A stretch of 64,000 bases of DNA from an uncultured Eubacteriales bacterium. Lineage in GTDB: Bacteria; Acidobacteriota; Aminicenantia; Aminicenantales; Saccharicenantaceae. The notes beneath the pieces were generated by a model. That model worked only from the letters and a program-made list of their open reading frames with translations. It had not been told where the DNA came from and made no database searches. Below are positions 1-64,000 of the stretch, one piece after another. The first letter of the stretch is position 1; the number at the start of each line of letters is the position of its first letter. The position numbers and the translations under genes were made by a program. The stretch spans positions 2,894 to 66,893 of the forward strand of contig CAZKFD010000006.1 in the NCBI GenBank assembly GCA_964551995.1, in the 5' to 3' direction.

Positions 1-2
1 GG

Positions 3-626
3 AAATACGAGGATGCGATCCAGGTCCTCGACCGGATGCTCGATCTCGGCTACTGGCTCTTGGGCGAGGCCCATTACTGGATCGCCTGGAACCTCCACGA
101 GCTCAAGCGGGACGACGAGGCCCTCCGCCACATCGACGAAGCGAAGGGCCGCCTGCCGACCAACTCCGAGGTCTTCGGCCTCGCCGGCACCATCGCCCTC
201 GACCTGGGCGAGGACGGCCGGGCGGAGAAGGACTTTCTCGAAGCGCTCAAGTACAACCCCGACAACAGGGAGTCGCTCTTCGGGCTCAGGACCCTGGCCG
301 GCCGGAAGAATCTCTGGCGGGAATCCGGCGCTTATTATGAGAAGGCGGCCGGGGCATGCGCGGCCTCCGAGTCCGCCCTCCAAGCCAGGATCGAGGAGAT
401 CAGGAACTCGGCCCTTTCGCCGGAGAGGAAGGAATGGCTCGTCCGGAAGCGTGAAGCCCAGATCGACGGCCTCCGCCTGACGGAGGCGACGTCCTATTAC
501 AATGCCGCCGCGGCCTACCTCAACGGAGATCTCAAGGACAAGGCCGCCGTGTGCGCGGGCCGCGCCGCCGCTCATCCCGTCCTCAAGGCTAAGGCCGAGG
601 AGCTGCTCCGGTCAATCAAGAAATGA
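3..626 (+). CDS. TPR-repeat protein, C-terminal part (5' end lies outside the window)
   Basis: Frame 3 is open from the first bases of the window (KYEDAIQVLDRMLDLGYW...). It shows repeated ~34-aa helical A/L/Y/N-rich units typical of TPR. The listed ORF 36..626 is only the part after the first Met. Confidence 0.55.
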   Translation, partial: KYEDAIQVLDRMLDLGYWLLGEAHYWIAWNLHELKRDDEALRHIDEAKGRLPTNSEVFGLAGTIALDLGEDGRAEKDFLEALKYNPDNRESLFGLRTLAGRKNLWRESGAYYEKAAGACAASESALQARIEEIRNSALSPERKEWLVRKREAQIDGLRLTEATSYYNAAAAYLNGDLKDKAAVCAGRAAAHPVLKAKAEELLRSIKK

Positions 627-751
627 ACGCCGAAAAGCCGCCCGCCCCGGCCTGCCCATTCCTCCGTCCGCCCCTCTGCAGGCCTGCCCCGCCGGAACAT
701 CCCCGCCCCGTTTTGCCTTAAACGCCCGGACGGCGGTCGGCGTATTCTCTA

Positions 752-1324
752 ATGGATGGCGGAGCCGCGAGCTCCATGGATGAGAGAGAGATCGTTTCGG
801 ACTGTCTCGGGGGAAGGGCCGGATCCTACCGGACGATGGTCGAGACCTACGGGCCTCTGGTCATGGCGGTGGCGCTGAACGTCCTGGGCAACAGGGAGGA
901 CGCCGAGGATGTCTTCCAGGAAACGTTCATCCAGGTCTTCAGGAACCTCGGCCGCTACGACCCCGGACGAAGCTTCAAGACGTGGCTCCTGACCATCGCG
1001 ACCCGGAGGTCGCTGGATATGATAAAGAAGAAGCGCCGTTTTTCGGAGTTCAAGGCCAGGGCCGGGTCCGACCCCGCCGCGACCACGAACGCTTCCCGCG
1101 CGCCGTCCGGCGATCCCGAGCCCCTCCCGTGCCGCCTCCTGAAAAGCCTCTCGCCCAAGGAGCGGACGGTCCTCTGCCTGTGGGCCGAGGAGGGGTGCAC
1201 GGCCCGCGATATCTCGGAGATCCTGGGTTGCGCGGCGGGCACGGCCCGGGTCACCCTTTTCAACGCCCGCCGGAAAATCAAGATGCTTCTGGAGAGCGAC
1301 CATGGCGTTCTGCAAAATCGTTGA
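752..1324 (+). CDS. ECF-type RNA polymerase sigma factor (sigma-70 family, group IV)
   Basis: Region 2 motif: DAEDVFQETFIQVFRNLGRYD..SFKTWLLTIATRRSLDMIKK. Region 4 HTH: LSPKERTVLCLWAEEGCTARDISEILGCAAGTARVTLFNARRKI. Length ~190 aa. The start could also be the Met at 776. Confidence 0.85.
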   Translation: MDGGAASSMDEREIVSDCLGGRAGSYRTMVETYGPLVMAVALNVLGNREDAEDVFQETFIQVFRNLGRYDPGRSFKTWLLTIATRRSLDMIKKKRRFSEFKARAGSDPAATTNASRAPSGDPEPLPCRLLKSLSPKERTVLCLWAEEGCTARDISEILGCAAGTARVTLFNARRKIKMLLESDHGVLQNR

Positions 1325-1775
1325 CCTCTTTTACGCCGCGATCCCGTCGCGGACCGTCCGGGATTGGCTTATCCGTGGCCACGCGGACGGATGCGAGCGC
1401 TGCCGGGCCCGGCTCGCGAGCCGGGAAGAAGCCCGGGCTCTGCTCGTCAAACCCGAGGACGCTGGGGCGCCAGGTGACTTGTGGCGCCTCGTCGAGCCGC
1501 AGAGTGTCTGGGCGGCGGTTCCGGCGGCTCCGGAAAGGCCGTCCGGGCGCCGCAGGGAGTGGGCCGCCGGCGCGGCCGCGTTTCTCGTCTTCGCGGCGGC
1601 CGGCTTCTGGCTTCTCCGCGGCCTCCAGAACGGAAGACCCGAGGCCGGGGCCGCGCGAGTCACGGTGCCCTTCGAAATCAACTATATCAACGTGGGCGGA
1701 TCGCCCGCCCAAACGTTCATCTATCAGCCCCAGGGATCGGACATGATCATCATCTGGGCGGAAAGGACATCCTGA
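1302..1775 (+). CDS. Anti-sigma factor with ZAS-type zinc motif and one TM helix
   Basis: Overlaps the sigma gene 3' end by 23 nt. Has an H-x3-C-x2-C motif (HADGCERC) near the N-terminus and a central hydrophobic helix (WAAGAAAFLVFAAAGFWLL). This is the classical position for the cognate anti-sigma. Confidence 0.7.
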   Translation: MAFCKIVDLFYAAIPSRTVRDWLIRGHADGCERCRARLASREEARALLVKPEDAGAPGDLWRLVEPQSVWAAVPAAPERPSGRRREWAAGAAAFLVFAAAGFWLLRGLQNGRPEAGAARVTVPFEINYINVGGSPAQTFIYQPQGSDMIIIWAERTS

Positions 1776-1795
1776 ATTCTGATGGAGGTGTCACT

Positions 1796-3928
1796 ATGAA
1801 AAAAGCGGCCATGTGTCTTGCGGCCTTAATTCTCATCTGCCTTTGGTGCCCGGCCCGGAGCGCTGAGCTCAGTGCCCGGCTTCCGGCCGATGAAGGCGGG
1901 GGCTACCGGGCTGGTGACTTAGACCTTTCCCGAAGCCTCTCGCAGGAACAGGCGATGGCCAGCCGGGTCATCGAGTGGGAAATGAAGCTCAGGGTGCTCG
2001 TGGGTGTACGGGAAGGCCTGCCCCTGACGCCGTCGGTCGTGACCTCGTCGTTCCTCAAATATACCTTCTCCGCGAACTTCCGCTCCGATGAGGAGTTGGC
2101 CGAAGAGCAGAGTCAGATCCGGCGCATCTTCAACCTTAAGGACGTCAAGCTGCTGACGGAGGGGAACCTGAGCTGGAAAGCGGGCATGGCGGCCAAAGTT
2201 CCCTTCGTCTTCCGCCTGGACGGCAGGGAATATTCGATCTCCGTAAGGGGAGGAGATCTCGTCACGCGGCCGGGGTCCGTCGGGACGCAAACCTTCGGGG
2301 TCGAAGTCCTCGAGAAGGCGAAGGGTGAAGCCGTAGAAACAACCAAGGAGGTTGGCCACCCGGTGGAATGGGTCAAGACCGCCAACCTCCTGGACACAGA
2401 GTTCAGCGTTTCGAGCCTGAAGAATGTCACGGTCTTCGGCTTCGAGGACAGCCAGGGCACTCCCTATTTCATCTCACTCCAGCAAATGGATGTGTACACG
2501 GAAGGCCCGATCGCGGAGAGCGCCGCGATCGGAGGAGTCGTCGGCGGGCTCGCGGCCAAGGGACCAGCCCCAGAAGTCAAGGCGCCGAAGCGCGTCAAGA
2601 TGGTGGAGCCCGTCTATCCTCCCGAGGCCAGAAAAGCGAGGCTCTCCGGCGTCGTCATCGTCGAAGCCAGCGTGGGAACCGACGGGCACGTCGTCAACGA
2701 GAAAGTTCTCAAGTCGATCCCGGGGCTGGATGAGGCCGCGCTCGCCGCGGTTAGGCAATGGGTCTATGAACCGATGACCGTCAACGGAAAACTCCAGCCT
2801 TTTATCACTACGACGACGGTTCAGTTCAGCCTCTCGGAGAACGAAGCCGGGGTCGTCGGCGGGGTGGTTGGCGGTGTTGTCGGCGGCATTGCCGGAGACG
2901 TGTCCGGCGGGGTTGAAGGCGGAGTCGTCGGCGGCGTTTCCGGCGGCGTCGAAGGCGCAATGATGAGCCAGGAGCAGAAAGAATTCGAGAAGGGTGCCGT
3001 GAGGGCCGTCGGTGCCATCGAGCCACCCCGGCGGGTCAGTTCGGTCGAGCCCGTCTATCCGGAGATTGCCCGCCAGGCTCTCGTTGAGGGGGACGTCATC
3101 CTCGAAGTCCGGATCGACGAGGGCGGCAGCGTCAAGGCCGTAAGGATTCTGCGCGCGGTTCCGCTTCTCGAACAGTCCGCTTTCGACGCCGTCAGGCAGT
3201 GGAAATACGAGCCGCTCGTCATCAACGGGAAGGCCTGCGAGGCCGTTTTCCCGGTGACCGTTAAGTTCGCGCTCAGCCCGCAGGATAAGAAAAAGGAACT
3301 GGAAGAGTTCTCGAGAGACGCGGTGAGGGCCGTCGGTGCCATCGAGCCACCCCGGCGGGTCAAATCCGTCGAACCCGTCTACCCGGAGATCGCTAGGCAG
3401 GCCGGGGTCGAGGGCACCGTCATCTTCGAGGTCCGCACGAGCAAGAAGGGCGCCGTCGAGGCCGCGAGGATCCTGCGATCGATTCCCCTCCTCGACGAGG
3501 CGGCGATAGACGCTGTCAGGCAGTGGAAATACGAGCCGCTCATCATCGACGGGAAGCCGAGGAAGGCCCTGTTTACAGTGACCGTCCGGTTCATGCTGAA
3601 GACGGGGGACAGGGAGAAGGACTTTGAAAAATCCGCCGAGGGAGCGGTCAAGGCCGAGGGCGCCATCGCGCCGCCCCGCCCCGTCCATTCGGTCGAACCC
3701 GTCTACCCCGAGGACGCCAGGCAGGCCGGCGTCGAGGGCACAGTCATCCTGTCCGTCAAGGCCGACGGTGAGGGGAACGTCATCGACGTCATGGTCCTGC
3801 GGTCGATCCCCCTCCTCGACCAGGCGGCCATCGACGCCGTCAGACAGTGGAAATATGAGCCGCTCATCATCAATGGCAAGCCCACGCCCGTCGTCTTCAC
3901 CGTAACCGTGAGGTTCCAGCTGAAATAA
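1796..3928 (+). CDS. Secreted protein with an unknown N-terminal domain, a G/V-rich linker and four tandem TonB C-terminal (TonB_C) domains
   Basis: ATG at 1796 is preceded by GGAGGTG and followed by a signal peptide (MKKAAMCLAALILICLWCPARSAE). Four copies of the TonB_C pattern are present: VEPVYPxxARxxxxxGxVxxxxxxxxxGxVxxxxxLxSIPLLDxAAxxAVRQWKYEPxxxNGK. The longer listed ORF (from 1481) overlaps the anti-sigma gene and is rejected. Confidence 0.8.
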   Translation: MKKAAMCLAALILICLWCPARSAELSARLPADEGGGYRAGDLDLSRSLSQEQAMASRVIEWEMKLRVLVGVREGLPLTPSVVTSSFLKYTFSANFRSDEELAEEQSQIRRIFNLKDVKLLTEGNLSWKAGMAAKVPFVFRLDGREYSISVRGGDLVTRPGSVGTQTFGVEVLEKAKGEAVETTKEVGHPVEWVKTANLLDTEFSVSSLKNVTVFGFEDSQGTPYFISLQQMDVYTEGPIAESAAIGGVVGGLAAKGPAPEVKAPKRVKMVEPVYPPEARKARLSGVVIVEASVGTDGHVVNEKVLKSIPGLDEAALAAVRQWVYEPMTVNGKLQPFITTTTVQFSLSENEAGVVGGVVGGVVGGIAGDVSGGVEGGVVGGVSGGVEGAMMSQEQKEFEKGAVRAVGAIEPPRRVSSVEPVYPEIARQALVEGDVILEVRIDEGGSVKAVRILRAVPLLEQSAFDAVRQWKYEPLVINGKACEAVFPVTVKFALSPQDKKKELEEFSRDAVRAVGAIEPPRRVKSVEPVYPEIARQAGVEGTVIFEVRTSKKGAVEAARILRSIPLLDEAAIDAVRQWKYEPLIIDGKPRKALFTVTVRFMLKTGDREKDFEKSAEGAVKAEGAIAPPRPVHSVEPVYPEDARQAGVEGTVILSVKADGEGNVIDVMVLRSIPLLDQAAIDAVRQWKYEPLIINGKPTPVVFTVTVRFQLK
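2999..3928 (+). repeat. Three tandem ~324-bp (108-codon) intragenic repeat units encoding TonB_C domains 2-4
   Basis: An identical 40-mer GTGAGGGCCGTCGGTGCCATCGAGCCACCCCGGCGGGTCA occurs at 2999-3038 and 3323-3362, exactly 324 nt apart. A third, more diverged unit starts near 3645. Confidence 0.85.
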
Positions 3929-3934
3929 TGCGGA

Positions 3935-4324
3935 TTATTTCTTCAACCCGAGGACCCAAGATTTGAGGACCTCGATGTCCGCTTTGGGCATCTTCCTAAG
4001 GCGGGGCATTCGGGCTCCGGTGATGCCCGGAGCGCCCAAGATCTTCTTCAGCAGGTAGCTCGATTCCGGGTTTTCCGCGTCGATGATCTTGAGCGACTGG
4101 ACCTCCCGACTCGGCGCGCCGACGGCTTCGAGGATCTTGTCCGGCGAGAGGTTCAGGCTCTCGGCCGCCTCCGCGCCGCTGTGGCACTCGACGCAGCGCT
4201 TCTCAAGGACCGCCGCCACGTTATCGGAGACGCTCAGGGGCGTCTTCTGGGCGGCCGCAAAGAGCGCCGCGCCCAGGGCGGCGAGAACGGCTGAGCCGGC
4301 GATTAGGACTGCTGTCTTTCTCAT
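3935..4324 (-). CDS. Small secreted c-type cytochrome domain protein
   Basis: N-terminal signal/TM segment (MRKTAVLIAGSAVLAALGAALFAAA) and a single CxxCH haem-binding motif (CVECH). Lies 10 nt downstream of the preceding minus-strand gene. Confidence 0.55.
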   Translation of the reverse strand: MRKTAVLIAGSAVLAALGAALFAAAQKTPLSVSDNVAAVLEKRCVECHSGAEAAESLNLSPDKILEAVGAPSREVQSLKIIDAENPESSYLLKKILGAPGITGARMPRLRKMPKADIEVLKSWVLGLKK

Positions 4325-4334
4325 TTTCCCATCC

Positions 4335-5129
4335 TCATTTCATGCCCGAATATTTCAACTCGGACCCCAGAACGCTGTGCGGGATCAGGAAAACGATGAG
4401 GGTGGCGGCGGAGGCTGTGAGGACCGCGCTGCGGGCGGGGCGGCCCTTCCGGCCGGCGATGACGGCCGCGAGCCAGAAAAGGAAGGCGAAGAGGGTCTTG
4501 CTGTCGGTCAGGTCCGTCCCCAAGGGGAAGCCGCTCCAGAACGTGCCGAAAGCATATCTCTGGACGAGCGGCCCGAATACGAATCCACCCAAAAAGATCA
4601 GGACCAGCGCCCCGAGGGCGAAGCGCCGCGGGTTCCGTTCCCGGTCGAGAGCCGCGAGGCCGGCGGCCGTCGAGGCCAGCATTCCCCCGAACATCACCAC
4701 GATGTGGATGAAGAGCAGGAGAAGGGGGACCGGCTCTTTGAAGCGGATGACGACTGGCTTGTCTCCCGTGATCGAAGCCGTCCGGCCCCCAGAAACGACG
4801 AACACGCGATAAGCCAGCTTTCCGGCCGCGGGCTGCTTGGGCAGGAACCCGACGAGCTCCATGCCCTGTCGAGCGAAGTCCGCACGCCTCCACGGCTCGG
4901 CCGACTCATAGTGGCGGTATTCGAGATAGGCCTCGGCGCGCGCGGGCAGGGGCAGCCGGACAACCGCGTCCGTCGTGCTCTCGGCGCTCCGCGGAAGCTC
5001 GATGTGAACGGCCCGGCTCTCGACGACGGCCGTGACCCTCTGCGGGTGAGTCGGACCCGTCATCCTTTGAAAGACGGCCGAAGCCAGCGTGACGGCCACG
5101 GCCAGAAGCCAGAACGGGAGCTTCTTCAT
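4335..5129 (-). CDS. Membrane protein of unknown function (signal peptide, ~120-aa extracytoplasmic domain, ~4 TM helices)
   Basis: Clear codon bias, an N-terminal signal sequence and four hydrophobic segments in the C-terminal half. No family motif recognised. Confidence 0.5.
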   Translation of the reverse strand: MKKLPFWLLAVAVTLASAVFQRMTGPTHPQRVTAVVESRAVHIELPRSAESTTDAVVRLPLPARAEAYLEYRHYESAEPWRRADFARQGMELVGFLPKQPAAGKLAYRVFVVSGGRTASITGDKPVVIRFKEPVPLLLLFIHIVVMFGGMLASTAAGLAALDRERNPRRFALGALVLIFLGGFVFGPLVQRYAFGTFWSGFPLGTDLTDSKTLFAFLFWLAAVIAGRKGRPARSAVLTASAATLIVFLIPHSVLGSELKYSGMK

Positions 5130-5153
5130 GCGCCTTTTCCTTGAGTCAGACTA

Positions 5154-5845
5154 TCATCGGATGGTGATGGAACCGAAGACGGCCGAGGCGTGGAGGTGAA
5201 GCGTGCCCGCCGCCGCGCCTTGGTCCGGGGCCGGCCTTTTCTGCTCGATGGTGCCGAGAAACGGGGCCCCTTCGATGACGACCCGCCAATCGGGCCTGAC
5301 CCGAAGTTCGATCGACCCCAGCACGGCCGAGACCGCCAGGACGGCACGGCCGCCTTCGAGCCCCGCACCGGTGAGGTCGATTTCGGCGTTGCCCAGCACG
5401 ACCTCCACCGTCCCGCCCCTGAAGTTCGCGGATGTGACGCGGCGCGACGTTCCGGACAAGGCCTGCGAGATCCGGAACTCGTCGGCGGTCAGCTCAGGGG
5501 TTTTTTTTTACCCGCCGCCAAGGCCGGCCAAATCAGGATCCAGATGCCCATGCCTATGATGACGAGGGGCCAGAAATAATGCCAGGCGGTGTGGTTGAAG
5601 ATCCGGATGCGCATCAGGAGGAAGAAGGCCCCGAACAGGATGAAGAAAACGCCGGGCCCGACGTTCTGAAAATTGTTGCCGAGGATGATCGCGACGCCGA
5701 TGAGGATGAAGACGACGGGCCAGTAGCGGCTGAAGAGGTAGCCGAAGTTCAGCTGCCCCATCTGGTCGAGCAGGAAAAGGACGCCGATCCCGACGAGGAC
5801 GAGCCCCCAGAAGATGCGGCCCAGCGGTCCCTTCGAAGCGGCCAT
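5154..5845 (-). pseudogene. LiaF/YvqF-like cell-envelope stress protein split by a frameshift at an A9 homopolymer
   Basis: ORF 5489..5845 encodes only the 4-TM N-terminal module. ORF 5154..5459 encodes the LiaF-type C-terminal domain (GTVEVVLGNAEIDLTGA...VLGSIELRVRPDWRVV). The downstream frame stays open back through the A9 run (T9 on the plus strand, ~5500-5508), so a 1-nt length change fuses both halves. Confidence 0.6.
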
Positions 5846-5901
5846 CGTTCCCTCCTTCGCGGCCAGGATACCAGAAACTTCTCCTTCTGTAAACCGAAGG
5901 A

Positions 5902-6035
5902 GGGATGGGGATGAGGGCCGTCCGGCTCCCCCGCGCTAGCGCTCCCCCGGGAACCAGTCCCGTCGGTTCCCCCGTCGGAAGCCGACGGGACCCCCTCCGC
6001 TACGGGGGTTCCCGGACGGCCCTCATCCCCATCCC
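5902..6035. repeat. 134-bp nested palindromic element in a divergent intergenic region
   Basis: Perfect 24-nt arms: GGGATGGGGATGAGGGCCGTCCGG (5902-5925) and CCGGACGGCCCTCATCCCCATCCC (6012-6035). Inner inverted repeats are also present (CCGGGAACC/GGTTCCCGG, GTCCCGTCGG/CCGACGGGAC). Confidence 0.75.
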
Positions 6036-6157
6036 AATAAAAGGATAAGCCTTAAAGGGTTGATATGTTCGAAGCGGCGGCACGCCCGCGGCTTGAAAGC
6101 CCTTTTCCGGCGTGATATACATTCCGGCGGCGGGCCGCTCGCCGAAAGGAGGACGCC

Positions 6158-7402
6158 ATGGCAGAAGACCGCATCGTCATCGATCACGCGGCCGTCCTGG
6201 ACGTCGTCGCCGGAAAGCTCCTGCCCGACAGGCGCGTCATCGTCCGGGGGGCGGCGATCGAAGCCGTGGAGCCGGCGTCCACCCCAGGCGTTCCGGGGAG
6301 CGCGGCCCCGGCCGGAGCTGCCGTGATCGACGTCCGGGGAAAAACCGTCATGCCGGGCCTGTGCGACGCGCACGTCCATGTCACCGCCTGGTCGGCCGCT
6401 CCATCGGACCTCGCGCGGAGCTCGCCGTTCTACACGGCCGCGCGGGCCGCCGCTATTCTAAACGCGATGCTCATGCGGGGCTTCACCACCGTCCGCGACG
6501 CGGGCGGCGCGGACTTCGGCCTGGCTCTGGCCGTGCAGGAGGGCCGGATCGTCGGGCCGAGGACCCTGTTCTGCGGCCGCGGACTGTCCCAGACGGGCGG
6601 CCACGGCGACGGCCGCGCCCGCGGCGAGGATGTCCTTGAGGGCGTGGGTTCGGCGGCCACCCTCAGCCGGATCTGCGACGGGGTCGATGCCGTCCGCCTC
6701 GCCTGCCGGGATGAGATCCGCAGGGGGGCGAGCCACATCAAGCTCATGCTCTCGGGCGGAGTCGTTTCGCCCACCGACCGCCTGACGAACGCCCAGTTCT
6801 CCGAGGCCGAGATTCGCGCCGCCGTCGAGGAAGCCGAGATGGCCGGCCTGTATTGCATGGCCCATACCTACACCGCCCGGGCCGTGAACCGGGCCATCGC
6901 CTGCGGCGTCCGCTCGCTCGAACACTGCAACCTCATCGACGCGAACAGCATCGAGCTGTTCGTGAAGCACGGGGCCTGGATGGTTCCCACACTGGCGACC
7001 TATGAAGTTCTCGGGAGCGAGGGGGGGTACCTCGAAGACGTCCTGGCCAAGCTGGCGGAGGTGAAGGACAACGGGCTTCGCGCCCTGGCCATGGCCTACC
7101 GGGGAGGGGTCAAGCTCGCCTATGGGACGGACCTCCTCGGCCCGATGCATCGGCACCAGCTCCGGGAGTTCGCCATCCGGGCGGCCGTCCAGCCGGCGGC
7201 TGAGATCATCCGCGCTGCCACGTGCTACGCGGCCGACCTTTTCTGCGAGACCGGCCGGACGGGCATCGTCGCGGCTGGAGCGCGCGCGGACCTCCTCGTT
7301 GTCGACGGCGACCCTCTCGAGGACCTCGGCTGCCTCCAGGACCCCGAGAAACGTCTCCTGGCGATAATGAAGGGAGGCGTCTTCTATAAGAACCGGCTTT
7401 GA
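6158..7402 (+). CDS. Amidohydrolase-superfamily metal-dependent hydrolase
   Basis: HxH metal motif after beta-strand 1 (VMPGLCDAHVHV). Later His/Asp ligand contexts (HIKLMLSGG, CMAHTY, AYGTDL). ~414 aa, typical for the family. Confidence 0.85.
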   Translation: MAEDRIVIDHAAVLDVVAGKLLPDRRVIVRGAAIEAVEPASTPGVPGSAAPAGAAVIDVRGKTVMPGLCDAHVHVTAWSAAPSDLARSSPFYTAARAAAILNAMLMRGFTTVRDAGGADFGLALAVQEGRIVGPRTLFCGRGLSQTGGHGDGRARGEDVLEGVGSAATLSRICDGVDAVRLACRDEIRRGASHIKLMLSGGVVSPTDRLTNAQFSEAEIRAAVEEAEMAGLYCMAHTYTARAVNRAIACGVRSLEHCNLIDANSIELFVKHGAWMVPTLATYEVLGSEGGYLEDVLAKLAEVKDNGLRALAMAYRGGVKLAYGTDLLGPMHRHQLREFAIRAAVQPAAEIIRAATCYAADLFCETGRTGIVAAGARADLLVVDGDPLEDLGCLQDPEKRLLAIMKGGVFYKNRL

Positions 7403-7537
7403 GCCTCGAAGGGACAGGACTGACTTTCCTCCTCGCGCGATCGGCCAGTCCTGAGGCCGGATTTTCGGACGATCGTCGTCGGCTCGCCGCGGAGGTTCCG
7501 CCCGGAAGTCCCGGCCTGCGCGCCGGCCGGCGCGGCT

Positions 7538-8350
7538 CTAGAGCCGCCGGATGTTCATGCCGCCGCTGACTTCGATGACCGCGCCCGTCGAGAAGGCGAA
7601 GGCACCCCTGGCGAGGGCGGCCACGGCCTTCCCCACGTCCTCGGGCTGTCCCCACCGTGCCTGCGGCACGAACCCGTCGGCGATCAGCAGGTCATACTTG
7701 GCTTTGACCGGCGCGGTCATGTCCGTGGCGATGATTCCCGGCCGGATTTCGTAGACGGCGATGCCGACAGGAGCCAGGGCATCCGCGAAGAGGGTCGCGG
7801 CCATGCTCAGCGCGGCCTTGGAGATGCAGTATTCCGCGCGGGACGGCGAGGAAGTCACCGCGCTCACGGAGGTGATGAAGATGATCGACGGCGGGACGAT
7901 GTCCCCGCCGGTCCTCTGGGCGCTCATCCGCCGCGCCACGTTCTGCGTCAGGAAAAACGTCCCTCTCGCGTTGACGTTCAGAACCCGGTCGAAGCTCGCC
8001 GGCGTCGTCTCCAGGACGTTCAGCCGCTTTTCGGGCGCGACCCCGGCGTTGTTGATGAGGCAGTCCACGCGACCGAATCTTTCGAGGACCGCCTCGACAG
8101 CCCGGTCGTGCTCGACGATCGCGGCGATGTCGCAGCGGACGGGGAGGAAGCGCCGCCCCAGGCGCTCCACGCGGCCCTTGACCTCGAACAGGCCTTTCTT
8201 CCTATTCCGCGGCTCGAATACGATGTCGACGCCCGCGATATCGAAACCCGTCCGGGCGAGCGCAAGGGCCGCGGCCCTCCCGATTCCCTGCCCCGCCCCA
8301 GTGACTAGGGCGACGGGCCTTCCGGCGGTGCGCGTCTTGGGCACGGTCAC
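7538..8350 (-). CDS. Short-chain dehydrogenase/reductase (SDR) family oxidoreductase
   Basis: TGxxxGIG dinucleotide motif (VTGAGQGIGRA), NNAG, and catalytic YxxxK (YCISKAA). The GTG start overlaps the stop of the upstream gene (GTGA). Confidence 0.9.
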   Translation of the reverse strand: MTVPKTRTAGRPVALVTGAGQGIGRAAALALARTGFDIAGVDIVFEPRNRKKGLFEVKGRVERLGRRFLPVRCDIAAIVEHDRAVEAVLERFGRVDCLINNAGVAPEKRLNVLETTPASFDRVLNVNARGTFFLTQNVARRMSAQRTGGDIVPPSIIFITSVSAVTSSPSRAEYCISKAALSMAATLFADALAPVGIAVYEIRPGIIATDMTAPVKAKYDLLIADGFVPQARWGQPEDVGKAVAALARGAFAFSTGAVIEVSGGMNIRRL

Positions 8351-10365
8351 TCCTCCTCGCGGACGATCCTGTCGTTTAGAAAATCGTTCCAGACGTTTTC
8401 AAACCAGCTCTCGCCCTCGGGAAGCGGCCGGACGGCAACCCATTCCTTCTTAATCTTGCCGCGCGCGTCGAGCCCGATCTCCAGGATGTTCCGGCTGACG
8501 AAATCGCCGTCGGCGGCGAGCGAGAATTTCCATCGGGGGTCGAGGCCGGGGCAGGGGAGGCAACCCTCGGCGTCCGGGACGAGGAAGGAGCCGCGGCTCC
8601 TCCCGCCGCGGTCGAGATATTCCCGGACGGCCTCGAGATAGATCGCATGCGTCAGAGCAAGGTCCAGGAGACGAAAGGCCGCGGGGAGCGCGCGGAAAGA
8701 GGAAACGCGAAGGTCGCGCCTGAGCCGTTCGACGAGGGTCCAAGCCCGCGGCGTCTCGCGGCGGACGTCCGCGGGATTCCGCACAGGCCCGCCGCAGGCC
8801 GACATCCGGTCGCGGATCTCGTCCAGCGCCTCCTCCAGGAGTCGCGGGCTGCCTCCCGCCTCGCCGGCGAGCCTTCGGGCGAGGGCGTATTTTTCCGCGA
8901 CGCGCGTCCGCGCCAGCCGGGCGAACTCGTCCGCCGGCGGGGGCCCGTCCGCATATCTTCTCGCGATGAAGCGGGCCGCCCGCAGGCTCCCGACCTGCCC
9001 GGAGTTCAGGGCCGCGCCTCCAGGCCGGCGGACTCCGTGCGTGCCGTTGGCCTCGCCGACCGGGAAGAGATGGCGGAGGCCGGATTCCCACCAGATGTTG
9101 CCCTGGAATCCGCCGTTGTTGTGCTGCGCGCAGACGGCGGCTTCGAGCGGTTCCCGGCGGAGGTCGATGCCGTGCCCGCGGAAGAGCTCGACCGCCGGGC
9201 GATTCATCTTGAAGAGGCGGGCGATGGGGGTCGGGAGCAGGGCGCCCGATTTCTCCAGATAGGCCAGCGCCTCGGGGGCCAGGAGGCCGAGATCGAAGTC
9301 CCGAAGCTTTCCGGCCCCCGACGGGTTGCAGCGGTAGTCGAGAAAGACGCGCCGTCCCCGGACGACCGTCTCCTCGTAGACAAGGATGTCGATGAGCGAC
9401 GACCCGTAGTCGAGCGCCCGGTCCGGGTCGAAGGGCCACTCGTAGCCCTTGAGGAAGATGGCCGTGGCGAGCTTCCCCATGTCGGGGAAATGATCGTTCA
9501 GGAATTCCCGCTCGCCGCCGCCGTCGCGGTCGGTCGAAAAATAGCGGGGCACGGCCTGCTGGTAGGTGCCCGAGAGGTTCCAGCGGAACTTGACGGCGGC
9601 GATCCCGTACTGTGATTCCGTGATGTTGCCGGCCACGGCCCCGGCCTCGAACGCGAGGCCGTGGGAGCCCGTTTGCCCCGCGGGATAGACCGAGTGGCGG
9701 TAGAGGCCGCCCGGCCCTCCTGTCGCCAGCACGACGTTGACGGCGTTGAAGAGGACGAAGCCCAGGTTCTTCGAGGCGAGTTTTTCGGCGTCCAGGGCGA
9801 CGGCCCCGATGACGCGCTTCCTTCGTCCCCGGCCCGCGGAGAGCAGCGCGATCACCCCGTGACGGTCGAAAACCGGAATCTTCTTTCGCTTGGCCTCCCG
9901 CTCCAGCGCCTCGACCATGAGGCGGGAAGTGAGGGGCCCGGCCGACGTGGCCCTCTGCCGCGGGTCGTTGTCGGACTTGTAGCCCACGAAGGCTCCGTAC
10001 TTGTCCTGGGGGAAGGGAACGCCCAGGCCGGCAAGGTGGAGGAAGGCCTCGACCGAGTTCTGGGCTTCGCACAGGGCGATGTCTCCGTGCATCGAGCCCC
10101 CGGCGGCGAGGTCCCGGGCCATCTCGAACGGCGAGTCGGCCCGGTCGCCGGCGAGCGAGAGTTTGTAGTACGTCTGCTTGTCGGAGCCGGAGTTACGCGA
10201 GGCCCCGCCGCCGGCACGGTCGGTGGCGATCGCGACGTCGGTTTGGCCCTCGTCATGAAGGCGGACGGCGGCATTGAGCCCGGCCGCTCCGCTGCCGATG
10301 ACGAGCGTGTTCAGGGAATAGACGGGGTACGATACCCCGCCGACACGCACCCGCGTTTTCTTCAT
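8347..10365 (-). CDS. FAD-dependent oxidoreductase (fumarate reductase / L-aspartate oxidase-like flavoprotein fold)
   Basis: N-terminal GxGxxG (LVIGSGAAGLNAAVRL) and the ATGG/ANGTHG-type FAD contacts of this fold. I place the start at ATG 10365, which forms an ATGA overlap with the upstream stop, rather than at 10479. Confidence 0.75.
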   Translation of the reverse strand: MKKTRVRVGGVSYPVYSLNTLVIGSGAAGLNAAVRLHDEGQTDVAIATDRAGGGASRNSGSDKQTYYKLSLAGDRADSPFEMARDLAAGGSMHGDIALCEAQNSVEAFLHLAGLGVPFPQDKYGAFVGYKSDNDPRQRATSAGPLTSRLMVEALEREAKRKKIPVFDRHGVIALLSAGRGRRKRVIGAVALDAEKLASKNLGFVLFNAVNVVLATGGPGGLYRHSVYPAGQTGSHGLAFEAGAVAGNITESQYGIAAVKFRWNLSGTYQQAVPRYFSTDRDGGGEREFLNDHFPDMGKLATAIFLKGYEWPFDPDRALDYGSSLIDILVYEETVVRGRRVFLDYRCNPSGAGKLRDFDLGLLAPEALAYLEKSGALLPTPIARLFKMNRPAVELFRGHGIDLRREPLEAAVCAQHNNGGFQGNIWWESGLRHLFPVGEANGTHGVRRPGGAALNSGQVGSLRAARFIARRYADGPPPADEFARLARTRVAEKYALARRLAGEAGGSPRLLEEALDEIRDRMSACGGPVRNPADVRRETPRAWTLVERLRRDLRVSSFRALPAAFRLLDLALTHAIYLEAVREYLDRGGRSRGSFLVPDAEGCLPCPGLDPRWKFSLAADGDFVSRNILEIGLDARGKIKKEWVAVRPLPEGESWFENVWNDFLNDRIVREEE

Positions 10366-11708
10366 CGCCGCGGCGGCCCTTCTTGGAGATCGGCCCCGCG
10401 GTACTCCGGGTCCCTGACGACGCACCCGACGGGTCTTTGCTGGCGGAGAAGATGCGAACAGAGCGAGCACGTCGTGCACACCTTGCGGGAGATGAGCCGG
10501 CCCTTATTCTCCAGGTCCCGCGGGTAATCGGGATAGGCCAGGGCGCCTCGGCCCAGGCCGATGATCGAGGTCCGGCGGCCGCGGACCATGGCCGCGCCGA
10601 CGTTCGGAAAGAAGCCGCGCAGCCAGGAATAGCCGGCGCCGACGACGGCCATTCCGGGCGACGCCCTCTGGATCTCGGCGGCGAAGGTCAGGTGCCGGGC
10701 CACGCCCTCGAGCGGGTGCTCGTCGGGGACGGCGCCGCCGGGGACGGGCTTGTCGAAGGGCCGGCCGAAATGGGACTTCCAGGCCGGGATTCCCATAGAC
10801 AGGGCGAGAATCCGCACGCCTTCCTGCCCGAGCCTGAAGACCAGCTCCTTCGGCTCCTTGAGGTTCGGCCTGTTCCGCCTGTTCGGGTCCATGCCGAAGC
10901 CGTAGGGAAAGGGGACGATGTCGGCGACGCTGAGGCGGCTCGTCACGAGGAGGCGCGGGACCTCCTCCCGGATCCGGCGGACCGTTTCGAGAAGAAAGCG
11001 CGTCCTGTTCTCGAACGAGCCCCCGTAGCGGCTTCCCGTCCTGGTAAACGCGGCCAGCAGCTCCGAGACGAGGTAGCCGTGGCAGGCCTTGATGTCCACG
11101 CCGTCGAAGCCGGCCGCGGAGGCGAGGTCGGCGGCGTTGACGAAATCGTCCTGAATGGCCTCGAGCGCTTCGTCGGAGAGGAGCGACGTCTCGGCTCCGA
11201 GCCCGTGGAGGGGGTCGAGGACGGGGCTGTGGTGCACGATCTGCGGCTCGGGCTTCCCCCCGGGCTTGGCGAAGCGGCCGGAGTGGGTGAGCTGGAGGAT
11301 GAGGAGGAGCTCCCGGCCTTCGCCCCGTTCTCGGGCCGCAGCCGACCGTACCCGTGCGGCGAGCTGCCGGAAGGCGGCCTCGGTCTCGTCCGTGAGCATG
11401 AGCTGGTGGGGGTTCGAGCGCCCGTCGGGCCGGACGGCGGTTGCTTCGACCCAGACGGCGCCGCTGCCCCCGGCCGCGTATCTTTCGTAGCGCCGGAACG
11501 TCCATTCCGTCGGCGACCCGTCCGGGGACGCGTCGGCCGCCTCCATCGGCAGGACGGCGAACCGATTTCGGAGCCGGCGGCCGGCGACGGAAACCGGTTC
11601 GAGCAGGACGGCGGGGTCGTCGGCGAACGGGATGTCGAGGCCGAGCTCGCGGACCTTCCCGAGGAGCTCGTCCGCATCGCGGAAGGCGAACCTCTCGTGG
11701 GCGGCCAT
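10362..11708 (-). CDS. Old Yellow Enzyme-family NADH:flavin oxidoreductase with a C-terminal Cys cluster
   Basis: TIM-barrel OYE signatures (LQLTHSGRF, DIKACHGYLVSELL). C-terminal CxxCxxC...C motif (CTTCSLCSHLL...VGC), like the Fe-S site of dienoyl-CoA-reductase-type OYEs. Confidence 0.8.
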   Translation of the reverse strand: MAAHERFAFRDADELLGKVRELGLDIPFADDPAVLLEPVSVAGRRLRNRFAVLPMEAADASPDGSPTEWTFRRYERYAAGGSGAVWVEATAVRPDGRSNPHQLMLTDETEAAFRQLAARVRSAAARERGEGRELLLILQLTHSGRFAKPGGKPEPQIVHHSPVLDPLHGLGAETSLLSDEALEAIQDDFVNAADLASAAGFDGVDIKACHGYLVSELLAAFTRTGSRYGGSFENRTRFLLETVRRIREEVPRLLVTSRLSVADIVPFPYGFGMDPNRRNRPNLKEPKELVFRLGQEGVRILALSMGIPAWKSHFGRPFDKPVPGGAVPDEHPLEGVARHLTFAAEIQRASPGMAVVGAGYSWLRGFFPNVGAAMVRGRRTSIIGLGRGALAYPDYPRDLENKGRLISRKVCTTCSLCSHLLRQQRPVGCVVRDPEYRGADLQEGPPRR

Positions 11709-11712
11709 AGGG

Positions 11713-12708
11713 CTATTTCACCCCCTGGGCGACGATCCTCCGGACGGCCCGGAGGCCGCGCTGGACGCGCCGCTCGCAGATCTCCGGCCAGCGGTCCCGG
11801 GCCACGGCGGCGAGCTTCTTTTCATCCTTCAGGGCGCGGCTCTTCGCGGCGAGGCCGAGGAGCCGGGCCAACTCGGCCACCGTGACATCCGGGAACCGCA
11901 GCAGGAATTCGGGGTCAAAGACGGGGAGCAGGAAGTCGCCGGCGTGGTCCTCGAGGGAGAGGTTGACCGTTCGGGGGACGGTCGAGAGCCTCTCGAAGAT
12001 CGCGGCGAAATCGACGACTCCGGCCCCCGCCTCGGCCGTGAAGGACACGAATCCCTCCGGCGTGAGCAGGAGGCCGCCGTCTTTGATGTGGGTCGTCACG
12101 ACCCAGGGCAGGAGCCGCTCGGCGGCGCTCGCGGGGTCTTCGAGCATGGTCAGGAGGTTCATGGTGTCGAGGCAGATGCCGACGGTCTCGCCGGGGCTCG
12201 CGCCGCACATGTCGAAGAGGCGGAGGAGCTCGAAGGACGTGAACTCGACGTGGGTCTCGATGGCCAGGGCGACGCCCGAGTCCCTGAGCATCGGGCGCTG
12301 TTCCCGCAGGCTCGCGGCGGCGAGCCTGAGGAGTTCCTCCGTCGCAGGAGAGTCCTTCTTCCAGCGCATCAGACCGCCCGAACAGGACCGCACGGTGTGG
12401 ACGCCCAGGATGCGGGCCTCGGCCGCGGCCCTCCTGTTGACGCTGACGATGTCCTTCTTCTTGCCCGTGGCCAGGTCGAGCGGGATGTGCTGGCCTCCGC
12501 CCCACTCGACGTACAGCCCGTTTTCCGAAGCGTAGCTCCTGAGGTCCTCCAGCATGGCCTTGTCGGGCGGGGAGGAGGCAGGCGGGGCGCCTTCGGAGAA
12601 CTGGACGCCGTCGGCCCCGTTGATAATCGCCCACTCCAGGAGCTCGAAGGGAGAAAGGTCGAGGGGCTTGAGGCTGTAGCTGTCGACCCCGACCTTGAAG
12701 GGCTTCAT
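11713..12708 (-). CDS. Sugar phosphate isomerase/epimerase (xylose-isomerase-like TIM barrel)
   Basis: Start at ATG 12708 (MKPFKVGVDSYSL) is preceded by GGGAGG. Family-typical blocks are present (LAIETH, ICLDTMN, HIKD). The 547-aa listed ORF extension runs antisense through the corrinoid gene and is rejected. Confidence 0.75.
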   Translation of the reverse strand: MKPFKVGVDSYSLKPLDLSPFELLEWAIINGADGVQFSEGAPPASSPPDKAMLEDLRSYASENGLYVEWGGGQHIPLDLATGKKKDIVSVNRRAAAEARILGVHTVRSCSGGLMRWKKDSPATEELLRLAAASLREQRPMLRDSGVALAIETHVEFTSFELLRLFDMCGASPGETVGICLDTMNLLTMLEDPASAAERLLPWVVTTHIKDGGLLLTPEGFVSFTAEAGAGVVDFAAIFERLSTVPRTVNLSLEDHAGDFLLPVFDPEFLLRFPDVTVAELARLLGLAAKSRALKDEKKLAAVARDRWPEICERRVQRGLRAVRRIVAQGVK

Positions 12709-12853
12709 TTCGGCCTCCCGGTCCGCGCCCTCATCATAACAGAATCCCGAGACCGTCCACAAGGAACTCGCGCCGGCCACCCCGAATTCTTGACAAGCGA
12801 CGGCGAATTGTTGTGAGATAGGGCGAACCCAGGAGCGTGCGAGGAGAGGCGAG

Positions 12854-13477
12854 ATGCTCAATGAGATGCAGGAAGCGCTCATCGCGGGGAAGAAGGCCGA
12901 CGTCGAAGCCCTGGTCGGGCGGGCCCTCGACTCCGGGCTCGCGGCGGCCAAAATCCTCAACGAAGGCCTGATCCCGGGCATGGAGCGGCTGGGCGAGATG
13001 TTCAAGAACAACGAGGTCTTCATCCCCGAAGTTCTCGTCGCCGCCCGGGCCATGAACGCCGGCCTGGCCAAGCTCGAGCCGTTCCTGATCAAGGACAAGG
13101 TCCAGCCCAAGGGTGTCGTCGTCATCGGGACGGTCAAGGGGGACCTGCACGACATCGGGAAGAACCTCGTGGCCATGATGCTCCGCGGCAACGGATACAA
13201 GATCGTCGATATGGGCATCGACGTGTCTCCGGAAAAATTCGTCGAGGCGGCGCGGACGAACGGCGCCAGCATCGTGGCCTGCTCGGCGCTGCTGACGACG
13301 ACCATGGTCCAAATGAAAAATGTCGTCGCCGCCATGGGGCAGTCGGGGCTCAACATCCCGGTCGTGATCGGCGGAGCGCCCGTGACAAAGGAATACGCCG
13401 ACCAAATCGGGGCCGGAGGCTACGCGCCGGACGCAGCCAGTGCGGTCGAAGAAGTCGGCCGGCTCCTGGGCCTCTGA
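12854..13477 (+). CDS. Cobalamin-binding corrinoid protein (methyltransferase cognate corrinoid protein, MtaC/MtbC-like)
   Basis: B12-binding DxHxxG motif (GDLHDIGKNLV), SxL (SALLTTT), GG (VIGGAP) and the N-terminal four-helix cap. ~207 aa. Confidence 0.9.
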   Translation: MLNEMQEALIAGKKADVEALVGRALDSGLAAAKILNEGLIPGMERLGEMFKNNEVFIPEVLVAARAMNAGLAKLEPFLIKDKVQPKGVVVIGTVKGDLHDIGKNLVAMMLRGNGYKIVDMGIDVSPEKFVEAARTNGASIVACSALLTTTMVQMKNVVAAMGQSGLNIPVVIGGAPVTKEYADQIGAGGYAPDAASAVEEVGRLLGL

Positions 13478-13525
13478 GGCCCGCCGCCCCGGCGGCCCGA
13501 ACACTTGGGGGGCCCGAACGTAGAC

Positions 13526-14530
13526 ATGACGCCCCGCGAGCTCGTCATCAGCTCCTTGGAGTTCCGGTCTCCCCCGCGGGTCCCTCGCCAGCTCTGGCTC
13601 CTTCCCTGGGCGGAGCTGACGTATCCGCGCGAGCTGGCGGACATCCGCAGGAGATATCCCGACGACATCGTCAAGTGTCCCCCTTTCCTGAGGAAGCCCC
13701 TCAGGACCGTCGGCGAAGAATACGGCGTCGGGCTTTTCGTCGACGAGTGGGGCTGCCGCTTCGAGAACAGGCAGTGGGGCGTCATCGGCGAGGTCAAGGA
13801 CCCTGTCCTCAGGGACTGGCAGGACTTGGATAGCCTGCGCCTGCCCGAAGAGCGCCTGAGCGTCGACCCGGACCGCGTCGACGAGTTTTGCGCCTCGACG
13901 GATGTTTTCGTCCATTCCTGGGCCTCCGTCAACCCCTTCGAGCGGCTCCAGTTCATCCGCGGCCCCGAGAACCTGTACGTCGACCTGGCCGAACGGTCCG
14001 ACGGGCTCTTCCGGCTCCTCGGACTGCTGCACGCGTTCTTCAAGGAGGAGCTCGAGCTCTGGGCGTCGACGGACGTGGACGCCCTTTTCTTCGCAGACGA
14101 TTGGGGGAGCCAGAAATCGCTTCTCGTCTCGCCGGGCCTCTGGCGCGAGGTTTTCAAGCCGCTCTATCGCGAGTATGTCGAGATCGCCCACCGCAAAGGG
14201 AAATACGCCTTCATGCACAGCGACGGCTACATCATGGACATCTACCCCGACCTCGTCGAGATCGGGGTCGACGCCGTCAATTCCCAGATCTTCTGCATGG
14301 ACGTGGCGGAGATCGGCCGCCGCTTCGCCGGACGGCTCACGTTCTGGGGGGAGGTCGACCGGCAGCAGCTGCTGCCCTATGGGACGCCCGCGCAAGTCGC
14401 GGCCGCGGTCCGGACGGCCGGAGGGGCCCTGTGGAGGAGGGGAGGCGCCATCGCCCAGTGCGAGTTCGGCATCGGGGCCCGGCCGGAGAACGTGGCTGCG
14501 GTTTTTGAGGCGTGGAATAATATTGTATAA
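13526..14530 (+). CDS. Uroporphyrinogen-decarboxylase (UroD/MtaA) family methyltransferase-like protein
   Basis: UroD-fold size and block order (RVPRQLW near the N-terminus, FADDWGSQ, HSDGYI). Sits immediately downstream of the corrinoid protein. ATG 13526 is preferred over the listed TTG 13505. Confidence 0.75.
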   Translation: MTPRELVISSLEFRSPPRVPRQLWLLPWAELTYPRELADIRRRYPDDIVKCPPFLRKPLRTVGEEYGVGLFVDEWGCRFENRQWGVIGEVKDPVLRDWQDLDSLRLPEERLSVDPDRVDEFCASTDVFVHSWASVNPFERLQFIRGPENLYVDLAERSDGLFRLLGLLHAFFKEELELWASTDVDALFFADDWGSQKSLLVSPGLWREVFKPLYREYVEIAHRKGKYAFMHSDGYIMDIYPDLVEIGVDAVNSQIFCMDVAEIGRRFAGRLTFWGEVDRQQLLPYGTPAQVAAAVRTAGGALWRRGGAIAQCEFGIGARPENVAAVFEAWNNIV

Positions 14531-14604
14531 TATTCGTCTAAAGGCAAGAAGGAGATTGCGCGGATGCCATCGAAAACGCCGCGATGTGACACCAGGAGGT
14601 GGCT

Positions 14605-15453
14605 ATGACACGGAAACTGATCGCGCTTCCCGTCATCCTGGCGATGGTCGGGGTCCTCGCGGCCCCCGGCTGGGCCAAGGAAACGACCATCGACAGCCGG
14701 TGGGCCCCCGTGCCCATCCGGGTCGACGGAAACGACCAGGACTGGCAGAATGTAACTCTTCTGACCGACGAGGAGTCCGGGGCGCAATACGCCCTCGAGA
14801 ACGACGGCCGTAACCTTTACATCCTCTTCATCTTCCGGGATGTCATGTCGGCGTCCACGATCGACTACACGGGGATGAAGATCTTCTTCGACACCGCAGG
14901 CCGGAAGAGCAAGGACCTCGGGATCTCTTTCACGAGGAGAGACGTTAAGCCCGACGAGCTCATCGCCGCACTCGAGAAGAAGGGAGAGGTCCTGACCGAC
15001 GAGAGGAAGGCCGAAATCCGGAAGCAGAGATCCTATCATCTCTTTGAAGCCGGCGTCATCAACAAGAAGAAGGTCCCGGCCCCGACGGACCCGGCCTTCA
15101 AGAATGAGCCGCCCATGTATGCGGCGGGCGTCCAGCACCAGGCGCGCGTCTACGAGTTCCGCATTCCCCTCAGCCGCGTCAACGAGGCCGGCGGGATCGG
15201 CTCCGAGCCCGGCAAGACCATCAAGCTCGGCTTCGAGTGGGGCGGTCTGACCTCTCAGGCCATGAGGGCCATGATGGCCGACGAGTCCGCTGGGGGAGGC
15301 GGAGCCCGGCAAGATCTCGGCATATCCGGCTCCATAAGTCCCGAAATGGCGACCGCCGGCGGTATCGGCGGCAGCGCCGATTTGCAGCGCGATCCCCGGA
15401 CGCGCCTCCATTCCTTCTGGATCGACGTCAAGCTGGCCGCCAACGGGTCCTGA
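14605..15453 (+). CDS. Secreted protein of unknown function
   Basis: AGGAGG lies 5 nt upstream of ATG 14605. Signal peptide (MTRKLIALPVILAMVGVLAAPGWA). A VDGNDQDW segment is reminiscent of CBM9/DOMON-like modules, but this is tentative. Confidence 0.5.
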   Translation: MTRKLIALPVILAMVGVLAAPGWAKETTIDSRWAPVPIRVDGNDQDWQNVTLLTDEESGAQYALENDGRNLYILFIFRDVMSASTIDYTGMKIFFDTAGRKSKDLGISFTRRDVKPDELIAALEKKGEVLTDERKAEIRKQRSYHLFEAGVINKKKVPAPTDPAFKNEPPMYAAGVQHQARVYEFRIPLSRVNEAGGIGSEPGKTIKLGFEWGGLTSQAMRAMMADESAGGGGARQDLGISGSISPEMATAGGIGGSADLQRDPRTRLHSFWIDVKLAANGS

Positions 15454-15513
15454 TCTTCGCCCTATTGAAGGTTCGGCGGTTTCCCGGGAGACCAGGAAAA
15501 TAAGGAGGGTATC

Positions 15514-16059
15514 ATGCCGCGCCGCATCCCCGATGCCCTGACCGTCATCCGCTCCCGGAGGAGCGTCCGTGAATTCACCGGGGAGCCGGTGTCCCGCAAG
15601 GACCTCGAGACGATCCTCCGGGCGGCCATGGCCGCGCCGTCCGCGGTCAACTGCCAGCCCTGGGCGTTCGTCGTCGTCACCGAAAAAGCGGCCCTGAACG
15701 CGCTGGCCGACGGCCTGCCTTACGCCCAGATGCTGCGGCGGGCCGGGGCCGGCATCGTGGTCTGTGCCGTTGTGGAGAAGGCCTTCAACAAGATGGCCGA
15801 GTTCGCCCTCATCGACAGCTCCCTGGCCGCCGGGAACATCCTCTTGGCCGTCGAAGCCCTGGGCCTCGGCGGGGTCTGGACGGCGGCCTATCCCGACATG
15901 GGCAAGGCCGCCTTCGTCCGTGAGGCCCTGCACATCCCGACGGACGTGATCCCGCTGGCCGTCATCCCCATCGGCCATCCGGCCGGGTCCGACGCGCCTA
16001 AGGACAAGTTCAAGGCGGAGAACATCCACTGGGAGCGCTGGAGCACGCGCGCCCTATAG
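15514..16059 (+). CDS. Nitroreductase family protein
   Basis: RRSVREF motif near the N-terminus, SAVNCQPW, ~180 aa. AAGGAGG lies upstream. Confidence 0.85.
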   Translation: MPRRIPDALTVIRSRRSVREFTGEPVSRKDLETILRAAMAAPSAVNCQPWAFVVVTEKAALNALADGLPYAQMLRRAGAGIVVCAVVEKAFNKMAEFALIDSSLAAGNILLAVEALGLGGVWTAAYPDMGKAAFVREALHIPTDVIPLAVIPIGHPAGSDAPKDKFKAENIHWERWSTRAL

Positions 16060-16971
16060 CGGCCGGGCCGCAAGGAAGGCCCCGAGGAAAGCCAGCACGA
16101 CGGCGGCGGCCTTCCCCAGGCTCAGCTGTTCTTTCAGGAAGAAAGCCGCGAGGACGACGATAAAGATCGTGTTCAGCTGATTGAGGGCCGCCGCGACCGA
16201 GGCTTGGGCGAACTTCATGCCGCCCATCCAGAGGATCAGGGACAGATAGGAACCGAAAAACGAGGCGGGGACCATCGCCTTCCAGTTGGCCATCCGGAGC
16301 AGGGGTTCGAGGATGGCTCGGCGTCCGGGCAGGAGGGGGACCACCACGAGGAGCGGGACGGCGCCGCCGACGAGGCGGATGAGCGTCGCCGAGATCACCG
16401 ATTCCTCCGCCAGGACGGGCTTGGCGATGACGATCCCGACGGCGACGAAGAACATCGAGAGCACGCCGTAGACGAGCCCGAGAACGAGGTCGCTACCCTC
16501 GATCCGCGGGCCGTCGTGGTCGGACCGGGAGGCTCCCAGGACGCCGAAGATGATCAGGGCAACGCCCGTCAGCTGCCAGGCCGCCATGTGCTCGCCCAGA
16601 AGGATGGTGGACAGGGCGATGACGAAGGGGCTGTACATGCAGTCGACGACGGCGACGAGGCTCGCCCCCAGCCTGTTGAGGCTGTAGAAGAAGAGCGTGT
16701 CGGAGACGGCGATCCCGAGGAAGCCGCTGAGCAGGAGGATCCAGAGGGAGTGCGATGAGATGCCCGGGCGCAGCGGCTCGCCGAGGATGACGATGGTCGG
16801 GACCGTGAAGCCCAGCGCGAGGACATTTTTGAAGAGGTTGAGGCCGAGGGGATGGACCGTCCGGCCGCTGATCCTGTAAAGGATGACGGCCACCGCCCAG
16901 ACGACGCCCGAAGAGACCGCCAGGACTTCGCCGAGCGAGTGGAAGCTGCGGAGCGAATCGAAGAACGCCAT
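16054..16971 (-). CDS. DMT-superfamily (EamA-type) transporter
   Basis: ~10 predicted TM helices arranged as two similar halves. 305 aa. Confidence 0.8.
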   Translation of the reverse strand: MAFFDSLRSFHSLGEVLAVSSGVVWAVAVILYRISGRTVHPLGLNLFKNVLALGFTVPTIVILGEPLRPGISSHSLWILLLSGFLGIAVSDTLFFYSLNRLGASLVAVVDCMYSPFVIALSTILLGEHMAAWQLTGVALIIFGVLGASRSDHDGPRIEGSDLVLGLVYGVLSMFFVAVGIVIAKPVLAEESVISATLIRLVGGAVPLLVVVPLLPGRRAILEPLLRMANWKAMVPASFFGSYLSLILWMGGMKFAQASVAAALNQLNTIFIVVLAAFFLKEQLSLGKAAAVVLAFLGAFLAARPL

Positions 16972-17459
16972 TGCGGATCTTGTCTCCTCGAGGGCCGGAC
17001 GAAAAACGAGTTCCCTTTATACCAGAGAAACCGCCCTGGGTCAAAACCCCAGAATTTCCTCCGCCACCCGCGCTCCTCGCACGGCCGCCTTCTCAGGGAA
17101 GGGCAGAAACATCCGGTTTATATCAACGAACTTTGGAATATAATTTCGATGGTTCCCCGCCATAAGGAGCTCGAGGACTTTCTGGTACGAAAGATCGGCC
17201 GGGATCTTGAGATTGCCGATCATCCGAAACGCGGTCTCCGGCTTCGGGATTCCTCTCGCCGGGGAACAGGAAGCCTGCCTTTATTGACCGCCGCGGGACG
17301 GGCGTGCTATAAACGGGGCTGATCGCGACGCGATGAATCGAACGAAGAGCTCCTCCATGAAAAAATCCCGCGTCCTGATCCTGGCGGCCGTGGCCGCTTA
17401 CTGGAAGCTCGCCGGGGAGATCTGGGTCAGGTATTCGGGCAATTTTTGATTATAATTAT

Positions 17460-17591
17460 GGGGACACAATACTCATTTCCGAATTTCCTCCTGCCAGGCG
17501 CCTCTGCGCCAGCCATCCTTCTCAGTCGTTTCTCGTCGGACGCAGGAGCGTGCCTCGGCGCAAGAAATCGGGAAAAGAGTATTGTGTCCCC
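17460..17591. repeat. MITE-like inverted-repeat element, copy A (132 bp)
   Basis: Left end GGGGACACAATACTCATTTCCGAATTTC (17460-17487). Reverse complement of the right end (17564-17591) is GGGGACACAATACTCTTTTCCCGATTTC. Ends 22 nt upstream of the symporter start codon. Confidence 0.8.
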
Positions 17592-17613
17592 AAATTAGCG
17601 CAAATTAGCGATC

Positions 17614-19719
17614 ATGACGATCTTTGGACTGCACTGGCTCGACTTCACGATCGTCGTCCTCTTCGTCCTCGCCGTCCTCTGGCTCGGCCGCCTGGCCGGC
17701 CGCAGGACGCGGAGCGCGGAGGATTTCTACGTCGCCGGGCGCCGGCTTGGGAAGATCTACCAGTTCTTTCTCAACCTGGGGACCTCGACCAACGCCGACC
17801 AGGCCATCGTCGTTTCCCGCGAGGTCTACCGCCAGGGCATCGGCGGCATGTGGATCCAGTATCTCGTCCTCTTCCTGACGCCCTTTTACTGGTTCACGAC
17901 GGGGTTCTTCCGCCGCGTCCGGCTGGTGACCATCGGCGATTTCTTCGAGGAACGCTTCAAGAGCAAGTTCCTCGGCGCGTCCTTCGCCGTTTTCACGCTC
18001 TTCATGGCCTTCCTCGGGAACGGGGTCGGTTACATGGTCGCGGCCAAGACGATGATGGCCCTGACGCCCAAGCCGGTTGCCAAATATACGGCCCAGGAGA
18101 AGCTCAGCGTCGACCTTTTCCACGAGTACCGGGCGCTCGAGCTCAAGGCGGAGTCGGGGCTCACGCCCGCGGAGCAGAAACGCTTCGACGAGCTCGCCGA
18201 GCGCTCGAAGAAGGACGAGCTCAAGGCCATCATCTCCTACACGAACCCCGTCGCGATCTACTCGACCTACACGGTCATCGTCGCCGTCTACACGATGATG
18301 GGCGGGTTCCTGGCGGCCGCGATCACGGACGTCATCCAGGGGATCCTCCTGACGGTCTTCTCGATCATACTGATCCCCATCGCCCTGGCCCGGATCGGCG
18401 GCTTCGCCGGCCTGCACGCCCTCGTGCCGGACTTCATGTTCCGGCTTTTCGGCTCGGCGGCGACGAGCGAGTACGCCTGGTACACGATCGTGGCCATGGT
18501 CCTCGCGAACCTGGTCTCCATCATCGCCGTCGCTACGGGCATGCAGACGGCCGGCTCGGCCAAGAACGAGACGGCGGCCCGGGTCGGCATGATCGGCGGC
18601 ATGTTCTTCAAGCGCTTCATCATGATCTTCTGGGCCCTGACCGGGCTTCTCGCCATCGCCCTCTACGCCGGGAAGCTCCACGACCCCGACCTCATCTGGG
18701 GCCACATGACGATGGACCTCCTCTTCCCCGGCGCCATCGGGCTGATGATGGCCGGGATCCTGGCGGCAAAGATGTCGGCGCTGGCGGGCTCGAGCGTCTC
18801 CTATTCGGCTCTCTTCATCCGCAACCTCTACCAGCCGTTCGTCAAGCCGAAGTCGGACCGGCACCTGATCAACGTCGGCCGGGCCGCGATCGCCGTGACC
18901 CTTCTCGGCGGCGTCGGGGTGGCGCTCTTCGTCGGCAACCTCCTCGACCTGTTCAAGTATTTCATCTCGCTGCCGGCGATCTTCGGCGCCGCGATCTGGC
19001 TCGGCTTCATGTGGCGCCGGCTGACGAAGGCGGCTGTCATCATCCAGGTTTTCCTCTGCTTCACGATCTACGCCCTCGTCCCGACCCTCTTCCAGTCGCT
19101 GGACTGGGCGAAGACGCTGCCGGCCTTTCTCCAGGAAACCGAGGCCCAAGTCGTCACGATCACGACGCGGGCCGTACGCGGGGACGTCGAGGCCGGGCGG
19201 GCCTCCGCCGTCGGCGAGATGATCAAGAAGACGCGCGTCAATCCGCCGACCGGCATCTTTTTCGAGAAGGTGGCCCTGACCGACCCCGAGAACCCGGAGT
19301 CGCCGCGGATCGGGATCGGGCGCTTCCAGGCGGAGGTCTGGGTCCTCAGCCGGCTGGGGATCGATTTCTCGCGCTTTTCCGCGGCCCAGCTGAACGCCGT
19401 GCGCTTCGGCTTCGACGCGCTCTTCCCGTTCGTGCTGCTCTTTCTCCTGAGCGCCGTGACGCGGCCGGTCCCGAAGCGGGACCTGGACCGGTTCTTCGCC
19501 AAGGTCCACACGCCGGTCCAGCCGACGAGGGAGGGCGAGGAGGGGGCCCTCCGGCGCGCGGCCGAGGACTACGGCGAGATCGAAAAACGGAAGCTCCGTC
19601 CGGGCTCGAGCTGGGAATTCATGAAGCCGGCCCGGAGCGACGTCATCGGCTTTCTCGCGAGCTGGCTCCTCGTCGGCGTCATCATCCTGCTCCTGTGGCT
19701 CATGGTCAGCATCAAGTAG
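17614..19719 (+). CDS. Sodium:solute symporter (SSS) family transporter
   Basis: ~13-14 TM helices and an N-terminal pattern typical of SSS (DFYVAGRRLG). 701 aa. Confidence 0.85.
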   Translation: MTIFGLHWLDFTIVVLFVLAVLWLGRLAGRRTRSAEDFYVAGRRLGKIYQFFLNLGTSTNADQAIVVSREVYRQGIGGMWIQYLVLFLTPFYWFTTGFFRRVRLVTIGDFFEERFKSKFLGASFAVFTLFMAFLGNGVGYMVAAKTMMALTPKPVAKYTAQEKLSVDLFHEYRALELKAESGLTPAEQKRFDELAERSKKDELKAIISYTNPVAIYSTYTVIVAVYTMMGGFLAAAITDVIQGILLTVFSIILIPIALARIGGFAGLHALVPDFMFRLFGSAATSEYAWYTIVAMVLANLVSIIAVATGMQTAGSAKNETAARVGMIGGMFFKRFIMIFWALTGLLAIALYAGKLHDPDLIWGHMTMDLLFPGAIGLMMAGILAAKMSALAGSSVSYSALFIRNLYQPFVKPKSDRHLINVGRAAIAVTLLGGVGVALFVGNLLDLFKYFISLPAIFGAAIWLGFMWRRLTKAAVIIQVFLCFTIYALVPTLFQSLDWAKTLPAFLQETEAQVVTITTRAVRGDVEAGRASAVGEMIKKTRVNPPTGIFFEKVALTDPENPESPRIGIGRFQAEVWVLSRLGIDFSRFSAAQLNAVRFGFDALFPFVLLFLLSAVTRPVPKRDLDRFFAKVHTPVQPTREGEEGALRRAAEDYGEIEKRKLRPGSSWEFMKPARSDVIGFLASWLLVGVIILLLWLMVSIK

Positions 19720-19775
19720 CCGGCCCTCGCCCTGCGTCCGCGGGCAGATTTCATCGCGGCTTCCCGATATTTCCC

Positions 19776-19817
19776 TTGACAAACCCCGATGGCCGGCCTA
19801 TTATACTCGGAGTAAAA
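19776..19817 (+). promoter_or_regulatory. Sigma-70-like promoter (TTGACA-17-TATTAT) overlapped by a 17-bp palindrome (candidate operator)
   Basis: TTGACA at 19776-19781, an exact 17-nt spacer, TATTAT at 19799-19804. TTATACTC-G-GAGTAAAA (19801-19817) is a 7/8 inverted repeat. Sits ~60 nt upstream of the LolA-like gene. Confidence 0.45.
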
Positions 19818-19874
19818 ATTATTGTCTTAGAGTAAAAGCCCTGAGCCTAGGCCGGTTCGGGAAGGAGGTCTGCC

Positions 19875-20645
19875 ATGACGCGCCATCGCATCGTCCTGTT
19901 CTCTGCACTGGTGATTCTGCTCGGGCCGGCGGTCGCGGCAAAGGCCCAGATGTCGTCGGAGGCCCAGGCGCTCAAGATCGTCCGTACGATCGACAACCTC
20001 TACCGCACCAGCGGCAGCTACGCCCAACTCTCGATGGAGGTCATCACGCCGGACTGGCAGCGGACCCTTGCTCTGCGGGCCTGGTCCAAAGGCCTGGATA
20101 AGACATTCATCCGCATCGTCGAGCCCAAAAAGGAAGCCGGGGTCGGAACGTTGCGCATCGGGAGCGAAATGTGGAACTACCTGCCCAACACGGACAAGAT
20201 CATCAAGATCCCGCCGTCGATGATGATGAGTTCGTGGATGGGGTCAGATTTCACTAACGACGACCTCGTCAAGGAATACACATTCGTCAACGATTTCACA
20301 TTTCGGATGATCACTCCCGAAGACGCCCAGGCGGACCTGGCTTATGTCGAATGCCGGCCCAAGCCGGGGGTCCCGATCGTCTGGGACAAAATCATCGTCG
20401 CCGTGCGCCCGTCCGATGACCTTCCGGTTTGGGAGAAATTCTATGACGAGAAAGGCCGGGTCGCCCGGCTCATGACCTACAGAGAGATCAAGACCTTCGG
20501 CCGCCGGACGATCCCGTCCGTCATGGAAATGATCCCGCAGGGCAAGCAGGGCTACAAGACGGCTCTTCGCTATAGGGACGTCCAATTCGACCTCGCTCTG
20601 GCCGACGGCCTTTTTTCGCTGAGGAACCTGCAGTCCGGCAAATAG
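19875..20645 (+). CDS. LolA-like outer-membrane lipoprotein-sorting protein
   Basis: Signal peptide plus the characteristic block GSEMWNYLPNTDKIIKIPPSMMMSSWMGSDFTNDDLV of the LolA-like family. Sits directly upstream of the FtsX-type permeases. Confidence 0.7.
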   Translation: MTRHRIVLFSALVILLGPAVAAKAQMSSEAQALKIVRTIDNLYRTSGSYAQLSMEVITPDWQRTLALRAWSKGLDKTFIRIVEPKKEAGVGTLRIGSEMWNYLPNTDKIIKIPPSMMMSSWMGSDFTNDDLVKEYTFVNDFTFRMITPEDAQADLAYVECRPKPGVPIVWDKIIVAVRPSDDLPVWEKFYDEKGRVARLMTYREIKTFGRRTIPSVMEMIPQGKQGYKTALRYRDVQFDLALADGLFSLRNLQSGK

Positions 20646-20654
20646 GAGCGCCCC

Positions 20655-21878
20655 ATGCTGAAGATGGCCTTCCGCAACATTTTCCGCCAGAAGCGGCGCT
20701 CCGTGCTGACGGGCCTGACCATGTTCGGCGGCTTCGTGCTCGCCGCCCTCGCCATCGGCTTCTCGGAGGGCACGTTCAACGGCATCGTCACGACATTCAC
20801 CCGGACCCGGCTGGGTCATATCCAGATCCACGCCCGGGGCTATCTCGACAGGCCGACGCTCAATAAAACAGTCGCCGATTACCGCCGCATCGGCCGGGCG
20901 ATCGACGCCGCGGCGGGGGCCGAGGCCTGGGCGCCGCGGGTCTACTCGGCGGGTCTGGCCTCCGACGGCGACCGCACCGAAGCGGTCCGCATCATCGGCA
21001 TCGACCCGGCCCTCGAATACCGGGCCACGCATCTTGACAAGGACGTGACGGCGGGCCGCGCCTTCGGTCCGCCGCCCGCCAAAGACATCATCCTCGGCAA
21101 GGGACTGGCCGAAAATCTCAAAGCCGCCCTCGGCGACGAGGTCGTCCTGGTATCGCAGGGAGCCGACGGCTCGCTGGCCAATGAAAAATACAGACTGATC
21201 GCGCTGATGGATACGGGAGATCTGGCCACCGACCGGATGACCGCCTATCTCCACATCGACGACGCCCGGAGCCTCCTCGTCCTCGACGACCGGGTCCACG
21301 AAATCGTGGTCATCGCCCGGTCGCTCAAGAAGGTCCTCCCGCTCGAGGCCGAACTCAAGAAGGAGACGGCCGGTCTGCCCCTGGACATTCAGCCCTGGCA
21401 GGTCTTCGCCAAGCCGTTCTACATGGCCATGCAGGCCAAGCTCAAGGGCAACAACGTTCTCCTCCTGGTCCTGTTCATCGTCGTGGCCATCGGCGTCCTG
21501 AACACGGCCCTGATGGCCGTCCTCGAGCGCCGCCGAGAATACGGCGTTCTCAAGGCCCTGGGCACGCGCCCGCGTCAGATCTTCGCGTTAATCGTGCTCG
21601 AAACATTGTGCCTGGCCTCGCTCAGCATCCTCCTGGGCGTGGGCTTCAGTTTTCCCGTCAACACCATTCTCTCGCATCATCACATCCCGCTCAGCGGCCT
21701 CTTCTCGAAGCCCATCACATTCGGCGGCATGCAGTACACGACCTTCACGTCCGAAGCCAACCTCAGGAGCGTCCTCGTCCCGACTCTGACCGTTTTCTTG
21801 TCCGCGTTCCTGGTGAGCCTCTTTCCCGCGGTCAGGGCCGCGAGGACCGACCCGGCCAAGTCGATACGGATCTTTTAG
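20655..21878 (+). CDS. ABC transporter permease, FtsX/MacB-type
   Basis: N-terminal motif MAFRNIFRQKRRS, one TM, a large periplasmic domain, then three C-terminal TMs (FtsX fold). Confidence 0.85.
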   Translation: MLKMAFRNIFRQKRRSVLTGLTMFGGFVLAALAIGFSEGTFNGIVTTFTRTRLGHIQIHARGYLDRPTLNKTVADYRRIGRAIDAAAGAEAWAPRVYSAGLASDGDRTEAVRIIGIDPALEYRATHLDKDVTAGRAFGPPPAKDIILGKGLAENLKAALGDEVVLVSQGADGSLANEKYRLIALMDTGDLATDRMTAYLHIDDARSLLVLDDRVHEIVVIARSLKKVLPLEAELKKETAGLPLDIQPWQVFAKPFYMAMQAKLKGNNVLLLVLFIVVAIGVLNTALMAVLERRREYGVLKALGTRPRQIFALIVLETLCLASLSILLGVGFSFPVNTILSHHHIPLSGLFSKPITFGGMQYTTFTSEANLRSVLVPTLTVFLSAFLVSLFPAVRAARTDPAKSIRIF

Positions 21879-21888
21879 GAGGGCCGCC

Positions 21889-23115
21889 ATGAGCCTGTAC
21901 ACGAAACTCGCCTGGCGCAACATCTTTCGCAACAAGCGGCGGACCTACATCACCGGAACGGCCATCGCCATCGGCCTGGCCGCCCTGATCTTCCTCGACG
22001 CCCTGTACATCGGCATGGCCAACAACATGATCGCTTCGGCGACGGCGTCGTTCACCGGAGAAGGCCAGATTCATGCCCGTGGCTTTCTCGGGACGCAGGA
22101 TGCGAACAAGACGCTCGCCGGCCTGGACATCCTCACGGCCCGTCTGGGCCGCGACGCGCGGGTCAAGGCTTTCACCGTGCGCACCTTGTGCCAGGGGATG
22201 ATCACGTCGACCTCGAACGTCAACCCTGTCCTCCTCGTCGGGGTCCGGCCGGACACCGAAAAGGCCCTGAGCCAAGTCGACGACGTCATCACGCAGGGTG
22301 CATTCTTCAGCGGCGACGATCCCCAGAATATCGTCATCGGCAGCCGGCTGGCCGAGCTCCTTGAAGTCGGCGTGGGGGACCGGATCGTGGTCACCGTCGC
22401 CCAAGCCGGCGGCGGGGAGCTCTCCCAAGACCTGTTCCGTGTTTCCGGGATTTACCGCTTTAATATCCAGGACCTCGACGGGGGCCTGGCGTTTGTCCGG
22501 ATCGAGAAGGCCCAGGCCATGCTCGGCCTCGACCACCGAGCGAACGAGATCGTTCTTGCCTTTAAAAATCCGCAGATTTCACAGAACGAGCAAGACCCCT
22601 TCTGGGCCGAGTACTCGAACGCGGACAACGAAGCCCTCGGCTGGACGAAACTCTTTCCGGCCCTGAAGTCGATCTACGACCTGACGCAGGTCGGGACGCT
22701 CATCGTCGGCATCATCCTCTTCGCCGTGGTGGCCTTGGGCATCATCAACACGCTCTTCATGTCGATCTACGAACGAATGTTCGAATTCGGTGTCATGCGG
22801 GCCGTGGGGACGCGGCCGTGGGGCATCCGCAAGCTCGTCATCCAGGAGGCCGGGGCCCTGGCCCTGCTCAGCATCGGACTGGGGGTCGCCCTCGGTTTTG
22901 CCCTGACGGCCCTCGTTTCCCACTCGGGGATCAACTATGAGGGCGTGGAGTTTGCCGGCGTGACGATCCGGAATCTCATCTATCCCGTGCTTCGCCTCCG
23001 CCAGTTCATCCTCTACCCGTTGAGCGTCCTCGTGTTCACGCTGCTCGTCGGGCTGTATCCCGCGGCCTACGCCGCCCGGATGTCGGTGACCGGCGCCATG
23101 AAACGGGCCCTGTGA
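21889..23115 (+). CDS. ABC transporter permease, FtsX/MacB-type (second paralogue)
   Basis: Same architecture as the first permease (LAWRNIFRNKRRT, periplasmic domain, 3 C-terminal TMs). Confidence 0.85.
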   Translation: MSLYTKLAWRNIFRNKRRTYITGTAIAIGLAALIFLDALYIGMANNMIASATASFTGEGQIHARGFLGTQDANKTLAGLDILTARLGRDARVKAFTVRTLCQGMITSTSNVNPVLLVGVRPDTEKALSQVDDVITQGAFFSGDDPQNIVIGSRLAELLEVGVGDRIVVTVAQAGGGELSQDLFRVSGIYRFNIQDLDGGLAFVRIEKAQAMLGLDHRANEIVLAFKNPQISQNEQDPFWAEYSNADNEALGWTKLFPALKSIYDLTQVGTLIVGIILFAVVALGIINTLFMSIYERMFEFGVMRAVGTRPWGIRKLVIQEAGALALLSIGLGVALGFALTALVSHSGINYEGVEFAGVTIRNLIYPVLRLRQFILYPLSVLVFTLLVGLYPAAYAARMSVTGAMKRAL

Positions 23116-23127
23116 AGGAGAACGACC

Positions 23128-23829
23128 ATGATCGAGCGTGAGCGACCCCTGATTCAGACCGAGGGGCTGAGGAAGACCTATACCGACAACGGCGTCGAAG
23201 TGCCGGCCCTGCGCGGCATCGATCTGACCATCCGGGCCGGGGAATTCACGGCTATCGTCGGACCTTCTGGCTCAGGCAAGACGACCCTCCTCAACATCAT
23301 CTCCGGGCTCGACAAGCCGAGCGAGGGCAAGGTCTGGCTCGACGGCAAGCTCGTTTCGGCCATGAGCGGGGCCGAACTGTCGGATTTCCGGCGCGATCAC
23401 ATCGGCTTCATCTTCCAGGCGTACAACCTGATCCCGGTGCTGAAGGTCGAGGAAAACATCGAATACACCATGCTCCTGCAGCACGTGCCCAAGGTGGAGC
23501 GCGGCCGCCGCGTCGGCGACATCCTTCGCGACGTGGGGCTCGAGGGCTTCGCCTGGCGCTTTCCTTCGAAACTCTCGGGCGGCCAGCAGCAGCGGGTCGC
23601 CATCGCCCGGGCCATGGTCACGCGGCCGCTGATGATCCTCGCCGACGAGCCGACGGCCAACCTCGATTCGAAGACGGGCGCCGAACTCCTTGACATGATG
23701 CGCCGTCTCAACGAGGAGCGTGGCATGACGTTTGTCTTCTCGACCCACGACCGGATGATCGTGGAGAAGGCCCGCCGGACCGTGACCGTCCGGGACGGTC
23801 TCATCGCGAGCGACGAGACCAGGAGCTAG
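23128..23829 (+). CDS. ABC transporter ATP-binding protein (LolD/MacB-type)
   Basis: Walker A GPSGSGKTT, signature LSGGQQQRVAIARA, Walker B ILADEPT, H-loop STHD. Confidence 0.95.
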   Translation: MIERERPLIQTEGLRKTYTDNGVEVPALRGIDLTIRAGEFTAIVGPSGSGKTTLLNIISGLDKPSEGKVWLDGKLVSAMSGAELSDFRRDHIGFIFQAYNLIPVLKVEENIEYTMLLQHVPKVERGRRVGDILRDVGLEGFAWRFPSKLSGGQQQRVAIARAMVTRPLMILADEPTANLDSKTGAELLDMMRRLNEERGMTFVFSTHDRMIVEKARRTVTVRDGLIASDETRS

Positions 23830-23832
23830 GCC

Positions 23833-25107
23833 GTGGCGGCGCGTTGGGCAGGCTGGAGAGCGGCGGGCGCGCTGGCCCTCGTCTCGGCCCTCGCCGGACG
23901 CGCCGCCGCCGACGAGGGCCCGCTGACGCTCAGCGGCTATGTCAAGAACTACTCGATCGTCTTCCGCCTGGCTGAGCCCCTGGACGCCGGGGGAGCGGCC
24001 CAGCCGCTGCTGGCCCAGTCCGACACGGAGCTCAGGCTTTCGCTGACATACTCGCCGAGCATGTCTGTGACCCTCCTCGCGGCCTATGACATCTCGCCGC
24101 GCATCCAGGACCCTTTCTTTTTCCGGCCGTCCGCGTTTGCCGTCTCGGTCTCGACCGGGAATTATCGGGTCGCCGATTTTCGGTCGCCGCTCGTGCCGGG
24201 GCCGGATTCTCCCGCCGGCAGCTTCGGGCTCTACCAAAACCTCGACCGACTCTCGGTAACATTCAAGACGGGCTTCGGCGATATCATCGTCGGGCGCCAG
24301 CCGGTGGCGTGGGGAAGCGGCAAGGTGACAAACCCGACGGACATCATCGCGCCTTTCTCCTTCTATGATTTGGACAAGGAAGAACGGCTGGGCGTCGACG
24401 CCGCCCGGATGCGCATCCCGCTGTCGGACCTGAGCCAAATCGACGTGGGATACGTCTTCGGTAAGAGCTTCCGGTTCGACCTGAGCGCCTTTTTCCTGCG
24501 GGGCCAGTTCCATCTCTTCAAGACGGACGTGAGCCTGCTGGGTCTCGGCTTCCAAAACGATTTCTTGATCGGCCTCGACGTCGCGCGGTCCGTCGGCGGG
24601 TCGGGCGTCTGGCTCGAGGCGGCCTATGTCCTGCCGGGCGCCCTCGCTTCCGCGCCGGCGAAGCCCGCGAACTACGGCCGGCTCACGGCCGGCATCGACC
24701 GCAGCCTCAGCGCGAAGGTCTACGGCTTCGTCGAGTACCATTTCAATTCGGCCGGCTCCTCCGAGCCGTCATCCTACGCGGGATTGTTCACGACGCCTGC
24801 CTATACCCGGGGAAGCGTCTATCTCATGGGCCGGCATTATCTCAGCGTGGGCACGACCTACCAGGCCTCGCCGCTCATCCCCGTCACCGGCCTCGTCATC
24901 TGGAACGCCAACGACGGGTCGTTCGCCCTCTCGCCCCGGGCCGATTACAATGTCTCCCAAAACATGTATCTCGGCGGCGGCGTTTACCTCGGCCTCGGCC
25001 GGCGGCCGGTGTCGCCCCTGTTCGGGGGCACGGCCCCGCCCGAGCTTCGCTCGGAATTCGGGAGCTACCCGGATTTCCTCTATCTTTCGTTCCGGTTCTA
25101 TTTCTAA
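23833..25107 (+). CDS. Putative outer-membrane beta-barrel protein
   Basis: GTG start 3 nt after the ATPase stop. Signal peptide, alternating-hydrophobicity strands, and a C-terminal aromatic signature ending ...LSFRFYF. Confidence 0.5.
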   Translation: MAARWAGWRAAGALALVSALAGRAAADEGPLTLSGYVKNYSIVFRLAEPLDAGGAAQPLLAQSDTELRLSLTYSPSMSVTLLAAYDISPRIQDPFFFRPSAFAVSVSTGNYRVADFRSPLVPGPDSPAGSFGLYQNLDRLSVTFKTGFGDIIVGRQPVAWGSGKVTNPTDIIAPFSFYDLDKEERLGVDAARMRIPLSDLSQIDVGYVFGKSFRFDLSAFFLRGQFHLFKTDVSLLGLGFQNDFLIGLDVARSVGGSGVWLEAAYVLPGALASAPAKPANYGRLTAGIDRSLSAKVYGFVEYHFNSAGSSEPSSYAGLFTTPAYTRGSVYLMGRHYLSVGTTYQASPLIPVTGLVIWNANDGSFALSPRADYNVSQNMYLGGGVYLGLGRRPVSPLFGGTAPPELRSEFGSYPDFLYLSFRFYF

Positions 25108-25128
25108 GACGGAGAAGGGAGGACGCAG

Positions 25129-25773
25129 ATTTCCGCTTCGCGAAAACCCGGCGCCTCTAGGGATAAGGGCAAGCCCCAGAACCTGGAAGAGCTGATCCGC
25201 CACTTCATCCTCGACCACAGCGAAGATCTGTTCATCGCCAAAGGCTACATGAAGACGTCCATGGACTCGATCGCCAAGGCCTGCGGGCTGTCGAAGCCGA
25301 CGCTCTACAACTACTTCCACGGCAAACACGAGATCTTCACGGCTCTTTATCAGCGGCTGTACCGCGGCCTCTATGACAAGATCAAGGTGCTGCTGACGCT
25401 GGACCAGGACAAGGCCCACATTTTCCAGTCCGTCATCGACGAATACTTCGCCTGGCTGGCGGCGAAGAAGGACTTTTTGCAGATGTACTTCCGGGAGCAG
25501 CACCTCGTCATCCACGAGGACATCGAGGAGCACATGGAGTGGCACGTGCGGAGCAAGCAGGAGATGGTCGGGCTTCTCACTCAAGCGCTCGGGGGGATCA
25601 TCCGCCCCGACGTGAAAAAGAAGTTCGGCGTGCCGATGGCGGCCGCGATCCTCCAGAATATCTTCGAGGGACTCATCGCCGAGCCCAACCCGCCGAGCGC
25701 CGATGGCCTGGCCGCCGAGAAGGCTTTCCTCGTCGAATTCCTGCGCCAGGGCCTCCTCGCCGGAGGGCGGTGA
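25129..25773 (+). CDS. TetR-family transcriptional regulator (apparent non-canonical ATT start)
   Basis: HTH block: FIAKGYMKTSMDSIAKACGLSKPTLYNYFHGKHEIF. The first ATG (25249) lies inside helix 2-3. The frame is open from 25108 and contains no ATG/GTG/TTG. ATT 25129 sits 6 nt after GGGAGG (25117-25122). Confidence 0.75.
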   Translation: MSASRKPGASRDKGKPQNLEELIRHFILDHSEDLFIAKGYMKTSMDSIAKACGLSKPTLYNYFHGKHEIFTALYQRLYRGLYDKIKVLLTLDQDKAHIFQSVIDEYFAWLAAKKDFLQMYFREQHLVIHEDIEEHMEWHVRSKQEMVGLLTQALGGIIRPDVKKKFGVPMAAAILQNIFEGLIAEPNPPSADGLAAEKAFLVEFLRQGLLAGGR

Positions 25774-25777
25774 ATCC

Positions 25778-26845
25778 ATGAAAAGGGAAATCCGCGACCT
25801 GACGCTCGAGGAGCTCCAGGCGGAGCTCGCGGCCCTCGGCGAACGTCCATTTCGGGCCGGACAGATTTTTTCCTGGCTTTACCATAAGGGCGCATCGGAT
25901 TTCGGGGAATTTTCATCGTTGTCCAAGGGCCTCCGCGATATGCTGGCCGCGCGATTTACGATCAGCCGGCTCGAACTCGAGGCGCGGCTGGAATCCAGTG
26001 ACGGAACGGCCAAGTTCCTCTTCAAGCTGGCCGATGGCCCCTGCGTCGAGGCCGTCCTTATTCCGGCCGGGAAAAGAAAGACCGCCTGCATTTCAACGCA
26101 AGTCGGCTGCAAGTTCGCCTGCGGCTTCTGCGCCAGTGGCCTCCACGGCTTTAGGCGGAACCTGACGCCGTCGGAGATCACCGGCCAAGCGCTCGCGCTC
26201 CGGGCCGAGGCCGGCGGCGAGATCACGAACTATGTCTTCATGGGCATGGGCGAGCCTCTGGACAACTTCGACAACCTGGCCAAGGCCCTGCGCATCATGA
26301 ACGCGCCAGAGGGCATGGGGATCGCGGCGCGCCGCATGACAATCTCGACGGCCGGCTACGTCCCGGGCATCGCGCGGCTCAAGGAGCTCGACCTGCAGGT
26401 CAATCTCTCGGTTTCTCTCCACGCCGCGAACGACCGCCTGCGCGACCGGCTCATGCCGATCAACAGGAAATACCCGCTCGAAAAGCTCGTTGCCGCCTGC
26501 GAGGATTACATCCGGTCCGGCGGCCGGATGATTACCCTCGAGTACGTCGTCATCCAGGGTGTCAACGGCGGGCTCAACGATGCCGACGGGCTGGCCGGGA
26601 TCGCCCGCCGCCTGAGGGCCAAGGTCAACCTGATCGTCTACAGCCCGGTTCCCGGCCTTGCCTTCGATGTCCCGCCCGAGGCCGACGTGGCGCGCTTCAC
26701 GCGCTGGCTCGAAGAGAGGAAGGTCCGCGTCACGCGACGCCGCTCCAAAGGACAGGACATCCTGGCCGCCTGCGGACAGCTCGCCGGCCGCTTCACGGAA
26801 AAGGCGGAGACGGCCGGACGCCCGAGACCGGTCAAAGAGAGCTGA
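25778..26845 (+). CDS. rlmN: 23S rRNA/tRNA (adenine-C2)-methyltransferase RlmN (radical SAM)
   Basis: N-terminal FRAGQIFSWLY motif, radical-SAM CxxxCxxC (GCKFACGFCASG), MGMGEPL, and C-terminal GQDILAACGQL. Confidence 0.9.
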   Translation: MKREIRDLTLEELQAELAALGERPFRAGQIFSWLYHKGASDFGEFSSLSKGLRDMLAARFTISRLELEARLESSDGTAKFLFKLADGPCVEAVLIPAGKRKTACISTQVGCKFACGFCASGLHGFRRNLTPSEITGQALALRAEAGGEITNYVFMGMGEPLDNFDNLAKALRIMNAPEGMGIAARRMTISTAGYVPGIARLKELDLQVNLSVSLHAANDRLRDRLMPINRKYPLEKLVAACEDYIRSGGRMITLEYVVIQGVNGGLNDADGLAGIARRLRAKVNLIVYSPVPGLAFDVPPEADVARFTRWLEERKVRVTRRRSKGQDILAACGQLAGRFTEKAETAGRPRPVKES

Positions 26846-28133
26846 GCACGGCCAGCGTTTCTATGTGCGGCGTGTGCGGGAAAAAATCGTAGATCTTCAG
26901 GTCCCGGACCCCGTAGGCCTGCCGCAGGATCTTCAGGTCGCGCGCCAGCGTCGTCGGGTTGCAGGAGAGGTAGAGGACGAGCGGGACGCGGGCCGCGGCC
27001 AACTCCCGCAGCACCTCGGGGTCCACGCCCTTGCGCGGGGGATCGAGGATGACGACGTCGACGCCCCGTTCGAGAAGCTCCGGCAGCCACGCCTCGCTCG
27101 TCCCTTCGCAGAGGCTGAAGTTTCCGGCCCGGTTGAGCTCGATGTTCTTCTTGAGATAGCGCAGGTTGGCGGGGTCCGGCTCGACCCCGAAGACCTCTCT
27201 CGCGCCGCCGGCCAGGAAGAGGCCGAAGGTCCCGAGGCCGCAATAGAGATCGGCGACCGTCGCGTCCGGCATCCCCTTCACGGCCTCGGCCATGTCGTCG
27301 AAAACCTTCTCCAGGATGGCCACGTTGACCTGGAAGAACGACCGGGCTCCGACCCTGTAGGAAATCCCGCAGACGACCTCTTCGAGCCGGCCGACGCCGC
27401 CCATCGTTTCCTCCCGGACGCGTGTGCCGTCCTTGACCAATCCCACGATCCCCGACAGGGGATAACGCAGGTGGAGGCCCGAGAGTTTGCCCGACATCTC
27501 CTCAATCCTCGCGGCCGACTCGAGATGGAAGATGACAAGGGACCGTCGCCGCGACCGGCTCTCCCTGATCTCGAGGTCCGATACGGCCTCCCACTCCTCG
27601 CGGCCGACGAAGGCGACGAGCTCGGCGGCGAGGTCGTTCACCGCGTCGGAGACGAGATAACAGCGGTCCACCGGGACGAAGGACTCGCGCTCGCCCGGTT
27701 CGTGATAGACGGCCCGGGCCGTCCCGCCCTGCCGCACGATGCGCAGCCGGATCCTGTTCCGGTATCCCCAGATCTCTGGCGATGGTGTGACATTGAGAGC
27801 GCCGGAAAAGGCGTCCAGCGCGTGGCCGACGATCTCTTCGACCTGGGCCTTCTTCACCTCGAGCTGGGTGCCGTAATCCATGTCCTGATAGGGCGAGCAG
27901 GCGAGGTAATGGCGGCACCTCGGATCGACGCGGGCCGAGGACTTCTCGACGATCCGGACGGTCCGTGCCTCGGCGAAGCTCTTCCGCTCCCGGACGACCT
28001 CGGCCTCGACCGTTTCGCCCGGGAGCCCCCGGTCCGCGAAGACGACCTTCCCGCCGTCATGGGCCAGACTCCGCCCCGGGTAGACGATCTTTTCAATCTT
28101 CAATCCAGTCAATAAAGGGGACATAATACTCAT
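26832..28133 (-). CDS. Class I SAM-dependent RNA (uracil-5)-methyltransferase, TrmA/RlmD family
   Basis: N-terminal TRAM-like segment (GLPGETVEAEVVRERK), SAM motif DLYCGLGTFG, and catalytic C-terminal block (LVYLSCNPTTLARD). The start is uncertain because both candidate ATGs (28133, 28124) lie inside repeat copy B. Confidence 0.8.
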   Translation of the reverse strand: MSIMSPLLTGLKIEKIVYPGRSLAHDGGKVVFADRGLPGETVEAEVVRERKSFAEARTVRIVEKSSARVDPRCRHYLACSPYQDMDYGTQLEVKKAQVEEIVGHALDAFSGALNVTPSPEIWGYRNRIRLRIVRQGGTARAVYHEPGERESFVPVDRCYLVSDAVNDLAAELVAFVGREEWEAVSDLEIRESRSRRRSLVIFHLESAARIEEMSGKLSGLHLRYPLSGIVGLVKDGTRVREETMGGVGRLEEVVCGISYRVGARSFFQVNVAILEKVFDDMAEAVKGMPDATVADLYCGLGTFGLFLAGGAREVFGVEPDPANLRYLKKNIELNRAGNFSLCEGTSEAWLPELLERGVDVVILDPPRKGVDPEVLRELAAARVPLVLYLSCNPTTLARDLKILRQAYGVRDLKIYDFFPHTPHIETLAVLSSL

Positions 28134-28271
28134 TTCCTAATTTCTTCGGCCGGCGGAGGCGCGACTCTCATTTCCGGCCCCTCCCGGCGCCCCCTCGGCG
28201 TCATGGCGTCTCAGCCGGACGGCCCCGTTCCGGCCCCCTTGTCGAAATTCGGAAATGAGTATTGTGTCCCC
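28117..28271. repeat. MITE-like inverted-repeat element, copy B (155 bp)
   Basis: Left end GGGGACATAATACTCATTTCCTAATTTC (28117-28144). Reverse complement of the right end (28244-28271) is GGGGACACAATACTCATTTCCGAATTTC. Confidence 0.8.
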
Positions 28272-29488
28272 AATTTGATGTGGCGGCCCCTGCCGCTCCA
28301 GGGGACACCCATTTCCGACGGCAGGGCGTTCGCCGCATAGCAGGCCTCGAGCGCCTCGTCCAGACCATCGACCCAGATCCTCTGCGCCCCGCCGCCTTCC
28401 ACCCCTCCCCCTTCCGCCCCTCCGCCTCCCTCCTCAACGCGCCGCAGCCCGTCCGGGAATTCCCGGATCTCCGGCATCGAATCCTGCATCGCGTTGACGC
28501 AAAGCGTCTGGCTTGCGGCCGCTTTGAGTCCGCAAACCGGAAGTTTGCCGCTTCTCACGCCCCGGACGGTGTCCCAGAGCTTGTTCATGCGACCCTCGTC
28601 TGGAACCCCGTACTCCCGCCGCGTCCCGTCCGCGAACTCGGCCTTCAGGCCCGACACGCGGCTCTCGCATCTCACCGTCCCCCTCTCGAACTCATACGAG
28701 AAGACCGGGCCTCTTTCGGCTCGTCCGGCGTGCGTGACGTAAAACAGCACTTCGACGCCTTCTTCGGTCGCGGCCCGCATCGCCGCCGTGTCGTAGTTTT
28801 CGATGGGGTAGGCGCGGTAGAGCTCGGCTTCGACATCGACCGGGCGCGCCGCCTCCCGGTGCCCTTTCCCCAGCACGTAGAACATGTTGTGGAGGTCGTG
28901 GGCCATGGCGTTCTGAGCCGGGCTGTCGAGGATCCACCCTCCGGCGTCGTCGCGCTTCCTCCCGGCCCACCCGTTCCTCCGGTAATACGCCTCGTCGCGC
29001 GGCCAGAGGTACAGGCACTTCAGCCGCTTCGCCCGGCCGAACCGCCCGGCTATGACGTCGCTCTTCAGCGCCTGAACCGCCGCGCTGAACGACCACTGGT
29101 AGCCGACCGCCGCCCAGCGCCCCGCGCTCTCCCTCTCGGCCTCGATCATCTCCCGTGCTTCCCGGATCGTGCCTGCGAGCGGCTTCTCGCAAAGGACGTA
29201 GCTTCCCCGCTCCAGCGCGAGCCGCGTCTGGCGTGCGTGGAACTGGATGGGGGAGGAGAGGACGGCCAGTTCCGCCGTCCTGTTCCGGTAGAAATCCTCC
29301 AGCGCCGCGTAGAGCGGAACGCGCATGGCCCGCAGCTCCTCGAGCCACGGGCACCGCTCCGGTTCGGGGTCGACCGCCCCCGCGATCCGGAAGAGGCCCG
29401 AGTCCTTCGCGTTGAGGAGCTCTCGCACGTAGACAGCGCCCATGCCGCCGATGCCGACGAGGACGAGCGATACGGGGGCCCTGCTCAT
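28211..29488 (-). CDS. Gfo/Idh/MocA family oxidoreductase (C-terminal ~20 codons encoded by repeat copy B)
   Basis: Start at ATG 29488 (MSRAPVSLVLVGIGGMGAVY Rossmann motif) and an EKP motif (VLCEKPLA). The tail ...GTQYSFPNFDKGAGTGPSG* is read from the element. The longer listed ORF (to 29692) overlaps the upstream gene. Confidence 0.8.
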   Translation of the reverse strand: MSRAPVSLVLVGIGGMGAVYVRELLNAKDSGLFRIAGAVDPEPERCPWLEELRAMRVPLYAALEDFYRNRTAELAVLSSPIQFHARQTRLALERGSYVLCEKPLAGTIREAREMIEAERESAGRWAAVGYQWSFSAAVQALKSDVIAGRFGRAKRLKCLYLWPRDEAYYRRNGWAGRKRDDAGGWILDSPAQNAMAHDLHNMFYVLGKGHREAARPVDVEAELYRAYPIENYDTAAMRAATEEGVEVLFYVTHAGRAERGPVFSYEFERGTVRCESRVSGLKAEFADGTRREYGVPDEGRMNKLWDTVRGVRSGKLPVCGLKAAASQTLCVNAMQDSMPEIREFPDGLRRVEEGGGGAEGGGVEGGGAQRIWVDGLDEALEACYAANALPSEMGVPWSGRGRHIKLGTQYSFPNFDKGAGTGPSG

Positions 29489-29501
29489 GTTTTCCGGCGG
29501 C

Positions 29502-30638
29502 TCAATATTCGCACAGTTTGCCGTGCTCGTCCAGCATGGCCATGTAGTTGTCGTACTTCGTCCCGACGGCGACGCTGTGGCTCGAGCCAAGGATGAAGCG
29601 CCCGCCGGGCTTAGCGCACGACATGGCCCGCCGGACGTCTTGCCGGACGTCCTTCGCCGTCCCGCCGACCAAGTGCTCGACGGCGACGCCACCCCAGAGC
29701 GTGATCTGCCGCCCGTACGCCCTCTTGAGCCTGCAAATGTCCATTCCGGCCGTGGGCTGGATCGACTGGTAGGCGTCGTAGCCGATCTCGATGAAGTAAT
29801 CCATCATGGCGTTGACGTTGCCGCAGCAGTGCTTGAGGATCTTCTTGCCCAGCGCCTTGACGTTCCGGGCCCGCTCCTTGTTGGCCTCGAGGAACATGTC
29901 GCGGAACGTGTCCCGGCCGACGAAGGGGCCGCGGTTGTAGGCGAGGTCCTCGTCCCAGAGGACGCCGTCCGAACCCGGATGGATCCGGACGCCGTCGGCC
30001 TGGTTCTGCTGCCTGACGAGAAAGGCCGTCGCCGCCCGCACGACGTCCGGGCTCGCGGCGATCTCCGTCAAGCCTCTCTCCATGCCGCCCAGCAGGACGA
30101 TGCCGACGGACCCGCCAGACGGGCCGCAGATGAATTTTTCCGTCCCGAGCTCTCGGATGACGGCGTCCAGGATCCTCCAGGACCGCTCGTCGCGCCGCGG
30201 CGGCTCAGGCTCCCGCTCGAATTCTGCCGCCGTGAAGATCTTCGCCTGCGCGACCGGGTCCCGGATGCAGGTGATGTCCTGCGTGACCTCCGAGAACTTG
30301 TAGACCCGGCCGTATTTGTCCTCCCACGTCTCGGGATCGATGCGGCGCGGCGGAGGGTCGCCGGTCTCCGCCGGCATCTCCCAGGTCGCAGCGGGAAAGG
30401 TGACGATGTCGAGCGGCAGCCGCCGGTGGAGCTTGATGTGGTCTTTGAACCAGCTTTCGGCGACCTCGTCCCGCCGGCCCTCCCAGAAGGCGATCTGCGA
30501 CCGAGCCTTGGCCCGGAGATAGGTCTCGCGCCCGATGATCCTCTCGACCGTGTCGAAGTCGATGGCGAATTCCCCATAGGGGACCCTGTCGGGGATGCGG
30601 CCTTCGAGGACCGCGAGGACCCGCTCTTTGGAGGTCAT
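29502..30638 (-). CDS. UroD/MtaA-family methyltransferase-like protein (second paralogue)
   Basis: Start MTSKERVLAVLEGRIPDRVP (typical UroD-family N-terminus). ATG 30638 forms an ATGA overlap with the GH38 stop. ~378 aa. Confidence 0.75.
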   Translation of the reverse strand: MTSKERVLAVLEGRIPDRVPYGEFAIDFDTVERIIGRETYLRAKARSQIAFWEGRRDEVAESWFKDHIKLHRRLPLDIVTFPAATWEMPAETGDPPPRRIDPETWEDKYGRVYKFSEVTQDITCIRDPVAQAKIFTAAEFEREPEPPRRDERSWRILDAVIRELGTEKFICGPSGGSVGIVLLGGMERGLTEIAASPDVVRAATAFLVRQQNQADGVRIHPGSDGVLWDEDLAYNRGPFVGRDTFRDMFLEANKERARNVKALGKKILKHCCGNVNAMMDYFIEIGYDAYQSIQPTAGMDICRLKRAYGRQITLWGGVAVEHLVGGTAKDVRQDVRRAMSCAKPGGRFILGSSHSVAVGTKYDNYMAMLDEHGKLCEY

Positions 30639-33139
30639 TTCCCCGTGAGCCGCCTCTCCATGAGGTCCGTCTCCGCCCATTGCCGGGACCTCGGGATGAA
30701 GCGCAGCGTCTTGACCTCGAATGGGCCCATCCGGACTTTCTTCCGGGCTCCGAAGGCGGGCAGTCGGAGCCCGACGGTCCGGGGCTGTCCCGTCGGCTCG
30801 TAGAGGCGGACGACGATGTCGTTTCCGTCCTCGGCTTTCTTGAAGGCCGCGAGGATGACGGCCGGGCCGTCGAGGAGCACTCCGGCCTTGACCCTTTTAC
30901 CCGACCCCGGCGGCGAGAACGCGAGGACGTACGGCTTTTCGTTCCGGACGAGGGCCTCGCGCTCGACGGCCTCTAGCCGCTCGTCGAGGGGGCCGCCGTT
31001 GATCCAGAAATGGAAAAGGCGCTCGCCCTGGTCCTGCCTGGCGATGAAACGGTCGGGCGCCACGGCTAGCCTATCCTCCCACGTGTCGGCGGCGTAAGCC
31101 GGCGAGCGGAGGAGGGAGAGCCTCAGTTCGCCGTCGCAAAAATCAGACCCGTAGACGCAATCATTGACGACCGAGAGCGCCGCCCCGTCCCTTTCCGAGG
31201 TCACGGCGAGCCACTTCTGGGCCACGGCCTCGTCGCCGTTCGAGAGGAGCTCGTCCGCGCCGAACGCAACCTGGCCCATGAACCTTGACTCCCGCAGCGC
31301 CAACGGCAGGGCCAGCTTCAGCATCCTGTCTTTTTCGGCCCACAGAACGCGGACCTCGACCTCGATCTCGGCGCCCCTTTTCGGAATCTTGTAGCGCAGG
31401 AGGGCCGCCGACTTCCCGTAGGTCAGGATCGCCTCGACGACCGTCCGCACCTCGCCGTCTTCGACGACCCTGACTGCTGGGACGCTGCTTTCGCCGCCCG
31501 ACCCCGCAAAGGCCGAGGCCTCCTCCGGCGAGGCCAGACGGAACTCCCCGGCCGGCTTGCGGAAGCTCCGCACTTTCATCCCCCACGGGTCGGCGTTGTC
31601 GAGGATGACCAGCGGCCGGAACGAGCCGCTCCCGAGGAAGGCCCGGCCCCCGGCTTCATACCGGTCAAGGAGGCCCGTCCCGGCGTTGACAGCGGCGGCG
31701 AGGTCGCCGGTCACGACGGTCACGAACCCGCCCTCTTCCCGGACCCTCCCGGCGGGCTTTTCGGGCGCGGGCTCGAGCCGGCAGTCGAACCGGCTCAGCC
31801 GCGACGGCGCGAGCACGGCCTCAAAGGCGACGCGCTTCCGCCATTCGAGGCTGATGTTGCTCGTCTCCTTCTCGACCTGCGAGGGGAGATCCTTGCCGCC
31901 GGCCGCGACCCTCGGGTCCCAGAACTCTGTCCGGGCGTAATTGGGTTCCCACGGCTCGAATTCGCACTCGACGATGGTCCGGACGGGGAAGGGATGGGGA
32001 TTGAAGGCGAAGACCGGGATCACGCCGGCCGCGGCCTCGGGCTCGCCGGAGGCCAGGGCGAAAAAGGCCCGGGCCTTGAGACGGGCCAGGACCTCCAGGC
32101 CGTGATCGATCCGCCGCACGGCCGCCTCCTCGCCCGCCGGGATGGCCGAGCCGGGCAGGATGTCGTGGAACTCGGTGAAGGCGAGGTCCTCCATGGCCTC
32201 CGCGAGCTCCCCGCCCGGGTAGGGCAGGAGCTTCTGCGCCCACGCGGCCGTGACCATCTTCTCGGCGGTGTAGAGCTCGTTTTCGAGTCGGCGGTGGCCC
32301 TGCTTGACCCGGCTCATGGACGTGTAGCAGCCCACGGCCCAGGGATTGAGGTCCCGCGCTAGCCTGGGGAGCGATGGCTTCCTGGCCGCGAGCTCTTCGA
32401 AGAAGGCGTCGGGCGTCGAATGGACGATGTCAAGGTCGGGGCGGTCGCGCTCGAGCTCGTCGAGGTCGAGGAGGTCCCGCCGCGACGGGCCGCCGCCGTG
32501 GTCGCCGATGCCCCAGAGGTGGATGACGAGTTCCTTGCCGGGATTCCTCGCCAGCCATTCCTCGAGGCGCGCCCGCTCCTTGCCGCCGACCGAACAGTAA
32601 TGAGCCGAGGCCCGGTCGGCCAGGACCTCGGAGCCGTCGTAGCCGACCCAGACGAACTCGTCGGCCGGGAGCGTGCACCAGGGCTCGCCCGGCCGGCAGC
32701 AGAGGTAAGCCTCGTAGCCGCTCTTGGCCAGGATCTGGACGAGGCCGCGGGTGTGGCCGAAGGGGTCGAGGTTGACGGCCGTCCGCGGCTCGACGCCGAA
32801 CTTCTCGCGGAAGTACCGCTTCCCGAGCATGATCTGGCGGACGAACGACTCGCCGCTCGGCATGTTGCAGTCGGGCTGGAGGTACCAGCCGCCCATGACG
32901 TGCCACTTGCCGGCGCGGACGAGCCTCCTGATCCGCGCGAACAGGGCCGGCTCGTACTCCTCGACCCACTTGTAGAGGACGGCCTCGTTGTGGCAGAAGA
33001 CAAACCCCTTGTGTCGCTCGCAGAACTCGGCGGCCTGGCGGAAGGTCGACAGCGCCTCTCCGGCGCCCTCCTCCCATTCCCAGAGCCAGACTGGGTCGAG
33101 GTGGGCGTTCGCCACCAGGTGGATCCTTGTCCGGGCCAT
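30635..33139 (-). CDS. Glycoside hydrolase family 38 alpha-mannosidase
   Basis: N-terminal HLVANAHLDPVWLW metal-site motif, with GH38 central and C-terminal beta-sandwich-length regions. ATG 33139 lies 7 nt after AGGAG; the listed TTG 33145 is less likely. Confidence 0.9.
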   Translation of the reverse strand: MARTRIHLVANAHLDPVWLWEWEEGAGEALSTFRQAAEFCERHKGFVFCHNEAVLYKWVEEYEPALFARIRRLVRAGKWHVMGGWYLQPDCNMPSGESFVRQIMLGKRYFREKFGVEPRTAVNLDPFGHTRGLVQILAKSGYEAYLCCRPGEPWCTLPADEFVWVGYDGSEVLADRASAHYCSVGGKERARLEEWLARNPGKELVIHLWGIGDHGGGPSRRDLLDLDELERDRPDLDIVHSTPDAFFEELAARKPSLPRLARDLNPWAVGCYTSMSRVKQGHRRLENELYTAEKMVTAAWAQKLLPYPGGELAEAMEDLAFTEFHDILPGSAIPAGEEAAVRRIDHGLEVLARLKARAFFALASGEPEAAAGVIPVFAFNPHPFPVRTIVECEFEPWEPNYARTEFWDPRVAAGGKDLPSQVEKETSNISLEWRKRVAFEAVLAPSRLSRFDCRLEPAPEKPAGRVREEGGFVTVVTGDLAAAVNAGTGLLDRYEAGGRAFLGSGSFRPLVILDNADPWGMKVRSFRKPAGEFRLASPEEASAFAGSGGESSVPAVRVVEDGEVRTVVEAILTYGKSAALLRYKIPKRGAEIEVEVRVLWAEKDRMLKLALPLALRESRFMGQVAFGADELLSNGDEAVAQKWLAVTSERDGAALSVVNDCVYGSDFCDGELRLSLLRSPAYAADTWEDRLAVAPDRFIARQDQGERLFHFWINGGPLDERLEAVEREALVRNEKPYVLAFSPPGSGKRVKAGVLLDGPAVILAAFKKAEDGNDIVVRLYEPTGQPRTVGLRLPAFGARKKVRMGPFEVKTLRFIPRSRQWAETDLMERRLTGK

Positions 33140-33149
33140 TGTCAATCTC

Positions 33150-33416
33150 CTTTCGCCGCGCCTCTCATCGTCGCTTCTCGGAATCCTCTAGCTGCCGGAT
33201 GTGTTGCATCCCGGCGCGCCCCGTCCATCCTCGCATCGCTCCGATCGCATCGCAACCCGATTCCTGAATCCCCACTCGCCCGCTTTCGGTGGCGCTGCTG
33301 CGCTCTCTCGCTTGGCGTCGCCATGACGTTTAATGGCTTCACTGCCTTTAACGGCGCCGTAGGCCGGAGCGCCCAACTCGGCTGCGGGTGGGCGGGGACT
33401 CGCACCGTGCCACTCA
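33150..33416 (-). ncRNA. Candidate structured 5' leader (possible riboswitch; class unconfirmed)
   Basis: A ~270-nt non-coding gap lies upstream of GH38. On the minus-strand RNA, CCCCGCCCACCCGC pairs 12/14 with GCGGGCGAGUGGGG about 95 nt downstream. This helix is flanked by UCCUGA/UCAGGA and encloses several hairpins. There is partial resemblance to cobalamin-riboswitch core strings (GGUGCGAGUCC, CCCGC, GCCACCG). Confidence 0.3.
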
Positions 33417-34052
33417 TCAGGATTTGCTAACCTTCGGGCCATATTTGCGGCCCTTGCTATTTTGTCTCAACGCCGCTCGCCTCGGCAGGACCGCCTCCAA
33501 TCTGAGTGTCTCGCCGTCCGCCGGCAGGGGGAGATCGATGCCGCTCTTTCTGTACCGGCGATATGACCTGCCGGCCCAGTAGCCCGGCTCCTCGCCAGGC
33601 CGCGCTGTTCTGACAAGGATGTCGAGGCGCCCGCCGCGGAGCCGCAACGAGGCCTTCGCCCACGGCAGCCCGCAGAGCAACCGCTCGACGACGCGGTACG
33701 GGCCGCTCCGCCAGGTCACTTCGACCATCGGGAAACCGACGCGGGGCACCCAGCGGGCCTTGACGGCGCTCGGCCCGGGCCGCAGGGCCGTCCGGCCTTC
33801 GACGAGCTCGATGCCGGTCGGGCCGAGTCCCCCTGCCGGGTCGAACGTCAGCGCACGGCGCTTCGGACCCAGGCGCTCCGGGTCCATGACGAGCAGGCCG
33901 ACGGGCGTGGCTGCGCCGGAGCCGCAGACCTGGACGGCCGCCTGAATGAGGCCGTTGCCGAGGAAAAAATATTCGGCCCCCGGGATCGTCGTCCGCGCGT
34001 CGGCGGGCTCCTGCGAAGGATCGTCCGCATAGAAGTGCTCCTGGACTTCCAT
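33417..34052 (-). CDS. Hypothetical protein
   Basis: Codon bias is consistent with coding and no motif was recognised. The basic C-terminal tail (RQNSKGRKYGPKVSKS) lies in a local low-GC patch and may be non-native. Confidence 0.4.
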   Translation of the reverse strand: MEVQEHFYADDPSQEPADARTTIPGAEYFFLGNGLIQAAVQVCGSGAATPVGLLVMDPERLGPKRRALTFDPAGGLGPTGIELVEGRTALRPGPSAVKARWVPRVGFPMVEVTWRSGPYRVVERLLCGLPWAKASLRLRGGRLDILVRTARPGEEPGYWAGRSYRRYRKSGIDLPLPADGETLRLEAVLPRRAALRQNSKGRKYGPKVSKS

Positions 34053-34149
34053 GAGGAAGGATTATCGTACATGCGCCTGGCGTGGTCAAACAGGCAGAAT
34101 AATAGAAACGCCGCTCAGCCTGGGCCGGGCCTTTGGCCTGAATTTCGGA

Positions 34150-34350
34150 TCAGGCCCGGGACGGGCCGCGGAGGACCCTGGCCGGGAGCATGATCAGGGC
34201 CGCGAAGAGAGCCAGGGCGGCCGTGACAGTGATCCCGAGAAGCCGGAAGGGCAGGAGGAGGAGCCAGATAATCGGATAGAGGATCAGGGCGAGGAGCGCC
34301 AGGGGCCAGCAAATGACAAGAAGGATAAGCCAAAGAAGAAACTTAAGCAT
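34150..34350 (-). CDS. Small hydrophobic membrane protein (66 aa, 2 TM)
   Basis: ATG 34350 is preceded by GGAGAG. Sequence: MLKFLLWLILLVICWPLALLALILYPIIWLLLLPFRLLGITVTAALALFAALIMLP. Confidence 0.4.
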   Translation of the reverse strand: MLKFLLWLILLVICWPLALLALILYPIIWLLLLPFRLLGITVTAALALFAALIMLPARVLRGPSRA

Positions 34351-34567
34351 CTTCGCTCTCCACTTCTTTATTATACGATGACGGCGTCTCAAAAGTTCAC
34401 CCCGTCCCCCGCGCTCTGGACCCGTCTAACTCGATTCCTCTTCGAAGGCCGGACCCCCTGTTCCCGGGATGTCCCCATATTAGCGATGTCCCCCAATGAG
34501 GGGAGCGCCGCTCGGAACAGTGCCCTCGGGAGATGTCTGAAATGGGTTTCGGCAGGGGAGGAACGGA

Positions 34568-35445
34568 TCAGCCGCCCCGCGCGAATTCGTCCAGCGCCTC
34601 CCGGAGCGCGATGACGTTCTGCGGGTCGGTGTCGTAAGCCACGACCCCGCAGCCGAACAGCAGCCCCGGCTGGTCCCTCGTTGCCTCGAGGATCCGGAGC
34701 GCCTCCCTCCGGATCTCCTCGGGCCGTCCGCGGTGGACGAGGCGCGCGTCGACGCTCGCGCGGAAGGCCCGGCGTTCCTGGCTGCACCTCCTCTTGAAGA
34801 GCTCGAGGTCCGAGCCGGCGTCACACAAGAGTTGCGTCGCGCCCGTCCGGAGGAGGTCTTCGAGAATGCCGGTCGTGTCCCCGCCGACGATGAGCGGCAC
34901 CTGGGACGCGCCCGCCTTCCGGAGCTCGGGCACGACGAGATCGCGGTAGACCGGGAGGACGAAATCTCGGAAGACCCGTGGCGAGGCCGCGCCCGGCGAG
35001 GCCTTGGAATCAAAGATGACGACCCCGGCGCCCCTGGCCAGGAAGGCTGCCCCGAAGCCCGCCGTCACCCGGCCGCGTCCAGGAAGAGAGGCATGCGGCC
35101 GTCGCATTCGGGGTCGGGGAGCCGCAGCCTCGCGAGGTCCCCGTGCCACCGGAGAAGGGGAGAGACGATCGCGGGCACGTCGTTCGAGCCGTCGAAGAAA
35201 CGGACCTCGCCGCCGAGGGCCTCGGCCTCCACGTTGTAGACGTCCACCCCGACGGTGAGGATGTCCGGGTCGTAGGCCTCGAGCTCGCGGAGGCAGGCCT
35301 CTCGGAGGAGGCCGCCGTTGCGGCAGATCTCCGACGGCGAGCGGCCGAGGAGGCGGCCCTTGTGCTCATAGATCGCTGGAACGAAGGGAGGGCGGTCGGG
35401 GCGTCCGAATCCGCAGGTCTCTTCAACCCGTTGGCGCTTGGTCAT
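34568..35445 (-). pseudogene. UroD/MtaA-family protein (third paralogue) interrupted by a frameshift
   Basis: The N-terminal 126 aa (35065..35445, MTKRQRVEETCGFGRPDRPPFVPAIYEH...) and the C-terminal ~165 aa (34568..~35070, ...AAFLARGAGVVIFDSKASPGAASPRVFRDFVLPVY...) are in different frames with an overlapping open region. The join is most plausible near 35065-35075. Confidence 0.55.
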
Positions 35446-35628
35446 GGACGTTCCGGGAAGGTTGCGGCGGCGGCCGCTGAGCCGCGCCGCTCGCGGCGCC
35501 GTAGCGCCCCGAGTGTACAGCAGTCCCCGTTGAGCGTCAATGGAATGGCAGACGGGGAGGGAGAGCGGAAAGGTGGGATTCAGGCGGAGGGAGGCCGCTC
35601 GGGGCGGCCCGGCCTGCAGGCGGGACCG

Positions 35629-35931
35629 TTACATTTTGGCCGACGCAGACGCCGAATCGCCGTTCTCCTCTTCTTCGGCTTCGACCTCGATGCCCAGAAG
35701 CTTGGCCGTGCCCTCGTAGACCATTTTGAGCGACTTCTTCGATTCCTGGAGCTCGGCGAGCCGCCTCCGGACCTTCTGGAGCTCTTTCTCCACTTCGTCG
35801 TCGAGGTTGTCCAGCTGCCTCTTGACCTCGTCCATCGTCCGCTTGTACAGCTCTTCCTGATCCTTGCTCAGACCCATTTCCGTCTCCTTTTGTTGATATT
35901 CGTTCTTTTTCATATTTGTTGCTAAGCTCAT
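35629..35931 (-). CDS. Small acidic coiled-coil protein
   Basis: Heptad-like charged sequence (KDQEELYKRTMDEVKRQLDNLDDEVEKELQKVRRRLAELQESKKSLK). Begins 12 nt after the upstream stop. An alternative start is at 35913. Confidence 0.4.
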   Translation of the reverse strand: MSLATNMKKNEYQQKETEMGLSKDQEELYKRTMDEVKRQLDNLDDEVEKELQKVRRRLAELQESKKSLKMVYEGTAKLLGIEVEAEEEENGDSASASAKM

Positions 35932-35942
35932 GGGGTCTGGCT

Positions 35943-38267
35943 TCACCGGCTCATCTTGAAAGTGATGACGATCGGCTTCCAGACCTTGACAGCCACGCCG
36001 TCCTTTTTCGCCGGCTGGAACTTCCATCTCTTCACGGCGTCCTGGGCGGCCTGTTCCAGGCCCATATCGTCCTGCAATCCCTTGAGGATGCCGGTCCGGA
36101 TGACGTTCCCGGTTTCGCTGATGAGAGCGTTGATGGTGACGGACCCTTCCTTGCCGAACCTCAGGGCCGCCGACGGATACACGGGCTCGAAGGACTTGAT
36201 GACCTGTGGCGGTTCGTCGACGGTGTCGAGATCGACGAGCTGGCCGAAGATGGCTTTGGCCGTCAGCAGGGACTGGTTCTTGAGCTCATCGCCGCCCACC
36301 GTCGAACCCTGGGCCGCCGTCTGGGCGGGTGTCTGCTGGGGTGTCTGCGTCGGCGGTTGAGCGGGGCCCGTTTCCGGCTTGGCGGGGGCCGCGACCGGCT
36401 GTCCGGCCTGGCCCTGGGTTTGTGCCTGGGCGCTCTTGTCCTCTCCCGCGCCGGTCCCCGCCGGCGTCGTCTCCGCGGGCTTCTGCTGGGCGGTGGTCGT
36501 GGCGGTCTTCTTCTGCGGGCCCGCCGCCGGCAGCCTGAGGTGATCGACGCTCGCGGGCTGCGCCGGGATGATGGCATCGGCCGGGCCGGGGAGCGGCTCC
36601 TGCCGGGTCTGCACTGCGGCGGGCGCCGGCTTGGGCTTCGGGCTCACCGCCTTGAGCTTTTCTTCCGGCAGGGGCGGGATGGCATTGTTGGCATTATCCG
36701 CCGTCTCTTCCGAAGGGGTCGATTGGGTCACCGCGGCGGGGTTGTGCGTGACGACCTCGGCCGGCTTGGCGGCGTGCTTGGGCCGGAGGATGAGGAAGCC
36801 CACGGCCGCGACCACGACCAGGCCCGCGGCGACTGCGAGGACGGGCGAAACAGATTTTTTCTTATCGATCTCGTAGATGTCCTTGAACATCCGCGGCTCG
36901 GGTCCCCTCCTGGGCTCGGCAGGCCGGACCGGCTCCCCCCTCGCCGGCGTCTCCGCCCTTTTCTCCGGCTTTTTGGGCTCGGCCCAGGGGCTTGTTTCGG
37001 TTTCGAGCCTCTGGAACGGCGCGGGCCCGACCGGGCGTGCGGCGGCGGGAGGCTCGGGAGCGTGTGCGTGAGCGGCGGGCCGCGCCTGCGGCTGGGCCTG
37101 CATCGAAGGCGGCGCGGGCTTCTGCTTCTCGGCCACGGCGGGAGGCATCGGCGGCGGGGGTGTCGGCTTCAGTTTCTCGGCGAACGCGAAGGGCGTCGGC
37201 GCCGGATGGGCCTGAGGGCCCGGTTTCGGTTTCTCGAAAACAGAAGGAGCGGGAGCGACGGGCGCAGGCGCGGGTTTCGCCTTCAGCGGCGCCGCCGGCG
37301 GCGGGGGCTCGATCTTCGGCTTCTCCGGGACGGGCTCAGGCTTCAGCTCGGGCTTCGGCGGGGCCTTGGCGGCTCTCTTCTTCTCGTGCTCGAGCCCGAA
37401 ATCCGCCAGCGTCTCCTTGAGGAGCGCGTCGATATCCTCGGTCTCAGATTCTTTTTTGACGGCGTCGTGGGCCCTGCCGCCGTGGTCCTTCGGCACCGCG
37501 GGAGGGTGTCCGGCGGCCTTGGCCGGTTCGGACCGGCGCCCTTCCTCTTTTTCCGGCCTGATGTTGAGGAGGCTCTCGAGCCGGATCTCTCCGTCCCCCG
37601 GCAGCTTGGACGCGGGAGCGATCCTGATTTTCGGCAGCGACTCTTTGACGGGCCTGGGCTCTGGAGCAGCCTCGGCGGGCTCGCGTTCCTCACGCCCGGG
37701 GGCGGAATGGGGCCCCGTCTCGAAGCGCGGCCGCTCGTCCCGCGATAGCCTTGTCTCGAAGGCCGGCTTGACGCTGGCCGCGCGGACCTCCGGGGCCGGC
37801 TGCGGGCGCCGCGGCTCTTCCTGGATGGGCTTCATCGCCGAGATGGCCTGAAGCGCCTCGTCCTCATCCTCCCGGGTCTCCGGCTTGATGTCCGGGACCG
37901 TGAGGACGCCGTGGATGGAGGCCAGAAACTTGGGCATGTCGAGGGGCTTTTCGAAGTATTCGGAGGCGCCGTAGGTGCGGAGCGCTTCCGTCCGGTAGAT
38001 GCGGTCCTTGTAGACCCCCGTCATGATGAAGACGGGGATGTTCGTGGACGGATCCTTCGTGATGCGGTCGCAGAGCTCGAAGCCGTGGATCTTGGAGAGC
38101 ATGGCCTCGAGGAGGACCAGATCGGGCTTTTCGCTCTGGTACTTCTCCCAGCCGGCCTGCCCGTCCCCGGCCAGGACGACATCGAAGCCCTCCTGGACGA
38201 GGACCTGCTCGAGCGCCTGGAGGGACGCCTGGTCATAATCGATGACGAGAATCTTCTTCTTGCCCAT
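35943..38267 (-). CDS. Receiver (REC) domain::Pro/Ala-rich linker::TM::TonB C-terminal domain fusion protein
   Basis: N-terminal CheY-like fold (KKILVIDYDQ..., PDLVLLEAML, FIMTG, EKP) with Glu at the phospho-acceptor position. One central TM (VSPVLAVAAGLVVVAAVGFLIL). C-terminal TonB_C (SFEPVYPSAALRFGKEGSVTINALISETGNV...AVKRWKFQPAKKDG). Confidence 0.8.
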   Translation of the reverse strand: MGKKKILVIDYDQASLQALEQVLVQEGFDVVLAGDGQAGWEKYQSEKPDLVLLEAMLSKIHGFELCDRITKDPSTNIPVFIMTGVYKDRIYRTEALRTYGASEYFEKPLDMPKFLASIHGVLTVPDIKPETREDEDEALQAISAMKPIQEEPRRPQPAPEVRAASVKPAFETRLSRDERPRFETGPHSAPGREEREPAEAAPEPRPVKESLPKIRIAPASKLPGDGEIRLESLLNIRPEKEEGRRSEPAKAAGHPPAVPKDHGGRAHDAVKKESETEDIDALLKETLADFGLEHEKKRAAKAPPKPELKPEPVPEKPKIEPPPPAAPLKAKPAPAPVAPAPSVFEKPKPGPQAHPAPTPFAFAEKLKPTPPPPMPPAVAEKQKPAPPSMQAQPQARPAAHAHAPEPPAAARPVGPAPFQRLETETSPWAEPKKPEKRAETPARGEPVRPAEPRRGPEPRMFKDIYEIDKKKSVSPVLAVAAGLVVVAAVGFLILRPKHAAKPAEVVTHNPAAVTQSTPSEETADNANNAIPPLPEEKLKAVSPKPKPAPAAVQTRQEPLPGPADAIIPAQPASVDHLRLPAAGPQKKTATTTAQQKPAETTPAGTGAGEDKSAQAQTQGQAGQPVAAPAKPETGPAQPPTQTPQQTPAQTAAQGSTVGGDELKNQSLLTAKAIFGQLVDLDTVDEPPQVIKSFEPVYPSAALRFGKEGSVTINALISETGNVIRTGILKGLQDDMGLEQAAQDAVKRWKFQPAKKDGVAVKVWKPIVITFKMSR

Positions 38268-38528
38268 CTCGCAGGCCTTTCAGGCTTTTACTGCGTCCTT
38301 TCGGCTCTATTCTGTCTCACCCCCAGACCCGGTCAATCACCCCTTAGGGTGATTTCAAGGATGATATTCCCCCCCGGCGCCTGAGGAGGGAGAATCATCA
38401 GCTTTCGGACGGCCCTTGCCGCCCGGCGCCGCGGTCCCGGCGGCGGCGATTATTAATTTTTCTTTGCCCCGAGCTCTCCTTTTTAATACAATGCCGGCGG
38501 ACAACACGTCGAAGGGAGGGTGTGAACG

Positions 38529-39239
38529 ATGAGCGAGGCGACGAAACGCGGTTTCGGATGGATCCCGGACTATCCCGATTTCCGGGATTTCACCGAAGAC
38601 ACGCCGGGGGTCCGCGAGATCCTGGCGGCGGCCGGGATCCGCGCGGCTGCGGGAACGCGGGGGACGGCGGTGAATGGGGCGGGGCGCGCGACGCCCCCGG
38701 GGGCGCCGCCGGCCGCGGTGGACCTCCGCGAGTGGGCCTCGGCCGTCGAGGACCAGGGCGCCCTCGGCTCCTGCACGGCCCATGCCGGGGCCGGGGTCAT
38801 CGAGTATTACGAGCGCAAGTCGTTCGGCCGGCACATCGATGCCTCGCGCCTTTTCCTCTACAAGGCCACGCGTAACCTGATGAAGATGAAGGGGGACACC
38901 GGCGCCTACCTGAGGTTGACGATGGGGGCCATGGTCCTCTTCGGCGTCGCGCCTGAGGAATACTGGCCCTACACGGACGATGATCAGGAGTTCGACAGGG
39001 AGCCGCCGGCGTTCTGTTACGCGTTCGCCCAGAATTATAAGACGATCAAGTATTACCGGCACGACCCGCCCGGGCTGGCGCGGCGGCGGGTCCTCGACCG
39101 GCTCAAGACCTACATCGCGGCCGGCCACCCGGCGATGTTCGGCTTCACCGTCTACAGCTCCGTTAAAGCAGCAGTTTTTCGTAGGGAAATATCAGTCGCT
39201 ATCGACAAAATACCGATAAATACCGATAATTTCAATTAA
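38529..39239 (+). pseudogene. Papain-like (C1 family) cysteine peptidase, 3'-truncated at a GC-content cliff (~39163)
   Basis: Catalytic Gln/Cys block VEDQGALGSCTAHAG and family blocks up to ...HPAMFGFTVYSS. The His/Asn half is missing. The last 24 codons (KAAVFRREISVAIDKIPINTDNFN*) are AT-rich foreign sequence. Confidence 0.65.
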
Positions 39240-39788
39240 AGGCCAGTTATTATACCTCCCTCTATAATAAGACCTATGCTCCGAGTACCCGCCTCCAAGG
39301 ACTGCATAAAATACTTAAATTTACGCTTTTTTTAACAATAAAGGTCCGAAAAGGCACGGCAAAATAGCGATAGAAAATGTGGGAAATAAACCCTTATCCG
39401 GTAATATAAATAACGCCGATAAAATGGTAAAGGGAGGAGATTTTGCCCGCCCTAAATAGGGGATTGCAAAATGCAATAAGAAACAAAGTTTTTAGAGCCC
39501 GAGTTTTATAGTAAGTCATGAAGAACCCCCGACCCACCTGTCTTAAAGGGGGCGAGGTTAAATTGGAGAGAAACGTAGACCGATTTAAAGAGAGCGGACC
39601 ATGACCGTTCTGGTTTGCGTTGGACCTCAAAATAATAGACGCCCGACGGTATTCGGGGATCCCTCCCATTACAAAGGTCCATAGGTTCGCCTTTCGTGTT
39701 TGGAGAACAGGCTAAAGCTGCATCCTTACCCTATTAGCTGACAATTCCGTCGTGCAGACCGTCGGGGCGGGTAAAATTAGACGAGTTC

Positions 39789-40820
39789 TTAATGGTTCGG
39801 GCCGAGGAGGGCGTCCGCCTTTTCTGCGGCTTTTATAAAGGTCTCAGCCGATGGGTGAAGATATTTTTGGGTCATTAGGATATTCGCGTGGCCGAGGATT
39901 CGGCTCACAGTCGCGATATCCACTCCGGCTTCGATAAGCCCCGAAGCATAGCTGTGCCTCAGGTCGTGAAATCTGAGATCCTCGATCTGGGCCGCGACGC
40001 AGGCATTATGGAAGCTATCATAAATTGACTGGAGAGGACGGCCTTTTTTTTGCCCGGGGAAGACGAATTCGGAGCATCGGGGGAGGGCGTCGAGAGCTGC
40101 GGCGACGGCAGGGCCGAAAGGAACCTTGCGCGACTTTCCTGATTTTGATATCCGGACGATTATGAGGCGTCTGTCGAAATCGATGTCCTTCCACCTCAAA
40201 GCGAATAGCTCACCCCTCCTTAAGCCAGTCGCCAACGCTGTAATGATGATAGGCCTTATCCTCTCGCCCGCGGCAGCGAGGAGCCTTGAAGTTTCGTCTT
40301 TGGTTAATATCCGGTCAACAGGCGGTGGTTCTGGAAGTTTCCTCACTCTTGCCGCAGGGTTCTGATCGAGCTTCCCCCACTCGACGGCTTTATTGAAGAC
40401 CATCTTCAGAAAGCTCAAGTCCCTGTTAGTCGTCGAGTTCGATACCTGAGCGGCCCGAGTAGCTGTGAAAGTCGCCACTTCCTGAGTGGTGATTTGATGG
40501 AGAGACTTGGCCTGGAAGAACTGGCAGAGGATCTTCAGGTGGCCCTCATCGCCCTTCCAACTCTTCTTATGGGCTTTCGAGTAGACCTCAATGACCTGAC
40601 GGGCGAATTTCTCAAACGGGATGTTCTCGAATTCGGGCTTTGCGAGCCCGACCAGCTCGTCCATCAAGCGTGTCTTCATGCGCACCAGAGCGGCTTCTGC
40701 TTGGGCTTTGGTAAAGAATCCCCCGTGGCGGTGGCGGACACCTTTAAACGTGAAATCAAACGCCCAGCCGTTAGAAGTTCGGTAAAGAGTCCGGGTTCTG
40801 CGCTTTTTCCGTTTTGTCAT
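39789..40820 (-). CDS. Tyrosine-type site-specific recombinase / phage integrase
   Basis: C-terminal catalytic blocks: GLRRGELFAL (Arg), HDLRHSYAS (H-x-x-R), LGHANILMTQKYLH (His...Tyr). Lower GC than the flanks. Confidence 0.9.
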   Translation of the reverse strand: MTKRKKRRTRTLYRTSNGWAFDFTFKGVRHRHGGFFTKAQAEAALVRMKTRLMDELVGLAKPEFENIPFEKFARQVIEVYSKAHKKSWKGDEGHLKILCQFFQAKSLHQITTQEVATFTATRAAQVSNSTTNRDLSFLKMVFNKAVEWGKLDQNPAARVRKLPEPPPVDRILTKDETSRLLAAAGERIRPIIITALATGLRRGELFALRWKDIDFDRRLIIVRISKSGKSRKVPFGPAVAAALDALPRCSEFVFPGQKKGRPLQSIYDSFHNACVAAQIEDLRFHDLRHSYASGLIEAGVDIATVSRILGHANILMTQKYLHPSAETFIKAAEKADALLGPNH

Positions 40821-40950
40821 TTTAATCTTGCCCTTTTAATCTAAAGCATTCGCCTAATAAAGACTATATATGACTAATTATAACACATCTTATCATAAAT
40901 TAGAAGGGATTTCTTGATTCAATTATCATTGCCGGATATCATTTACCCTA

Positions 40951-41169
40951 ATGGAAAAAACCGGACTGATGACCAAGGAAGAAGTCCAGGAATATCTAAG
41001 GATTTCTCACCAGACACTTCAGCGCTATATGAAGGAATATTGCCTTCCCTATATAAAGCTTGGTCGTCGCGTCCTCTTCGACCCCGTGGCATTGAGGGCA
41101 TGGCTTAAGACAAAGACGATTGTCTCAGGAATAACGGCGAAGGCTTCGCGACGGCGAACTAATCGTTGA
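40951..41169 (+). CDS. Excisionase-family / MerR-like helix-turn-helix DNA-binding protein
   Basis: 72 aa. LMTKEEVQEYLRISHQTLQRYMKEYCLPYIKLGRRVLFDPVALRAWL matches the HTH_17/excisionase pattern. Divergent from the integrase. Confidence 0.75.
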   Translation: MEKTGLMTKEEVQEYLRISHQTLQRYMKEYCLPYIKLGRRVLFDPVALRAWLKTKTIVSGITAKASRRRTNR

Positions 41170-41524
41170 TAAGCGGGCATTTAGATTTATAAGAAAATCT
41201 CCCCTTTCTCAGTAATACTTTTGTTGAAGCACTGAGTCGCCGTCACTTTATCACGTTCTATATTGGTGAGAGTGGGTGAAGATTAATCCTACCACGTAAG
41301 CCCATGAAGATGATCCTGATCCTTTCCTCGGCGCGCACATCCTCTAGCGGACTTGCCGGTGGATTTCCTAGACGACCAATTCAGTCTGTAGGTGTCATTC
41401 TACCGTCATTCATATTTCCTGATTTGACGATAGCTTGCAAGAGATGATTGGACCTTAGAATCGCACTGACGCAAATCAACTCTGTCAAGATCCGAATTAA
41501 CAGTAATCGGCCGTAGGGTTTCTC

Positions 41525-43336
41525 TTAGGCCGGTTGTTGCTCCTCGATGAGGATCTGGAGGATTTCGAGTTCATCGGCGTCGAACCAAATCCGGGAGCAA
41601 GCGAGGCACTTGTCCACAGGGACGAAGTACTCGTAGTTGTACGGCCGGGCGACCATCCCGTAGCCGCAGTACGGGCAGGGGATCCGTTCGGTGAGGGAGT
41701 CGTTGATTTTCCGCCGCTCGACAGGGTTTAGCTGGACACGGTTCCGGAACGCCTGGGCCTTAGCCAGGAGATCGTCCGAGAACGCGACCTCCCGCCGGAC
41801 GATGATGCGGTCGACGGTCGCCATCTCGACGAGCTTGCCGGTGCATGAAGTGCAGAAGCCGACGGGGACGCCTTCGTAGTAGGTTTCTGAGAGCGCCACG
41901 TGGCAGCGGGGGCAGAGGTTGCGGCGGCCGGAGGCGAGGGGCTTGTTCGCGGCCGGGTCGTGGAGGGCGACGCGGACCTGGGGGAACTCCCGGGCCTTGG
42001 CTTCGATCCTCTCCTGCGTGTTCTTGATCCTTGAGAGCAGCGTGAAGCGCGGGTTCGAGAGGAGCTCCGACATGGTGAACGGCCCTTCCCATCTCTCCGG
42101 GAGGTTCGTCGCGAGCAGCCAGATGTGCGAACCGGATACGGCCGGGCCGCCGCCCGGCGCATTGAGGGGAGACGGGGCTTCGGCCGCGCCGATGGGCGCT
42201 GGCGCTGCCTCGGCGTTCGCCTCGCGCTTCAGGTCCGGGAAGAGCTCGAGTTGGCGCTTCCGGATCTCGTCGAAGGAGTGGATGACGCCGCGGGCCTGCT
42301 CGCGCTGGGCCTCGCTTTCCCGGACCTCGGCGATGATTTCCTCCGGCGTCTTGGCGGCCATGGCCGCGAGAAGGCCGAGGCGCTTCATGAAGGGCGGGTG
42401 GGTGTTGAAGATCCGCCCGGCGGGGGTGTCGGGGATGTCCCGGGAATCGGGCGGGACGATGAAGAGGGGAGCGTAGGTCATCGAGAAGTTGCCGATGAAT
42501 GAGTTCTTGACCTGCGCCTTATAGATGATCCGGGCGAGGGAGTCGGGCGAGCGGCAGAACTCGACGGCCGCGGCGTCGGCCAGAAGCTCCCTCTCGCGGC
42601 TCACGAGCGTACTCAGGAGATGCATGATCAGGGCTGAGAGGCTGACGGCGAAGTAGAAGAAGGCGGGTGAGATACGGGAGGTTCCAGATGAGCTGCCGGG
42701 CGCGCGCGTGCCGCGGAAGTCGTCGTCTTCTGGCTCGAGCGCCTCGCAGAGCTTCTCGAAAATGTTGGCTAGGGAACAGACGAGGGTCAGGGTGAAGGCG
42801 TCGCCGCGGGCGATGTGGGCGAGCTCGTGAGCGGCGACGGCTTGAAGCTCGTCGCGAGTGCCGTCGGCGAGGAGGCCCTCTGTGACGGCCACGGCCGGCG
42901 TCCGGCCCTCCTCGACGAGGGCGAGGGAGTTGATGGCGAAGGAGGGGAGGACATACGCGTTGACGCGGGGCAACCCGGCCGCGATCCGGATCTCGTCGAG
43001 CGTGTCGAGAAACTGCTTATGGTATCGGTCGTTCGGGTCCGGGATGACGGCCTGAAGCCGCTTGAGGATGTAGCGCGGGCCGTTGCGCTTGGCATCAAGG
43101 AAGTGGAGGCCGCCGGAAACGGTCGCGGCGGCGAGGTCGATGACGAAGAAGCGGAACCAGAAGGCCGACGACGCCAGCATCCCGCCTCCGAAGAAAAGGC
43201 TGACGACGAGCAGGAAGATCAGGGCGATGAAGCCGAGCGCGGCGAAGTAGAAGGCGATGACGGCGATGAACAGAAAGAAGCTCTTGGCCCGCTGGCTTTT
43301 CTGGATCTCGTAGAAATCCCTGGCAACCGCTGGCAT
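41525..43336 (-). CDS. M48-family (HtpX-like) zinc metalloprotease fused to a cytoplasmic tail with two zinc-ribbon domains
   Basis: Two N-terminal TMs, HExxH (AAHELAHIARGD), further TMs and a downstream Glu context. C-terminal CPRC...CTSC and CPYC...CLAC...IWFDADELEIL match the zf-TFIIB-like ribbon pattern. A tentative GYF_2-like segment is present (IWLLATNLPERWEGPFTMSELL). Confidence 0.75.
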   Translation of the reverse strand: MPAVARDFYEIQKSQRAKSFFLFIAVIAFYFAALGFIALIFLLVVSLFFGGGMLASSAFWFRFFVIDLAAATVSGGLHFLDAKRNGPRYILKRLQAVIPDPNDRYHKQFLDTLDEIRIAAGLPRVNAYVLPSFAINSLALVEEGRTPAVAVTEGLLADGTRDELQAVAAHELAHIARGDAFTLTLVCSLANIFEKLCEALEPEDDDFRGTRAPGSSSGTSRISPAFFYFAVSLSALIMHLLSTLVSRERELLADAAAVEFCRSPDSLARIIYKAQVKNSFIGNFSMTYAPLFIVPPDSRDIPDTPAGRIFNTHPPFMKRLGLLAAMAAKTPEEIIAEVRESEAQREQARGVIHSFDEIRKRQLELFPDLKREANAEAAPAPIGAAEAPSPLNAPGGGPAVSGSHIWLLATNLPERWEGPFTMSELLSNPRFTLLSRIKNTQERIEAKAREFPQVRVALHDPAANKPLASGRRNLCPRCHVALSETYYEGVPVGFCTSCTGKLVEMATVDRIIVRREVAFSDDLLAKAQAFRNRVQLNPVERRKINDSLTERIPCPYCGYGMVARPYNYEYFVPVDKCLACSRIWFDADELEILQILIEEQQPA

Positions 43337-44493
43337 GATGCTCCCCGCATGATAACCGAAATAAAATCTCCTCGCAAGTAGCTATTTTATGCCTTGGCTA
43401 TGGCAACTAGCTGAGGATAAATAAATTAGAAAAAATTTCGGGGCATCTTCGGGCCGTATTCGCAATTTTTGCTGACGAAGATCGAATTTGAGCATATGAG
43501 TGCTGGACGGCTTTGCTTTCTTGTCCGCGAAAAACGCTCTTAAGGGCAAAAACGGCTATATATTTTTTCTAATTGCTGCATTTTCAATGAGATGCCACAA
43601 CCAAGGCGTAATGAGCAGAAGGGATAGGGAAACTTTTGCCGCCAGCGATGCGTATAAACTGACGAGAGAGATAAGACAATGCGGAGGGATTTAAGGTTTC
43701 ATTCGGACTGGGACAAAGGCGCCGCGCGAGTGGCTGCGCTCGACAATTCGTGCCCTCCAGAGCGGACAAATGACGCAAGGAATTTACATTTTGTCTTGGC
43801 TCCGGACACGTTTCCAGGCGGGATGAAGTGCGGCTAATGTGGCACGGACTTTGCATTATCGTGTAGTGAATATGATGAATAAGGTGGCCTGATATGAAGA
43901 AAGCACTTATGGGATTTTTCTCTGTCCTGCTCATCTTCGCTTCGCTTTGGGGCGTCAAGACCCTTAACGTCCGATCGCGATCAGAGCACAGGTCCGACAC
44001 CGCGATGTGGGTCTGAACATCGGCTCCACAAGGCGAGCGGAGGAAACCTATGATGCCCGTAGAGCGTATATATAAATGAGGGTTTGAGATGATGATCGAA
44101 AAGAGCGCGATCATGACAATCGGGGCGCTGACCGCAGCCGAGATGGAGCGGCCTATGCAGATCCGTCTCTCCCTGAATCCGGGCGCGCCTGTGATCCATC
44201 AGATGTCGGCCGCCGTGGACAAGAAGCTCCGCGCCGGCGCACACCGCATCTCCGTGAAACACTTCTCCTATAAAAAGCGCATCCAGATCGAAAGGATCAA
44301 TTGAAGAGGCGCCCTGAGTCGAAGCCGGAGCGGCTGATTTTCGATCTCCACGAGCAATTTTCCCGGCCGGACGCTTGACTAGTCTTGCCAGGCGACAATC
44401 CCTTGGATTTCCGCAGGCCGTCGTGCGCGCTGGCGCCGCCCTGGTTGATTTCTCCCGCGGCTATTGGTTAAATTAAGATAAGCGAGGGCGGAT

Positions 44494-45924
44494 ATGAGAC
44501 GAAACCCCGGCGCGGCGGAGCGGACGGCTCGGGCCACCCGGAGGGGTGCGCAGACGGGAGCGAGGACGCGGATCGAAAAGGACTCCCTCGGCCGCAAAGC
44601 CGTTCCAGCGGGCGCCTACTTCGGCATCCAGACTCAGCGCGCTGTCGAAAATTTTCCGATTAGCGGACTGAGGGCCCCTGCCGTCCTCGTCGATGCCGCG
44701 GCCCAGATCAAAAAATGCGCAGCGCGGGCCAACGCCCAACTTGGGCGTCTCGATCGCCGGCGTGCCGCGGCCGTCGTCAGGGCCTGCGACGAGGTCCTCT
44801 CGGGGAAGTTCCGTGATCAGTTCGTGGTCGACATCTTCCAGATGGGCGCCGGGACGTCGTTCCACATGAACATGAACGAGGTCCTCGCCAACCGCGCAGA
44901 ACAGATCCTCGGCGGCCGCAAGGGGCAATACCGGATCGTCCACCCGAACGACCACGTCAACATGGGCCAGAGCACGAACGATGTTTACCCGACGGCGATG
45001 CGATTGGCCGCTCTCAAGCTCCTGCGCCGCGACCTCGCTCCCGCCTTGCGCGATTTTTGGCGCGGGCTCGAGCGCAAGGGTCGCGAGTTCGCTCACGTCG
45101 TCAAATCCGGCCGGACCCATCTCCAGGATGCGGTACCCATCCAAATGGGCCAGGAGTTCGCTGCCTACGCTTCCGCCATTCGCCAGGCCTCGGGCACGCT
45201 GGAGCGGGCGGCACGCGGGCTCGAGCGGCTCGGGATTGGCGGCACTGCCGTCGGCACGGGCATCAACGCGGACCCGCGCTACGCTGCGCTCATGGTGCGG
45301 CTCCTGGCTGCGGAAACACGCCTGCCTCTTAGGCGGGCGGCTGACATGCGCGAGGCTATGCAGAGCCTGCGCCCCTTCGCGGACGTCTCCGCGGCCCTCC
45401 GCAACTTGGCCCTCGAACTGACGCGGATCGCGAACGACCTGCGCCTCCTCTCGTCGGGGCCGCGGACCGGCCTCGCGGAGATCTCGCTGCCCGCCGTCGG
45501 CCCCGGCTCGTCCATCATGCCCGGCAAGGTCAACCCAAGCATGCTCGAGATGCTCAACCAGGTGTGTTTCCAGGTGGTGGGCTGCGACTTGGCCGTAGCC
45601 GCTGCGGTCCAGGCGGGCCAGCTCGAGCTCAACGTCATGATGCCGGCAGTCGCCTTCAACCTTCTTTTCATGATGGGCATTTTAGCCAACGCGCTCCGTG
45701 AGGTCGGGGCCCGGTGTATCGCGGGGATCGAGGCGAGCGTCGATCGCTGCCGGATGTATGCCGAGACAAGCCTCGGGCTCGTAACCGCCGTCTCCCCGAT
45801 CATCGGGTATGCGGCCGCGGCAGAGGTGGCCAAGGAAGCGGTGTCGGGCGGCAAGCCCGTGATTGACGTCCTCCGCGAGCGGGGGCTCCTCGACGCCGCG
45901 ACTCTCGCTCATCTTCTCAAATAG
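44494..45924 (+). CDS. Class II fumarase/aspartase family lyase (sequence leans towards aspartate ammonia-lyase)
   Basis: Signature GSSIMPGKVNP, N-terminal IEKDSLG...VPAGAYFGIQTQRAVENF, and NQVCFQV...AGQLELNVM blocks. Confidence 0.85.
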   Translation: MRRNPGAAERTARATRRGAQTGARTRIEKDSLGRKAVPAGAYFGIQTQRAVENFPISGLRAPAVLVDAAAQIKKCAARANAQLGRLDRRRAAAVVRACDEVLSGKFRDQFVVDIFQMGAGTSFHMNMNEVLANRAEQILGGRKGQYRIVHPNDHVNMGQSTNDVYPTAMRLAALKLLRRDLAPALRDFWRGLERKGREFAHVVKSGRTHLQDAVPIQMGQEFAAYASAIRQASGTLERAARGLERLGIGGTAVGTGINADPRYAALMVRLLAAETRLPLRRAADMREAMQSLRPFADVSAALRNLALELTRIANDLRLLSSGPRTGLAEISLPAVGPGSSIMPGKVNPSMLEMLNQVCFQVVGCDLAVAAAVQAGQLELNVMMPAVAFNLLFMMGILANALREVGARCIAGIEASVDRCRMYAETSLGLVTAVSPIIGYAAAAEVAKEAVSGGKPVIDVLRERGLLDAATLAHLLK

Positions 45925-45941
45925 GTTATAATTTAGGCATC

Positions 45942-48900
45942 ATGGCGTTGCCGCCTGACGCATCGTATTCACAGCCCGGAGCTTCCGCCTCGGCGGCCGC
46001 GCACCTTAGGCGCATCCGGTCGCTCATCCCGCGGGCCATGCTCCGTGACCAAGAATATGCCCGGCGTGTAGTTGCCTCACTCGAGAGCCGATATCGCGCC
46101 CGCAGCGAAGGCGCGCGTGCGGGCGGGGCCGAGAGCCACGGCAGCGCCGGCCCGGGCCGCGTGACGCCCGACCTCCTCGATGACCTGGCCGCGCTTGAAG
46201 CCCGTCTCGAAGCCTCTGCCGGCCGGTGCCGCGACCGCGCCCGCCTCCGTCCCCCCGTCTCCTACCCCCACGATCTGCCGATCACGGCGCGCGCCCCAGC
46301 CATAATCGAGGCCATCCGCTCGCCGCGCCATCGCGTCGTCATCATCGCCGGCGAGACCGGCTGCGGCAAGAGCACGCAGATACCCAAGATGTGCCTCGAA
46401 GCTGGCCGCGGCATTGCGGGTCTCGTCGGCTGCACACAGCCTCGTCGCATCGCCGCCATCACCATTGCCTACCGCATCGCGGAGGAGTTCGGGGAGGAAC
46501 TTGGCCGCTCCGTGGGCTACAAGATCCGGTTCCAAGACCGCACCTCCGCTTCCGGCTACATCAAGATTATGACCGACGGCATCCTCCTCGCCGAGACGCA
46601 GGGCGACCGCCTCCTCAATGACTACGACACAATCATCATCGACGAGGCCCACGAGCGCACGCTTAACATCGACTTCCTCTTGGGCATCCTGCGCCGTCTC
46701 CTCGACGCGCGCCCGGACCTCAAACTCATCATCACCTCAGCGACACTCGACACCGAGAAATTCTCGCAGGCCTTCCGCAACGCCCCCGTGATCGAGGTGA
46801 GCGGCCGCCTCTACCCTGTCGAAGTCGAATACCGCCCACCCGAAAAGGACGAGGCCGAGGACAAGGATTACGTCGGCCAGGCCGTCGAGGCCATCGCCGA
46901 CCTTCGCCGCGAGAAGCCCCCCGGCGACATCCTCGTCTTCATGCCGACCGAGCAGGACATCCTCGAGACCTGCCGCCTGCTCGAGGGGCGCAAGCTCCCG
47001 AACTCGACAGTCCTGCCGCTCTTCTCGCGCCTCCCTGCCGGTCGCCAGCGCATGGTCTACACGGTGACGGGGCCGAAGATCGTCGTCGCCACGAACGTCG
47101 CCGAGACGTCGCTCACGATCTCCGGTATCCGCTACGTCGTCGACACGGGTGTCGCCCGAATCGCCCAGTACCAGCCGGGAACGCGCATCAAGAGCCTACC
47201 GATAAGCCCGATCTCGCGTGCCTCTGCCGACCAACGCAAGGGCCGCTGCGGCCGTGTTCGTGAGGGCCTCTGCGTCCGCCTCTACTCAGAGGCCGAGTAC
47301 GAGGCACGAGACCGGTTCACGCAGCCCGAGATCCTGCGCTCGGACTTGGCGGAGGTCATCCTGCGCATGCTCGACCTCCGGTTGGGGGCGCCGCAGGATT
47401 TTCCGTTCATCGACCGCCCGGCGTTTAAGGCCGTCCGCGACGGCTACGAGACACTCCTCGAGCTCGGCGCGATTCGCCGTATTAATTCGGGGACACAATA
47501 CTCAATTCCGAATTCCCCTCGCCTCCGGGAACGCGGGGAAACAGCCGGCGACGGCATCGATTCCCGCGAGCGGCGCGGGAAGGCGGGAGACGGCCGGGGA
47601 CGGCCCTTTAAGAAATCGGAAACGAGTATTGTGTCTCCGATTTGGGCGCTCACCGACAAGGGCCGGCTGATGGCGCGCATGCCGCTCGATCCCCGCATCT
47701 CGCGCATGCTCATCGAGGCCCGGCGCGAGAACTGCCTCTCCGAGGTTGCCGTGCTTGCGGCCGCCCTCAGCATCCGCGACCCGCGCGAGCGCCCGCCCGA
47801 CCAGGCCGCCCAAGCCGACGCTGTCCACGCCGCCTTCCGCGACCCACATTCCGATTTCCTCGTCCTGCTCAATATCTGGAACCGGTACCACGGCGACTTC
47901 GAACGCCTCGGGAGCGGCACCCAGCGCCGCAAGTTCTGCCACGACAACTTCCTGTCCTTCCCGCGGATGCGCGAGTGGACCTACCTTCACGAAGAGATCG
48001 GCGCCGTCCTCGCCGAGCAGCGCCTCTGGTCGCCGAAATCCCCCGAGACCGGCAAATCGTCCCTCGCCCCGCACGCCGACATCTCGCCCGCGCTCTACGC
48101 CGGCATTCACCGCGCGATCCTGGCCGGATTCCTCTCGAACATCGCCGCCCACAAGGAGAAAAACCTCTACTCTGCCGCCAAGAACCGCGAGGTGATGCTC
48201 TGGCCCGGCTCGGTCCTCTTCAACAAAGCGCCCGGCTGGGTCGTGGCGACCGAAATGGTCAGGACCTCGCGCCTCTTCGGCCGCCAGGCCGCTCGCATAG
48301 ACCCTGCCTGGCTCGAGGAGCTCGGCGGCCCGCTCTGCAAGCGCTCCTACTCCGACGCCGCCTGGGACCGCGCCCGCGGCGAGGTCGTGGCCAAGGAGCG
48401 TGTTGCCCTCTTCGGCCTCGAGATCGTGCGCGACCGCCGCGTCTCTTACGGCCACATCAATCCTTCCGAGGCACACGAGATCTTCGTCATGTCTGGCCTC
48501 GTCGAGGGCAAGATTGACGAGCCGCCCCCCTTCCTCGCCCACAACCTCGCCCTCCAGCGCCGAGTCGAAGCCATGGAAGAGAAGCTCCGCCGCCGCGACA
48601 TCATGGTACCTGAGGCCGCGATCGCAAAGCTCTACTCCGAACGCCTGCCTCTGATCTCCGATGTCCGCTCGCTCCGCAAGCTCATTAAGGACCGCGGTTC
48701 CGACAAGTTCTTGCGCCTCACCGAGGACGACCTTTTGAGCGTCCGCCCCGACGCGGCGGCCGTTGCCTCCTTCCCCGACACGGTCGAGGTCGGCGGCCGC
48801 CCCTTCGCCGCGCTCTACAAGTTCGCCCCCGGCGAGGACGATGACGGCGTGACCCTGACCGTCCCCGCGAGCCTCCTCAGCGCCATCCCGCCCGGACGCC

Positions 48901-50237
48901 TCGAGTGGGGCGTGCCGGGCCTTTACAAGGACAAGATAGTCGCCCTTATCAAGGGCCTGCCCAAGCGCTACCGGAAACTCCTCGTGCCCGTGGCCGAGAA
49001 GGCCGAGACGATCGCCGAGGAGATGCCGCGCGCGCCCGAGGAGGTGCCGCTTTCGAGGGCCGTGGCTGAGTTCGTGCGGCGGCGCTTCGGCGCCGACATC
49101 CCGCCCCGCGAATGGGCCCTCGCTGAAGTCCCGAAGTATCTGCGAATGCGCGTCGCCGTGACCGATCCAGTGACCGGCCGTGTTATCGAGACCGGGCGCG
49201 ACGTCGAACTCCTCCGCAAGGTCATCGGCGCGGCGGACACAGCGCTGTCGAAGGTCGAGTCGCCGGCCTGGCAAGAGGCGCAGCGGAAATGGGAGAAGAC
49301 GGCGCTTGAGGCCTGGACGTTCGGCGACGTGCCTGAGAAGATTGCTGTCGGAACGTCGCTCACGGCTTATCCGGCGCTCGTCGTCGAAAGGGAGCCCGCG
49401 GGGGAATCGCTTGCCGTCCGCCTCTTTCCGGCGCGTGCCGAGGCCGAGGCCGCCCACTGTCAGGGCGTGCGCTGGCTTCTCCTCCGGAAATTCGCCAAGG
49501 AGCTGGCCTTCGTCCGCCGCTATCACAAGATCCCAGCCGAGTTCGAACGGGCGGCGCAAGCCTTCGGCGGGCGGGAGGCCGTCGAGCGCGCTATTGAGGC
49601 AGCGCTGGCCCGCGAAGTATTCGAGCGGGCGCACATTCGCACAGAAGCTGACTACCGCGCCTATGAGGCGTCGGCCGGGCGAGCGCTCTTCGAGAAAGGC
49701 CACGCCCTCACCCAGGCGACGCTCCGGGTCCTCGAACTCATGCTGGCGGTCCGGATGGAGCTCGGCCGGGGAGGGCTCGCCGTTCAGCGCGCCGCCGCCG
49801 CAGCCAAGGCGCGACCGAGGGAGACGCTCAGCCTCTACGAGCTCAGCCGCCTCAAGGAGCCGGTCGTCCCGGCTTACTACGAGCAGATCACGCGGGACCT
49901 CGACGTGCTCGTCCCGCCCGACTTCCTCGAGGCGTACCCGGTCGAGCGCCTCATCCGGCTGCCGCGCTACATCGAAGCGTTGAAGCTCCGGCTGGAGCGC
50001 GCCCGGATCGACCCGGAGAAGGACCGGGCGAAGTCCGCCCAAGTCGAGCCGTACGCTTCTGCGCTCGAACGCCTGCAGGGAAGTCCGGATCCGGAGAAGC
50101 GCCGGGCCGTCGAGGATCTGCGCTGGATGATCGAGGAGTTCAAGGTCTCGCTCTTCGCGCCCGAGATCAAGACGGCCTTCCCGATCTCGGCCGTCCGCTT
50201 GGCGCGGAAGATCAAGGAAATCGAAGCCATGGTCTAG
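45942..50237 (+). CDS. hrpA: ATP-dependent RNA helicase HrpA (DEAH/RHA family) carrying a 50-codon in-frame insertion
   Basis: Walker A GETGCGKST, DEAH box (IIIDEAHERTLNID), SAT (TSATL), motif VI (QRKGRCGR), HA2/OB region and a long HrpA-specific C-terminal extension. 1431 aa. Confidence 0.9.
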   Translation: MALPPDASYSQPGASASAAAHLRRIRSLIPRAMLRDQEYARRVVASLESRYRARSEGARAGGAESHGSAGPGRVTPDLLDDLAALEARLEASAGRCRDRARLRPPVSYPHDLPITARAPAIIEAIRSPRHRVVIIAGETGCGKSTQIPKMCLEAGRGIAGLVGCTQPRRIAAITIAYRIAEEFGEELGRSVGYKIRFQDRTSASGYIKIMTDGILLAETQGDRLLNDYDTIIIDEAHERTLNIDFLLGILRRLLDARPDLKLIITSATLDTEKFSQAFRNAPVIEVSGRLYPVEVEYRPPEKDEAEDKDYVGQAVEAIADLRREKPPGDILVFMPTEQDILETCRLLEGRKLPNSTVLPLFSRLPAGRQRMVYTVTGPKIVVATNVAETSLTISGIRYVVDTGVARIAQYQPGTRIKSLPISPISRASADQRKGRCGRVREGLCVRLYSEAEYEARDRFTQPEILRSDLAEVILRMLDLRLGAPQDFPFIDRPAFKAVRDGYETLLELGAIRRINSGTQYSIPNSPRLRERGETAGDGIDSRERRGKAGDGRGRPFKKSETSIVSPIWALTDKGRLMARMPLDPRISRMLIEARRENCLSEVAVLAAALSIRDPRERPPDQAAQADAVHAAFRDPHSDFLVLLNIWNRYHGDFERLGSGTQRRKFCHDNFLSFPRMREWTYLHEEIGAVLAEQRLWSPKSPETGKSSLAPHADISPALYAGIHRAILAGFLSNIAAHKEKNLYSAAKNREVMLWPGSVLFNKAPGWVVATEMVRTSRLFGRQAARIDPAWLEELGGPLCKRSYSDAAWDRARGEVVAKERVALFGLEIVRDRRVSYGHINPSEAHEIFVMSGLVEGKIDEPPPFLAHNLALQRRVEAMEEKLRRRDIMVPEAAIAKLYSERLPLISDVRSLRKLIKDRGSDKFLRLTEDDLLSVRPDAAAVASFPDTVEVGGRPFAALYKFAPGEDDDGVTLTVPASLLSAIPPGRLEWGVPGLYKDKIVALIKGLPKRYRKLLVPVAEKAETIAEEMPRAPEEVPLSRAVAEFVRRRFGADIPPREWALAEVPKYLRMRVAVTDPVTGRVIETGRDVELLRKVIGAADTALSKVESPAWQEAQRKWEKTALEAWTFGDVPEKIAVGTSLTAYPALVVEREPAGESLAVRLFPARAEAEAAHCQGVRWLLLRKFAKELAFVRRYHKIPAEFERAAQAFGGREAVERAIEAALAREVFERAHIRTEADYRAYEASAGRALFEKGHALTQATLRVLELMLAVRMELGRGGLAVQRAAAAAKARPRETLSLYELSRLKEPVVPAYYEQITRDLDVLVPPDFLEAYPVERLIRLPRYIEALKLRLERARIDPEKDRAKSAQVEPYASALERLQGSPDPEKRRAVEDLRWMIEEFKVSLFAPEIKTAFPISAVRLARKIKEIEAMV
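47489..47638. repeat. MITE-like inverted-repeat element, copy C (150 bp), inside the hrpA coding sequence
   Basis: Left end GGGGACACAATACTCAATTCCGAATTCC (47489-47516). Reverse complement of the right end (47612-47638) is GGAGACACAATACTCGTTTCCGATTTC. Confidence 0.8.
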
Positions 50238-50283
50238 CGCCCGGCGCATGGCCCGCTTCAATTCGCCGCAGGAAGGAGTCGCT

Positions 50284-51873
50284 ATGGCCGCCAACACGGA
50301 ATCCATGGGCCCGAAATCGCAGGACGACTTCGCCCGCCTGGCGCTCGGCGCGCCGGCCTACGACCTCGTCGTCGTCGGCAGCGGCGCCGGTCTCTCGATC
50401 GTCGAGGACGCCGTCGGCCGCGGGCTCAAGTGCGCCCTCGTCGAATCGGGGAAGATCGGCGGGACGTGCCTCACCCGGGGCTGCGTTCCCTCGAAGATCC
50501 TGACCGTTCCGGCCGACGCCGTCCGCGAGGCCGAGCACGCGCGCAAGATCGGCATCGACCTCCGCCTCGAGCGCGTGGACTGGGCGACTGTCGCCCGCCG
50601 CATGTGGGCCAAGATCGACGAAAGCCGCGAGATTGACCGGGTCCTGGCCGAGGCGCCCGGCCTCACCATCTACCGCGGCACCGGCGAGTTCACCGGCGAC
50701 ATGCGGATGCGTGTCCGCCTCAACAACGGCTTGTACTCGGAGGAGTTCAGCGCCGCGCGCTTCGTGCTAGCCACGGGGGCGCGGTCGTTTATCCCGCCCG
50801 TCCGCGGCCTGGCCGAGGCCGGATACGTAACGAGCGAGTCGTTCTTCGGCGACAGGTTCCCGGCCGCCGCGCCCTGGAAAAGCCTCGTCATTATCGGCGG
50901 CGGAGTGATCGCCGCGGAATTCGCACACATCTTCTCGGCCTTCGGGACGAAGGTCACGGTCATCGAAATGGAGCCCCGCCTCCTGCCCCTTGAAGAGCCC
51001 GAAGTGAGCGCGTTCGTCGCCCGCGAGTTCCGCAAGACGATGGACGTGCGGTTGGGCGCGCGGGCCGTCGCGGTCTCGACGCGGCCCGGGCCCGGGACGG
51101 GCGCGAAAGTCGTCACCTACGAGGACGCCGGGACCGGCGCCACGGCCGAGGTCGAGGGCGAAGAGGTGCTCGTCGCCGTCGGGCGCCGCACGAATTCCGA
51201 CCTCCTCCACCTCGAGAAGACCGGCGTCAGGACGGACGGGCGCGGCTGGATCACGGTCAACGAGTATCTCGAGACATCGCGGCCCGGGATTTGGGCCATC
51301 GGCGACGCCACCGGCGGCTTTCAGTTCCGGCACCGGGCGAACTACGATTCGGACATCTGCGTCCAGAACATATACGCGGAGGGGGAGGTACAGCCAAAGA
51401 TCCCCGTCGACTATTCGGTCGTCCCCTGGGCCGTCTACACGTACCCACAGGTCGGACACGTCGGGATGACCGAGCGGCAGGCGCTCGAGCGGGGCCACGA
51501 GATTTACTCCGGCATCCACCGCTACTCCGAGGTCGCGCGGGGATATGCGCTCGGCTACGAACCCGGGGACGATGACGACGGTTTCGTTAAGCTCATCGTC
51601 GACAGGTCGTACCGAATCCTAGGCGCGCATGTCGTCGGACCGCACGCCTCGACGCTCGTCCAGCCGTTCGTGTATCTCATGAACGCGGGCTTCGAGTGTA
51701 TCCCCGCGGAGAAGAGGGGAGAGCCCGTCATCCCAAAGGAGCTCAGGGTCTGCCCGGCGGCCGGCACTATCATGCCCATCTACCGGTCGATGGTCATCCA
51801 CCCGTCGCTCAACGAAGTCACGGCCTGGGCCATCCGCGCCCTTTTGCCTGTCAACATCAAGCGCGCGAGCTGA
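50284..51873 (+). CDS. Pyridine nucleotide-disulfide oxidoreductase (dihydrolipoyl dehydrogenase / glutathione-reductase-like family)
   Basis: GxGxxG (VVVGSGAGL), redox-active CxxxxC (GGTCLTRGCVPSK), a second dinucleotide fold (IIGGGVIAAEFA) and a C-terminal dimerisation domain. ATG 50284 follows AGGAAGGAG. Confidence 0.8.
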   Translation: MAANTESMGPKSQDDFARLALGAPAYDLVVVGSGAGLSIVEDAVGRGLKCALVESGKIGGTCLTRGCVPSKILTVPADAVREAEHARKIGIDLRLERVDWATVARRMWAKIDESREIDRVLAEAPGLTIYRGTGEFTGDMRMRVRLNNGLYSEEFSAARFVLATGARSFIPPVRGLAEAGYVTSESFFGDRFPAAAPWKSLVIIGGGVIAAEFAHIFSAFGTKVTVIEMEPRLLPLEEPEVSAFVAREFRKTMDVRLGARAVAVSTRPGPGTGAKVVTYEDAGTGATAEVEGEEVLVAVGRRTNSDLLHLEKTGVRTDGRGWITVNEYLETSRPGIWAIGDATGGFQFRHRANYDSDICVQNIYAEGEVQPKIPVDYSVVPWAVYTYPQVGHVGMTERQALERGHEIYSGIHRYSEVARGYALGYEPGDDDDGFVKLIVDRSYRILGAHVVGPHASTLVQPFVYLMNAGFECIPAEKRGEPVIPKELRVCPAAGTIMPIYRSMVIHPSLNEVTAWAIRALLPVNIKRAS

Positions 51874-51939
51874 GTTTTGTATAAGACGATTTAAGACGTG
51901 CCCGAAGGCCAGCGCAGCAGAATAGCGGTAAGGCTTGCC

Positions 51940-53490
51940 TCAAACGCGCTTTTGGCCACCAAAATATCGATCAGCGCGGGAAAACCAGCCCCGAGAATTG
52001 ACGGACTTGTTTATTTTCAGTTGAGAGCCCACAGCCTCGATAGAGACCCCCTTCACCGGCGCGCTTCGCTCGACCCTGAGCCTGTAGAGAGCGCTTGCGT
52101 GCGGCGCCAGGGGAACGCGGATCGCGTTTTCGACCCGGCCCAGCGTTTTTCCCGTCCATAGGTCCTCGATCGTACAGGCGCGAAGGTTTGGGTTGAGACT
52201 AAGCTCGGCCAGGTTGAGCGATACCGTCGCCGGCGCGTCGGTCTTGTTGAAGAACGCCGCGTACACGTCTTCGCCCTCTTGCGCGTCCGCCGCATAGACC
52301 GTCAGGTCCCCCTCACGGACCAGGCGGCTGTTCCGGCTGTGCTGGTCGACCTCGATGACCGCCCGGTTCGTGAGCAGCGACGTCGTCCACTCGTCGTTGT
52401 CCGGCAGGTTCGCCCCGATCATGAGAGGCGACCGGCAGATGGCCCAGAGGTTCATCAGCGTCTGCCGCTCGTCTCGCGTCAGGCGGCAGTTACGGTCGAG
52501 AGTGCTGAATGTGTCGCTGTCCCTGTTGTAGCGCGCAGCGATCCTGCCGAGCGGCAGCATGTCGAGATCGGGCCACGCCTTCGCTCCGGAACGGCCCCGC
52601 CACTCCTCGGCGCTCCGGAACGCGTCCCGGAGCATTGCCCAGCTGTCCCACATGTCCGAGGTCACGCGCCACATGTTGGCGTTCGCCTCGAGGAAACCCG
52701 CCTTGCTCGCGTCCACCGGCCCGCACGAGAGGCTCAGCACCATGGGACGGCCGCTGTCGTCGATGGCCCGGCGATAGCCCTCGATCTCCTCCCTGTGGAA
52801 GGGCGAGAGGATGTCGTCCACCTTTACGAAGTCCACGCCCCACGACGCGTAGAGCTTGAAGACGGAATCCAGGTAGGCCTGCGCGCCCGGCTTCGCCATG
52901 TCGAGGCCATACATGTGGTCGTTCCACTCACAGATGCTCTTAACGTCCGCGACCTCGTCGGCGGTGAAAGGGGTTCCCGACACGGGCGTCTTTTCGAACA
53001 CGGCCTGCCGCGGGATGCCGCGCATGACGTGGATGCCGAACTTGAGCCCGAGAGCGTGGATGCGACCGGCCAGAGCGCGGAAGCCGCCGCCCCCCGCCGA
53101 TGAGGGAAAACGCCCGGGGTCGGGTAGCAGGCGCCCGTCGGCGTCCATAGCCAGCCGGAACCGCGGCCTTCCGTGCCGCCTCCATTGCCGGTGGCTGAAT
53201 GTGTTCTTCCGAAGGGGCATGGACCACAGGAAATCCACGACGACGTATTGCCAGCCATAAGGCTTCAGGCGCTTTGCCATCCACTCGGCGTTCGCCATGG
53301 TTTCGGCCTCATCGACGGTCCAGTTGTAATAATCGTAGCTGTTCCAGCCCATGGGTGGCGTCTCTGCGACCTTATTTCGGAGCGACGTTCGTCCCGTTTG
53401 GGCGCAGAGAAGCGAGCCCGCCAGCGCGACAAACATAACGACGCGCGCTTTTGCAAAAACTGAAGCCGGGCGGCCGCGCATAATCATCAT
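51940..53490 (-). CDS. Glycoside hydrolase family 27 alpha-galactosidase-like enzyme
   Basis: Signal peptide, PPMGWNSYDYY block, VDFLW, and the catalytic-region block DFVKVDD. Confidence 0.8.
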   Translation of the reverse strand: MMIMRGRPASVFAKARVVMFVALAGSLLCAQTGRTSLRNKVAETPPMGWNSYDYYNWTVDEAETMANAEWMAKRLKPYGWQYVVVDFLWSMPLRKNTFSHRQWRRHGRPRFRLAMDADGRLLPDPGRFPSSAGGGGFRALAGRIHALGLKFGIHVMRGIPRQAVFEKTPVSGTPFTADEVADVKSICEWNDHMYGLDMAKPGAQAYLDSVFKLYASWGVDFVKVDDILSPFHREEIEGYRRAIDDSGRPMVLSLSCGPVDASKAGFLEANANMWRVTSDMWDSWAMLRDAFRSAEEWRGRSGAKAWPDLDMLPLGRIAARYNRDSDTFSTLDRNCRLTRDERQTLMNLWAICRSPLMIGANLPDNDEWTTSLLTNRAVIEVDQHSRNSRLVREGDLTVYAADAQEGEDVYAAFFNKTDAPATVSLNLAELSLNPNLRACTIEDLWTGKTLGRVENAIRVPLAPHASALYRLRVERSAPVKGVSIEAVGSQLKINKSVNSRGWFSRADRYFGGQKRV

Positions 53491-53621
53491 GAGCCTCCTT
53501 CGACGGGCTGATGATATTTCCGGCGGCTCCCGATGTCAAACGCCCTCCCAATACCCCCGCCGCGGCGTCTGGACTCGCATCAGGATTTGTCATAAAATCC
53601 GCTTAAGAAGAGAGGTGCGCC

Positions 53622-55676
53622 ATGAGAAAGATGAAAAAATCGTTGTGGCCGATCCTCGTTTCGTTGGCCCTCTGCGTCCTCATCGCCTCGATCTCCGGCC
53701 GGGCGCCGGAACGACGTGTTTCTCCGGTCCCGCCCCTCGATCCGCAACAGGTCCAGGACCAGGACCTCATGACGTGGGCGGATTATCATCCGATCCCAGG
53801 CCACGATTGGGTGGACCCGTCGCTCACTCCGAAGCGGGCCTTCCGCCTCGCCGTCGTGGCCATCGATTTCCCCGACCAGCCCTTCGTCATCACGCTGCCC
53901 AAGGGCTCGGATCCCTTCGGAAACCCCCAGATCGATCCCATCGCCCGCAAGGACGTGCCCCACTTCTACGCCGATTTCTTCATGAAACCTAGCGCGATCA
54001 ATCACGGCCACACGATCAACGGCTACTGGATGGAACAGTCGCGGGGCGGGTTCGGCATAACGAAGGTCGACGCCTTCGGCCCGTACCGCATGCCGAAAGC
54101 CCACTGGGTCTACGGCCTCAACGAGTGGGGCCAGAACGCCTACACGCCCGACGGCAGCCGTGCCAACGGGCATATGGAAACCGACTGTGACGCCCTGTGG
54201 CGCGCGGCCGCCGGGAAGGACATCGAGAAGAACTACGACGTCGTTCTGCGCATTTACGCGGGCTACGACGAAACCGGCGTCTGGCAGGAATTCGGGGAGA
54301 TGAAGTTCAACACGCGGGACGATATCACGCCCGAATGGGGCAATCCCAACCCCGCCAAGCCCCGCTGGGTGCCGACGCGCTATGTGGCTTGGACGAGCTG
54401 GCTGGCCGGCTCGCAGCAGTGGGGCCTGTCCTCCATAAGGCAGGGCGAGAACTCCGGCACGATCACCCACGAGCTTGGCCATTACGCCTTCGACCTGCCT
54501 GACCTCAACAACAACCCCTACGTCAAGCCCTACCGGCGCGCCGCCGTCGGGCCATGGGACATGATGGACCGGGGGAGCTTCAACGGACCGGGCGGCCCCC
54601 ACAGACGTTGGGTCGTGCCGCCGACCCAGGGCGCCGCTATGCCCGCCGGCCTGATGGTCCGAAACCGCCTGGAAAACAAGTTCATTACCGACTCCCAGCT
54701 CGTACGGCTGACCAGGAGCGGGCTCACGGAAACCGGCCTGGCCGTGTCCGACGTCACGGCGCGCGCGGTCGATCCTCTCCCCGGCACCGCGGCCGGGATC
54801 TTCGTCCGGCTCGACGGCCCGCCGCCCGTCGACAAGACCCCGCCCGACGACCCGTCCGTCGATCCGCTCTCTCCGGGAACTCCGAACTACAGTTTCTATT
54901 CGCTCGAGGTCGTCCAGCGGATCGGCTACGATTCGTTCACTCCCGACAACGGGGTTCTCATCGCCAAGAGCAAGGACGGCCTGCGCGGCTGGAACGGCGG
55001 CCCCAACGCCTTCAACAGCTACATTTGGATCATCGACGCCCATCCCGAAGATATCAACCGCGTGGACTACGTCAAGCCCAACGGCGAAAAGGTCATGCGG
55101 ACGATCGCCGACTACCGGCAGCTTAACGACGCCCTCTTCCACGCCGGGCTCGATTCCGGGAGCCTCTGCGAGTGGCAGGACACGCCGAACCGCCTACATT
55201 TCTATGTCGTCGACGTGCACCACAACAAGGATGGCATCCTTTATTACACGCTGGCCATTCGCTCGCTCGACGGTTCGGGGCCGCAGCAGAGGGGCGTGTC
55301 GCTCAGGGCGGTAGGCCGCAAGACCGTTGGCAGGCCCCATGCCGGAGTAGTATTCACGCTGACCAATACCGGTGCGGCCGCGGCCGCCCCCGCAACGACG
55401 GGAGCGCCGACGGGCCCTTCGGCGGCCCCTCAGGGAGCCGTCGCGCGCTTCGATTGCGATGTCTATAGGCTGTCGGTGTCCGTCGCGGCCAAAGGATGGA
55501 CGGCCCAGCTGCTCAACGGGCTGGCCGCAGTCGAGGCCGGCGGGTCCCGGACGGTTCCGGTCTATGTCTCTAGGGAGAGTGGGGCCTCACCGACCGCCGA
55601 AGTGACGCTACGCGCGGTTTCTGAAAGCGATCCTTCCAAGGTCGCGGAGGCCACCGTCAAGCTGACGAGCCGCTGA
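53622..55676 (+). CDS. Secreted zinc metalloprotease, M6 (immune inhibitor A)-like
   Basis: Signal peptide. HExxH followed by an acidic PDL segment (GTITHELGHYAFDLPDLNN), as in M6 peptidases. C-terminal beta-rich domain. Confidence 0.6.
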   Translation: MRKMKKSLWPILVSLALCVLIASISGRAPERRVSPVPPLDPQQVQDQDLMTWADYHPIPGHDWVDPSLTPKRAFRLAVVAIDFPDQPFVITLPKGSDPFGNPQIDPIARKDVPHFYADFFMKPSAINHGHTINGYWMEQSRGGFGITKVDAFGPYRMPKAHWVYGLNEWGQNAYTPDGSRANGHMETDCDALWRAAAGKDIEKNYDVVLRIYAGYDETGVWQEFGEMKFNTRDDITPEWGNPNPAKPRWVPTRYVAWTSWLAGSQQWGLSSIRQGENSGTITHELGHYAFDLPDLNNNPYVKPYRRAAVGPWDMMDRGSFNGPGGPHRRWVVPPTQGAAMPAGLMVRNRLENKFITDSQLVRLTRSGLTETGLAVSDVTARAVDPLPGTAAGIFVRLDGPPPVDKTPPDDPSVDPLSPGTPNYSFYSLEVVQRIGYDSFTPDNGVLIAKSKDGLRGWNGGPNAFNSYIWIIDAHPEDINRVDYVKPNGEKVMRTIADYRQLNDALFHAGLDSGSLCEWQDTPNRLHFYVVDVHHNKDGILYYTLAIRSLDGSGPQQRGVSLRAVGRKTVGRPHAGVVFTLTNTGAAAAAPATTGAPTGPSAAPQGAVARFDCDVYRLSVSVAAKGWTAQLLNGLAAVEAGGSRTVPVYVSRESGASPTAEVTLRAVSESDPSKVAEATVKLTSR

Positions 55677-55701
55677 GAATCGTGCGCAGTCCGGATGGCT
55701 T

Positions 55702-57042
55702 TCAAGAGGGCGCCGGGCTTTGCTCTTTGAGATCATCAAGAACGTCCCGGCTCGCTCTCAGAAGGATGTCTTCGATGTCGGGCGTGAACGGGAACACCGT
55801 ATAGAACATCGGCGCGCAGTAACAAGCGTAGTCGCCCGGGTCCTCAAACGCCCCGCGCGTCGGGAAATAACCGATGTCCCCGTTGGCGTAGCCGACGGGG
55901 ACGAGCGTGGGGTAGGACTCCTTGAGGCTCGAGCCGAACAGGGAGAAAGCCTCCCCGGGCAGGCCGATGATTTCGAGGCCACCGATGCCGACAGCCTGGA
56001 TGGGCACCCCCTCGACATAGGGCCTTGCGGCGAGCGCCTCGTGGGATTCTAGGGCCGTCTTTTTCCATTCCTCGGCGAACCTCTCGGCCATGGGGAAGCC
56101 GCTGTTTTTTTCGAGGAAAAGCGCGGCCATGCGGCCGATCTTTTTTTTGGGCGGCACAGAGAGCGGAATCCGGACCCTGCGCTCCGTGATCCTGAGGAGC
56201 GCGCCGCCGCCAGCTCCGCCGCCGGCGCCGGCCTCCGCGCCGCTGTGGCCGCTAGCTACGGGCTCCGCCGCATAGCGCCGGCTCTTGGCTGCCCGGTCCG
56301 AGACGATCCGGCCGTATAGGGCCAGGTCGTCCGCCGTCCCTTCGCCCCAGCGGTTGAGCTGGGTCACCGGGTCGATGTCGCCGCAGAATCCCTGAAAAAA
56401 GATCGCCCGCCGCCCTGTCGCCTCGACGGCGCGGACTGCGGCCCCGGGCCAGTCGGCCGAAACCCGTGTCGCCCGACCCAGGATGACCGCGTGGCAGGCG
56501 TAGGAGAGCAAGAGGATGTCTCCGCCTGCGCTTCCGTGCTCGAAATATGCGATCTTGAGGTAGGGATCTATCCCCTCGAACGACCCATCCCTGCGGTTGT
56601 ACCCCAGCGGCTCGAGGGCTTCGAAGGAGTATGAGAACTCGGCCGGGGCGGCGTCGGCGACGGCGCTTGAGGCCGCCGCGACGATCGCGTCCGGAAGACT
56701 CTTCACATAGCCGGTATCCATCTCTCCGATGCCGGGGAGTGGCATCGTGGCTGGCCCAGTGTGGGTATGCGTGCAGGCGAGCATGATGTTTGCGGTCGGG
56801 ATTCCGGCGGCCTTCGATACAGCGCCCCGGATCCCGTCCGAGACGCTTACGGTCAAGCCCACAAGGTCGCATGAGATGAGCATTATCCTCCGTCCGCCGT
56901 CGTCGAGGTAGAGGGCCCGTGCCTTGAGGTCGTCGAGAACGGATTCCGCCTTCCTTTTGAGATAGAATCCGTAGCCCGAAAGCTCGACCCCCATGGGCGG
57001 AGTGATGACTTTTTCGCCGTATCCGGCCTGAAGTTTCGCCAT
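55702..57042 (-). CDS. Neutral/alkaline ceramidase N-terminal-domain-like hydrolase
   Basis: Start MAKLQAGYGEKVITPPMGVELSGYGF...DDLKARALYL...ISCDLVG matches the family N-terminal pattern. AGGAG lies upstream. The listed ORF extension to 57327 overlaps the symporter gene. Confidence 0.6.
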   Translation of the reverse strand: MAKLQAGYGEKVITPPMGVELSGYGFYLKRKAESVLDDLKARALYLDDGGRRIMLISCDLVGLTVSVSDGIRGAVSKAAGIPTANIMLACTHTHTGPATMPLPGIGEMDTGYVKSLPDAIVAAASSAVADAAPAEFSYSFEALEPLGYNRRDGSFEGIDPYLKIAYFEHGSAGGDILLLSYACHAVILGRATRVSADWPGAAVRAVEATGRRAIFFQGFCGDIDPVTQLNRWGEGTADDLALYGRIVSDRAAKSRRYAAEPVASGHSGAEAGAGGGAGGGALLRITERRVRIPLSVPPKKKIGRMAALFLEKNSGFPMAERFAEEWKKTALESHEALAARPYVEGVPIQAVGIGGLEIIGLPGEAFSLFGSSLKESYPTLVPVGYANGDIGYFPTRGAFEDPGDYACYCAPMFYTVFPFTPDIEDILLRASRDVLDDLKEQSPAPS

Positions 57043-57050
57043 GGCTTCTC

Positions 57051-58835
57051 CTATGCTTTTCCCGGCAGGCCCGTCCCGGCCGTTGCTGGTTTCCTGCCGA
57101 CCAGGACGCGTCTCAACAGCCACCAGCTGAAACCGGCCGCACCCGCCGCGCCCGCTCCGGCCGTGGGCCAGGCCCGGGCGAAGACCGCGTTCGTGGCCAC
57201 GACGAGTCCCAGGCAAGCCGCGATGCCGATGACACCATCCACGATCAGCCGGCCGGTGGGCGGATCGCCGTCGGGAGGCAGGTTGGCCGCTCGCCGGATC
57301 TCCCCCCAGAGCCCCGGCGGGCGGCACTTCTCGTAAAAGCGCACGAGCGTCTCGCGCGATTCAGGCGGCGTCAGGACCGTGACGATGAGCAGGACTGCGA
57401 AGCTCAGGACGAAAAGGAAGCCCGTCGCCTGCCAGAAAGGCTTATTTTGATAGCCCAGGATAAACCACACGAGGATCGAGAGCGGCAGCCCGAGGACGAA
57501 GGCCGCGAGCTCGCCCCAGACGTTGAACCGCCACCAGAAAAACCTCAGCCAAGAGAGGGGCAGGAGGAAGATAACCATCACTGAGTTGATGAACAGGAAC
57601 CAGCTGACCATGCCCTTGACCCAGAGGATGGCGACGGCGGCGGCGAGGATAAAAAGCCCCAGCACCGTCAACCGGCTGACCGTGATCTGGCGTTTGGGCG
57701 GATCGTCCGGCCTGAGGGAGCGGTAGAAGTCGTTGACGACGAGCGAGCTTCCCCAGTTGATGAGGGAGCTCAGGGCCGACATGAACGCCGCCAGCTCCGA
57801 GGCGACGAGCACGCCGACGAACCCGGCGGGAAGGCGGCTGGCCTTGATCAGCTCGCCCCAGGCGTACGCCGGGTCGGCGAGGACCTTCATGCCCGCCGGG
57901 GCCGGACCGACCTGCGCCAGGAGGTCCTTCGTCCAGAACAGCGAAAAACAGAGCACGCCGAGGCCGATGAGCGGAATCGTCCGCAGGGAGAGCGCCAGGA
58001 AAGAGTTGAAGAGCTGGCCGGCCATGGCGTGCCGCTCGTTCTTGGCAGCCAGGAAGCGCTGCGCCGTCCAGCCCTCGCCGGCCGTCGGCGAGCCCGCGAA
58101 GAACAGGCCCTGGACGACGAGCATGCCCAGCGTCAGCAGAGGGATGAGCGGGGTCGGCGGCACCTGCTGGAGGACATCCGGGCGGACACTCGCCGCGCGG
58201 GACAGGATCCGGGCCCAGCCGCCGTGGCGCGGGACGGCGACCAGGAAGAAGATGAGGTTTCCTGTTAGGAAGATCCCGAACTGCATGATGTCGGTGAAGA
58301 CAACGCCGATGAGCCCGCCGAAGACGGTATAAATGACCGTGATCCCTCCGAAGATGAGGAGGATCTGAGCCTCCGAGAGCGGCACGAGCGGCTTGACCGT
58401 CTTGGCGAAGAAGCCCGTGACGTAGCCGATGATGAGGATCGCGAAGGAGAAAAGAAGAAAGGCATAGACTTTGCGGGCCAGCAGGGCCGGCTTGCCGCCG
58501 TAGCGGAGCGTGAGGAGCTCGGCGGTCGTCACGATCTGCATCCTCCGCCACATCCGGGCCCAGATGATGGCCACGAGCGGCATCCAGATGATCCATGCCC
58601 CCCACCAGAACCAGTTCCCGACCAGGCCGAAGACGAGGATGAGCATGACGAAGCCCCCGCCGCCGGAGGAATACGTGGCCGTGTTCGAGAGCCCGATGGC
58701 CCACCAGGAGAGGCTGCGGTTCCCCGTGAAGTAGCCGGCGGCGCCGTGGCGCGCCGACCGCTTGGTGAAATAGAGGCCGACTCCGAGCGAGAGCGCACAG
58801 AGGACGGCGACGACGAGCCAGTCGATGCCGGTCAT
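57051..58835 (-). CDS. Sodium:solute symporter (SSS) family transporter
   Basis: ~13 TM helices, an N-terminal GYFTGNRSL motif context, 594 aa. Lies 8 nt upstream of the ceramidase-like gene. Confidence 0.85.
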   Translation of the reverse strand: MTGIDWLVVAVLCALSLGVGLYFTKRSARHGAAGYFTGNRSLSWWAIGLSNTATYSSGGGGFVMLILVFGLVGNWFWWGAWIIWMPLVAIIWARMWRRMQIVTTAELLTLRYGGKPALLARKVYAFLLFSFAILIIGYVTGFFAKTVKPLVPLSEAQILLIFGGITVIYTVFGGLIGVVFTDIMQFGIFLTGNLIFFLVAVPRHGGWARILSRAASVRPDVLQQVPPTPLIPLLTLGMLVVQGLFFAGSPTAGEGWTAQRFLAAKNERHAMAGQLFNSFLALSLRTIPLIGLGVLCFSLFWTKDLLAQVGPAPAGMKVLADPAYAWGELIKASRLPAGFVGVLVASELAAFMSALSSLINWGSSLVVNDFYRSLRPDDPPKRQITVSRLTVLGLFILAAAVAILWVKGMVSWFLFINSVMVIFLLPLSWLRFFWWRFNVWGELAAFVLGLPLSILVWFILGYQNKPFWQATGFLFVLSFAVLLIVTVLTPPESRETLVRFYEKCRPPGLWGEIRRAANLPPDGDPPTGRLIVDGVIGIAACLGLVVATNAVFARAWPTAGAGAAGAAGFSWWLLRRVLVGRKPATAGTGLPGKA

Positions 58836-59753
58836 GCCGCGGGTTTCCTCCGACCCCTGGTGTAGAGCTAGCCGAGCCGAGGAAGGAGTTTTTCAGCTCC
58901 TGATTCCCAGTAAGAAGTTATCAGCGTACTGCCGCGGCGTCAAGTTTCCCAGCGGGCCAACTACAATTAGTGGGGTTTCGGATGGCGGGACGCACTATAT
59001 ATTGGCTACGGGCGAATTTTCTGTAACTAATTGATAATATTGGACTTGACATTCAGGCAATCGTGTGAGATATTTAATATGTTTTTCGAGTATCGCAATA
59101 GCTGACAATACACAGGCAGATTGATGAAACCGTTCATGGTGGTTTTCATCTGTTCCCTGATAGTCCCCGTGTATTTTATCCTCCTGATGGCGGACGGGAG
59201 GAGGCTCAGGAGGCGGCTTCGCGGAGTCCGATCAGCATCGGCCGGAGAAGCGCAGGAGGAGGAGCTGTTCATCACGTCCGACTACGCCATGTGGACGGCG
59301 CCTGCTTTTCGTAAGGCCGAGCTTGCTGGCGGCGGTAACGGCCGCTCTTATGCGCTGGGGATCGAACGTCCCAGCGCCGAATGAGATTATAGCTCGATCA
59401 CTGAAATTGCAGTCGGGAATTTTCGTGTGCTCTCCCCTAAGTCTCTAGGTTCAACCGAAGTTGTAGCCAGGATTATTTGGCATTCCCCTCTTAAAAAGCC
59501 ACTTCTGCGGTGAAGCTTTCGACCCATTGAGCCCGTCATCGTCGATAACAAACCCTTTCCTGTCATTTTTACCGTACATATTGCGTTCACATTGAGATGA
59601 ATGACCAAAACCCTCCAGCATTACCAGCAATTTTTCGGCCTCCGGAAGGACGCTGACCCGGGCCTGCCCGAGATTGAGGACGCAGAGATGCAGCTTTCCG
59701 GGCCGAAGAGCAGCGGACTGTGATCCTTCATATCCTCTTGGACAATATTTCAA

Positions 59754-59973
59754 TTATTCTAAGGTACTCTTTAATGCTTCTTAGGGTGTTCTGCCCTTAA
59801 ATGTTCCGTGAGGACGTTCAAGGTTATAAAACCTTTCCCACTCTGCTCATAAAATGTCGACCTCGGCACCTCGAATGTGGGCAAGTCTGGGTCACACTTC
59901 GAGTAATCTCGGCATACCTAAGAACTGTCCGTTTGTAATGGATTCTGAATGCGTCTCGGACTTCTTTCTTCAT
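59754..59973 (-). pseudogene. Internally deleted IS481/IS3-type (DDE/rve) transposase remnant
   Basis: AAGGAGG plus ATG 59973 give MKKEVRDAFRIHYKRTVLRYAEITRSVTQTC... Shifted frames then read FEVPRSTFYE (HTH end) and WERFYNLERPHGTFKGRTP (the extreme C-terminal rve signature). The whole catalytic core is absent. Confidence 0.55.
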
Positions 59974-60195
59974 CTGTCAGACCTCCTTTATGTAGCTTAG
60001 CAAATAGCATAAAGTGTCCAAGAAGATCTGACATATCTACACTTCCCTGTATTCCCTGGCATAGTTTTCAGGGTTGAGGTCCGCTTGGTCCCAGATTTGG
60101 CCCGTCTTTCAGGAGAGAACTCCTCTCCTTTATTATCACGCCCCTTAGGTACGTGGTTGTCTGTTATTTTTTTTCATTCCAATCTTAAACGCCGG

Positions 60196-61885
60196 TCACC
60201 ACCCCCGTTTTATCCAGGCCTTTGACGTATTACCCTCCTTCCCATAGATTTCTTCACGCAGTTCTTCTTCGGCTTCGCGCACGATCTCCTCATATTCTTT
60301 TTCATCGTCGGTTTTTTTATCGGCTTGTCTCTTTGCGTTGTTGCCCAAGAGCCAGTCCATGCATTCGCTTGCCAAATCCTCCTCTGGAGATGTTGGGATT
60401 ATCGGCAGAGGGGGAGGAATGAAGCCATCACGAATATAGGGATGGTAGGCTTCAACAATACTGATAGCGGCGGCGTTGGCAACGTCGTCATGAAGGCCTG
60501 GCCAGTGGTCTATGATGTCCTTTTCTCTGCCTTTCCGCCGTTGAAGGCTGAGGAATTCAAGGAACTGCTGTTGATTATCTAAGAGCTTACAACCTCGTTG
60601 CATAACGATCGGCAAGAACTCCACAAAGTAATCCGACTTGGAAAGCCGCGGCACATTGTAGGTAATGCCTTCTTTCAGGAACAGCGAGCTGGGCCATTCT
60701 CCAGCGTAGTGGTCTCCGGTTACTGAGTGAATCCTATAGCGTAGAAGAAGAGCAGCAAACTCTTTGACACAGGCGGCTGGGTCAAACCCAGTGGTGCCCG
60801 GCTGTCTGACTCTTATGGCGTCTTGGACGACTCGGTCCCCTTCCAGGTGGGCGATGCTAAGCGTCATGGCATCTCCTCCGGGAGAGCCCCCACTTGGGTC
60901 GACTCCAGCAACATACTGGATGCCGGGACGCGGTTCAAGTTCAAACCTGTCACGGACAACGCAAGCTGCCAAAGCCTCACGTGCGAGAAACGTTTCCAAG
61001 TCTGGCCTGAAAAACGGACCAATACCATATTCAACGGAAGCGGCCTGAGGATCATCCATCAGGGCCTTTTGAATATGCTCTTCTGGATAAGTAGGGTTCA
61101 TATCACGAGTTCCTGCTGCCCAGACCAGTGTGTCTGGGTCCTCCCGGCCGTACTTATCACGAAAGGCTTCCCACAGAGGTCCCAATTTTCGATAACCAGT
61201 GCTGATGCATAGGAGTTTTGAGCCCGGTTGACCACCCAACGATGGTCGTAGCCCGGTCAGGATTTCCGCTGCTGGATTCTGTCCCTCAACGTTGTAGAAG
61301 GCGATCTCGTCGCAGACGGCGGCTAGGATTTTGAAGCCGCGAAGGGTCCGGTAGCTGCAGGTCTGGACCGAGATGATAACATTGTTCTTAAGTCGCAACT
61401 CCTCCGCAGAAGCGCCCGCAACCATTCCCTCAAAGGCTGGGGTCTCTAGGATTTTCCGGATGTAATTGAACACGACCTGAGCCTGTTTCCGGTCTACTGC
61501 TATGGTCATGATATGACCGGGTTCCAAGCCAAGATGCCAATCCACGAATATCGCCAGAAAAACGCTGATCACCGCGGCAACAAGGCTCTTCCCGCCGCGC
61601 CTTCCCACAACCAAGAAGACCTCGTTGAACACGTCGTTAGGTGGGTTGACCCGCCCTGTGAATTTTCGAAAGATTTCGACCTCCTCAGGCTCAAAGACCG
61701 AAAATTGTTTTTAGGCAGACCATCCAGGCTGTCCAAGTGGATAGATCCCGGAATTCGGGCAACGCTCCGAAGAGGTTGCGGTCTTTAATTGTGTCAATAA
61801 TATTCATGTTATCTCCTGTGGACCATAAGGTCCCAGTTTCGTTCTTAGTTTTCGGAACACATACGAGCACCGGACTTTGTACCAC
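60196..61885 (-). pseudogene. Phage terminase large subunit, interrupted by one frameshift
   Basis: Walker A-like VVGRRGGKS and a nuclease-domain-length C-terminus. The N-terminal 64 aa (61691..61885, ...WTAWMVCLKTIFGL*) is in a different frame from the body, which continues FEPEEVEIFRKFTGRVNPPNDVFNEV... The frame switch must lie within 61694-61710. Confidence 0.75.
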
Positions 61886-61936
61886 AAAGCGAAGAGAACG
61901 GGCTCAGGGCGCTCGTTCGTCCTAGAGCTTGTTTTT

Positions 61937-62422
61937 TCACTTGGAGCCATCCTCGCCTTCCTTTGCTTTTTGTGCATCCCGGGCTCTCTTGTCGAAATCG
62001 GCGATGTAGGAAGTCACATCGAAAGCCCGATTGCCTGCTCGCCTCTTAATCCCGAGCGTCAACAAGTCGCGCCTGAGACTCTCGGCATAGGTGATGTAAC
62101 TCTTGATCAGGACAGGGGACAGCTCTTCACCCTTAAAGACCCCATTCTCCGCTACCCAAATCTCCATGCACCTTAGGATACCTAGCTTCGAAATTGCTCG
62201 ATCGAGAATCACCAGCTCACCACATGTCAGGTCAGATTCTGTAGGACCAAGGTCACGAATCAAACATTGCCTCGCCTCCGTCAGAAATTGCCTTAGGTAT
62301 GGGCGTTTTCGACGTATTTCACCCAACCTGGTCATAATGCTATAAGCACCGTTCAAACCGGGTCTACCATGCTTTGTTGTCTTCGAATTTACGTCATGCT
62401 GCATATTAATTTTTTGCCTCAC
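61937..62422 (-). CDS. Possible terminase small subunit / phage DNA-binding protein
   Basis: The call rests only on position (immediately upstream of the large terminase), size (161 aa) and low-GC phage-like composition. Confidence 0.3.
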   Translation of the reverse strand: MRQKINMQHDVNSKTTKHGRPGLNGAYSIMTRLGEIRRKRPYLRQFLTEARQCLIRDLGPTESDLTCGELVILDRAISKLGILRCMEIWVAENGVFKGEELSPVLIKSYITYAESLRRDLLTLGIKRRAGNRAFDVTSYIADFDKRARDAQKAKEGEDGSK

Positions 62423-62950
62423 CTCTTAAATACCCCCCTCCCCATAACATGTCAACCCGCTTCTTGTTTAGGTGGGAATTCAATAATAACGTGTAAAATT
62501 CTGGGGAGTTTTTTTGGGGAATGCTATCCTAAGTGCAAGAGGGGAAATACTTTAGACACGTAATTTTAAGCTGGTGCGAACGTCTTGCGAGAATGCAGCA
62601 TTATAGCCTTGCCGAGACGCTTTCAACTCGCCGCCGGAACTGGAGCGTCCATCGCTTAAGGATAGAACTCGGGCGGATATCCGGAACGCCCCTTTACATC
62701 CCTCTGCCAACCCCGAGTTTGCGGCGATGAGGGCCTCGGAAGGCCAGTCTTGTGCTGCGCATCAGCACAGAAAGAATCCGATCATAAATTTTCGAAGTCT
62801 TTAACTAAGCCGTTAGAAACTAAATGCACATCTCTAAAGTCGATTACGGAAAGGAAAAAGCTTGTATACGGCCATATTGTCCCTAGAGAGATCCAGCAGC
62901 CGCGGCACATTGGGTATATATCATGCTAGAATAGGCGAGGAGTATTCGAT

Positions 62951-63982
62951 ATGGAGAAGGATAAGAAACCATCCCCTTGGGCCGCCGAGCGCGACGCCGC
63001 GATCTCGGATTTCCTCGACCGCTTCGCCGACTCGCCCGACCGCAACCTCCTTGCCGACATCATGGTCACGATCACGCGTCTCGCCCGCGACCGCGCCGAC
63101 CGCGGTGACATCAAACTGATGACCTCGTCGTTTAAGGAGCTCCGCTACGCCTTCAAGGTCTTTGCCCCGTATGCAGACATCCGCAAGGTCAGCATCTTCG
63201 GGTCAAGCCGCACCCCTTCCGACCACCCGGACTACATCCAGGCCGAGGCCTTCGCTCACATCATGCGCTCGCGGCGTTGGATGATCATCACCGGGGCGGG
63301 GGAGGGGATCATGGGCGCCGGCCAGCGCGGGGCCGGCCGCGCCGGGAGCTTCGGCGTCGCCATCCGCCTCCCCCACGAGCAGAAGACCAACGAGGTTATC
63401 GTCGCCGACCCAAAGCTCATCACGTTCAAGCACTTCTTTACCCGCAAGATCCTCTTCCTCAAGGAAGCCTCGGCCATCTGCCTCTTCCCCGGCGGCTTCG
63501 GCACGCACGACGAGGGCTTCGAGACGCTGACCATGGTCCAGACGGGTAAGACCTGCCTCATCCCGATCGTCCTCGTTGACTCGCCCGGCGGCACGTTCTG
63601 GCAGCACTGGCGGACCTACATCAAGGCCGAGCTCCTCCACAACGGCATGATCAGCGAGGAGGACATGAACCTCTTCAAGCTGACTGACGACGTCGCGGCG
63701 GCCGCCGACGAGATCACGGGCTTCTATCGCCGCTACCACTCGATGCGCTACGTGGGCCCTCAGCTCATCCTCAGGCTCTCATCCGCCCTCCCGGCGCGGA
63801 CGCTCGAGAAGCTCAATGATACCTTCGGCGGGATCCTGAGCGCGGGACGGATCGAGCAGTGCGCCGGTCCCGTGGCGGGCGAGGGCGACCAGTATCCCGA
63901 TATGGTGCGTCTCACGCTCCAGTTCAACCGCAAGAATGTCGGCACTCTGCGCCTCCTCATCAACGAGATCAACAAGGCGTAG
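62951..63982 (+). CDS. LOG-family (TIGR00730, lysine-decarboxylase-like) nucleotide-binding protein with a C-terminal extension
   Basis: PGGxGTxxE motif (FPGGFGTHDEGFE), SIFGSSR and ITGAGEGIMGA blocks. GAGGAG lies upstream of the ATG. Confidence 0.8.
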   Translation: MEKDKKPSPWAAERDAAISDFLDRFADSPDRNLLADIMVTITRLARDRADRGDIKLMTSSFKELRYAFKVFAPYADIRKVSIFGSSRTPSDHPDYIQAEAFAHIMRSRRWMIITGAGEGIMGAGQRGAGRAGSFGVAIRLPHEQKTNEVIVADPKLITFKHFFTRKILFLKEASAICLFPGGFGTHDEGFETLTMVQTGKTCLIPIVLVDSPGGTFWQHWRTYIKAELLHNGMISEEDMNLFKLTDDVAAAADEITGFYRRYHSMRYVGPQLILRLSSALPARTLEKLNDTFGGILSAGRIEQCAGPVAGEGDQYPDMVRLTLQFNRKNVGTLRLLINEINKA

Positions 63983-64000
63983 CCGCTCTCTTGTCGTCCT

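Follow-up and report, generated by a model that had tools for sequence, protein, structure and literature searches.

The stand-alone proteins MtgC and MtgD take part in methionine synthesis as well as in betaine demethylation (PMC12478193), and the AP endonuclease 2 superfamily has a known B12-related member in CbiR, 80% of whose homologues adjoin cobamide biosynthesis genes (PMC7733943). We found no published description in the literature of a module such as the one analyzed here, in which a B12 carrier and a methyltransferase-like enzyme lie beside an uncharacterized flavoenzyme operon that is linked to sugar-acid breakdown genes in other phyla and which, because of this combination, may represent an undescribed oxygen-free route for removing methyl groups from methylated sugars. 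The locus belongs to an Aminicenantes MAG from an uncultured peat bacterium, and lies within the 64,000-nucleotide stretch of DNA that was analyzed as a whole (the window, Table 1).

The six genes at the center of the locus sit where an earlier note on this DNA had put them, both in our own check and in an independent public gene call on an identical contig, and the identities, motifs and junctions assigned there were borne out by profile matches and by reading the sequence directly. The TAG stop of the xylose-isomerase-like TIM barrel gene (XylTIM) is followed by 4 nt (11709-11712) and the ATG of the OYE gene, the OYE stop and the start of the FAD protein share an ATGA at 10362-10365, and the FAD protein and SDR genes meet in a GTGA at 8347-8350; the public gene call starts the SDR at a GTG 6 nt downstream, leaving a 2-nt gap to the FAD gene. 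The divergent spacer has the length and the TTGACA box reported for it. In relatives, TTGACA followed about 17 nt on by GTGAGAT or TATGAT occupies the same place 5' of the corrinoid gene, and the pattern TTGACA-N16-17-(G/T)(T/A)GA(G/T)AT with an AGGAGAG RBS is kept in L024 and L020 and partly in L023 and L039. A consensus scan of the spacer found no full sigma-70 promoter, and an Rfam search found no riboswitch there.

Table 1. Features of the locus, in window coordinates.
Feature	Position	Strand	Remarks
Protein of unknown family, 353 aa	4083..5144	+	Conserved neighbor beyond the SDR gene
SDR oxidoreductase	7538..8350	-	Last of four operon genes; TGxxxGIG and YxxxK
FAD_binding_2 flavoprotein, 672 aa, Frd/Sdh/NadB-like	8347..10365	-	Pfam PF00890, 64 bits
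OYE-type FMN barrel, 448 aa	10362..11708	-	Pfam Oxidored_FMN, 113 bits
Xylose-isomerase-like TIM barrel (XylTIM), metal-dependent, 331 aa	11713..12708	-	First operon gene; Pfam AP_endonuc_2, 69 bits
Divergent spacer, 145 bp	12709..12853		TTGACA at 12790-12795, promoter-like, facing the corrinoid gene
Stand-alone methyltransferase-type corrinoid protein	12854..13477	+	B12-binding_2 cap and B12-binding domain; DxHxxG = D97-L-H-D-I-G
Divergent UroD/MtaA-fold protein, candidate substrate:corrinoid methyltransferase (MT1)	13526..14530	+	Pfam URO-D, 41 bits, C-terminal half only
Secreted protein, unknown family	14599..15453	+	Signal-peptide-like N-terminus; downstream of the corrinoid/UroD genes
EamA-family transporter	16054..16971	-	Pfam EamA, 118 bits; syntenic in nearly all related loci
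Sodium:solute symporter (SSF), 701 aa	17614..19719	+	PF00474 (public gene call); NCBIfam sss superfamily, 102 bits
Second module: GH38 alpha-mannosidase, UroD-fold paralogue (29502-30680), Gfo/Idh/MocA	28211..33145	-	Pfam

The corrinoid protein matches its Pfam domains with 93 and 78 bits and scores 188 bits against NCBIfam TIGR02370 (cut-off 215); 30 of 41 relatives have an orthologue of at least 68% identity. The UroD-fold protein, called from ATG 13526 (334 aa; TTG 13505 is an alternative start), falls short of the MtaA/CmuA family model TIGR01463 (23 bits versus a cut-off of 235) and gave no match in a phmmer search of the PDB, while its profile matches the MtaA-like structure 4ay7 (E = 3e-9). 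Its AF2 model (pLDDT 95.8) superimposes on 4ay7 with a TM score of 0.71 versus 0.62-0.70 for true UroD decarboxylases; in both profile and fold the enzyme is slightly closer to MtaA-like 4ay7 than to UroD. In contrast to MtaA, it has no H-x-C...C zinc motif, carrying H231-S-D233 instead, and C312/E313 are conserved only among close orthologues. The window holds three UroD-fold genes, as the earlier note had it (13526-14530, 29502-30680 and a fragment near 34586-35068), and the whole genome holds nine; the paralogues adjoin GH38, a GH78 rhamnosidase, a GntR/FCD regulator and a malectin-domain protein.

On the opposite strand, XylTIM has invariant residues E151, H153, D181, H207, E253 and H255, and its AF2 model (pLDDT 90.6) is closest to ketose 3-epimerases, the isomerase Art22, UlaE and IolI. 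The OYE barrel carries a C-terminal 4Fe-4S motif (C411-x2-C-x2-C-x11-C; CTTCSLCSHLLRQQRPVGC at residue 411) and no FAD/NAD(P)H domain, has K-A-C-H-G-Y where OYE1 has H-x-x-N-x-Y, and matches OYEs, FadH (1ps9) and TMADH (1djq) in the PDB. For the FAD protein, all NCBIfam equivalogs score far under their cut-offs and the top PDB match is L-aspartate oxidase (E = 2e-9); its sequence contains GSGAAG at residue 24, H415-NNGG and R447-PGGAAL, and lacks an HPT motif. The SDR matches adh_short_C2 in Pfam (155 bits) and PRK12745 in NCBIfam (329 bits, cut-off 250), and scores under the cut-offs of the NCBIfam KduD models.

The pair of corrinoid and UroD genes also accompanies the flavoenzyme operon in other genomes, some of them from other phyla and with other gene orders. 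Phycisphaerales locus L083 encodes XylTIM-OYE-FAD-SDR-Corr-UroD-SSF on one strand, and the linkage is also found in Planctomycetota (L093), Gemmatimonadota (L086 and L092) and Acidobacteriota (L130). All 20 Planctomycetota loci sampled for the FAD protein/SDR(/OYE) core have it without Corr, UroD or XylTIM, several times alongside a KDPG-aldolase/KDG-kinase fusion, so the flavoenzyme and corrinoid modules are separable. Such a fusion adjoins the SDR orthologue in L086, L093, L101, L138 and L139, and a KHG/KDPG-aldolase/sugar-kinase fusion found between SDR and UroD matches NF041633 with 884 bits (cut-off 700). The most frequent neighbor of UroD in the 63 non-Aminicenantes loci is an SSF-containing family of proteins of about 730 aa (17 loci, among them L081, L086, L092 and L093, where Pfam and tblastn confirm an SSF), the SSF gene lying directly downstream of UroD in L083, L086 and L093; Gfo/Idh/MocA adjoins UroD in 13. 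The order GH38-Gfo-UroD recurs in 10 other-phylum loci, where the UroD is of the 13526 type, and L093 has both UroD types within 10 kb; by this comparison, the second module of the window is functionally linked to the locus. The suggestion that the cluster processes a methylated sugar is thus supported in part, with the KDPG-aldolase/KDG-kinase fusion, SSF, GH38, Gfo/Idh/MocA and a heparinase-II/III-like protein supplying its comparative context.

That the locus lacks a second methyltransferase (MT2) and an activase held for the window, which contains no RACo or RamA gene. A genome search for RamA-like activases, however, found a canonical RACo-type gene on contig C4, which also encodes an MttB homologue, a homocysteine methyltransferase and another corrinoid protein. 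Contig C35 encodes a stand-alone methyl-THF:corrinoid methyltransferase (PRK07535, 275 bits, NCBIfam cut-off 259) and a homocysteine methyltransferase. The S-methyl_trans, Pterin_bind and B12-binding domains are each encoded separately, never together in one gene, which leaves no evident full-length MetH. It counts against a demethylation reading that a split methionine synthase may use the corrinoid protein as its general hub.

The explanation that we favor, tentatively and with slightly less than even confidence, is a sugar-acid pathway, a catabolic cluster for an acidic or keto sugar, which has a corrinoid demethylation module as an accessory and relies for MT2 and activase on genes elsewhere. 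A sugar derivative would be imported by the SSF symporter, and possibly by the EamA transporter too, and be acted on by a two-subunit flavoenzyme composed of the OYE barrel, with FMN and a 4Fe-4S wire, and the fumarate-reductase-like FAD protein. The ketose-epimerase/isomerase-type, metal-dependent TIM barrel and the KduD-like SDR would work on the same route, and the product would be directed to 2-keto-3-deoxygluconate and KDPG aldolase. The corrinoid protein and the UroD/MtaA-fold enzyme would form a substrate:corrinoid methyltransferase (MT1 plus carrier) removing a methyl group, most likely that of an O-methyl ether, from the sugar or a keto/enol intermediate. Methyl-corrinoid would be unloaded by the C35 methyl-THF:corrinoid methyltransferase or by the homocysteine methyltransferases of C4 and C35, and the carrier would be re-reduced by the ATP-dependent RACo-type activase of C4. 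Aliphatic ethers are chemically harder to demethylate by nucleophilic attack than aryl ethers, which counts against this demethylation reading.

The linked genes may instead be neighbors by descent, with the flavoenzyme operon a self-sufficient sugar-acid pathway, the corrinoid protein the housekeeping carrier of a split, modular methionine synthase that works with the methyl-THF:corrinoid and homocysteine methyltransferases encoded elsewhere, and the UroD-fold protein feeding methyl groups into this hub from a donor unrelated to the substrate of the operon. MtgC/MtgD provide a precedent, and the separate genes for the MetH domains fit, as do the corrinoid-free Planctomycetota cores and the wide distribution of the corrinoid orthologues, which at least 10 Aminicenantales genomes keep without the FAD protein and several relatives keep without a UroD orthologue. 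Within Aminicenantales, the cluster has lost its parts piecemeal, with housekeeping genes (murJ, pfk, a peptidase) inserted between them, and part of the linkage may be synteny by descent. However, descent within one order cannot explain the colinearity of all six genes on one strand in Phycisphaerales or their relinking in other orders in Gemmatimonadota, Planctomycetota and Acidobacteriota, and the corrinoid gene still adjoins XylTIM where OYE, FAD and SDR are lost (L046, L051 and L053); we consider this explanation unlikely on balance. It is less likely still that the UroD-fold protein is not a methyltransferase but belongs to the GH38-Gfo-UroD pathway as a sugar enzyme, cofactor-independent or metal-dependent (a decarboxylase, lactonase, dehydratase or epimerase), and is tied to corrinoids in some lineages only. 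Most orthologues outside Aminicenantes have no corrinoid neighbor (about 50 of 63, within 7-10 kb) and lie in GH38-Gfo-UroD or UroD-SSF operons, and both the replaced zinc ligands and a fold almost as near to true decarboxylases as to MtaA would suit such an enzyme. The corrinoid and UroD-fold genes are adjacent in every Aminicenantes locus having the orthologue, which favors a partnership of the two proteins. Against a sugar enzyme without B12 stand in-frame fusions of UroD to a complete corrinoid-binding module through 45-80 aa linkers in six Gemmatimonadota loci and metagenomic protein P0121. Moreover, Opitutae locus L135 has the UroD orthologue immediately downstream of a RACo homologue and further contains several UroD-fold paralogues, a corrinoid protein and a homocysteine methyltransferase, and URO-D-fold genes mostly number 0-2 in relatives without the corrinoid orthologue versus a median of about 9 in those with it (exceptions: G021, G020, G032 and G039).

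The earlier note had also proposed that, for want of a RamA-type activase, the OYE/4Fe-4S and FAD proteins could activate the corrinoid protein reductively. Their Fe-S cluster and flavins, their position beside the corrinoid gene in Aminicenantes and the activase-free window invite this idea, which is not supported and which we regard as very improbable: this genome encodes a RACo-type activase, as do 38 of 41 relatives and four of five other-phylum genomes carrying the cluster, and the flavoenzyme core, found beside KDG/KDPG genes, and the corrinoid gene each occur without the other. The Co(II)/Co(I) couple of such corrinoid proteins lies far under flavin potentials and normally needs ATP coupling, which also counts against flavoenzymes as activators. 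Only the faintest likelihood attaches to XylTIM being a CbiR-like phosphodiesterase that remodels cobamides and so tailors the cofactor of the corrinoid protein. The two share a Pfam superfamily (PF01261), and XylTIM remains next to the corrinoid gene where the other operon genes have been lost, but no cobamide biosynthesis genes lie beside it here, the 4-nt gap couples it translationally to the OYE gene, and its structural neighbors are ketose 3-epimerases and isomerases rather than endonuclease IV-like proteins, a distinction made by structure.

The locus is flanked by two further conserved genes. The 353-aa protein matches nothing in Pfam or NCBIfam and is syntenic in Aminicenantales loci at 30-47% identity; the secreted protein, without a Pfam match, is syntenic in most Aminicenantales loci, including those that have no UroD or operon.

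The cluster comprises a minus-strand operon encoding a TIM-barrel protein (XylTIM), an OYE-type protein, an FAD protein and an SDR, divergent from plus-strand genes for a corrinoid protein and a UroD-fold protein, a layout on which the listed ORFs, Pfam and a public gene call made independently on an identical contig all concur. The host genome spans 2.99 Mb on 35 contigs, and close relatives of its proteins come from Candidatus Aminicenantes/Aminicenantales MAGs of peat (the SPRUCE bog being one source) and sediments. Read in the sequence, the operon junctions (TAG, 4 nt and ATG; ATGA; GTGA) are those described in the earlier note, and we confirmed its 145-bp spacer with a TTGACA box (at 12790-12795) as well as the motifs DxHxxG, Cx2Cx2Cx11C, GxGxxG and YxxxK, every one of which occurs in the cluster proteins. 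Alignment of the region upstream of the corrinoid gene in relatives showed that TTGACA is kept along with a weak -10 and the ribosome-binding site AGGAGAG; a consensus scan of the spacer found no full sigma-70 promoter, the conserved -35-like box and weak -10 coming from the alignment alone. Across the whole window there were zero Rfam matches to riboswitches or other RNAs.

Genes of the divergent cluster, in window coordinates
Feature	Position	Strand	Evidence
SDR	7538-8350	-	ORF listing and Pfam
FAD_binding_2 protein, 672 aa	8347-10365	-	ORF listing and Pfam
OYE barrel, 448 aa	10362-11708	-	ORF listing and Pfam
Xylose-isomerase-like TIM barrel (XylTIM), 331 aa	11713-12708	-	ORF listing and Pfam
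Corrinoid protein	12854-13477	+	ORF listing and Pfam
UroD-fold protein	13526-14530	+	ORF listing and Pfam

The full divergent arrangement was seen in many Aminicenantales genomes, and it decays piecemeal in the same order: the corrinoid gene remains with the operon and no UroD-fold gene at 8 loci, with XylTIM only at 3 loci, and with only a secreted protein and EamA at 6 loci, while one paralogous corrinoid copy is flanked by MttB homologues. Among 41 relatives, the corrinoid orthologue was found in 30, the FAD protein in 20 and the UroD orthologue in 17, with most genomes being MAGs, related genomes being non-independent samples, and locus ORFs called by tblastn and simple ORF rules. Genes inserted in relatives' clusters (murJ, an S9 peptidase, a TPR protein, an outer-membrane-like protein, a phosphofructokinase and an SRPBCC-like membrane protein) included no missing methyltransferase. 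By itself, the Aminicenantales linkage could be synteny by descent, and loci from other phyla are, as judged from gene order, the decisive evidence for a link between the corrinoid/UroD pair and the flavoenzyme operon. A Phycisphaerales genome carries XylTIM-OYE-FAD-SDR-corrinoid-UroD-SSF on one strand; a Planctomycetota contig carries OYE-FAD-SDR, a KDPG aldolase/sugar kinase, UroD, SSF and a heparinase-II/III-like gene, then Gfo-GH38-UroD with a second type of UroD-fold gene; Gemmatimonadota carry FAD-SDR, the aldolase/kinase, a corrinoid-UroD fusion and SSF; and an Acidobacteriota contig carries the four-gene operon followed by Gfo and UroD. Because linked loci occur in these four groups, the possibility allowed in the earlier note that pair and operon never co-occur in other genomes is not borne out.

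The corrinoid protein combines a cap and a B12-binding domain (PF02607, 78 bits; PF02310, 93 bits) with the motif D97-L-H-D-I-G, and scored 188 bits against TIGR02370, just under the cut-off of 215. As to whether the UroD-fold protein is its partner, three independent observations of gene order and gene fusion say yes. The two genes are adjacent (gap of 48 nt), and this adjacency recurs wherever Aminicenantes carry the UroD orthologue. At six Gemmatimonadota loci (L081, L086, L091, L092, L104, L106), the two are joined in one stop-free frame by a low-complexity, Pro/Ala/Ser-rich linker of 45-80 residues, an arrangement that resembles CmuA and matches the B12-binding_2/B12-binding/URO-D architecture of a 592-aa metagenomic protein (P0121). 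At an Opitutae locus (L135), the UroD orthologue directly follows a homologue of the ATP-dependent activase RACo, with a corrinoid protein and a homocysteine methyltransferase nearby. Adjacency, conserved pairing and fusion are what a cognate corrinoid partner of the MtaA/MtbA/CmuA type would present. However, about 50 of the 63 non-Aminicenantes UroD orthologues have no corrinoid gene within reach, which counts against the partnership. Relatives lacking the corrinoid orthologue mostly hold 0-2 URO-D-fold genes, compared to a median of about 9 in those with it, with exceptions and among non-independent genomes. The host genome encodes two stand-alone methyltransferase-type corrinoid proteins, only 43% identical, one in the window and one on contig C4; a small B12-binding gene on contig C32 was judged irrelevant from its sequence and neighbourhood because it adjoins a 547-aa gene resembling an acyl-CoA mutase large subunit.

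We then placed the UroD-fold protein using curated models, PDB profile search and fold comparison. It matched Pfam URO-D (PF01208) at 41 bits over profile positions 144-344 only, the C-terminal half, and fell below the cut-offs of TIGR01463 (23.4 bits versus 235) and MtaA_Meth (17 bits versus 400), and phmmer returned no PDB chain at E <= 1. A 64-sequence profile of its family reached the MtaA-like methyltransferase structure 4ay7 (E = 3e-9), with UroDs no better than 1e-4. The AF2 model, which is confident (pLDDT 95.8), has the (beta/alpha)8 fold of UroD and MtaA, with 4ay7 as the best Foldseek match (E = 5e-12, TM 0.71) followed by UroD structures (TM 0.62-0.70). The MtaA zinc site H-x-C...C is altered: in the profile alignment, H231-S-D233 falls on H-I-C of 4ay7 and Q-C312-E313 on its second-Cys region. 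H231 never varies, D233 shows no variation within the close orthologue set and very little in wider alignments, and C312/E313 are kept only in orthologues of at least 52% identity. The protein lacks the full-length PF01208 match of a HemE and is not a sole haem-pathway copy in a genome with nine URO-D-fold genes, where the top URO-D match (194 bits, profile positions 38-345) is a gene on contig C25 that, by this score, is the likelier HemE-like copy. Because of the weak model scores, the lack of a PDB phmmer match, the predicted fold near 4ay7 and the altered zinc motif, we consider this protein a new branch of the fold, belonging to neither the MtaA/CmuA family nor HemE. It resembles MtaA/MtbA/MtsA/CmuA (TIGR01463; 4ay7) in fold, best profile match, corrinoid partner and CmuA-like domain fusion, and Mlp clusters (Kountz and Balskus, PMC10418091) in having several paralogues per genome. 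Unlike MtaA and Mlp proteins, it has H-S-D...(C/E) in place of H-x-C...C and no RACo gene in its cluster, and whereas Mlp proteins share about 30% identity with MtaA/MtbA (PMC10418091), it matches no PDB chain by phmmer.

The earlier note had reported neither an activase nor a second methyltransferase, which is correct at the cluster, where Pfam found no RamA/RACo domains (ferredoxin plus ASKHA ATPase PF14574) in any gene, but not for the genome, which has a RACo on contig C4 and a gene of the unloading methyltransferase (MT II) type on contig C35. The C4 operon (L001:5262-11541) encodes an amino-acid permease, RACo, a 297-aa homocysteine S-methyltransferase, the second corrinoid protein and an MttB-family methyltransferase, the single MttB homologue in the genome by tblastn. 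Its RACo contains Fer2 and the RACo linker, middle and ASKHA domains (227 bits) and is the genome's only PF14574 gene. This complete operon has the look of an MtgBCD-type system leading from quaternary amines to methionine, MtgBCD being the modular methionine synthase/glycine betaine demethylase of Ruegeria pomeroyi (PMC12478193). It shares the logic of MtgBCD and MttB-family quaternary-amine systems and could offer the window carrier a methyl-corrinoid-to-methionine route, the difference being that the window donor enzyme has the UroD fold, not the MttB fold. On C35 (L158:4146-6779), a stand-alone methyl-THF:corrinoid methyltransferase (PRK07535, 275 bits versus a cut-off of 259) adjoins, divergently, a bifunctional homocysteine methyltransferase/MTHFR; these stand-alone genes, together with our seeing no full-length MetH in the genome, suggest a split, modular methionine synthase.

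Anaerobic O-demethylases, such as Odm/Vdm of Acetobacterium dehalogenans, Mtv of Moorella and Mto of Methermicoccus, combine a UroD-superfamily substrate methyltransferase (MT I), a corrinoid protein, an MT II and an ATP-dependent activating enzyme (PMC8630106). The present system is alike in that a stand-alone DxHxxG corrinoid protein adjoins a UroD-superfamily enzyme and that MT II and RACo types are encoded in the genome. In contrast to the single cluster that is usual for O-demethylases, the candidates for the four components lie apart on three contigs, with the corrinoid protein and candidate MT I in the window, the MT II type on C35 and the activase on C4. The UroD-fold enzyme is also too divergent to be matched to any solved or curated member, its context is carbohydrate and sugar-acid rather than aromatic catabolism or the Wood-Ljungdahl pathway, and its presumed substrate would be an aliphatic rather than an aryl ether.

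Turning to the operon, we found the FAD protein in 34 of 301 sampled Planctomycetota genomes and examined 20 of these loci. Within about 9 kb, the SDR was present at 11/20, the OYE protein at 6/20 and an aldolase/kinase homologue at 6/20, compared to 0/20 each for the corrinoid protein, the UroD orthologue and XylTIM. On these neighbour counts, FAD/SDR(/OYE) is an autonomous module tied to KDG/KDPG genes, and the B12 module and XylTIM are accessories probably gained in some lineages. The OYE protein resembles Fe-S enzymes of its family (FadH 1ps9, clostridial enoate reductases, BaiCD, bilirubin reductase, trimethylamine dehydrogenase) in the 4Fe-4S motif Cx2Cx2-3Cx11-12C that comes after its FMN TIM barrel, and scores far under the cut-offs of the BaiCD, bilirubin reductase and mycofactocin OYE models. 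Unlike the one-chain FadH and enoate reductases, it stops at residue 448 with no NAD(P)H/FAD domain, carries Lys at the first His of the OYE1 substrate-binding pair, and is translationally coupled to the gene for the separate 672-aa FAD_binding_2 protein. The latter reaches no curated family (best NCBIfam scores of 82 bits for TfrA, cut-off 718, and 75 bits for NadB, cut-off 453); it lacks the HP[TS] motif and keeps H-x-x-GG and R-x-GG-x-x-L. Cytoplasmic NADH:fumarate and acrylate reductases of the Vibrio harveyi ARD type join OYE-like, FMN_bind and FAD_binding_2 domains, oxidising NADH at the OYE-like domain and reducing an alpha,beta-unsaturated carboxylate at FAD_binding_2 (bioRxiv 10.1101/2022.01.20.477176). 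By analogy with these enzymes, we infer that the OYE and FAD proteins form a two-subunit enzyme, in which a C=C/C-C bond bearing a carboxylate would be the target of one flavin site, electrons would be traded at the other with a second substrate or a pyridine nucleotide, and the 4Fe-4S cluster would serve as the wire. The likeness lies in the pairing of an OYE-like with a FAD_binding_2 module; the window differs in using two polypeptides, in having a 4Fe-4S cluster instead of a covalently flavinylated FMN_bind domain, and in an FAD protein closer to NadB/Sdh than to flavocytochrome c3, with the HPT motif absent. The OYE-FeS/FAD_binding_2/SDR core would be a widespread, uncharacterised two-subunit flavoenzyme system beside KDG/KDPG genes.

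Sugar-related genes recur around both modules. The aldolase/kinase fusion passes NF041633 (884 bits versus 700), and it is through KDG, KDPG and this pair of activities that uronate and sugar-acid pathways classically end. XylTIM keeps its E-D-H-E metal ligands, and the structures nearest to its model are ketose 3-epimerases, UlaE, IolI and the isomerase Art22, all enzymes that enolise beside a sugar carbonyl. By neighbour clustering at 63 non-Aminicenantes loci, the leading companions of the UroD gene are a family of about 730 aa that includes confirmed SSF symporters (17/63) and Gfo/Idh/MocA proteins (13/63). The window itself holds a GH38 alpha-mannosidase, UroD-fold paralogue and Gfo/Idh/MocA module at 28211-33145, the paralogue (29502-30680) being of the second type; the order GH38-Gfo-UroD occurs at 10 other-phylum loci with the same GH38 and Gfo families, but with orthologues of the cluster's own UroD-fold gene. 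Candidatus Aminicenans sakinawicola has SDR-aldolase/kinase-GH38-Gfo-UroD, a Planctomycetota locus (L093) has both UroD types inside 10 kb, and further paralogues in the host genome adjoin a GH78 rhamnosidase, a GntR/FCD regulator and a malectin-domain protein. The operon resembles the KduI/KduD and DEH-reductase routes that lead from uronates to KDG in its SDR, which has sub-threshold KduD matches, and in the KDG kinase/KDPG aldolase adjacent in other phyla. Oxidation-assisted glycoside and keto-sugar pathways (DgpA/DgpBC, LgdA/LgdB, 3-keto-glycoside lyases) combine a Gfo/Idh/MocA or SDR enzyme with a xylose-isomerase-like TIM barrel, and the operon resembles them in its SDR and its metal-dependent isomerase/epimerase-type barrel. 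Unlike here, neither group has Fe-S flavoenzymes or a corrinoid module, and the curated models of those pathways are not reached.

These data bear on the two roles that the earlier note had offered. One had the Fe-S/flavin reductases serving as the reductive activator of the corrinoid protein, a role for which the cluster has no other candidate. The distribution of genes contradicts this, and we rejected the OYE and FAD proteins as activase: RACo is present in 38/41 related genomes and in 4/5 cluster-bearing genomes of other phyla, and the flavoenzyme core occurs at loci with no corrinoid genes. The other, processing of a methylated sugar-like substrate, is the better of the two as judged by gene context (KDG/KDPG, SSF, GH38 and Gfo neighbours). 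A role for XylTIM as a cobamide-remodelling phosphodiesterase of PF01261, for which CbiR is the nearest published work (PMC7733943), agrees poorly with structural neighbours that are sugar epimerases and with the annotated window genes, among which there is no cobamide biosynthesis gene. A 181-aa nitroreductase at 15514-16059 was rejected as BluB (60 bits versus a cut-off of 150, partial similarity), and no orthologue of it was found in the related loci searched.

The interpretation that fits most facts is a sugar-acid catabolic cluster with an accessory methyl-removing module, in which the UroD-fold protein would be the candidate MT I and the corrinoid protein the carrier, with MT II and activase supplied from the other contigs in common with the MttB system. 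O-methylated sugars (4-O-methyl-glucuronate, methyl-rhamnose, methyl-mannose, methyl-fucose) occur commonly in the glycans of plants, mosses, algae and microbes. The only demethylases for them known to us are oxygen-dependent P450 enzymes, and the corrinoid methyltransferase substrates of which we are aware are aryl ethers, methylamines, methanol, methyl-thiols and quaternary amines, not carbohydrates; our full-text literature searches found no description of corrinoid-dependent carbohydrate demethylation or of this operon. One speculative chemistry, which we regard as improbable as it stands, is a B12-dependent cleavage of methyl ethers on carbohydrates that is assisted by oxidation. The SDR or a Gfo/Idh/MocA dehydrogenase or, alternatively, the FAD/OYE-FeS pair through alpha,beta-dehydrogenation would convert a methylated sugar or uronate to a keto/enol form, in either case with the epimerase-like TIM barrel, such that an enolate rather than an alkoxide would be the leaving group. 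Co(I) of the corrinoid protein, placed by the H-S-D UroD-fold enzyme, would accept the methyl group, the flavoenzyme pair would give electrons back, and the SDR would yield KDG, with the methyl group saved as methyl-THF or methionine and not lost as methanol. Since the keto/enol form would make the methyl ether a good Co(I) substrate, such a scheme would account for the presence of oxidoreductases and an enolising TIM barrel beside a methyltransferase. If this is true, the route would be widespread, handling O-methyl sugars from the glycans of plants, mosses and microbes anaerobically in more than 10 phyla. With a B12-dependent sugar demethylase, corrinoid methyltransferases would gain a substrate class and the UroD/MtaA fold a new branch, and glycan breakdown would be tied to C1/methionine metabolism and B12 demand in abundant uncultured lineages.

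Several further features of the surveyed loci were recorded. RACo with an adjoining corrinoid gene is near-universal within the order. Positions 1-18000 of the Opitutae MAG locus L135 form a methyltransferase island, with about 8 UroD-fold genes of differing types, including the orthologue, within 18 kb. In two Aminicenantales genera (L040:7646-8899 and L044:11007-12212), a phosphofructokinase-like gene splits the OYE from the FAD gene, accompanied in L040 by a membrane protein of about 328 aa. Few neighbours of the corrinoid gene keep their synteny across Aminicenantales as stably as two proteins that match neither Pfam nor NCBIfam families, a signal-peptide protein of 282-284 aa (14599-15453) and a 353-aa protein (4083-5144), which stay in place even after loss of the UroD-fold gene and the operon.

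Follow-up and report, generated by a model that had tools for sequence, protein, structure and literature searches.

RAYT-like genes with long flanking terminal inverted repeats (TIRs) were described by Di Nocera, De Gregorio & Rocco (2013, BMC Genomics 14:522) as TIRYTs, and the units that they form as TIRtrons. It was reported there that the TIRs have the common motif GGGGWSAS, that the TIR repeat families are "moderately abundant" and occur as singles, dimers, and groups, and a separate TIRYT group was already recorded in Acidobacteria. The TIRYTs have been classified as subclass 2.1 of TnpA-Y1, for which a C-terminal HTH extension (Bac_DnaA_C / HTH_23 / HTH_28) was reported (Quentin et al. 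2018). In the literature that we searched, TIRYTs are named only in these two publications, no experimental work on TIRYT/TIRtron systems turned up, and nothing ties Aminicenantes to such repeats. The closest conceptual model is the REPIN-RAYT system (Bertels & Rainey 2011; Nunvar et al. 2010; Ton-Hoang et al. 2012), in which two conserved units lie around a less conserved spacer and the transposase is inherited vertically at a single locus.

Here we describe three short elements in the window, that is, the whole stretch of 64 kb that was analyzed, and we propose, with a probability of roughly 85%, that they are non-autonomous, REPIN-like arm dimers of the TIRYT/TIRtron family in Candidatus Aminicenantes. 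Since the same arms flank a Y1/HUH transposase gene in related genomes, it is likely that the dimers belong to the known TIRYT/TIRtron arrangement, and they are neither classical MITEs nor REPs of the GTAG type. As in the published TIRtrons, a RAYT-like Y1/HUH gene lies between long TIRs and not between GTAG REPs, the GGGGACAC of the Aminicenantes arms fits GGGGWSAS, copies of the TIR are scattered as singles, dimers, and groups, and one genome may have several paralogous genes, with a separate TIR for each. On the other hand, neither the host clade, which is Candidatus Aminicenantes with its neighbors and is known only from MAGs, nor this arm appears in the two publications, the abundance in Aminicenantes looks high against the published description, and the HTH of subclass 2.1 was not detected by Pfam in the Aminicenantes transposase. 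What is newly documented here is the continuous range of spacer lengths, the in-frame read-through, the positions shared across species, and the arms that track each genome's own variant.

The likeness to REPINs and RAYTs is that inverted conserved units around a less conserved spacer give a non-autonomous hairpin element, that the cognate Y1 gene is flanked by its own repeats at the same chromosomal locus across species, and that there is long persistence with vertical inheritance and with singlets as decay products. However, the Aminicenantes arms have no GTAG (or CGTC) tag, and neither tetranucleotide is present on either strand of the 33-nt consensus unit described below. The window-type arm is not a palindrome by itself, although some sister lineages have REP-like palindromic arms, and the transposase stays under the NCBIfam equivalog cut-off (59 against 80 bits). 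In addition, the spacers are far more variable in length than those of REPINs and the copies are not confined to extragenic space.

The three elements of the window and the genes that they touch

The sequence-only reading had described three segments bounded by a terminal inverted repeat of about 28 nt, and the sequence reads as it claimed. The features are as follows.

17460-17591, strand not given: copy A, 132 bp, with arms at 17460-17487 and 17564-17591 and an interior of 76 nt
17455..17596, strand not given: copy A plus its 5-nt AAWT-like outer flanks, intergenic
17614..19719, plus strand: sodium:solute (SSF) symporter gene, directly downstream of copy A
26832..28124, minus strand: rlmD/TrmA-family methyltransferase gene, whose ATG at 28124-28122 is inside the left arm of copy B
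28117-28271, strand not given: copy B, 155 bp, with arms at 28117-28144 and 28244-28271 and an interior of 99 nt
28211..29692, minus strand: GFO/IDH/MocA oxidoreductase gene
28301..28320, plus strand: probable degenerate solo arm (GGGGACAC-----C-CATTTCCGA) with a 5-nt gap, 30 nt to the right of copy B
45942..50237, plus strand: hrpA, ATP-dependent RNA helicase HrpA, 1431 aa, host of copy C; the ORF is intact and all HrpA domains are present
47489-47638, strand not given: copy C, 150 bp, with arms at 47489-47516 and 47611-47638 and an interior of 94 nt

The six termini stand against a chance expectation of 0 in shuffles of the window that preserve dinucleotides. The 28-mer matches five termini and its 21-mer core, GGGGACACAATACTCATTTCC, all six when up to 3 mismatches are allowed, while the 13-mer GGACACAATACTC finds the same six sites and no others in the window, and GGGGACAC is present at 6/6 termini with at most 1 mismatch. 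The claimed agreement of 23-28 of 28 positions was borne out, the sixth and most divergent terminus (47611-47638) having 5/28 mismatches. No full copy of the element beyond A, B, and C was found within the 64-kb window; the solo arm at 28301-28320 has a local score of 11, compared with 9 at the 99th percentile of the background in the window. The density of arms, 3 dimers in 64 kb, looks high. The interiors (76-99 nt) are GC-rich (67-76% GC), as had been stated, and no alignable sequence is common to the three.

Folding of each copy, which had been suggested as a check, gave long hairpins formed through the arms (z of -5.5 to -8.6 for RNA folding of copies A-C), and copy A folded as DNA gave -36 kcal/mol (z -6.9). 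The interiors of copies A-C had no structure more stable than that of their shuffles. A single window-type arm is not palindromic alone (DNA fold of -1.8 kcal/mol, z -0.57), whereas the arm variant of a sister lineage, L122, folds into a REP-like hairpin (-9.7 kcal/mol, z -4.65; L-numbered loci are stretches of the other genomes compared). Thus, TIR-type and REP-type ends are linked within one protein clade. The sequence-only reading had also considered that the 28-mers might be part of a known RNA family, and in the whole window there was no match to any Rfam 15 family at gathering thresholds.

The symporter gene has copy A in its 5' leader. As had been noted before, 22 nt separate the end of copy A from the start codon and a tandem CAAATTAGCG x2 follows the element; both features are present. 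The whole gap between the two minus-strand genes at copy B is the element itself. The ATG of the methyltransferase gene is made by a C-to-T variant of the arm (GGGGACAtAAT), where the consensus would give GTG, and the orthologue in L084 has a GTG start at 3714 that is also inside an arm, that of a 49-bp element. As read directly from the sequence, the last 20 codons of the oxidoreductase gene (...GTQYSFPNFDKGAGTGPSG*) are the right arm and the interior of copy B. These positions bear on the reading that the arms are primarily host sites, either paired sites bound by a regulatory or nucleoid protein or RNA hairpins with a part in the stability, termination, or processing of transcripts, and that selection at the level of the host keeps them while the tie to a transposase is only historical. 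A start codon and a C-terminus supplied by copy B, very stable hairpins, and a copy in a 5' leader are what such sites might look like. We nevertheless consider this reading unlikely, among other reasons because copies also lie within coding sequence, where a terminator or an operator makes little sense, because solo arms and deletion remnants are common, and because no known RNA family matches.

One of the copies within coding sequence is copy C, which lengthens hrpA by 50 codons in frame. The insert takes up residues ~516-567 of HrpA (...INSGTQYSIPNS...SETSIVSPI...), between the LGAI and LTDKG (LT.KG) motifs. The same loop has 4 residues in non-Aminicenantes orthologues, only GTQYQFPN, which is one translated arm, in several Aminicenantes orthologues, and nothing in one orthologue. 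Altogether, four genomes have six dimers in hrpA, at two sites, and the dimer lengths of 150, 99, 66, 87, 75, and 75 bp are multiples of three in 6/6 cases. All are in the same frames (GTQYS.P and SE.SIVSP), and the hrpA frame stays open, with 1446-1468 codons where the fetched locus spans the whole gene and 928 codons in L097. Since six multiples of three would occur by chance with a probability of ~0.001 (one in three for each), this indicates selection that keeps HrpA intact. That five of the six arm reading frames are free of stops is unremarkable because 13% of shuffled arms are likewise. The Rickettsia palindromic elements (RPEs) are also small palindromic repeats that lie in frame in genes which stay open, but RPEs are CGTC-tagged, have no known dedicated transposase, have conserved interiors, and belong to another host clade.

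The arm family and its transposase partner

In a scan of one public genome per GTDB species, the exact 21-mer was present in at least 106 stretches, mostly from MAGs labelled Candidatus Aminicenantes / Aminicenantales, and a few of the stretches are from MAGs with the deposited labels Terriglobales, Bipolaricaulota, Armatimonadota, Eubacteriales, and others. Because these loci were gathered by exact arm match, the census leans to carriers of the exact arm. In the collected loci together with the window there are 229 arm instances with up to 5 mismatches, and no copy of the arm was found in viral contigs. When neighboring arms within 400 bp were considered (82 pairs), 75 pairs were convergent, that is, with GGGG outward, 7 were tandem, and none was divergent, which makes the paired arrangement a structural rule. 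The search for further copies, paired and solo, which the sequence-only reading had proposed, thus gave 75 convergent pairs and about 45-50 true solo arms whose partner is absent within 1.2 kb; a few tandem groups also occur. In close comparisons the solos arise through ordinary deletions that take the spacer and one arm.

When information content was profiled over 197 arms, a conserved unit of 33 nt stood out, AAWTC-GGGGACACAATACTCATTTCC-GAATTTC, with near-zero information on either side. In these arms GGGGACAC is almost invariant, and the 5 nt outside the arm, AAWTC, carry 0.6-1.3 bits per position. Therefore the AAWT-like outer string belongs to the conserved unit, and the earlier suspicion that the terminus extends ~5 nt further was correct, conservation stopping there. 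The core-to-core distance in the dimers is continuous from 0 to ~140 nt with a tail to ~310 nt, and the shortest elements, of 54-55 bp, are near-perfect palindromes. Hence the combination of conserved ends and unrelated interiors, which had been called unusual, is the rule throughout the 75 convergent pairs. The base composition of the interiors tracks that of the host genome in the collected loci, and most interiors are unique even within one genome. Three ideas about the interiors were considered and rejected. They are not nested deletion remnants of a transposase unit, given that recognizable gene pieces were present in only 2 of ~60 (the deletion derivatives L089 5752-6047 and L054 214-398, in which pieces of the transposase gene are still between the arms). 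They were not copied from nearby host DNA, for which there were no matches except the two transposase remnants and one local duplication. Inversion of the interior between orthologues (flip-flop) was suggestive by eye in L011/L086 but was not significant against shuffles.

The lead to the transposase was the 296-bp element at L089 5752-6047, which holds the start of an ORF, MPRIARVVIPGCPHHIIQRGNRRQ, between its arms. Full-length transposase units were then located by a motif search across all collected loci. In L084, arms at 4993 (plus strand) and 5777 (minus strand) enclose a 229-aa ORF whose C-terminus enters the right arm. In L025, which is from Bipolaricaulota, arms at 3208 and 3966 enclose a homologue on the strand opposite to that of the L084 ORF. 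The sequence-only reading had asked for a longer element with a transposase between the same ends, and such elements are present in these related genomes. The L084 protein matches Pfam Y1_Tnp (PF01797, 'Transposase IS200 like') with 47.8 bits against a cut-off of 23, and the L025 protein likewise matches above the cut-off. The scores of the two proteins for NCBIfam REP_Tyr_transpos (NF047646) are 59.2 and 54.8 bits, below the equivalog cut-off of 80. The HUH motif H60-V-H62 and the tyrosine motif RYIERNPV are visible in the L084 sequence. The transposase has a C-terminal extension of ~100 aa, in which Pfam detected no HTH family even at E<=10, and a sequence search of the PDB gave no match to the transposase and hence none to E. 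coli TnpA-REP.

A protein search with the L084-type transposase gave 225 relatives in the genome collection. Among the best 80 of these, inverted repeats of 16-62 nt flank the gene in ~60, the units are 720-930 bp long, and nearly all of the TIRs start with GGGGACAC, GGTGACAC, or GGGACAG, in agreement with the GGGGWSAS motif reported for TIRYTs; these 80 loci are from Aminicenantes, Omnitrophota, Elusimicrobiota, Planctomycetes, Spirochaetes, and Deltaproteobacteria. In the wider protein database there are at least 5000 relatives annotated 'transposase' or 'REP-associated tyrosine transposase'. Within the 64-kb window itself no transposase gene with these ends was found, as had been said before. 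Relatives have a TIRtron at two loci, one downstream of the methyltransferase gene and one downstream of the symporter gene, and both of these loci are empty in the window. They did not give a clean empty site for the full TIRtron, the junctions having diverged so far that its exact ends are not definable.

The arms are linked to the enzyme in more than position. Over 58 TIRtrons, the more alike two transposases are, the more alike are their arms (Mantel rho 0.39, with 0/999 permutations as high), and extra copies of the TIRtron's own arm variant are found within ~6 kb in 29/63 TIRtron loci. L112 and L114 have, at the orthologous position of copy A, arms of the type ACCTATTC(C/A)CC, and these match the arms of the TIRtron that each of the two genomes has 2 kb away, while the window and L015 carry ACTCATTTCC there instead. 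The two arms of one dimer change together. An exception to the trend is the Bipolaricaulota TIRtron in L025, whose transposase shares only 47% identity with that of L084 even though the 21-mer arms are the same. That the arms flank a transposase gene and follow their own TIRtron is not predicted by a model in which they are purely host sites, and this is a further argument against it.

The sequence-only reading had taken the elements for a MITE or REP-like family and had proposed a search for target-site duplications at their flanks. No such duplication was found in 70 dimers: direct flank matches of 3-8 nt were at the permutation level, and matches of 2 nt were few (4/70 dimers against 0.7 expected). 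The absence of target-site duplications fits HUH transposition and speaks against a MITE of the DDE type. A reading of the elements as classical MITEs, that is, as internally deleted DDE insertion sequences with 28-nt TIRs which moved by cut-and-paste and duplicated their target, would account for sizes of 50-300 bp, TIRs, AT-rich flanks, and dispersed copies. It is very improbable because, in addition to the flanks, the only gene found between the arms is that of a Y1/HUH transposase, with no DDE transposase in 187 loci and Y1_Tnp proteins as the sole coding content there, and because the interiors do not derive from one parent by nested deletions. The bacterial MITEs Correia/NEMIS, RUP, ERIC, and Nezha resemble the Aminicenantes elements in their size, TIRs, and hairpins and in adjoining or overlapping gene ends, but unlike them the Aminicenantes elements have neither target-site duplications nor conserved interiors nor a DDE-type parent. 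So the description as a dispersed REP-like or MITE-like family stands, while the elements are not MITEs of the usual kind.

Conserved inverted ends, a variable center of 0-140 nt, and a single strand that forms a hairpin would also be expected of structure-specific recombination sites such as integron attC or Xer/dif-like sites. This possibility is negligible: RYYYAAC/GTTRRRY boxes of the attC type are absent from the arms, the copies are 10-20 kb apart with no cassette array and one of them is within hrpA, and no integrase was found beside any copy examined, the associated enzyme being the Y1 transposase.

How the TIRYT/TIRtron reading would work can be set out in a few steps. The autonomous unit would be the TIRtron of ~720-930 bp, with a Y1 gene for ~220-230 aa between long inverted repeats that start with GGGGACAC, and the short elements would keep just two 33-nt arms that face each other round an unconstrained spacer. 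On single-stranded DNA the two arms would pair into a stem of 28-33 bp, a transposase supplied in trans would recognize the stem and cut at its base, AAWTC^GGGG, and the hairpin would be moved with no target-site duplication. We infer this mechanism, including its action on single-stranded DNA, stem recognition, cleavage sites, and hairpin intermediate, taking TnpA of IS200/IS605 and TnpA-REP of E. coli as models. Since a single window-type arm is unfolded alone, recognition may need both arms or duplex DNA. With IS200/IS605 elements (IS608, ISDra2) the family shares a Y1 HUH transposase of one Pfam family, the lack of a target-site duplication, and presumably the use of single-stranded DNA hairpins. 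In contrast, IS200/IS605 elements have no TIRs and have subterminal hairpins with unlike left and right ends whereas the Aminicenantes unit has long TIRs, and the Aminicenantes gene is apparently inherited vertically at a single locus and is not multicopy.

Age of the copies and constraint on the arms

Each of the three window copies has counterparts at the same position in other genomes. Upstream of the symporter gene, counterparts of copy A are at L015 3523-3650, L112 5811-5908, and L114 5805-5900. Those of copy B are at L039 6334-6460, L089 4347-4472, L084 3673-3721 (49 bp; also given as L084/L107), and L108 1504-1626. Copy C has in-frame dimer counterparts in hrpA at L034 1463-1561 (99 bp) and L043 2678-2743 (66 bp), and a solo arm is present at its site in other hrpA orthologues (L087, P0001, P0003, P0004, P0007, and P0010). 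In flank searches among the collected loci the flanks of orthologous copies are only ~75-85% identical across species. Since all three window copies are at orthologous positions, they are old and fixed and are not recent insertions. Judged from these sequence comparisons, the three copies are old, vertically inherited insertions that are tolerated or used by the host and that presumably arose by transposition.

The sequence-only reading had counted identical elements at orthologous positions in all relatives, together with no further copies in the genome, as an argument for ancient fixed sequence rather than mobility. Orthologous positions were found for the window copies, which are thus ancient by this standard, while the family as a whole shows signs of mobility. 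Presence or absence of the element varies between species, L078 has two copies with interiors that are 97% identical and flanks that are different, and shared interiors are also found in L061/L080 and in a subfamily of 87-88 bp in L109-L111. Read from sequence, the L078 pair and the subfamilies with shared interiors point to whole units having been copied. However, since most interiors are unique, simple copy-and-paste is insufficient unless there is extra selection or gene conversion on the arms.

The different parts of the elements have not diverged to the same extent. Over 25 orthologous pairs the flanks are 76% identical, the 28-nt arms 85%, and the interiors 34%, shuffled interiors giving 37%; interiors are alignable only in the closest pairs, L039/L089 and L113/L115 (~70%). 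With the arms at 85% and the interiors at the control level, it follows that the arms are constrained and that the spacer drifts at least neutrally and changes in length. Orthologous positions for the three window copies and for many others with flanks only 75-85% identical, and arms that are better conserved than their mostly coding flanks around a free spacer, are further points in favor of primary host sites. A role as host sites is compatible with the TIRYT explanation as a secondary, exapted role but not as its replacement. Arms at old sites might stay intact and track the variant of their genome through selection on the host, through conversion between the hundreds of arms, or because elements turn over at AT-rich sites that are preferred.

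A more specific proposal, which is tentative and which we hold to be possible but on balance doubtful, is that the arms make up a network of hairpin sites that is fixed and passed on vertically, and whose sequence is kept matched to the Y1 transposase of the genome. The matching could come about through gene conversion or re-templating in place, or through elements that repeatedly leave and re-enter the same AT-rich sites. The proposal would explain why species have their own arm variants at orthologous sites with unrelated spacers. If it were true, the TIRYT would be a domesticated one that maintains DNA or RNA hairpins useful to the host, some of them translated in hrpA.

Significance for Aminicenantes genomes

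If the elements are arm dimers of the TIRYT/TIRtron family, as we propose, the arm family is a large natural data set for such systems in an uncultured lineage. It is useful because one 21-nt arm can be followed over many species-level genomes, with a clear autonomous partner, co-variation of arm and transposase, and comparable orthologous sites. Questions of the kind raised for REPINs, whether the elements are selfish or are maintained and how the arms stay intact while the spacer decays, become testable by comparative genomics. Three features deserve follow-up: copies that keep their position across species, copies that are in frame within hrpA, and arm variants that are specific to each genome at orthologous sites. 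The arms are also translated in frame, as the peptides GTQYSFPN / SEMSIVSP read from the sequence, in genes such as hrpA, and they overlap the starts and stops of neighboring genes, so that gene calling and protein-family alignments in Aminicenantes MAGs are affected.

TIRtron loci and other features of the window

The TIRtron of relatives, a Y1/HUH transposase gene flanked by long terminal inverted repeats (the arms), was found at one of two loci, listed here with the loci from other genomes (L numbers, mostly Candidatus Aminicenantes MAGs) in which each is occupied:

Between convergent rlmD-like and rlmN-like genes: L084, L107, L113 and L115; window counterpart 26832-26845
Downstream of the symporter gene: L112, L114 and L122; window counterpart 19720-19874

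At both of these occupied loci the window is without a TIRtron. A sigma-70-like promoter, TTGACA-17 nt-TATTAT at ~19779-19807, is within the empty locus downstream of the window symporter gene.

Two other inverted repeats were recorded:

Window 5902-6035: unrelated to the arm family, 31-nt arms (GGGATGGGGATGAGGGCCGTCCGGCTCCCCC), 90% complementary, spacing 72 nt
Window 43387-43611: AT-rich, 50-nt arms, 74% complementary, spacing 125 nt

The latter sits within a low-GC stretch. GC is clearly reduced in 38000-44000 and 58000-64000 (0.51-0.60 versus ~0.65 elsewhere), and these stretches could be islands of foreign DNA. AT skew is extreme (-0.34) in the 2-kb bin at 36000-38000.

Further insertion positions in hrpA

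Two positions in hrpA additional to that of the in-frame dimer of the window, ~50072-50094 and ~48024-48051, hold in-frame dimers or solo arms in other species:

Additional hrpA elements: L034 4106-4192, L043 5348-5422, L097 2559-2633, L020 6154; L043 3197

The window hrpA has neither an arm dimer nor a solo arm at these two positions, and GTCCGGATCCGGAGAAGCG at 50072-50094 bears a faint resemblance to an arm end and its flank. The hrpA gene looks like a hotspot for arm elements.

Composite elements, subfamilies and a possible arm extension

In the composite elements an outer arm dimer encloses a further palindrome whose ends are of the GGGACA type, gggaattcGGGACATGAccc...GGGATCGTGTCCCgggaattccc. 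One genome (RA.bin134) shows at least two copying events of the composite. The genomes with the ACCAATTTCC arm variant carry several copies of an 87-88-bp dimer whose interior is conserved.

Composites: L080 3487-3626; L061 7387-7527; L101 2292-2436
87-88-bp dimers, L109: 2869-2955; 3655-3742
87-88-bp dimers, L110: 1342-1428; 2128-2215; 3455-3542
87-88-bp dimers, L111: 1591-1677; 4173-4259

In these arm-variant genomes the TIRtron has 87-88-bp dimers on either side, just as RAYT genes are bordered by whole REPINs. The 87-88-bp subfamily appears to be a population whose activity is more recent.

Immediately 3' of copy A, the 132-bp dimer upstream of the symporter gene, is a 10-bp tandem repeat, CAAATTAGCG x2 (17591-17611). 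Since some copies elsewhere (L019, L061, L080, L091, L094, L101), and likewise the L122 TIRtron, have a palindrome lengthened by TTAGCG (CGCTAA on the other side), this repeat may represent an outward extension of the arm that is specific to a subfamily and is duplicated in the window.

An exception to co-variation, and self-complementary arms

The arms of one TIRtron, L025 3208-3966 (CP070725, a MAG labelled Bipolaricaulota), are of the same 21-mer as those of the Aminicenantes family but its transposase identity is only 47%, an exception to the co-variation of arms and protein found elsewhere. This mismatch could stem from horizontal transfer, from capture of the arms or from a mistaken taxonomic label.

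In some lineages the arm is now self-complementary:

L122 2855-2898; L012 2822-2887; L043 2678-2743

The self-complementary arm GGGGACACAATACTGTGTCCC has a 9-bp stem, including an extra G, and a 4-nt loop (-9.7 kcal/mol), and therefore there is a REP-like hairpin inside the TIR. Such an arm is possibly an intermediate between TIR-type and REP-type ends.

Follow-up and report, generated by a model that had tools for sequence, protein, structure and literature searches.

A probable TIRYT-type inverted repeat translated as an in-frame loop of the HrpA helicase in an Aminicenantes-like clade

Terminal inverted repeats (TIRs) that flank the genes of TIR-associated tyrosine transposases (TIRYTs) have the motif GGGGWSAS in common and are found singly, as dimers, and in clusters, and such TIRtron repeats are moderately abundant and extragenic, according to the sections of Di Nocera et al. 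(2013, PMC3733652) that we draw on; the motif is also given in the cited part of PMC6006769. The relevant passages of Quentin et al. (2018, PMC6006769) and Bertels et al. (2017, PMC5581495) treat TIRYT as equivalent to TnpAREP subclass 2.1 and RAYT Group 1, and TIR mobilization by TIRYT is unproven in the sections of PMC3733652 used here. REP/REPIN-RAYT systems and BIMEs comprise paired inverted units and a single-copy Y1 transposase (Bertels and Rainey, 2011, PMC3116915; Nunvar, 2010, PMC2817692). As for repeats inside genes, the sections used of Di Nocera et al. (2013, PMC3733652) cite the Rickettsia palindromic elements (RPEs), which lie in frame in protein genes, and report intragenic GTAG and CGTC REPs in uvrA, uvrB, and recB (their Figure 7), those in Xanthomonas recB occupying about the same site in two species. 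Here, we describe a two-arm repeat, termed copy C, which is probably of the TIRYT/TIRtron kind, tolerated as a translated loop, and part of an old and since remodeled occupation of the HrpA helicase.

Copy C in the hrpA gene

The window analyzed is a stretch of 64 kb (64,000 nucleotides) from a host whose lineage, judged by its HrpA neighbors, is Aminicenantes-like. The ORF list and translation placed a 1431-codon ORF at 45942..50237 on the plus strand, and its Pfam domains, DUF3418 (3.7e-150), OB_NTP_bind, HA2_C, Helicase_C, and DEAD, identified it as HrpA. It matched E. coli HrpA structures at 9e-63, with the alignment breaking near ELGAI and restarting 3 residues before LT, so that about 46 query residues were unmatched. 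Copy C lies in frame in this ORF at 47489..47638 (+), where GGGGACACAATACTC begins at 47489 and its reverse complement, with one mismatch, finishes at 47638, spanning exactly 150 nt, or 50 codons. The element is bounded by 28-nt inverted arms, and the inverted repeat in its fuller extent covers 47484-47515 and 47612-47643 (32 nt, 84% complementarity). The left arm (GGGGACACAATACTCAATTCCGAATTCC; 47489..47516, +) reads GTQYSIPNS and is identical to the family consensus at 26/28 positions with no core mismatch; the right arm (47611..47638, −) reads ...SETSIVSP and is identical at 23/28 positions with one core mismatch. The interior (47517..47610, +) is G+C-rich and encodes a low-complexity peptide rich in G, R, and E.

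The LGAI-to-LT loop comprised 58 residues in the window HrpA and 8 in insert-free orthologues, a net gain of 150 nt over the empty alleles; the DNA comparison used the empty allele of L201 (P0004), whose 8-aa loop is RREDSGWA. When 47489-47638 was excised in silico, an 8-codon loop, CGC CGT ATT AAT TCG ATT TGG GCG, was restored. These data bore out the claims of the earlier note that a 150-bp inverted-repeat element sits in frame inside an unbroken hrpA and that the extra spacer matches the element boundaries; the boundaries were exact, and the window translation read as the HrpA peptide quoted there. The note had also suggested an AlphaFold check and the alignment of orthologues, and the latter recovered HrpA proteins with an 8-residue loop in place of the additional 50 residues. 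An AlphaFold2 model of HrpA 95-815 placed the insert as a low-confidence loop between the two strands of the winged-helix beta-hairpin: pLDDT was below 50 from residue 423 to residue 471 of the model, and the strands were at 417-419 and 474-476. In full-length numbering, residues 517-565 (47490..47636, +) are thus predicted to be disordered between strands 511-513 and 568-570, and the low-confidence stretch coincided exactly with the insert at the hairpin tip. Copy C shares with RPEs an in-frame insertion in a functional protein, absence from orthologues, and, as modeled, a surface position.

An A/T-rich palindrome is odd inside a G+C-rich gene, and this oddity is all that speaks for an artefact or a removable element, be it an assembly chimera, an intein, an intron, or a pseudogenized hrpA. 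Contigs L120 and L121, from two other metagenome assemblies, matched window positions 45642-49541 at 99.8% identity with 7-8 SNPs and no indel, and none of the SNPs fell inside copy C, where the three assemblies agreed base for base. Furthermore, the ORF is intact, all HrpA domains scored, and a search of Rfam that covered the full window at gathering score and 47400-47720 at E<=1 produced no match. An intein or intron was rejected, as 50 residues are too few and there is no nucleophile or HN motif and no RNA-family match. The probability of an artefact is therefore practically negligible.

The repeat family and its transposase link

With up to two mismatches allowed, the window contained six occurrences of the 14-mer core of the arms, arranged in three inverted pairs, where 0.13 matches were expected and none of 100 shuffles got to six. 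Copy A (17459..17592) is a two-arm intergenic copy, and a sodium:solute symporter gene (17614..19719) starts 22 nt after its end. Copy B (28117..28271) likewise has two arms and is located between two genes on the minus strand. A GFO_IDH_MocA protein (ORF 28211..29692, −) takes its C-terminal ...KLGTQYSFPNF... from the right arm of copy B, in agreement with the statement of the earlier note that the terminal repeat is translated as GTQYSFPNF at the end of this gene. The left arm of copy B contains the mechanically assigned ATG of the ORF downstream, which is tRNA U5-methyltransferase-like. When copies A, B, and C were aligned, the arms alone were conserved and the interiors were unrelated. The family arm starts with GGGGACAC, fitting the published GGGGWSAS motif, and folds into a small stem-loop whose loop contains CAATACTC; about 80% of arms had GGGG(AC) paired, and AATACTC was mostly unpaired. 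In addition to the three dimers in the window, singles and dimers were found in hrpA orthologues and tandem clusters in L031, L087, L099, and L107. A full-text literature search for the 14-mer core, in both orientations and as DNA or RNA, returned no paper.

A 15-mer scan over 596 Gb of genome contigs yielded at least 119 loci, which were examined as listed. About 1,000 chance matches would be expected in 596 Gb, as estimated for uniform base composition, and lone matches without extended context are likely noise; our conclusions therefore rest on paired matches, flank context, and transposase adjacency. Among the matches listed, a Y1 protein homologue was encoded beside the 15-mer in 11/119 loci, and inward-facing cores lay on both sides of the gene in all nine complete Y1 loci, which belong to other genomes. 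The Y1 proteins scored above the Pfam Y1_Tnp cutoff, and REP_Tyr_transpos was their only NCBIfam match; against the NCBIfam RAYT model NF047646, they reached 48-71 bits, below the equivalog cutoff of 80. In an alignment of eight of them, the HuH motif (NH.HL), Y---NP (RY.E.NPV), and a C-terminal TGRPLG were invariant, and no Bac_DnaA_C or HTH Pfam domain was matched in the Y1 proteins. Because the 64-kb window contains no Y1 transposase gene, the transposase link rests on the other genomes. Judged by sequence, the family arms belong to the TIR/REP type of repeat, and the transposases associated with them are RAYT-like Y1 proteins. When the 119 loci listed were screened for arms in long ORFs, most spanning ORFs were spurious G+C-rich frames or upstream extensions; from their sequences, L049 tilS and perhaps L085 are the only candidate intragenic arms among these loci that look genuine.

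The copies measure 134-157 nt, end in inverted repeats of about 30 nt, and lack coding capacity, which would also suit a classical MITE that stems from an insertion sequence with a DDE transposase and moves by cut-and-paste with target-site duplication. Consistent with this, extending copy A by one base per end gives it an AATTA on each side. Copies B and C, however, had no direct repeat at their ends when target-site duplications were sought there, and the A/T-rich flanks of the copies belong to the inverted repeat itself. Among the matches listed, moreover, Y1/HUH was the only type of transposase gene between such ends, with no DDE gene, and the single arms and tandem arrays are REP-like, not MITE-like. 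We thus regard a MITE origin as highly improbable.

Occupation of two HrpA linkers across orthologues

One or both arms were present at the winged-helix loop in 45 of 119 HrpA orthologue clusters, all of one Aminicenantes-like clade and always in frame, which ruled out a private insertion of the window genome. Two arms were present in 11 of the occupied clusters, the forward arm only in 32, and the reverse arm only in 2. Every recovered orthologue loop was stop-free and in frame, with lengths of 4 to 88 aa. The earlier note had raised a homologous segment lacking the nucleotide inverted repeats; the orthologues with a homologous segment were found to have the nucleotide arms as well.

A second HrpA linker, residues 693-710 (48018..48071, +), is 18 aa long in the window and 9 aa in outgroups, with low pLDDT at model residues 606-616. 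Many orthologues have intact family arms in this linker, and the sequence in the window, TGGTCGCCGAAATC versus GTGTCCCCGAAATC, is possibly a decayed reverse-arm remnant. Whole two-arm copies, interior included, are common to both sites: the site 1 and site 2 copies of L130 were about 90% identical, also in the interior, and L123 site 1 and L201 site 2 were 82% identical over 115 nt. The spacer-conserved doublet that characterizes REPINs is thus seen in these hrpA copies and not in copies A, B, and C, and the notion that every copy is a REPIN with conserved spacer was ruled out for the latter by their unrelated interiors.

The presence of one two-arm copy at both hrpA sites is among the observations that favor recurrent targeted insertion, in which the loop and the second linker would be a hot spot and the clade pattern would reflect site preference rather than one old insertion. 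In a neighbor-joining tree, empty alleles (RRED[ST]xWA in P0004, P0010, and P0011) were interleaved with occupied ones, two-arm carriers included; the argument is weakened by the lack of robustness of the tree where branches are this short, and the interleaving could reflect recurrent hot-spot insertion or allele recombination in place of a single ancient descent. L125/L127 have a different arm variant (…ACTCTGTCCCT), one that several Aminicenantes MAGs also carry genome-wide; RKSG (...AAATCGGG), a frequent reading of native loops, resembles the arm's own 5' flank; and arm DNA stays near the consensus while the host HrpA proteins are only about 70% identical. Nevertheless, the reading frame is constant, although other frames are open (five of six in the family arm): all orthologues but one (L153, whose first arm reads GHNTY) have GTQY from the forward arm, and the reverse arm invariably gives SIVSP. 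Long residence is further indicated by decayed arms of unchanged length (L149, L164/165) and by nested partial deletions (RKFPNSRWE, MSPNSRA), and related carriers have homologous interiors, such as RGRQ... in P0003/P0014/P0016. Some 8-codon alleles retain AAATCG/GGGGA/TAC remnants. On balance, recurrent insertion is a tentative alternative that we hold to be somewhat unlikely.

The codons for T, Q, and N in the arms were ACA, CAA, and AAT in 19/19 distinct arms, whereas the same genes overall use them at 4%, 9%, and 16%, respectively, with GC3 of 0.83-0.95 (Fisher p = 3e-55, a value that overstates independence because related sequences are pooled). Since these rare codons are always used, the DNA sequence and not the peptide is conserved. 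Peptide-level conservation of GTQYSFPN was ruled out by this codon usage, by the intergenic copies, and by copies in other reading frames, and selection on the peptide does not explain arm conservation.

The freezing of arm synonymous sites in rare A/T-ending codons in 19 distinct orthologues could be taken to mean that the arms or the loop are kept for a host use, as an expression-tuning mRNA or DNA hairpin, a site for a domesticated transposase, or a protein loop. In line with such exaptation, single arms lacking a partner are conserved too, and the copy C hairpin folded far more strongly than shuffles (z = -4.9). Many members of the clade, however, have lost or decayed arms with hrpA still intact, the interiors and lengths are free to vary, identical arms are intergenic elsewhere, and the encoded peptide is predicted to be disordered. 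The same loop is also filled by unrelated inserts in other lineages (L178, L185-189, and L199), which speaks for a permissive site and not for a particular function. Exaptation is thus distinctly unlikely. The earlier note had proposed that the repeat was either tolerated as or exapted into a surface loop of HrpA; tolerance is upheld by the dispersed repeat, the empty orthologues, the exact boundaries, and the low pLDDT, whereas exaptation into the loop is not, since it is the arm DNA and not the peptide that is kept.

Origin of the insert and comparison with known systems

A TIRYT/TIRtron-type repeat tolerated in HrpA since an early date is the likely explanation of the insert. In other genomes, the family arms form the inverted repeats at the ends of a gene for a tyrosine transposase that is RAYT-like and of the Y1 (HUH, IS200-type) kind, and the transposase would presumably cut and join the repeats as single-stranded DNA hairpins, leaving no target-site duplication. 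One copy would have been inserted in the beta-hairpin turn of the HrpA winged-helix domain, where frame-keeping, stop-free copies alone would survive; with this limit and with the arm open in most frames, copy C would come to be translated as a disordered 50-residue loop. The occupation probably dates back to the ancestor of the Aminicenantes-like clade, the site being remodeled afterwards by loss of one arm, decay toward G+C, partial deletions to about 8 codons, and duplication of whole two-arm copies to the second linker. Surviving arms are held at the DNA level, likely by gene conversion or re-copying from other copies in the genome, or by selection on DNA. Points against this explanation are the absence of a Y1 gene from the window, the RAYT score below cutoff, the unrelated interiors of copies A, B, and C, and the interleaved alleles.

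The clade-wide persistence of a copy C-type repeat in HrpA is unusual. A broader, and unlikely, reading is that the two HrpA linkers are long-term safe harbors for TIRYT-type repeats, whose arms would be actively kept at the DNA level over order-level time by a domesticated transposase or by selection on an hrpA DNA or mRNA hairpin; if true, the repeat would be a selfish or domesticated one co-evolving with one host helicase gene and not a neutral passenger. For annotators, the length variation of HrpA in the Aminicenantes-like clade (1291-1586 aa) is repeat-driven and calls for caution. Read-through palindromic repeats are one of few bacterial routes by which old conserved enzymes gain new peptide segments, and the documented cases are few, namely Rickettsia RPEs and some intragenic REPs. 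The original work on RPEs inserted in frame in protein genes is reportedly that of Ogata et al. in 2000, and we know of no dedicated transposase for RPEs. The HrpA case brings in a further class that has received little study, TIR repeats of RAYT Group 1/TIRYT, at a well-resolved structural position. Furthermore, the series of empty, one-arm, two-arm, decayed, and second-site alleles with frozen rare codons is a natural time series that bears on how a repeat persists at one locus, whether it is kept up by conversion, re-insertion, or selection, and how a coding gene heals.

In comparison with TIRtrons, the arm start fits GGGGWSAS, inverted copies of the arms surround a RAYT-like Y1 gene in other genomes, singles, dimers, and clusters occur, the Y1 protein has the HuH and Y---NP motifs of TnpAREP class 2 and a C-terminal part with TGRPLG that may be the subclass 2.1 extension, and the spread covers many phyla. 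The window, in contrast, has no TIRYT gene. In-frame intragenic TIR repeats are not described in the cited parts of PMC3733652, PMC6006769, and PMC5581495, nor do these parts report a 15-nt core identical from Alphaproteobacteria to Aminicenantes or orthologous persistence in one gene.

With REPIN-RAYT systems, the locus shares an inverted pair of short palindromes that forms a long hairpin, a Y1 gene flanked by the units in other genomes, no consistent target-site duplication, some two-arm hrpA copies apparently copied as a whole unit, and probable long-term vertical inheritance. Unlike those of Groups 2/3, however, the arms have no GTAG at either end, the Y1 proteins fall below the RAYT equivalog cutoff, copies A, B, and C have unrelated interiors, and copy C is intragenic, whereas REPs are by definition mostly extragenic.

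The likeness to RPEs is one of behavior only, a palindrome of about 100-150 nt lying in frame in a functional protein as an extra surface segment, with orthologues that lack it. The sequence family differs, RPEs being CGTC-tagged and our arms having no CGTC tag, and the RPE host is an obligate intracellular bacterium, whereas copy C resides in a free-living, G+C-rich lineage with Y1-linked arms. Intragenic REPs, finally, are similar in that singles or dimers lie within large multidomain nucleotide-dependent enzymes; the repeat in HrpA is of a different class, and its depth is far greater, with nearly two-fifths of the orthologue clusters occupied, two sites, and constraint at the DNA level.

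Insertion of copy C into the winged-helix loop of HrpA

The ORF at 45942..50237 (+) was identified as hrpA by Pfam matches to DUF3418 (3.7e-150), OB_NTP_bind, HA2_C, Helicase_C, and DEAD. Copy C, a two-arm palindromic repeat, starts within it with GGGGACACAATACTC at 47489, and the reverse complement of this sequence, with one mismatch, ends at 47638; complementarity reaches out to 47484-47515 and 47612-47643. The earlier note's 150-bp in-frame element was thus confirmed, as 47489-47638 is exactly 150 nt and the 1431 codons are uninterrupted. Two other metagenome contigs were 99.8% identical to the window over 3900 nt, with 7-8 SNPs, no indels, and no SNP in copy C. Because both contigs carry the element unchanged and without indel, copy C is genuine and not an assembly artefact, which disposes of the chimera that the note had considered.

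Alignment of 119 HrpA orthologue clusters, a check proposed in the note, determined a spacing between LGAI and LTxxGR of 8 residues, without insert, in all distant orthologues versus 58 in the window. Relative to the empty allele of orthologue locus L201 (CGC CGC GAA GAC TCC GGC TGG GCC), the window has a net gain of 150 nt, and removal of 47489-47638 leaves an 8-codon loop, so that the excess of the spacer is the element, as claimed. Similarly, alignment of the window protein with E. coli HrpA structures breaks near ELGAI and picks up again just before LT. The suggested structure model was built with AlphaFold2 (HrpA 95-815, alignment of 55 sequences, pTM 0.72). pLDDT was below 50 at model residues 423-471 (HrpA 517-565), where no secondary structure occurred, and this segment was flanked by strands at model residues 417-419 and 474-476. 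The low pLDDT between two strands puts the insert at the beta-hairpin tip of the winged-helix domain, and of this hairpin the copy C peptide is predicted to be a disordered extension. This loop is generally permissive for inserts. Unrelated inserts of 45-60 aa were found in it in distant orthologues L178 (1834-2013), L185-L189 (e.g., L188 1834-1989), and L199 (1834-1968), those of L178 and L185-L189 being built of short tandem repeats (GGAAGTC…, CAGGTGT…).

Occupation of two HrpA sites across one clade

All arm-bearing HrpA orthologues fell in one clade, labelled Aminicenantes/Acidobacteriota, with 66-76% identity to the window protein. The winged-helix loop (site 1) held both arms in 11 of the 119 clusters, the forward arm only (e.g., RKSGTQYQFPNSRWE) in 32, and the reverse arm only in 2; it had 9 residues or fewer in 53 clusters and was classed as other in 21, many of the latter being decayed arms at unchanged length, e.g., RKTAAPRRGPESRWE. 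The loops were in frame throughout. With arms in 45/119 clusters, the insertion is not an event private to this genome. Several 8-codon alleles within the clade retain AAATCG, GGGGA, or TAC remnants and are secondary deletions. In the site 1 loop of L140-L143 (e.g., L140 1691-1780), a small palindrome, CCTCGGTTTCTACCTAAACCGAGG, apparently lies nested in the forward arm and splits it, so that the arm reads RKSGTRAGGTSPRFLPKPRAQFLVPH…; if true, this is a repeat within a repeat within a gene. Duplicated arm ends were also seen in hrpA, TGTGTCCCCAAATTC twice in L124 (1834-1974) and AATTCGGGGA twice in L200 (6456-6614), and could reflect slippage or recurrent cleavage and rejoining at the end of the arm.

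Surviving arms stay near the DNA consensus (L138, 27/28; L123, 27 and 26/28). In 19 distinct arms, T, Q, and N are encoded without exception by ACA, CAA, and AAT, codons whose shares among their synonyms are 4%, 9%, and 16% in the same genes overall (GC3 0.83-0.95; pooled Fisher p = 3e-55, inflated by relatedness of the sequences). What is constrained is the arm DNA, not the encoded peptide. Of the proposal that the repeat is tolerated or exapted, an in-frame repeat borne as a loop stands; exaptation is an unlikely candidate. On a neighbor-joining tree of HrpA, occupied and empty alleles were interleaved, and the arm variant of L125/L127 occurs genome-wide in some Aminicenantes MAGs. These two observations keep re-insertion or conversion a candidate explanation for the clade-wide arms at site 1, albeit a rather unlikely one.

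A second site, ~175 codons downstream of site 1, is the linker that connects the ratchet helix to the OB region. Many orthologues carry the same arms there in frame, as intact one-arm or two-arm copies (L120-L201, ~400-900 nt past the first loop); in L201, site 1 is empty and site 2 occupied. The window's site 2 (48018-48071; HrpA 693-710) has 18 aa versus 9 aa in outgroups and may be a decayed arm remnant. In L130, the two-arm copy at site 2 is partly tandemly duplicated and matches the one at site 1 with ~90% identity, in its interior as well as its arms, and site 1 of L123 and site 2 of L201 share 82% identity over 115 nt, flank included. This likeness, extending into the interior, indicates that two-arm copies would be duplicated whole, REPIN-like, at least inside hrpA. 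A different palindromic family (AAGAnGGGGTCAAACCTA…TAGGTTTGACCCCnTCTT), translated …GSNLPF…RFDPLL…, occurs in or near hrpA of orthologues (L132 2248-2300 and 3681-3730; L133 2259-2345; L140/L141 ~3611 and 2997; L149 2293; L200 8392; L201 3880), with no exact copy in the 64-kb window. HrpA length variation in the clade (1291-1586 aa) seems largely repeat-driven.

The repeat family and its putative transposase

Six occurrences of the repeat core (two mismatches or fewer) were counted in the window, and they form three inverted pairs: copy A (17459-17592), copy B (28117-28271), and copy C (47489-47638); 0.13 occurrences were expected and none of 100 shuffles reached six. Conservation among the copies is limited to the ~30-nt arms, the interiors being unlike in sequence and length. 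All three form long hairpins that fold far better than shuffles (z -4.9 to -7.7). The GFO_IDH_MocA gene at 28211..29692 (-) takes its last ~22 codons and stop from copy B (…KLGTQYSFPNFDKGAGTGPSG), which the note had read as translated at the end of this gene, and the first ATG (MSIMSP…) of the downstream tRNA U5-methyltransferase-like ORF (26832..28133, -) lies within the other arm; thus, one repeat reshapes a C-terminus and a possible N-terminus. Other repeats in the window were an A/T-rich inverted repeat at 43387-43611 in this G+C-rich genome (50-nt arms, 74% complementary, 125 nt apart), unrelated in sequence to copies A, B, and C; a 31-nt inverted repeat at 5902-6035 (90% complementary, arms 72 nt apart); and three tandem repeats of 324 nt at 2970-3917, which are 69-75% identical and likely encode a repeated protein domain.

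A 15-mer search of one genome per species found at least 119 loci, of which many single matches must be chance. Most matches listed share longer context, of which aaaacgGGGGACACAATACTCATTCCCCAATTTT and gaattccGGGGACACAATACTCAATTC are examples. Inverted pairs spaced 34-190 nt are numerous among them, and their hosts are Aminicenantes, other Acidobacteriota, Planctomycetota, Proteobacteria, Elusimicrobia, and others. At L049, a gene for a 228-aa Y1 protein lies between repeat cores. Among the matches listed, tblastn placed its homologues beside the core at 11 loci, and inward-facing cores, 40-170 nt from the gene ends, bracketed the gene in 9/9 complete cases. These proteins matched Pfam Y1_Tnp above cutoff, their sole NCBIfam match being REP_Tyr_transpos, with a score under the equivalog cutoff; the HuH motif (NH.HL), RY.E.NPV (class 2 Y---NP signature), and C-terminal TGRPLG were invariant. 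By tblastn, no Y1 gene was found in the 64-kb window.

Published work describes TIRtrons as RAYT-like TIRYT genes between terminal inverted repeats (TIRs) with a common GGGGWSAS, the TIRs being scattered as singles, dimers, and clusters (PMC3733652); TIRYT corresponds to TnpAREP subclass 2.1 and RAYT Group 1 (PMC6006769; PMC5581495). The cores bracketing Y1 genes match this picture. Each individual arm folds locally, with GGGG(AC) paired and CAATACTC in the loop, the pairing partner varying between arm variants. Such hairpins would suit HUH enzymes acting on single-stranded hairpins, and the arms are presumably mobilised by the Y1 transposase. Head-to-tail tandem arrays of arms (period ~28-38 nt) were seen at L031 1519-1660, L087 1142-1200, L099 ~2325, L107 2835-2890, and L064 5781-5870, some directly adjoining a transposase gene. 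At L049 4526-4540, beside the RAYT-like gene, one arm apparently lies in a tilS-like ORF (3894..5303, -), in frame in another reading frame (…GGHNTHSPILE…), possibly a further genuine intragenic copy.

Comparison with known repeat systems

The reading of copy C as a repeat in frame within hrpA was supported, with corrections on its privacy to this genome and on exaptation. Like copy C, Rickettsia RPEs are in-frame palindromic repeats in protein genes, as are the GTAG/CGTC REPs found within uvrA, uvrB, and recB; in recB, two Xanthomonas species have them at roughly the same position (PMC3733652). The hrpA repeat is assigned to a known class, the TIRYT TIRs. Relative to the excerpted text of these sources, a TIRYT-type TIR repeat within a gene is new, as are its clade-wide presence in a single structural loop and in a second linker, the frozen rare codons of the arms, and the series of intermediate states given by the orthologues.
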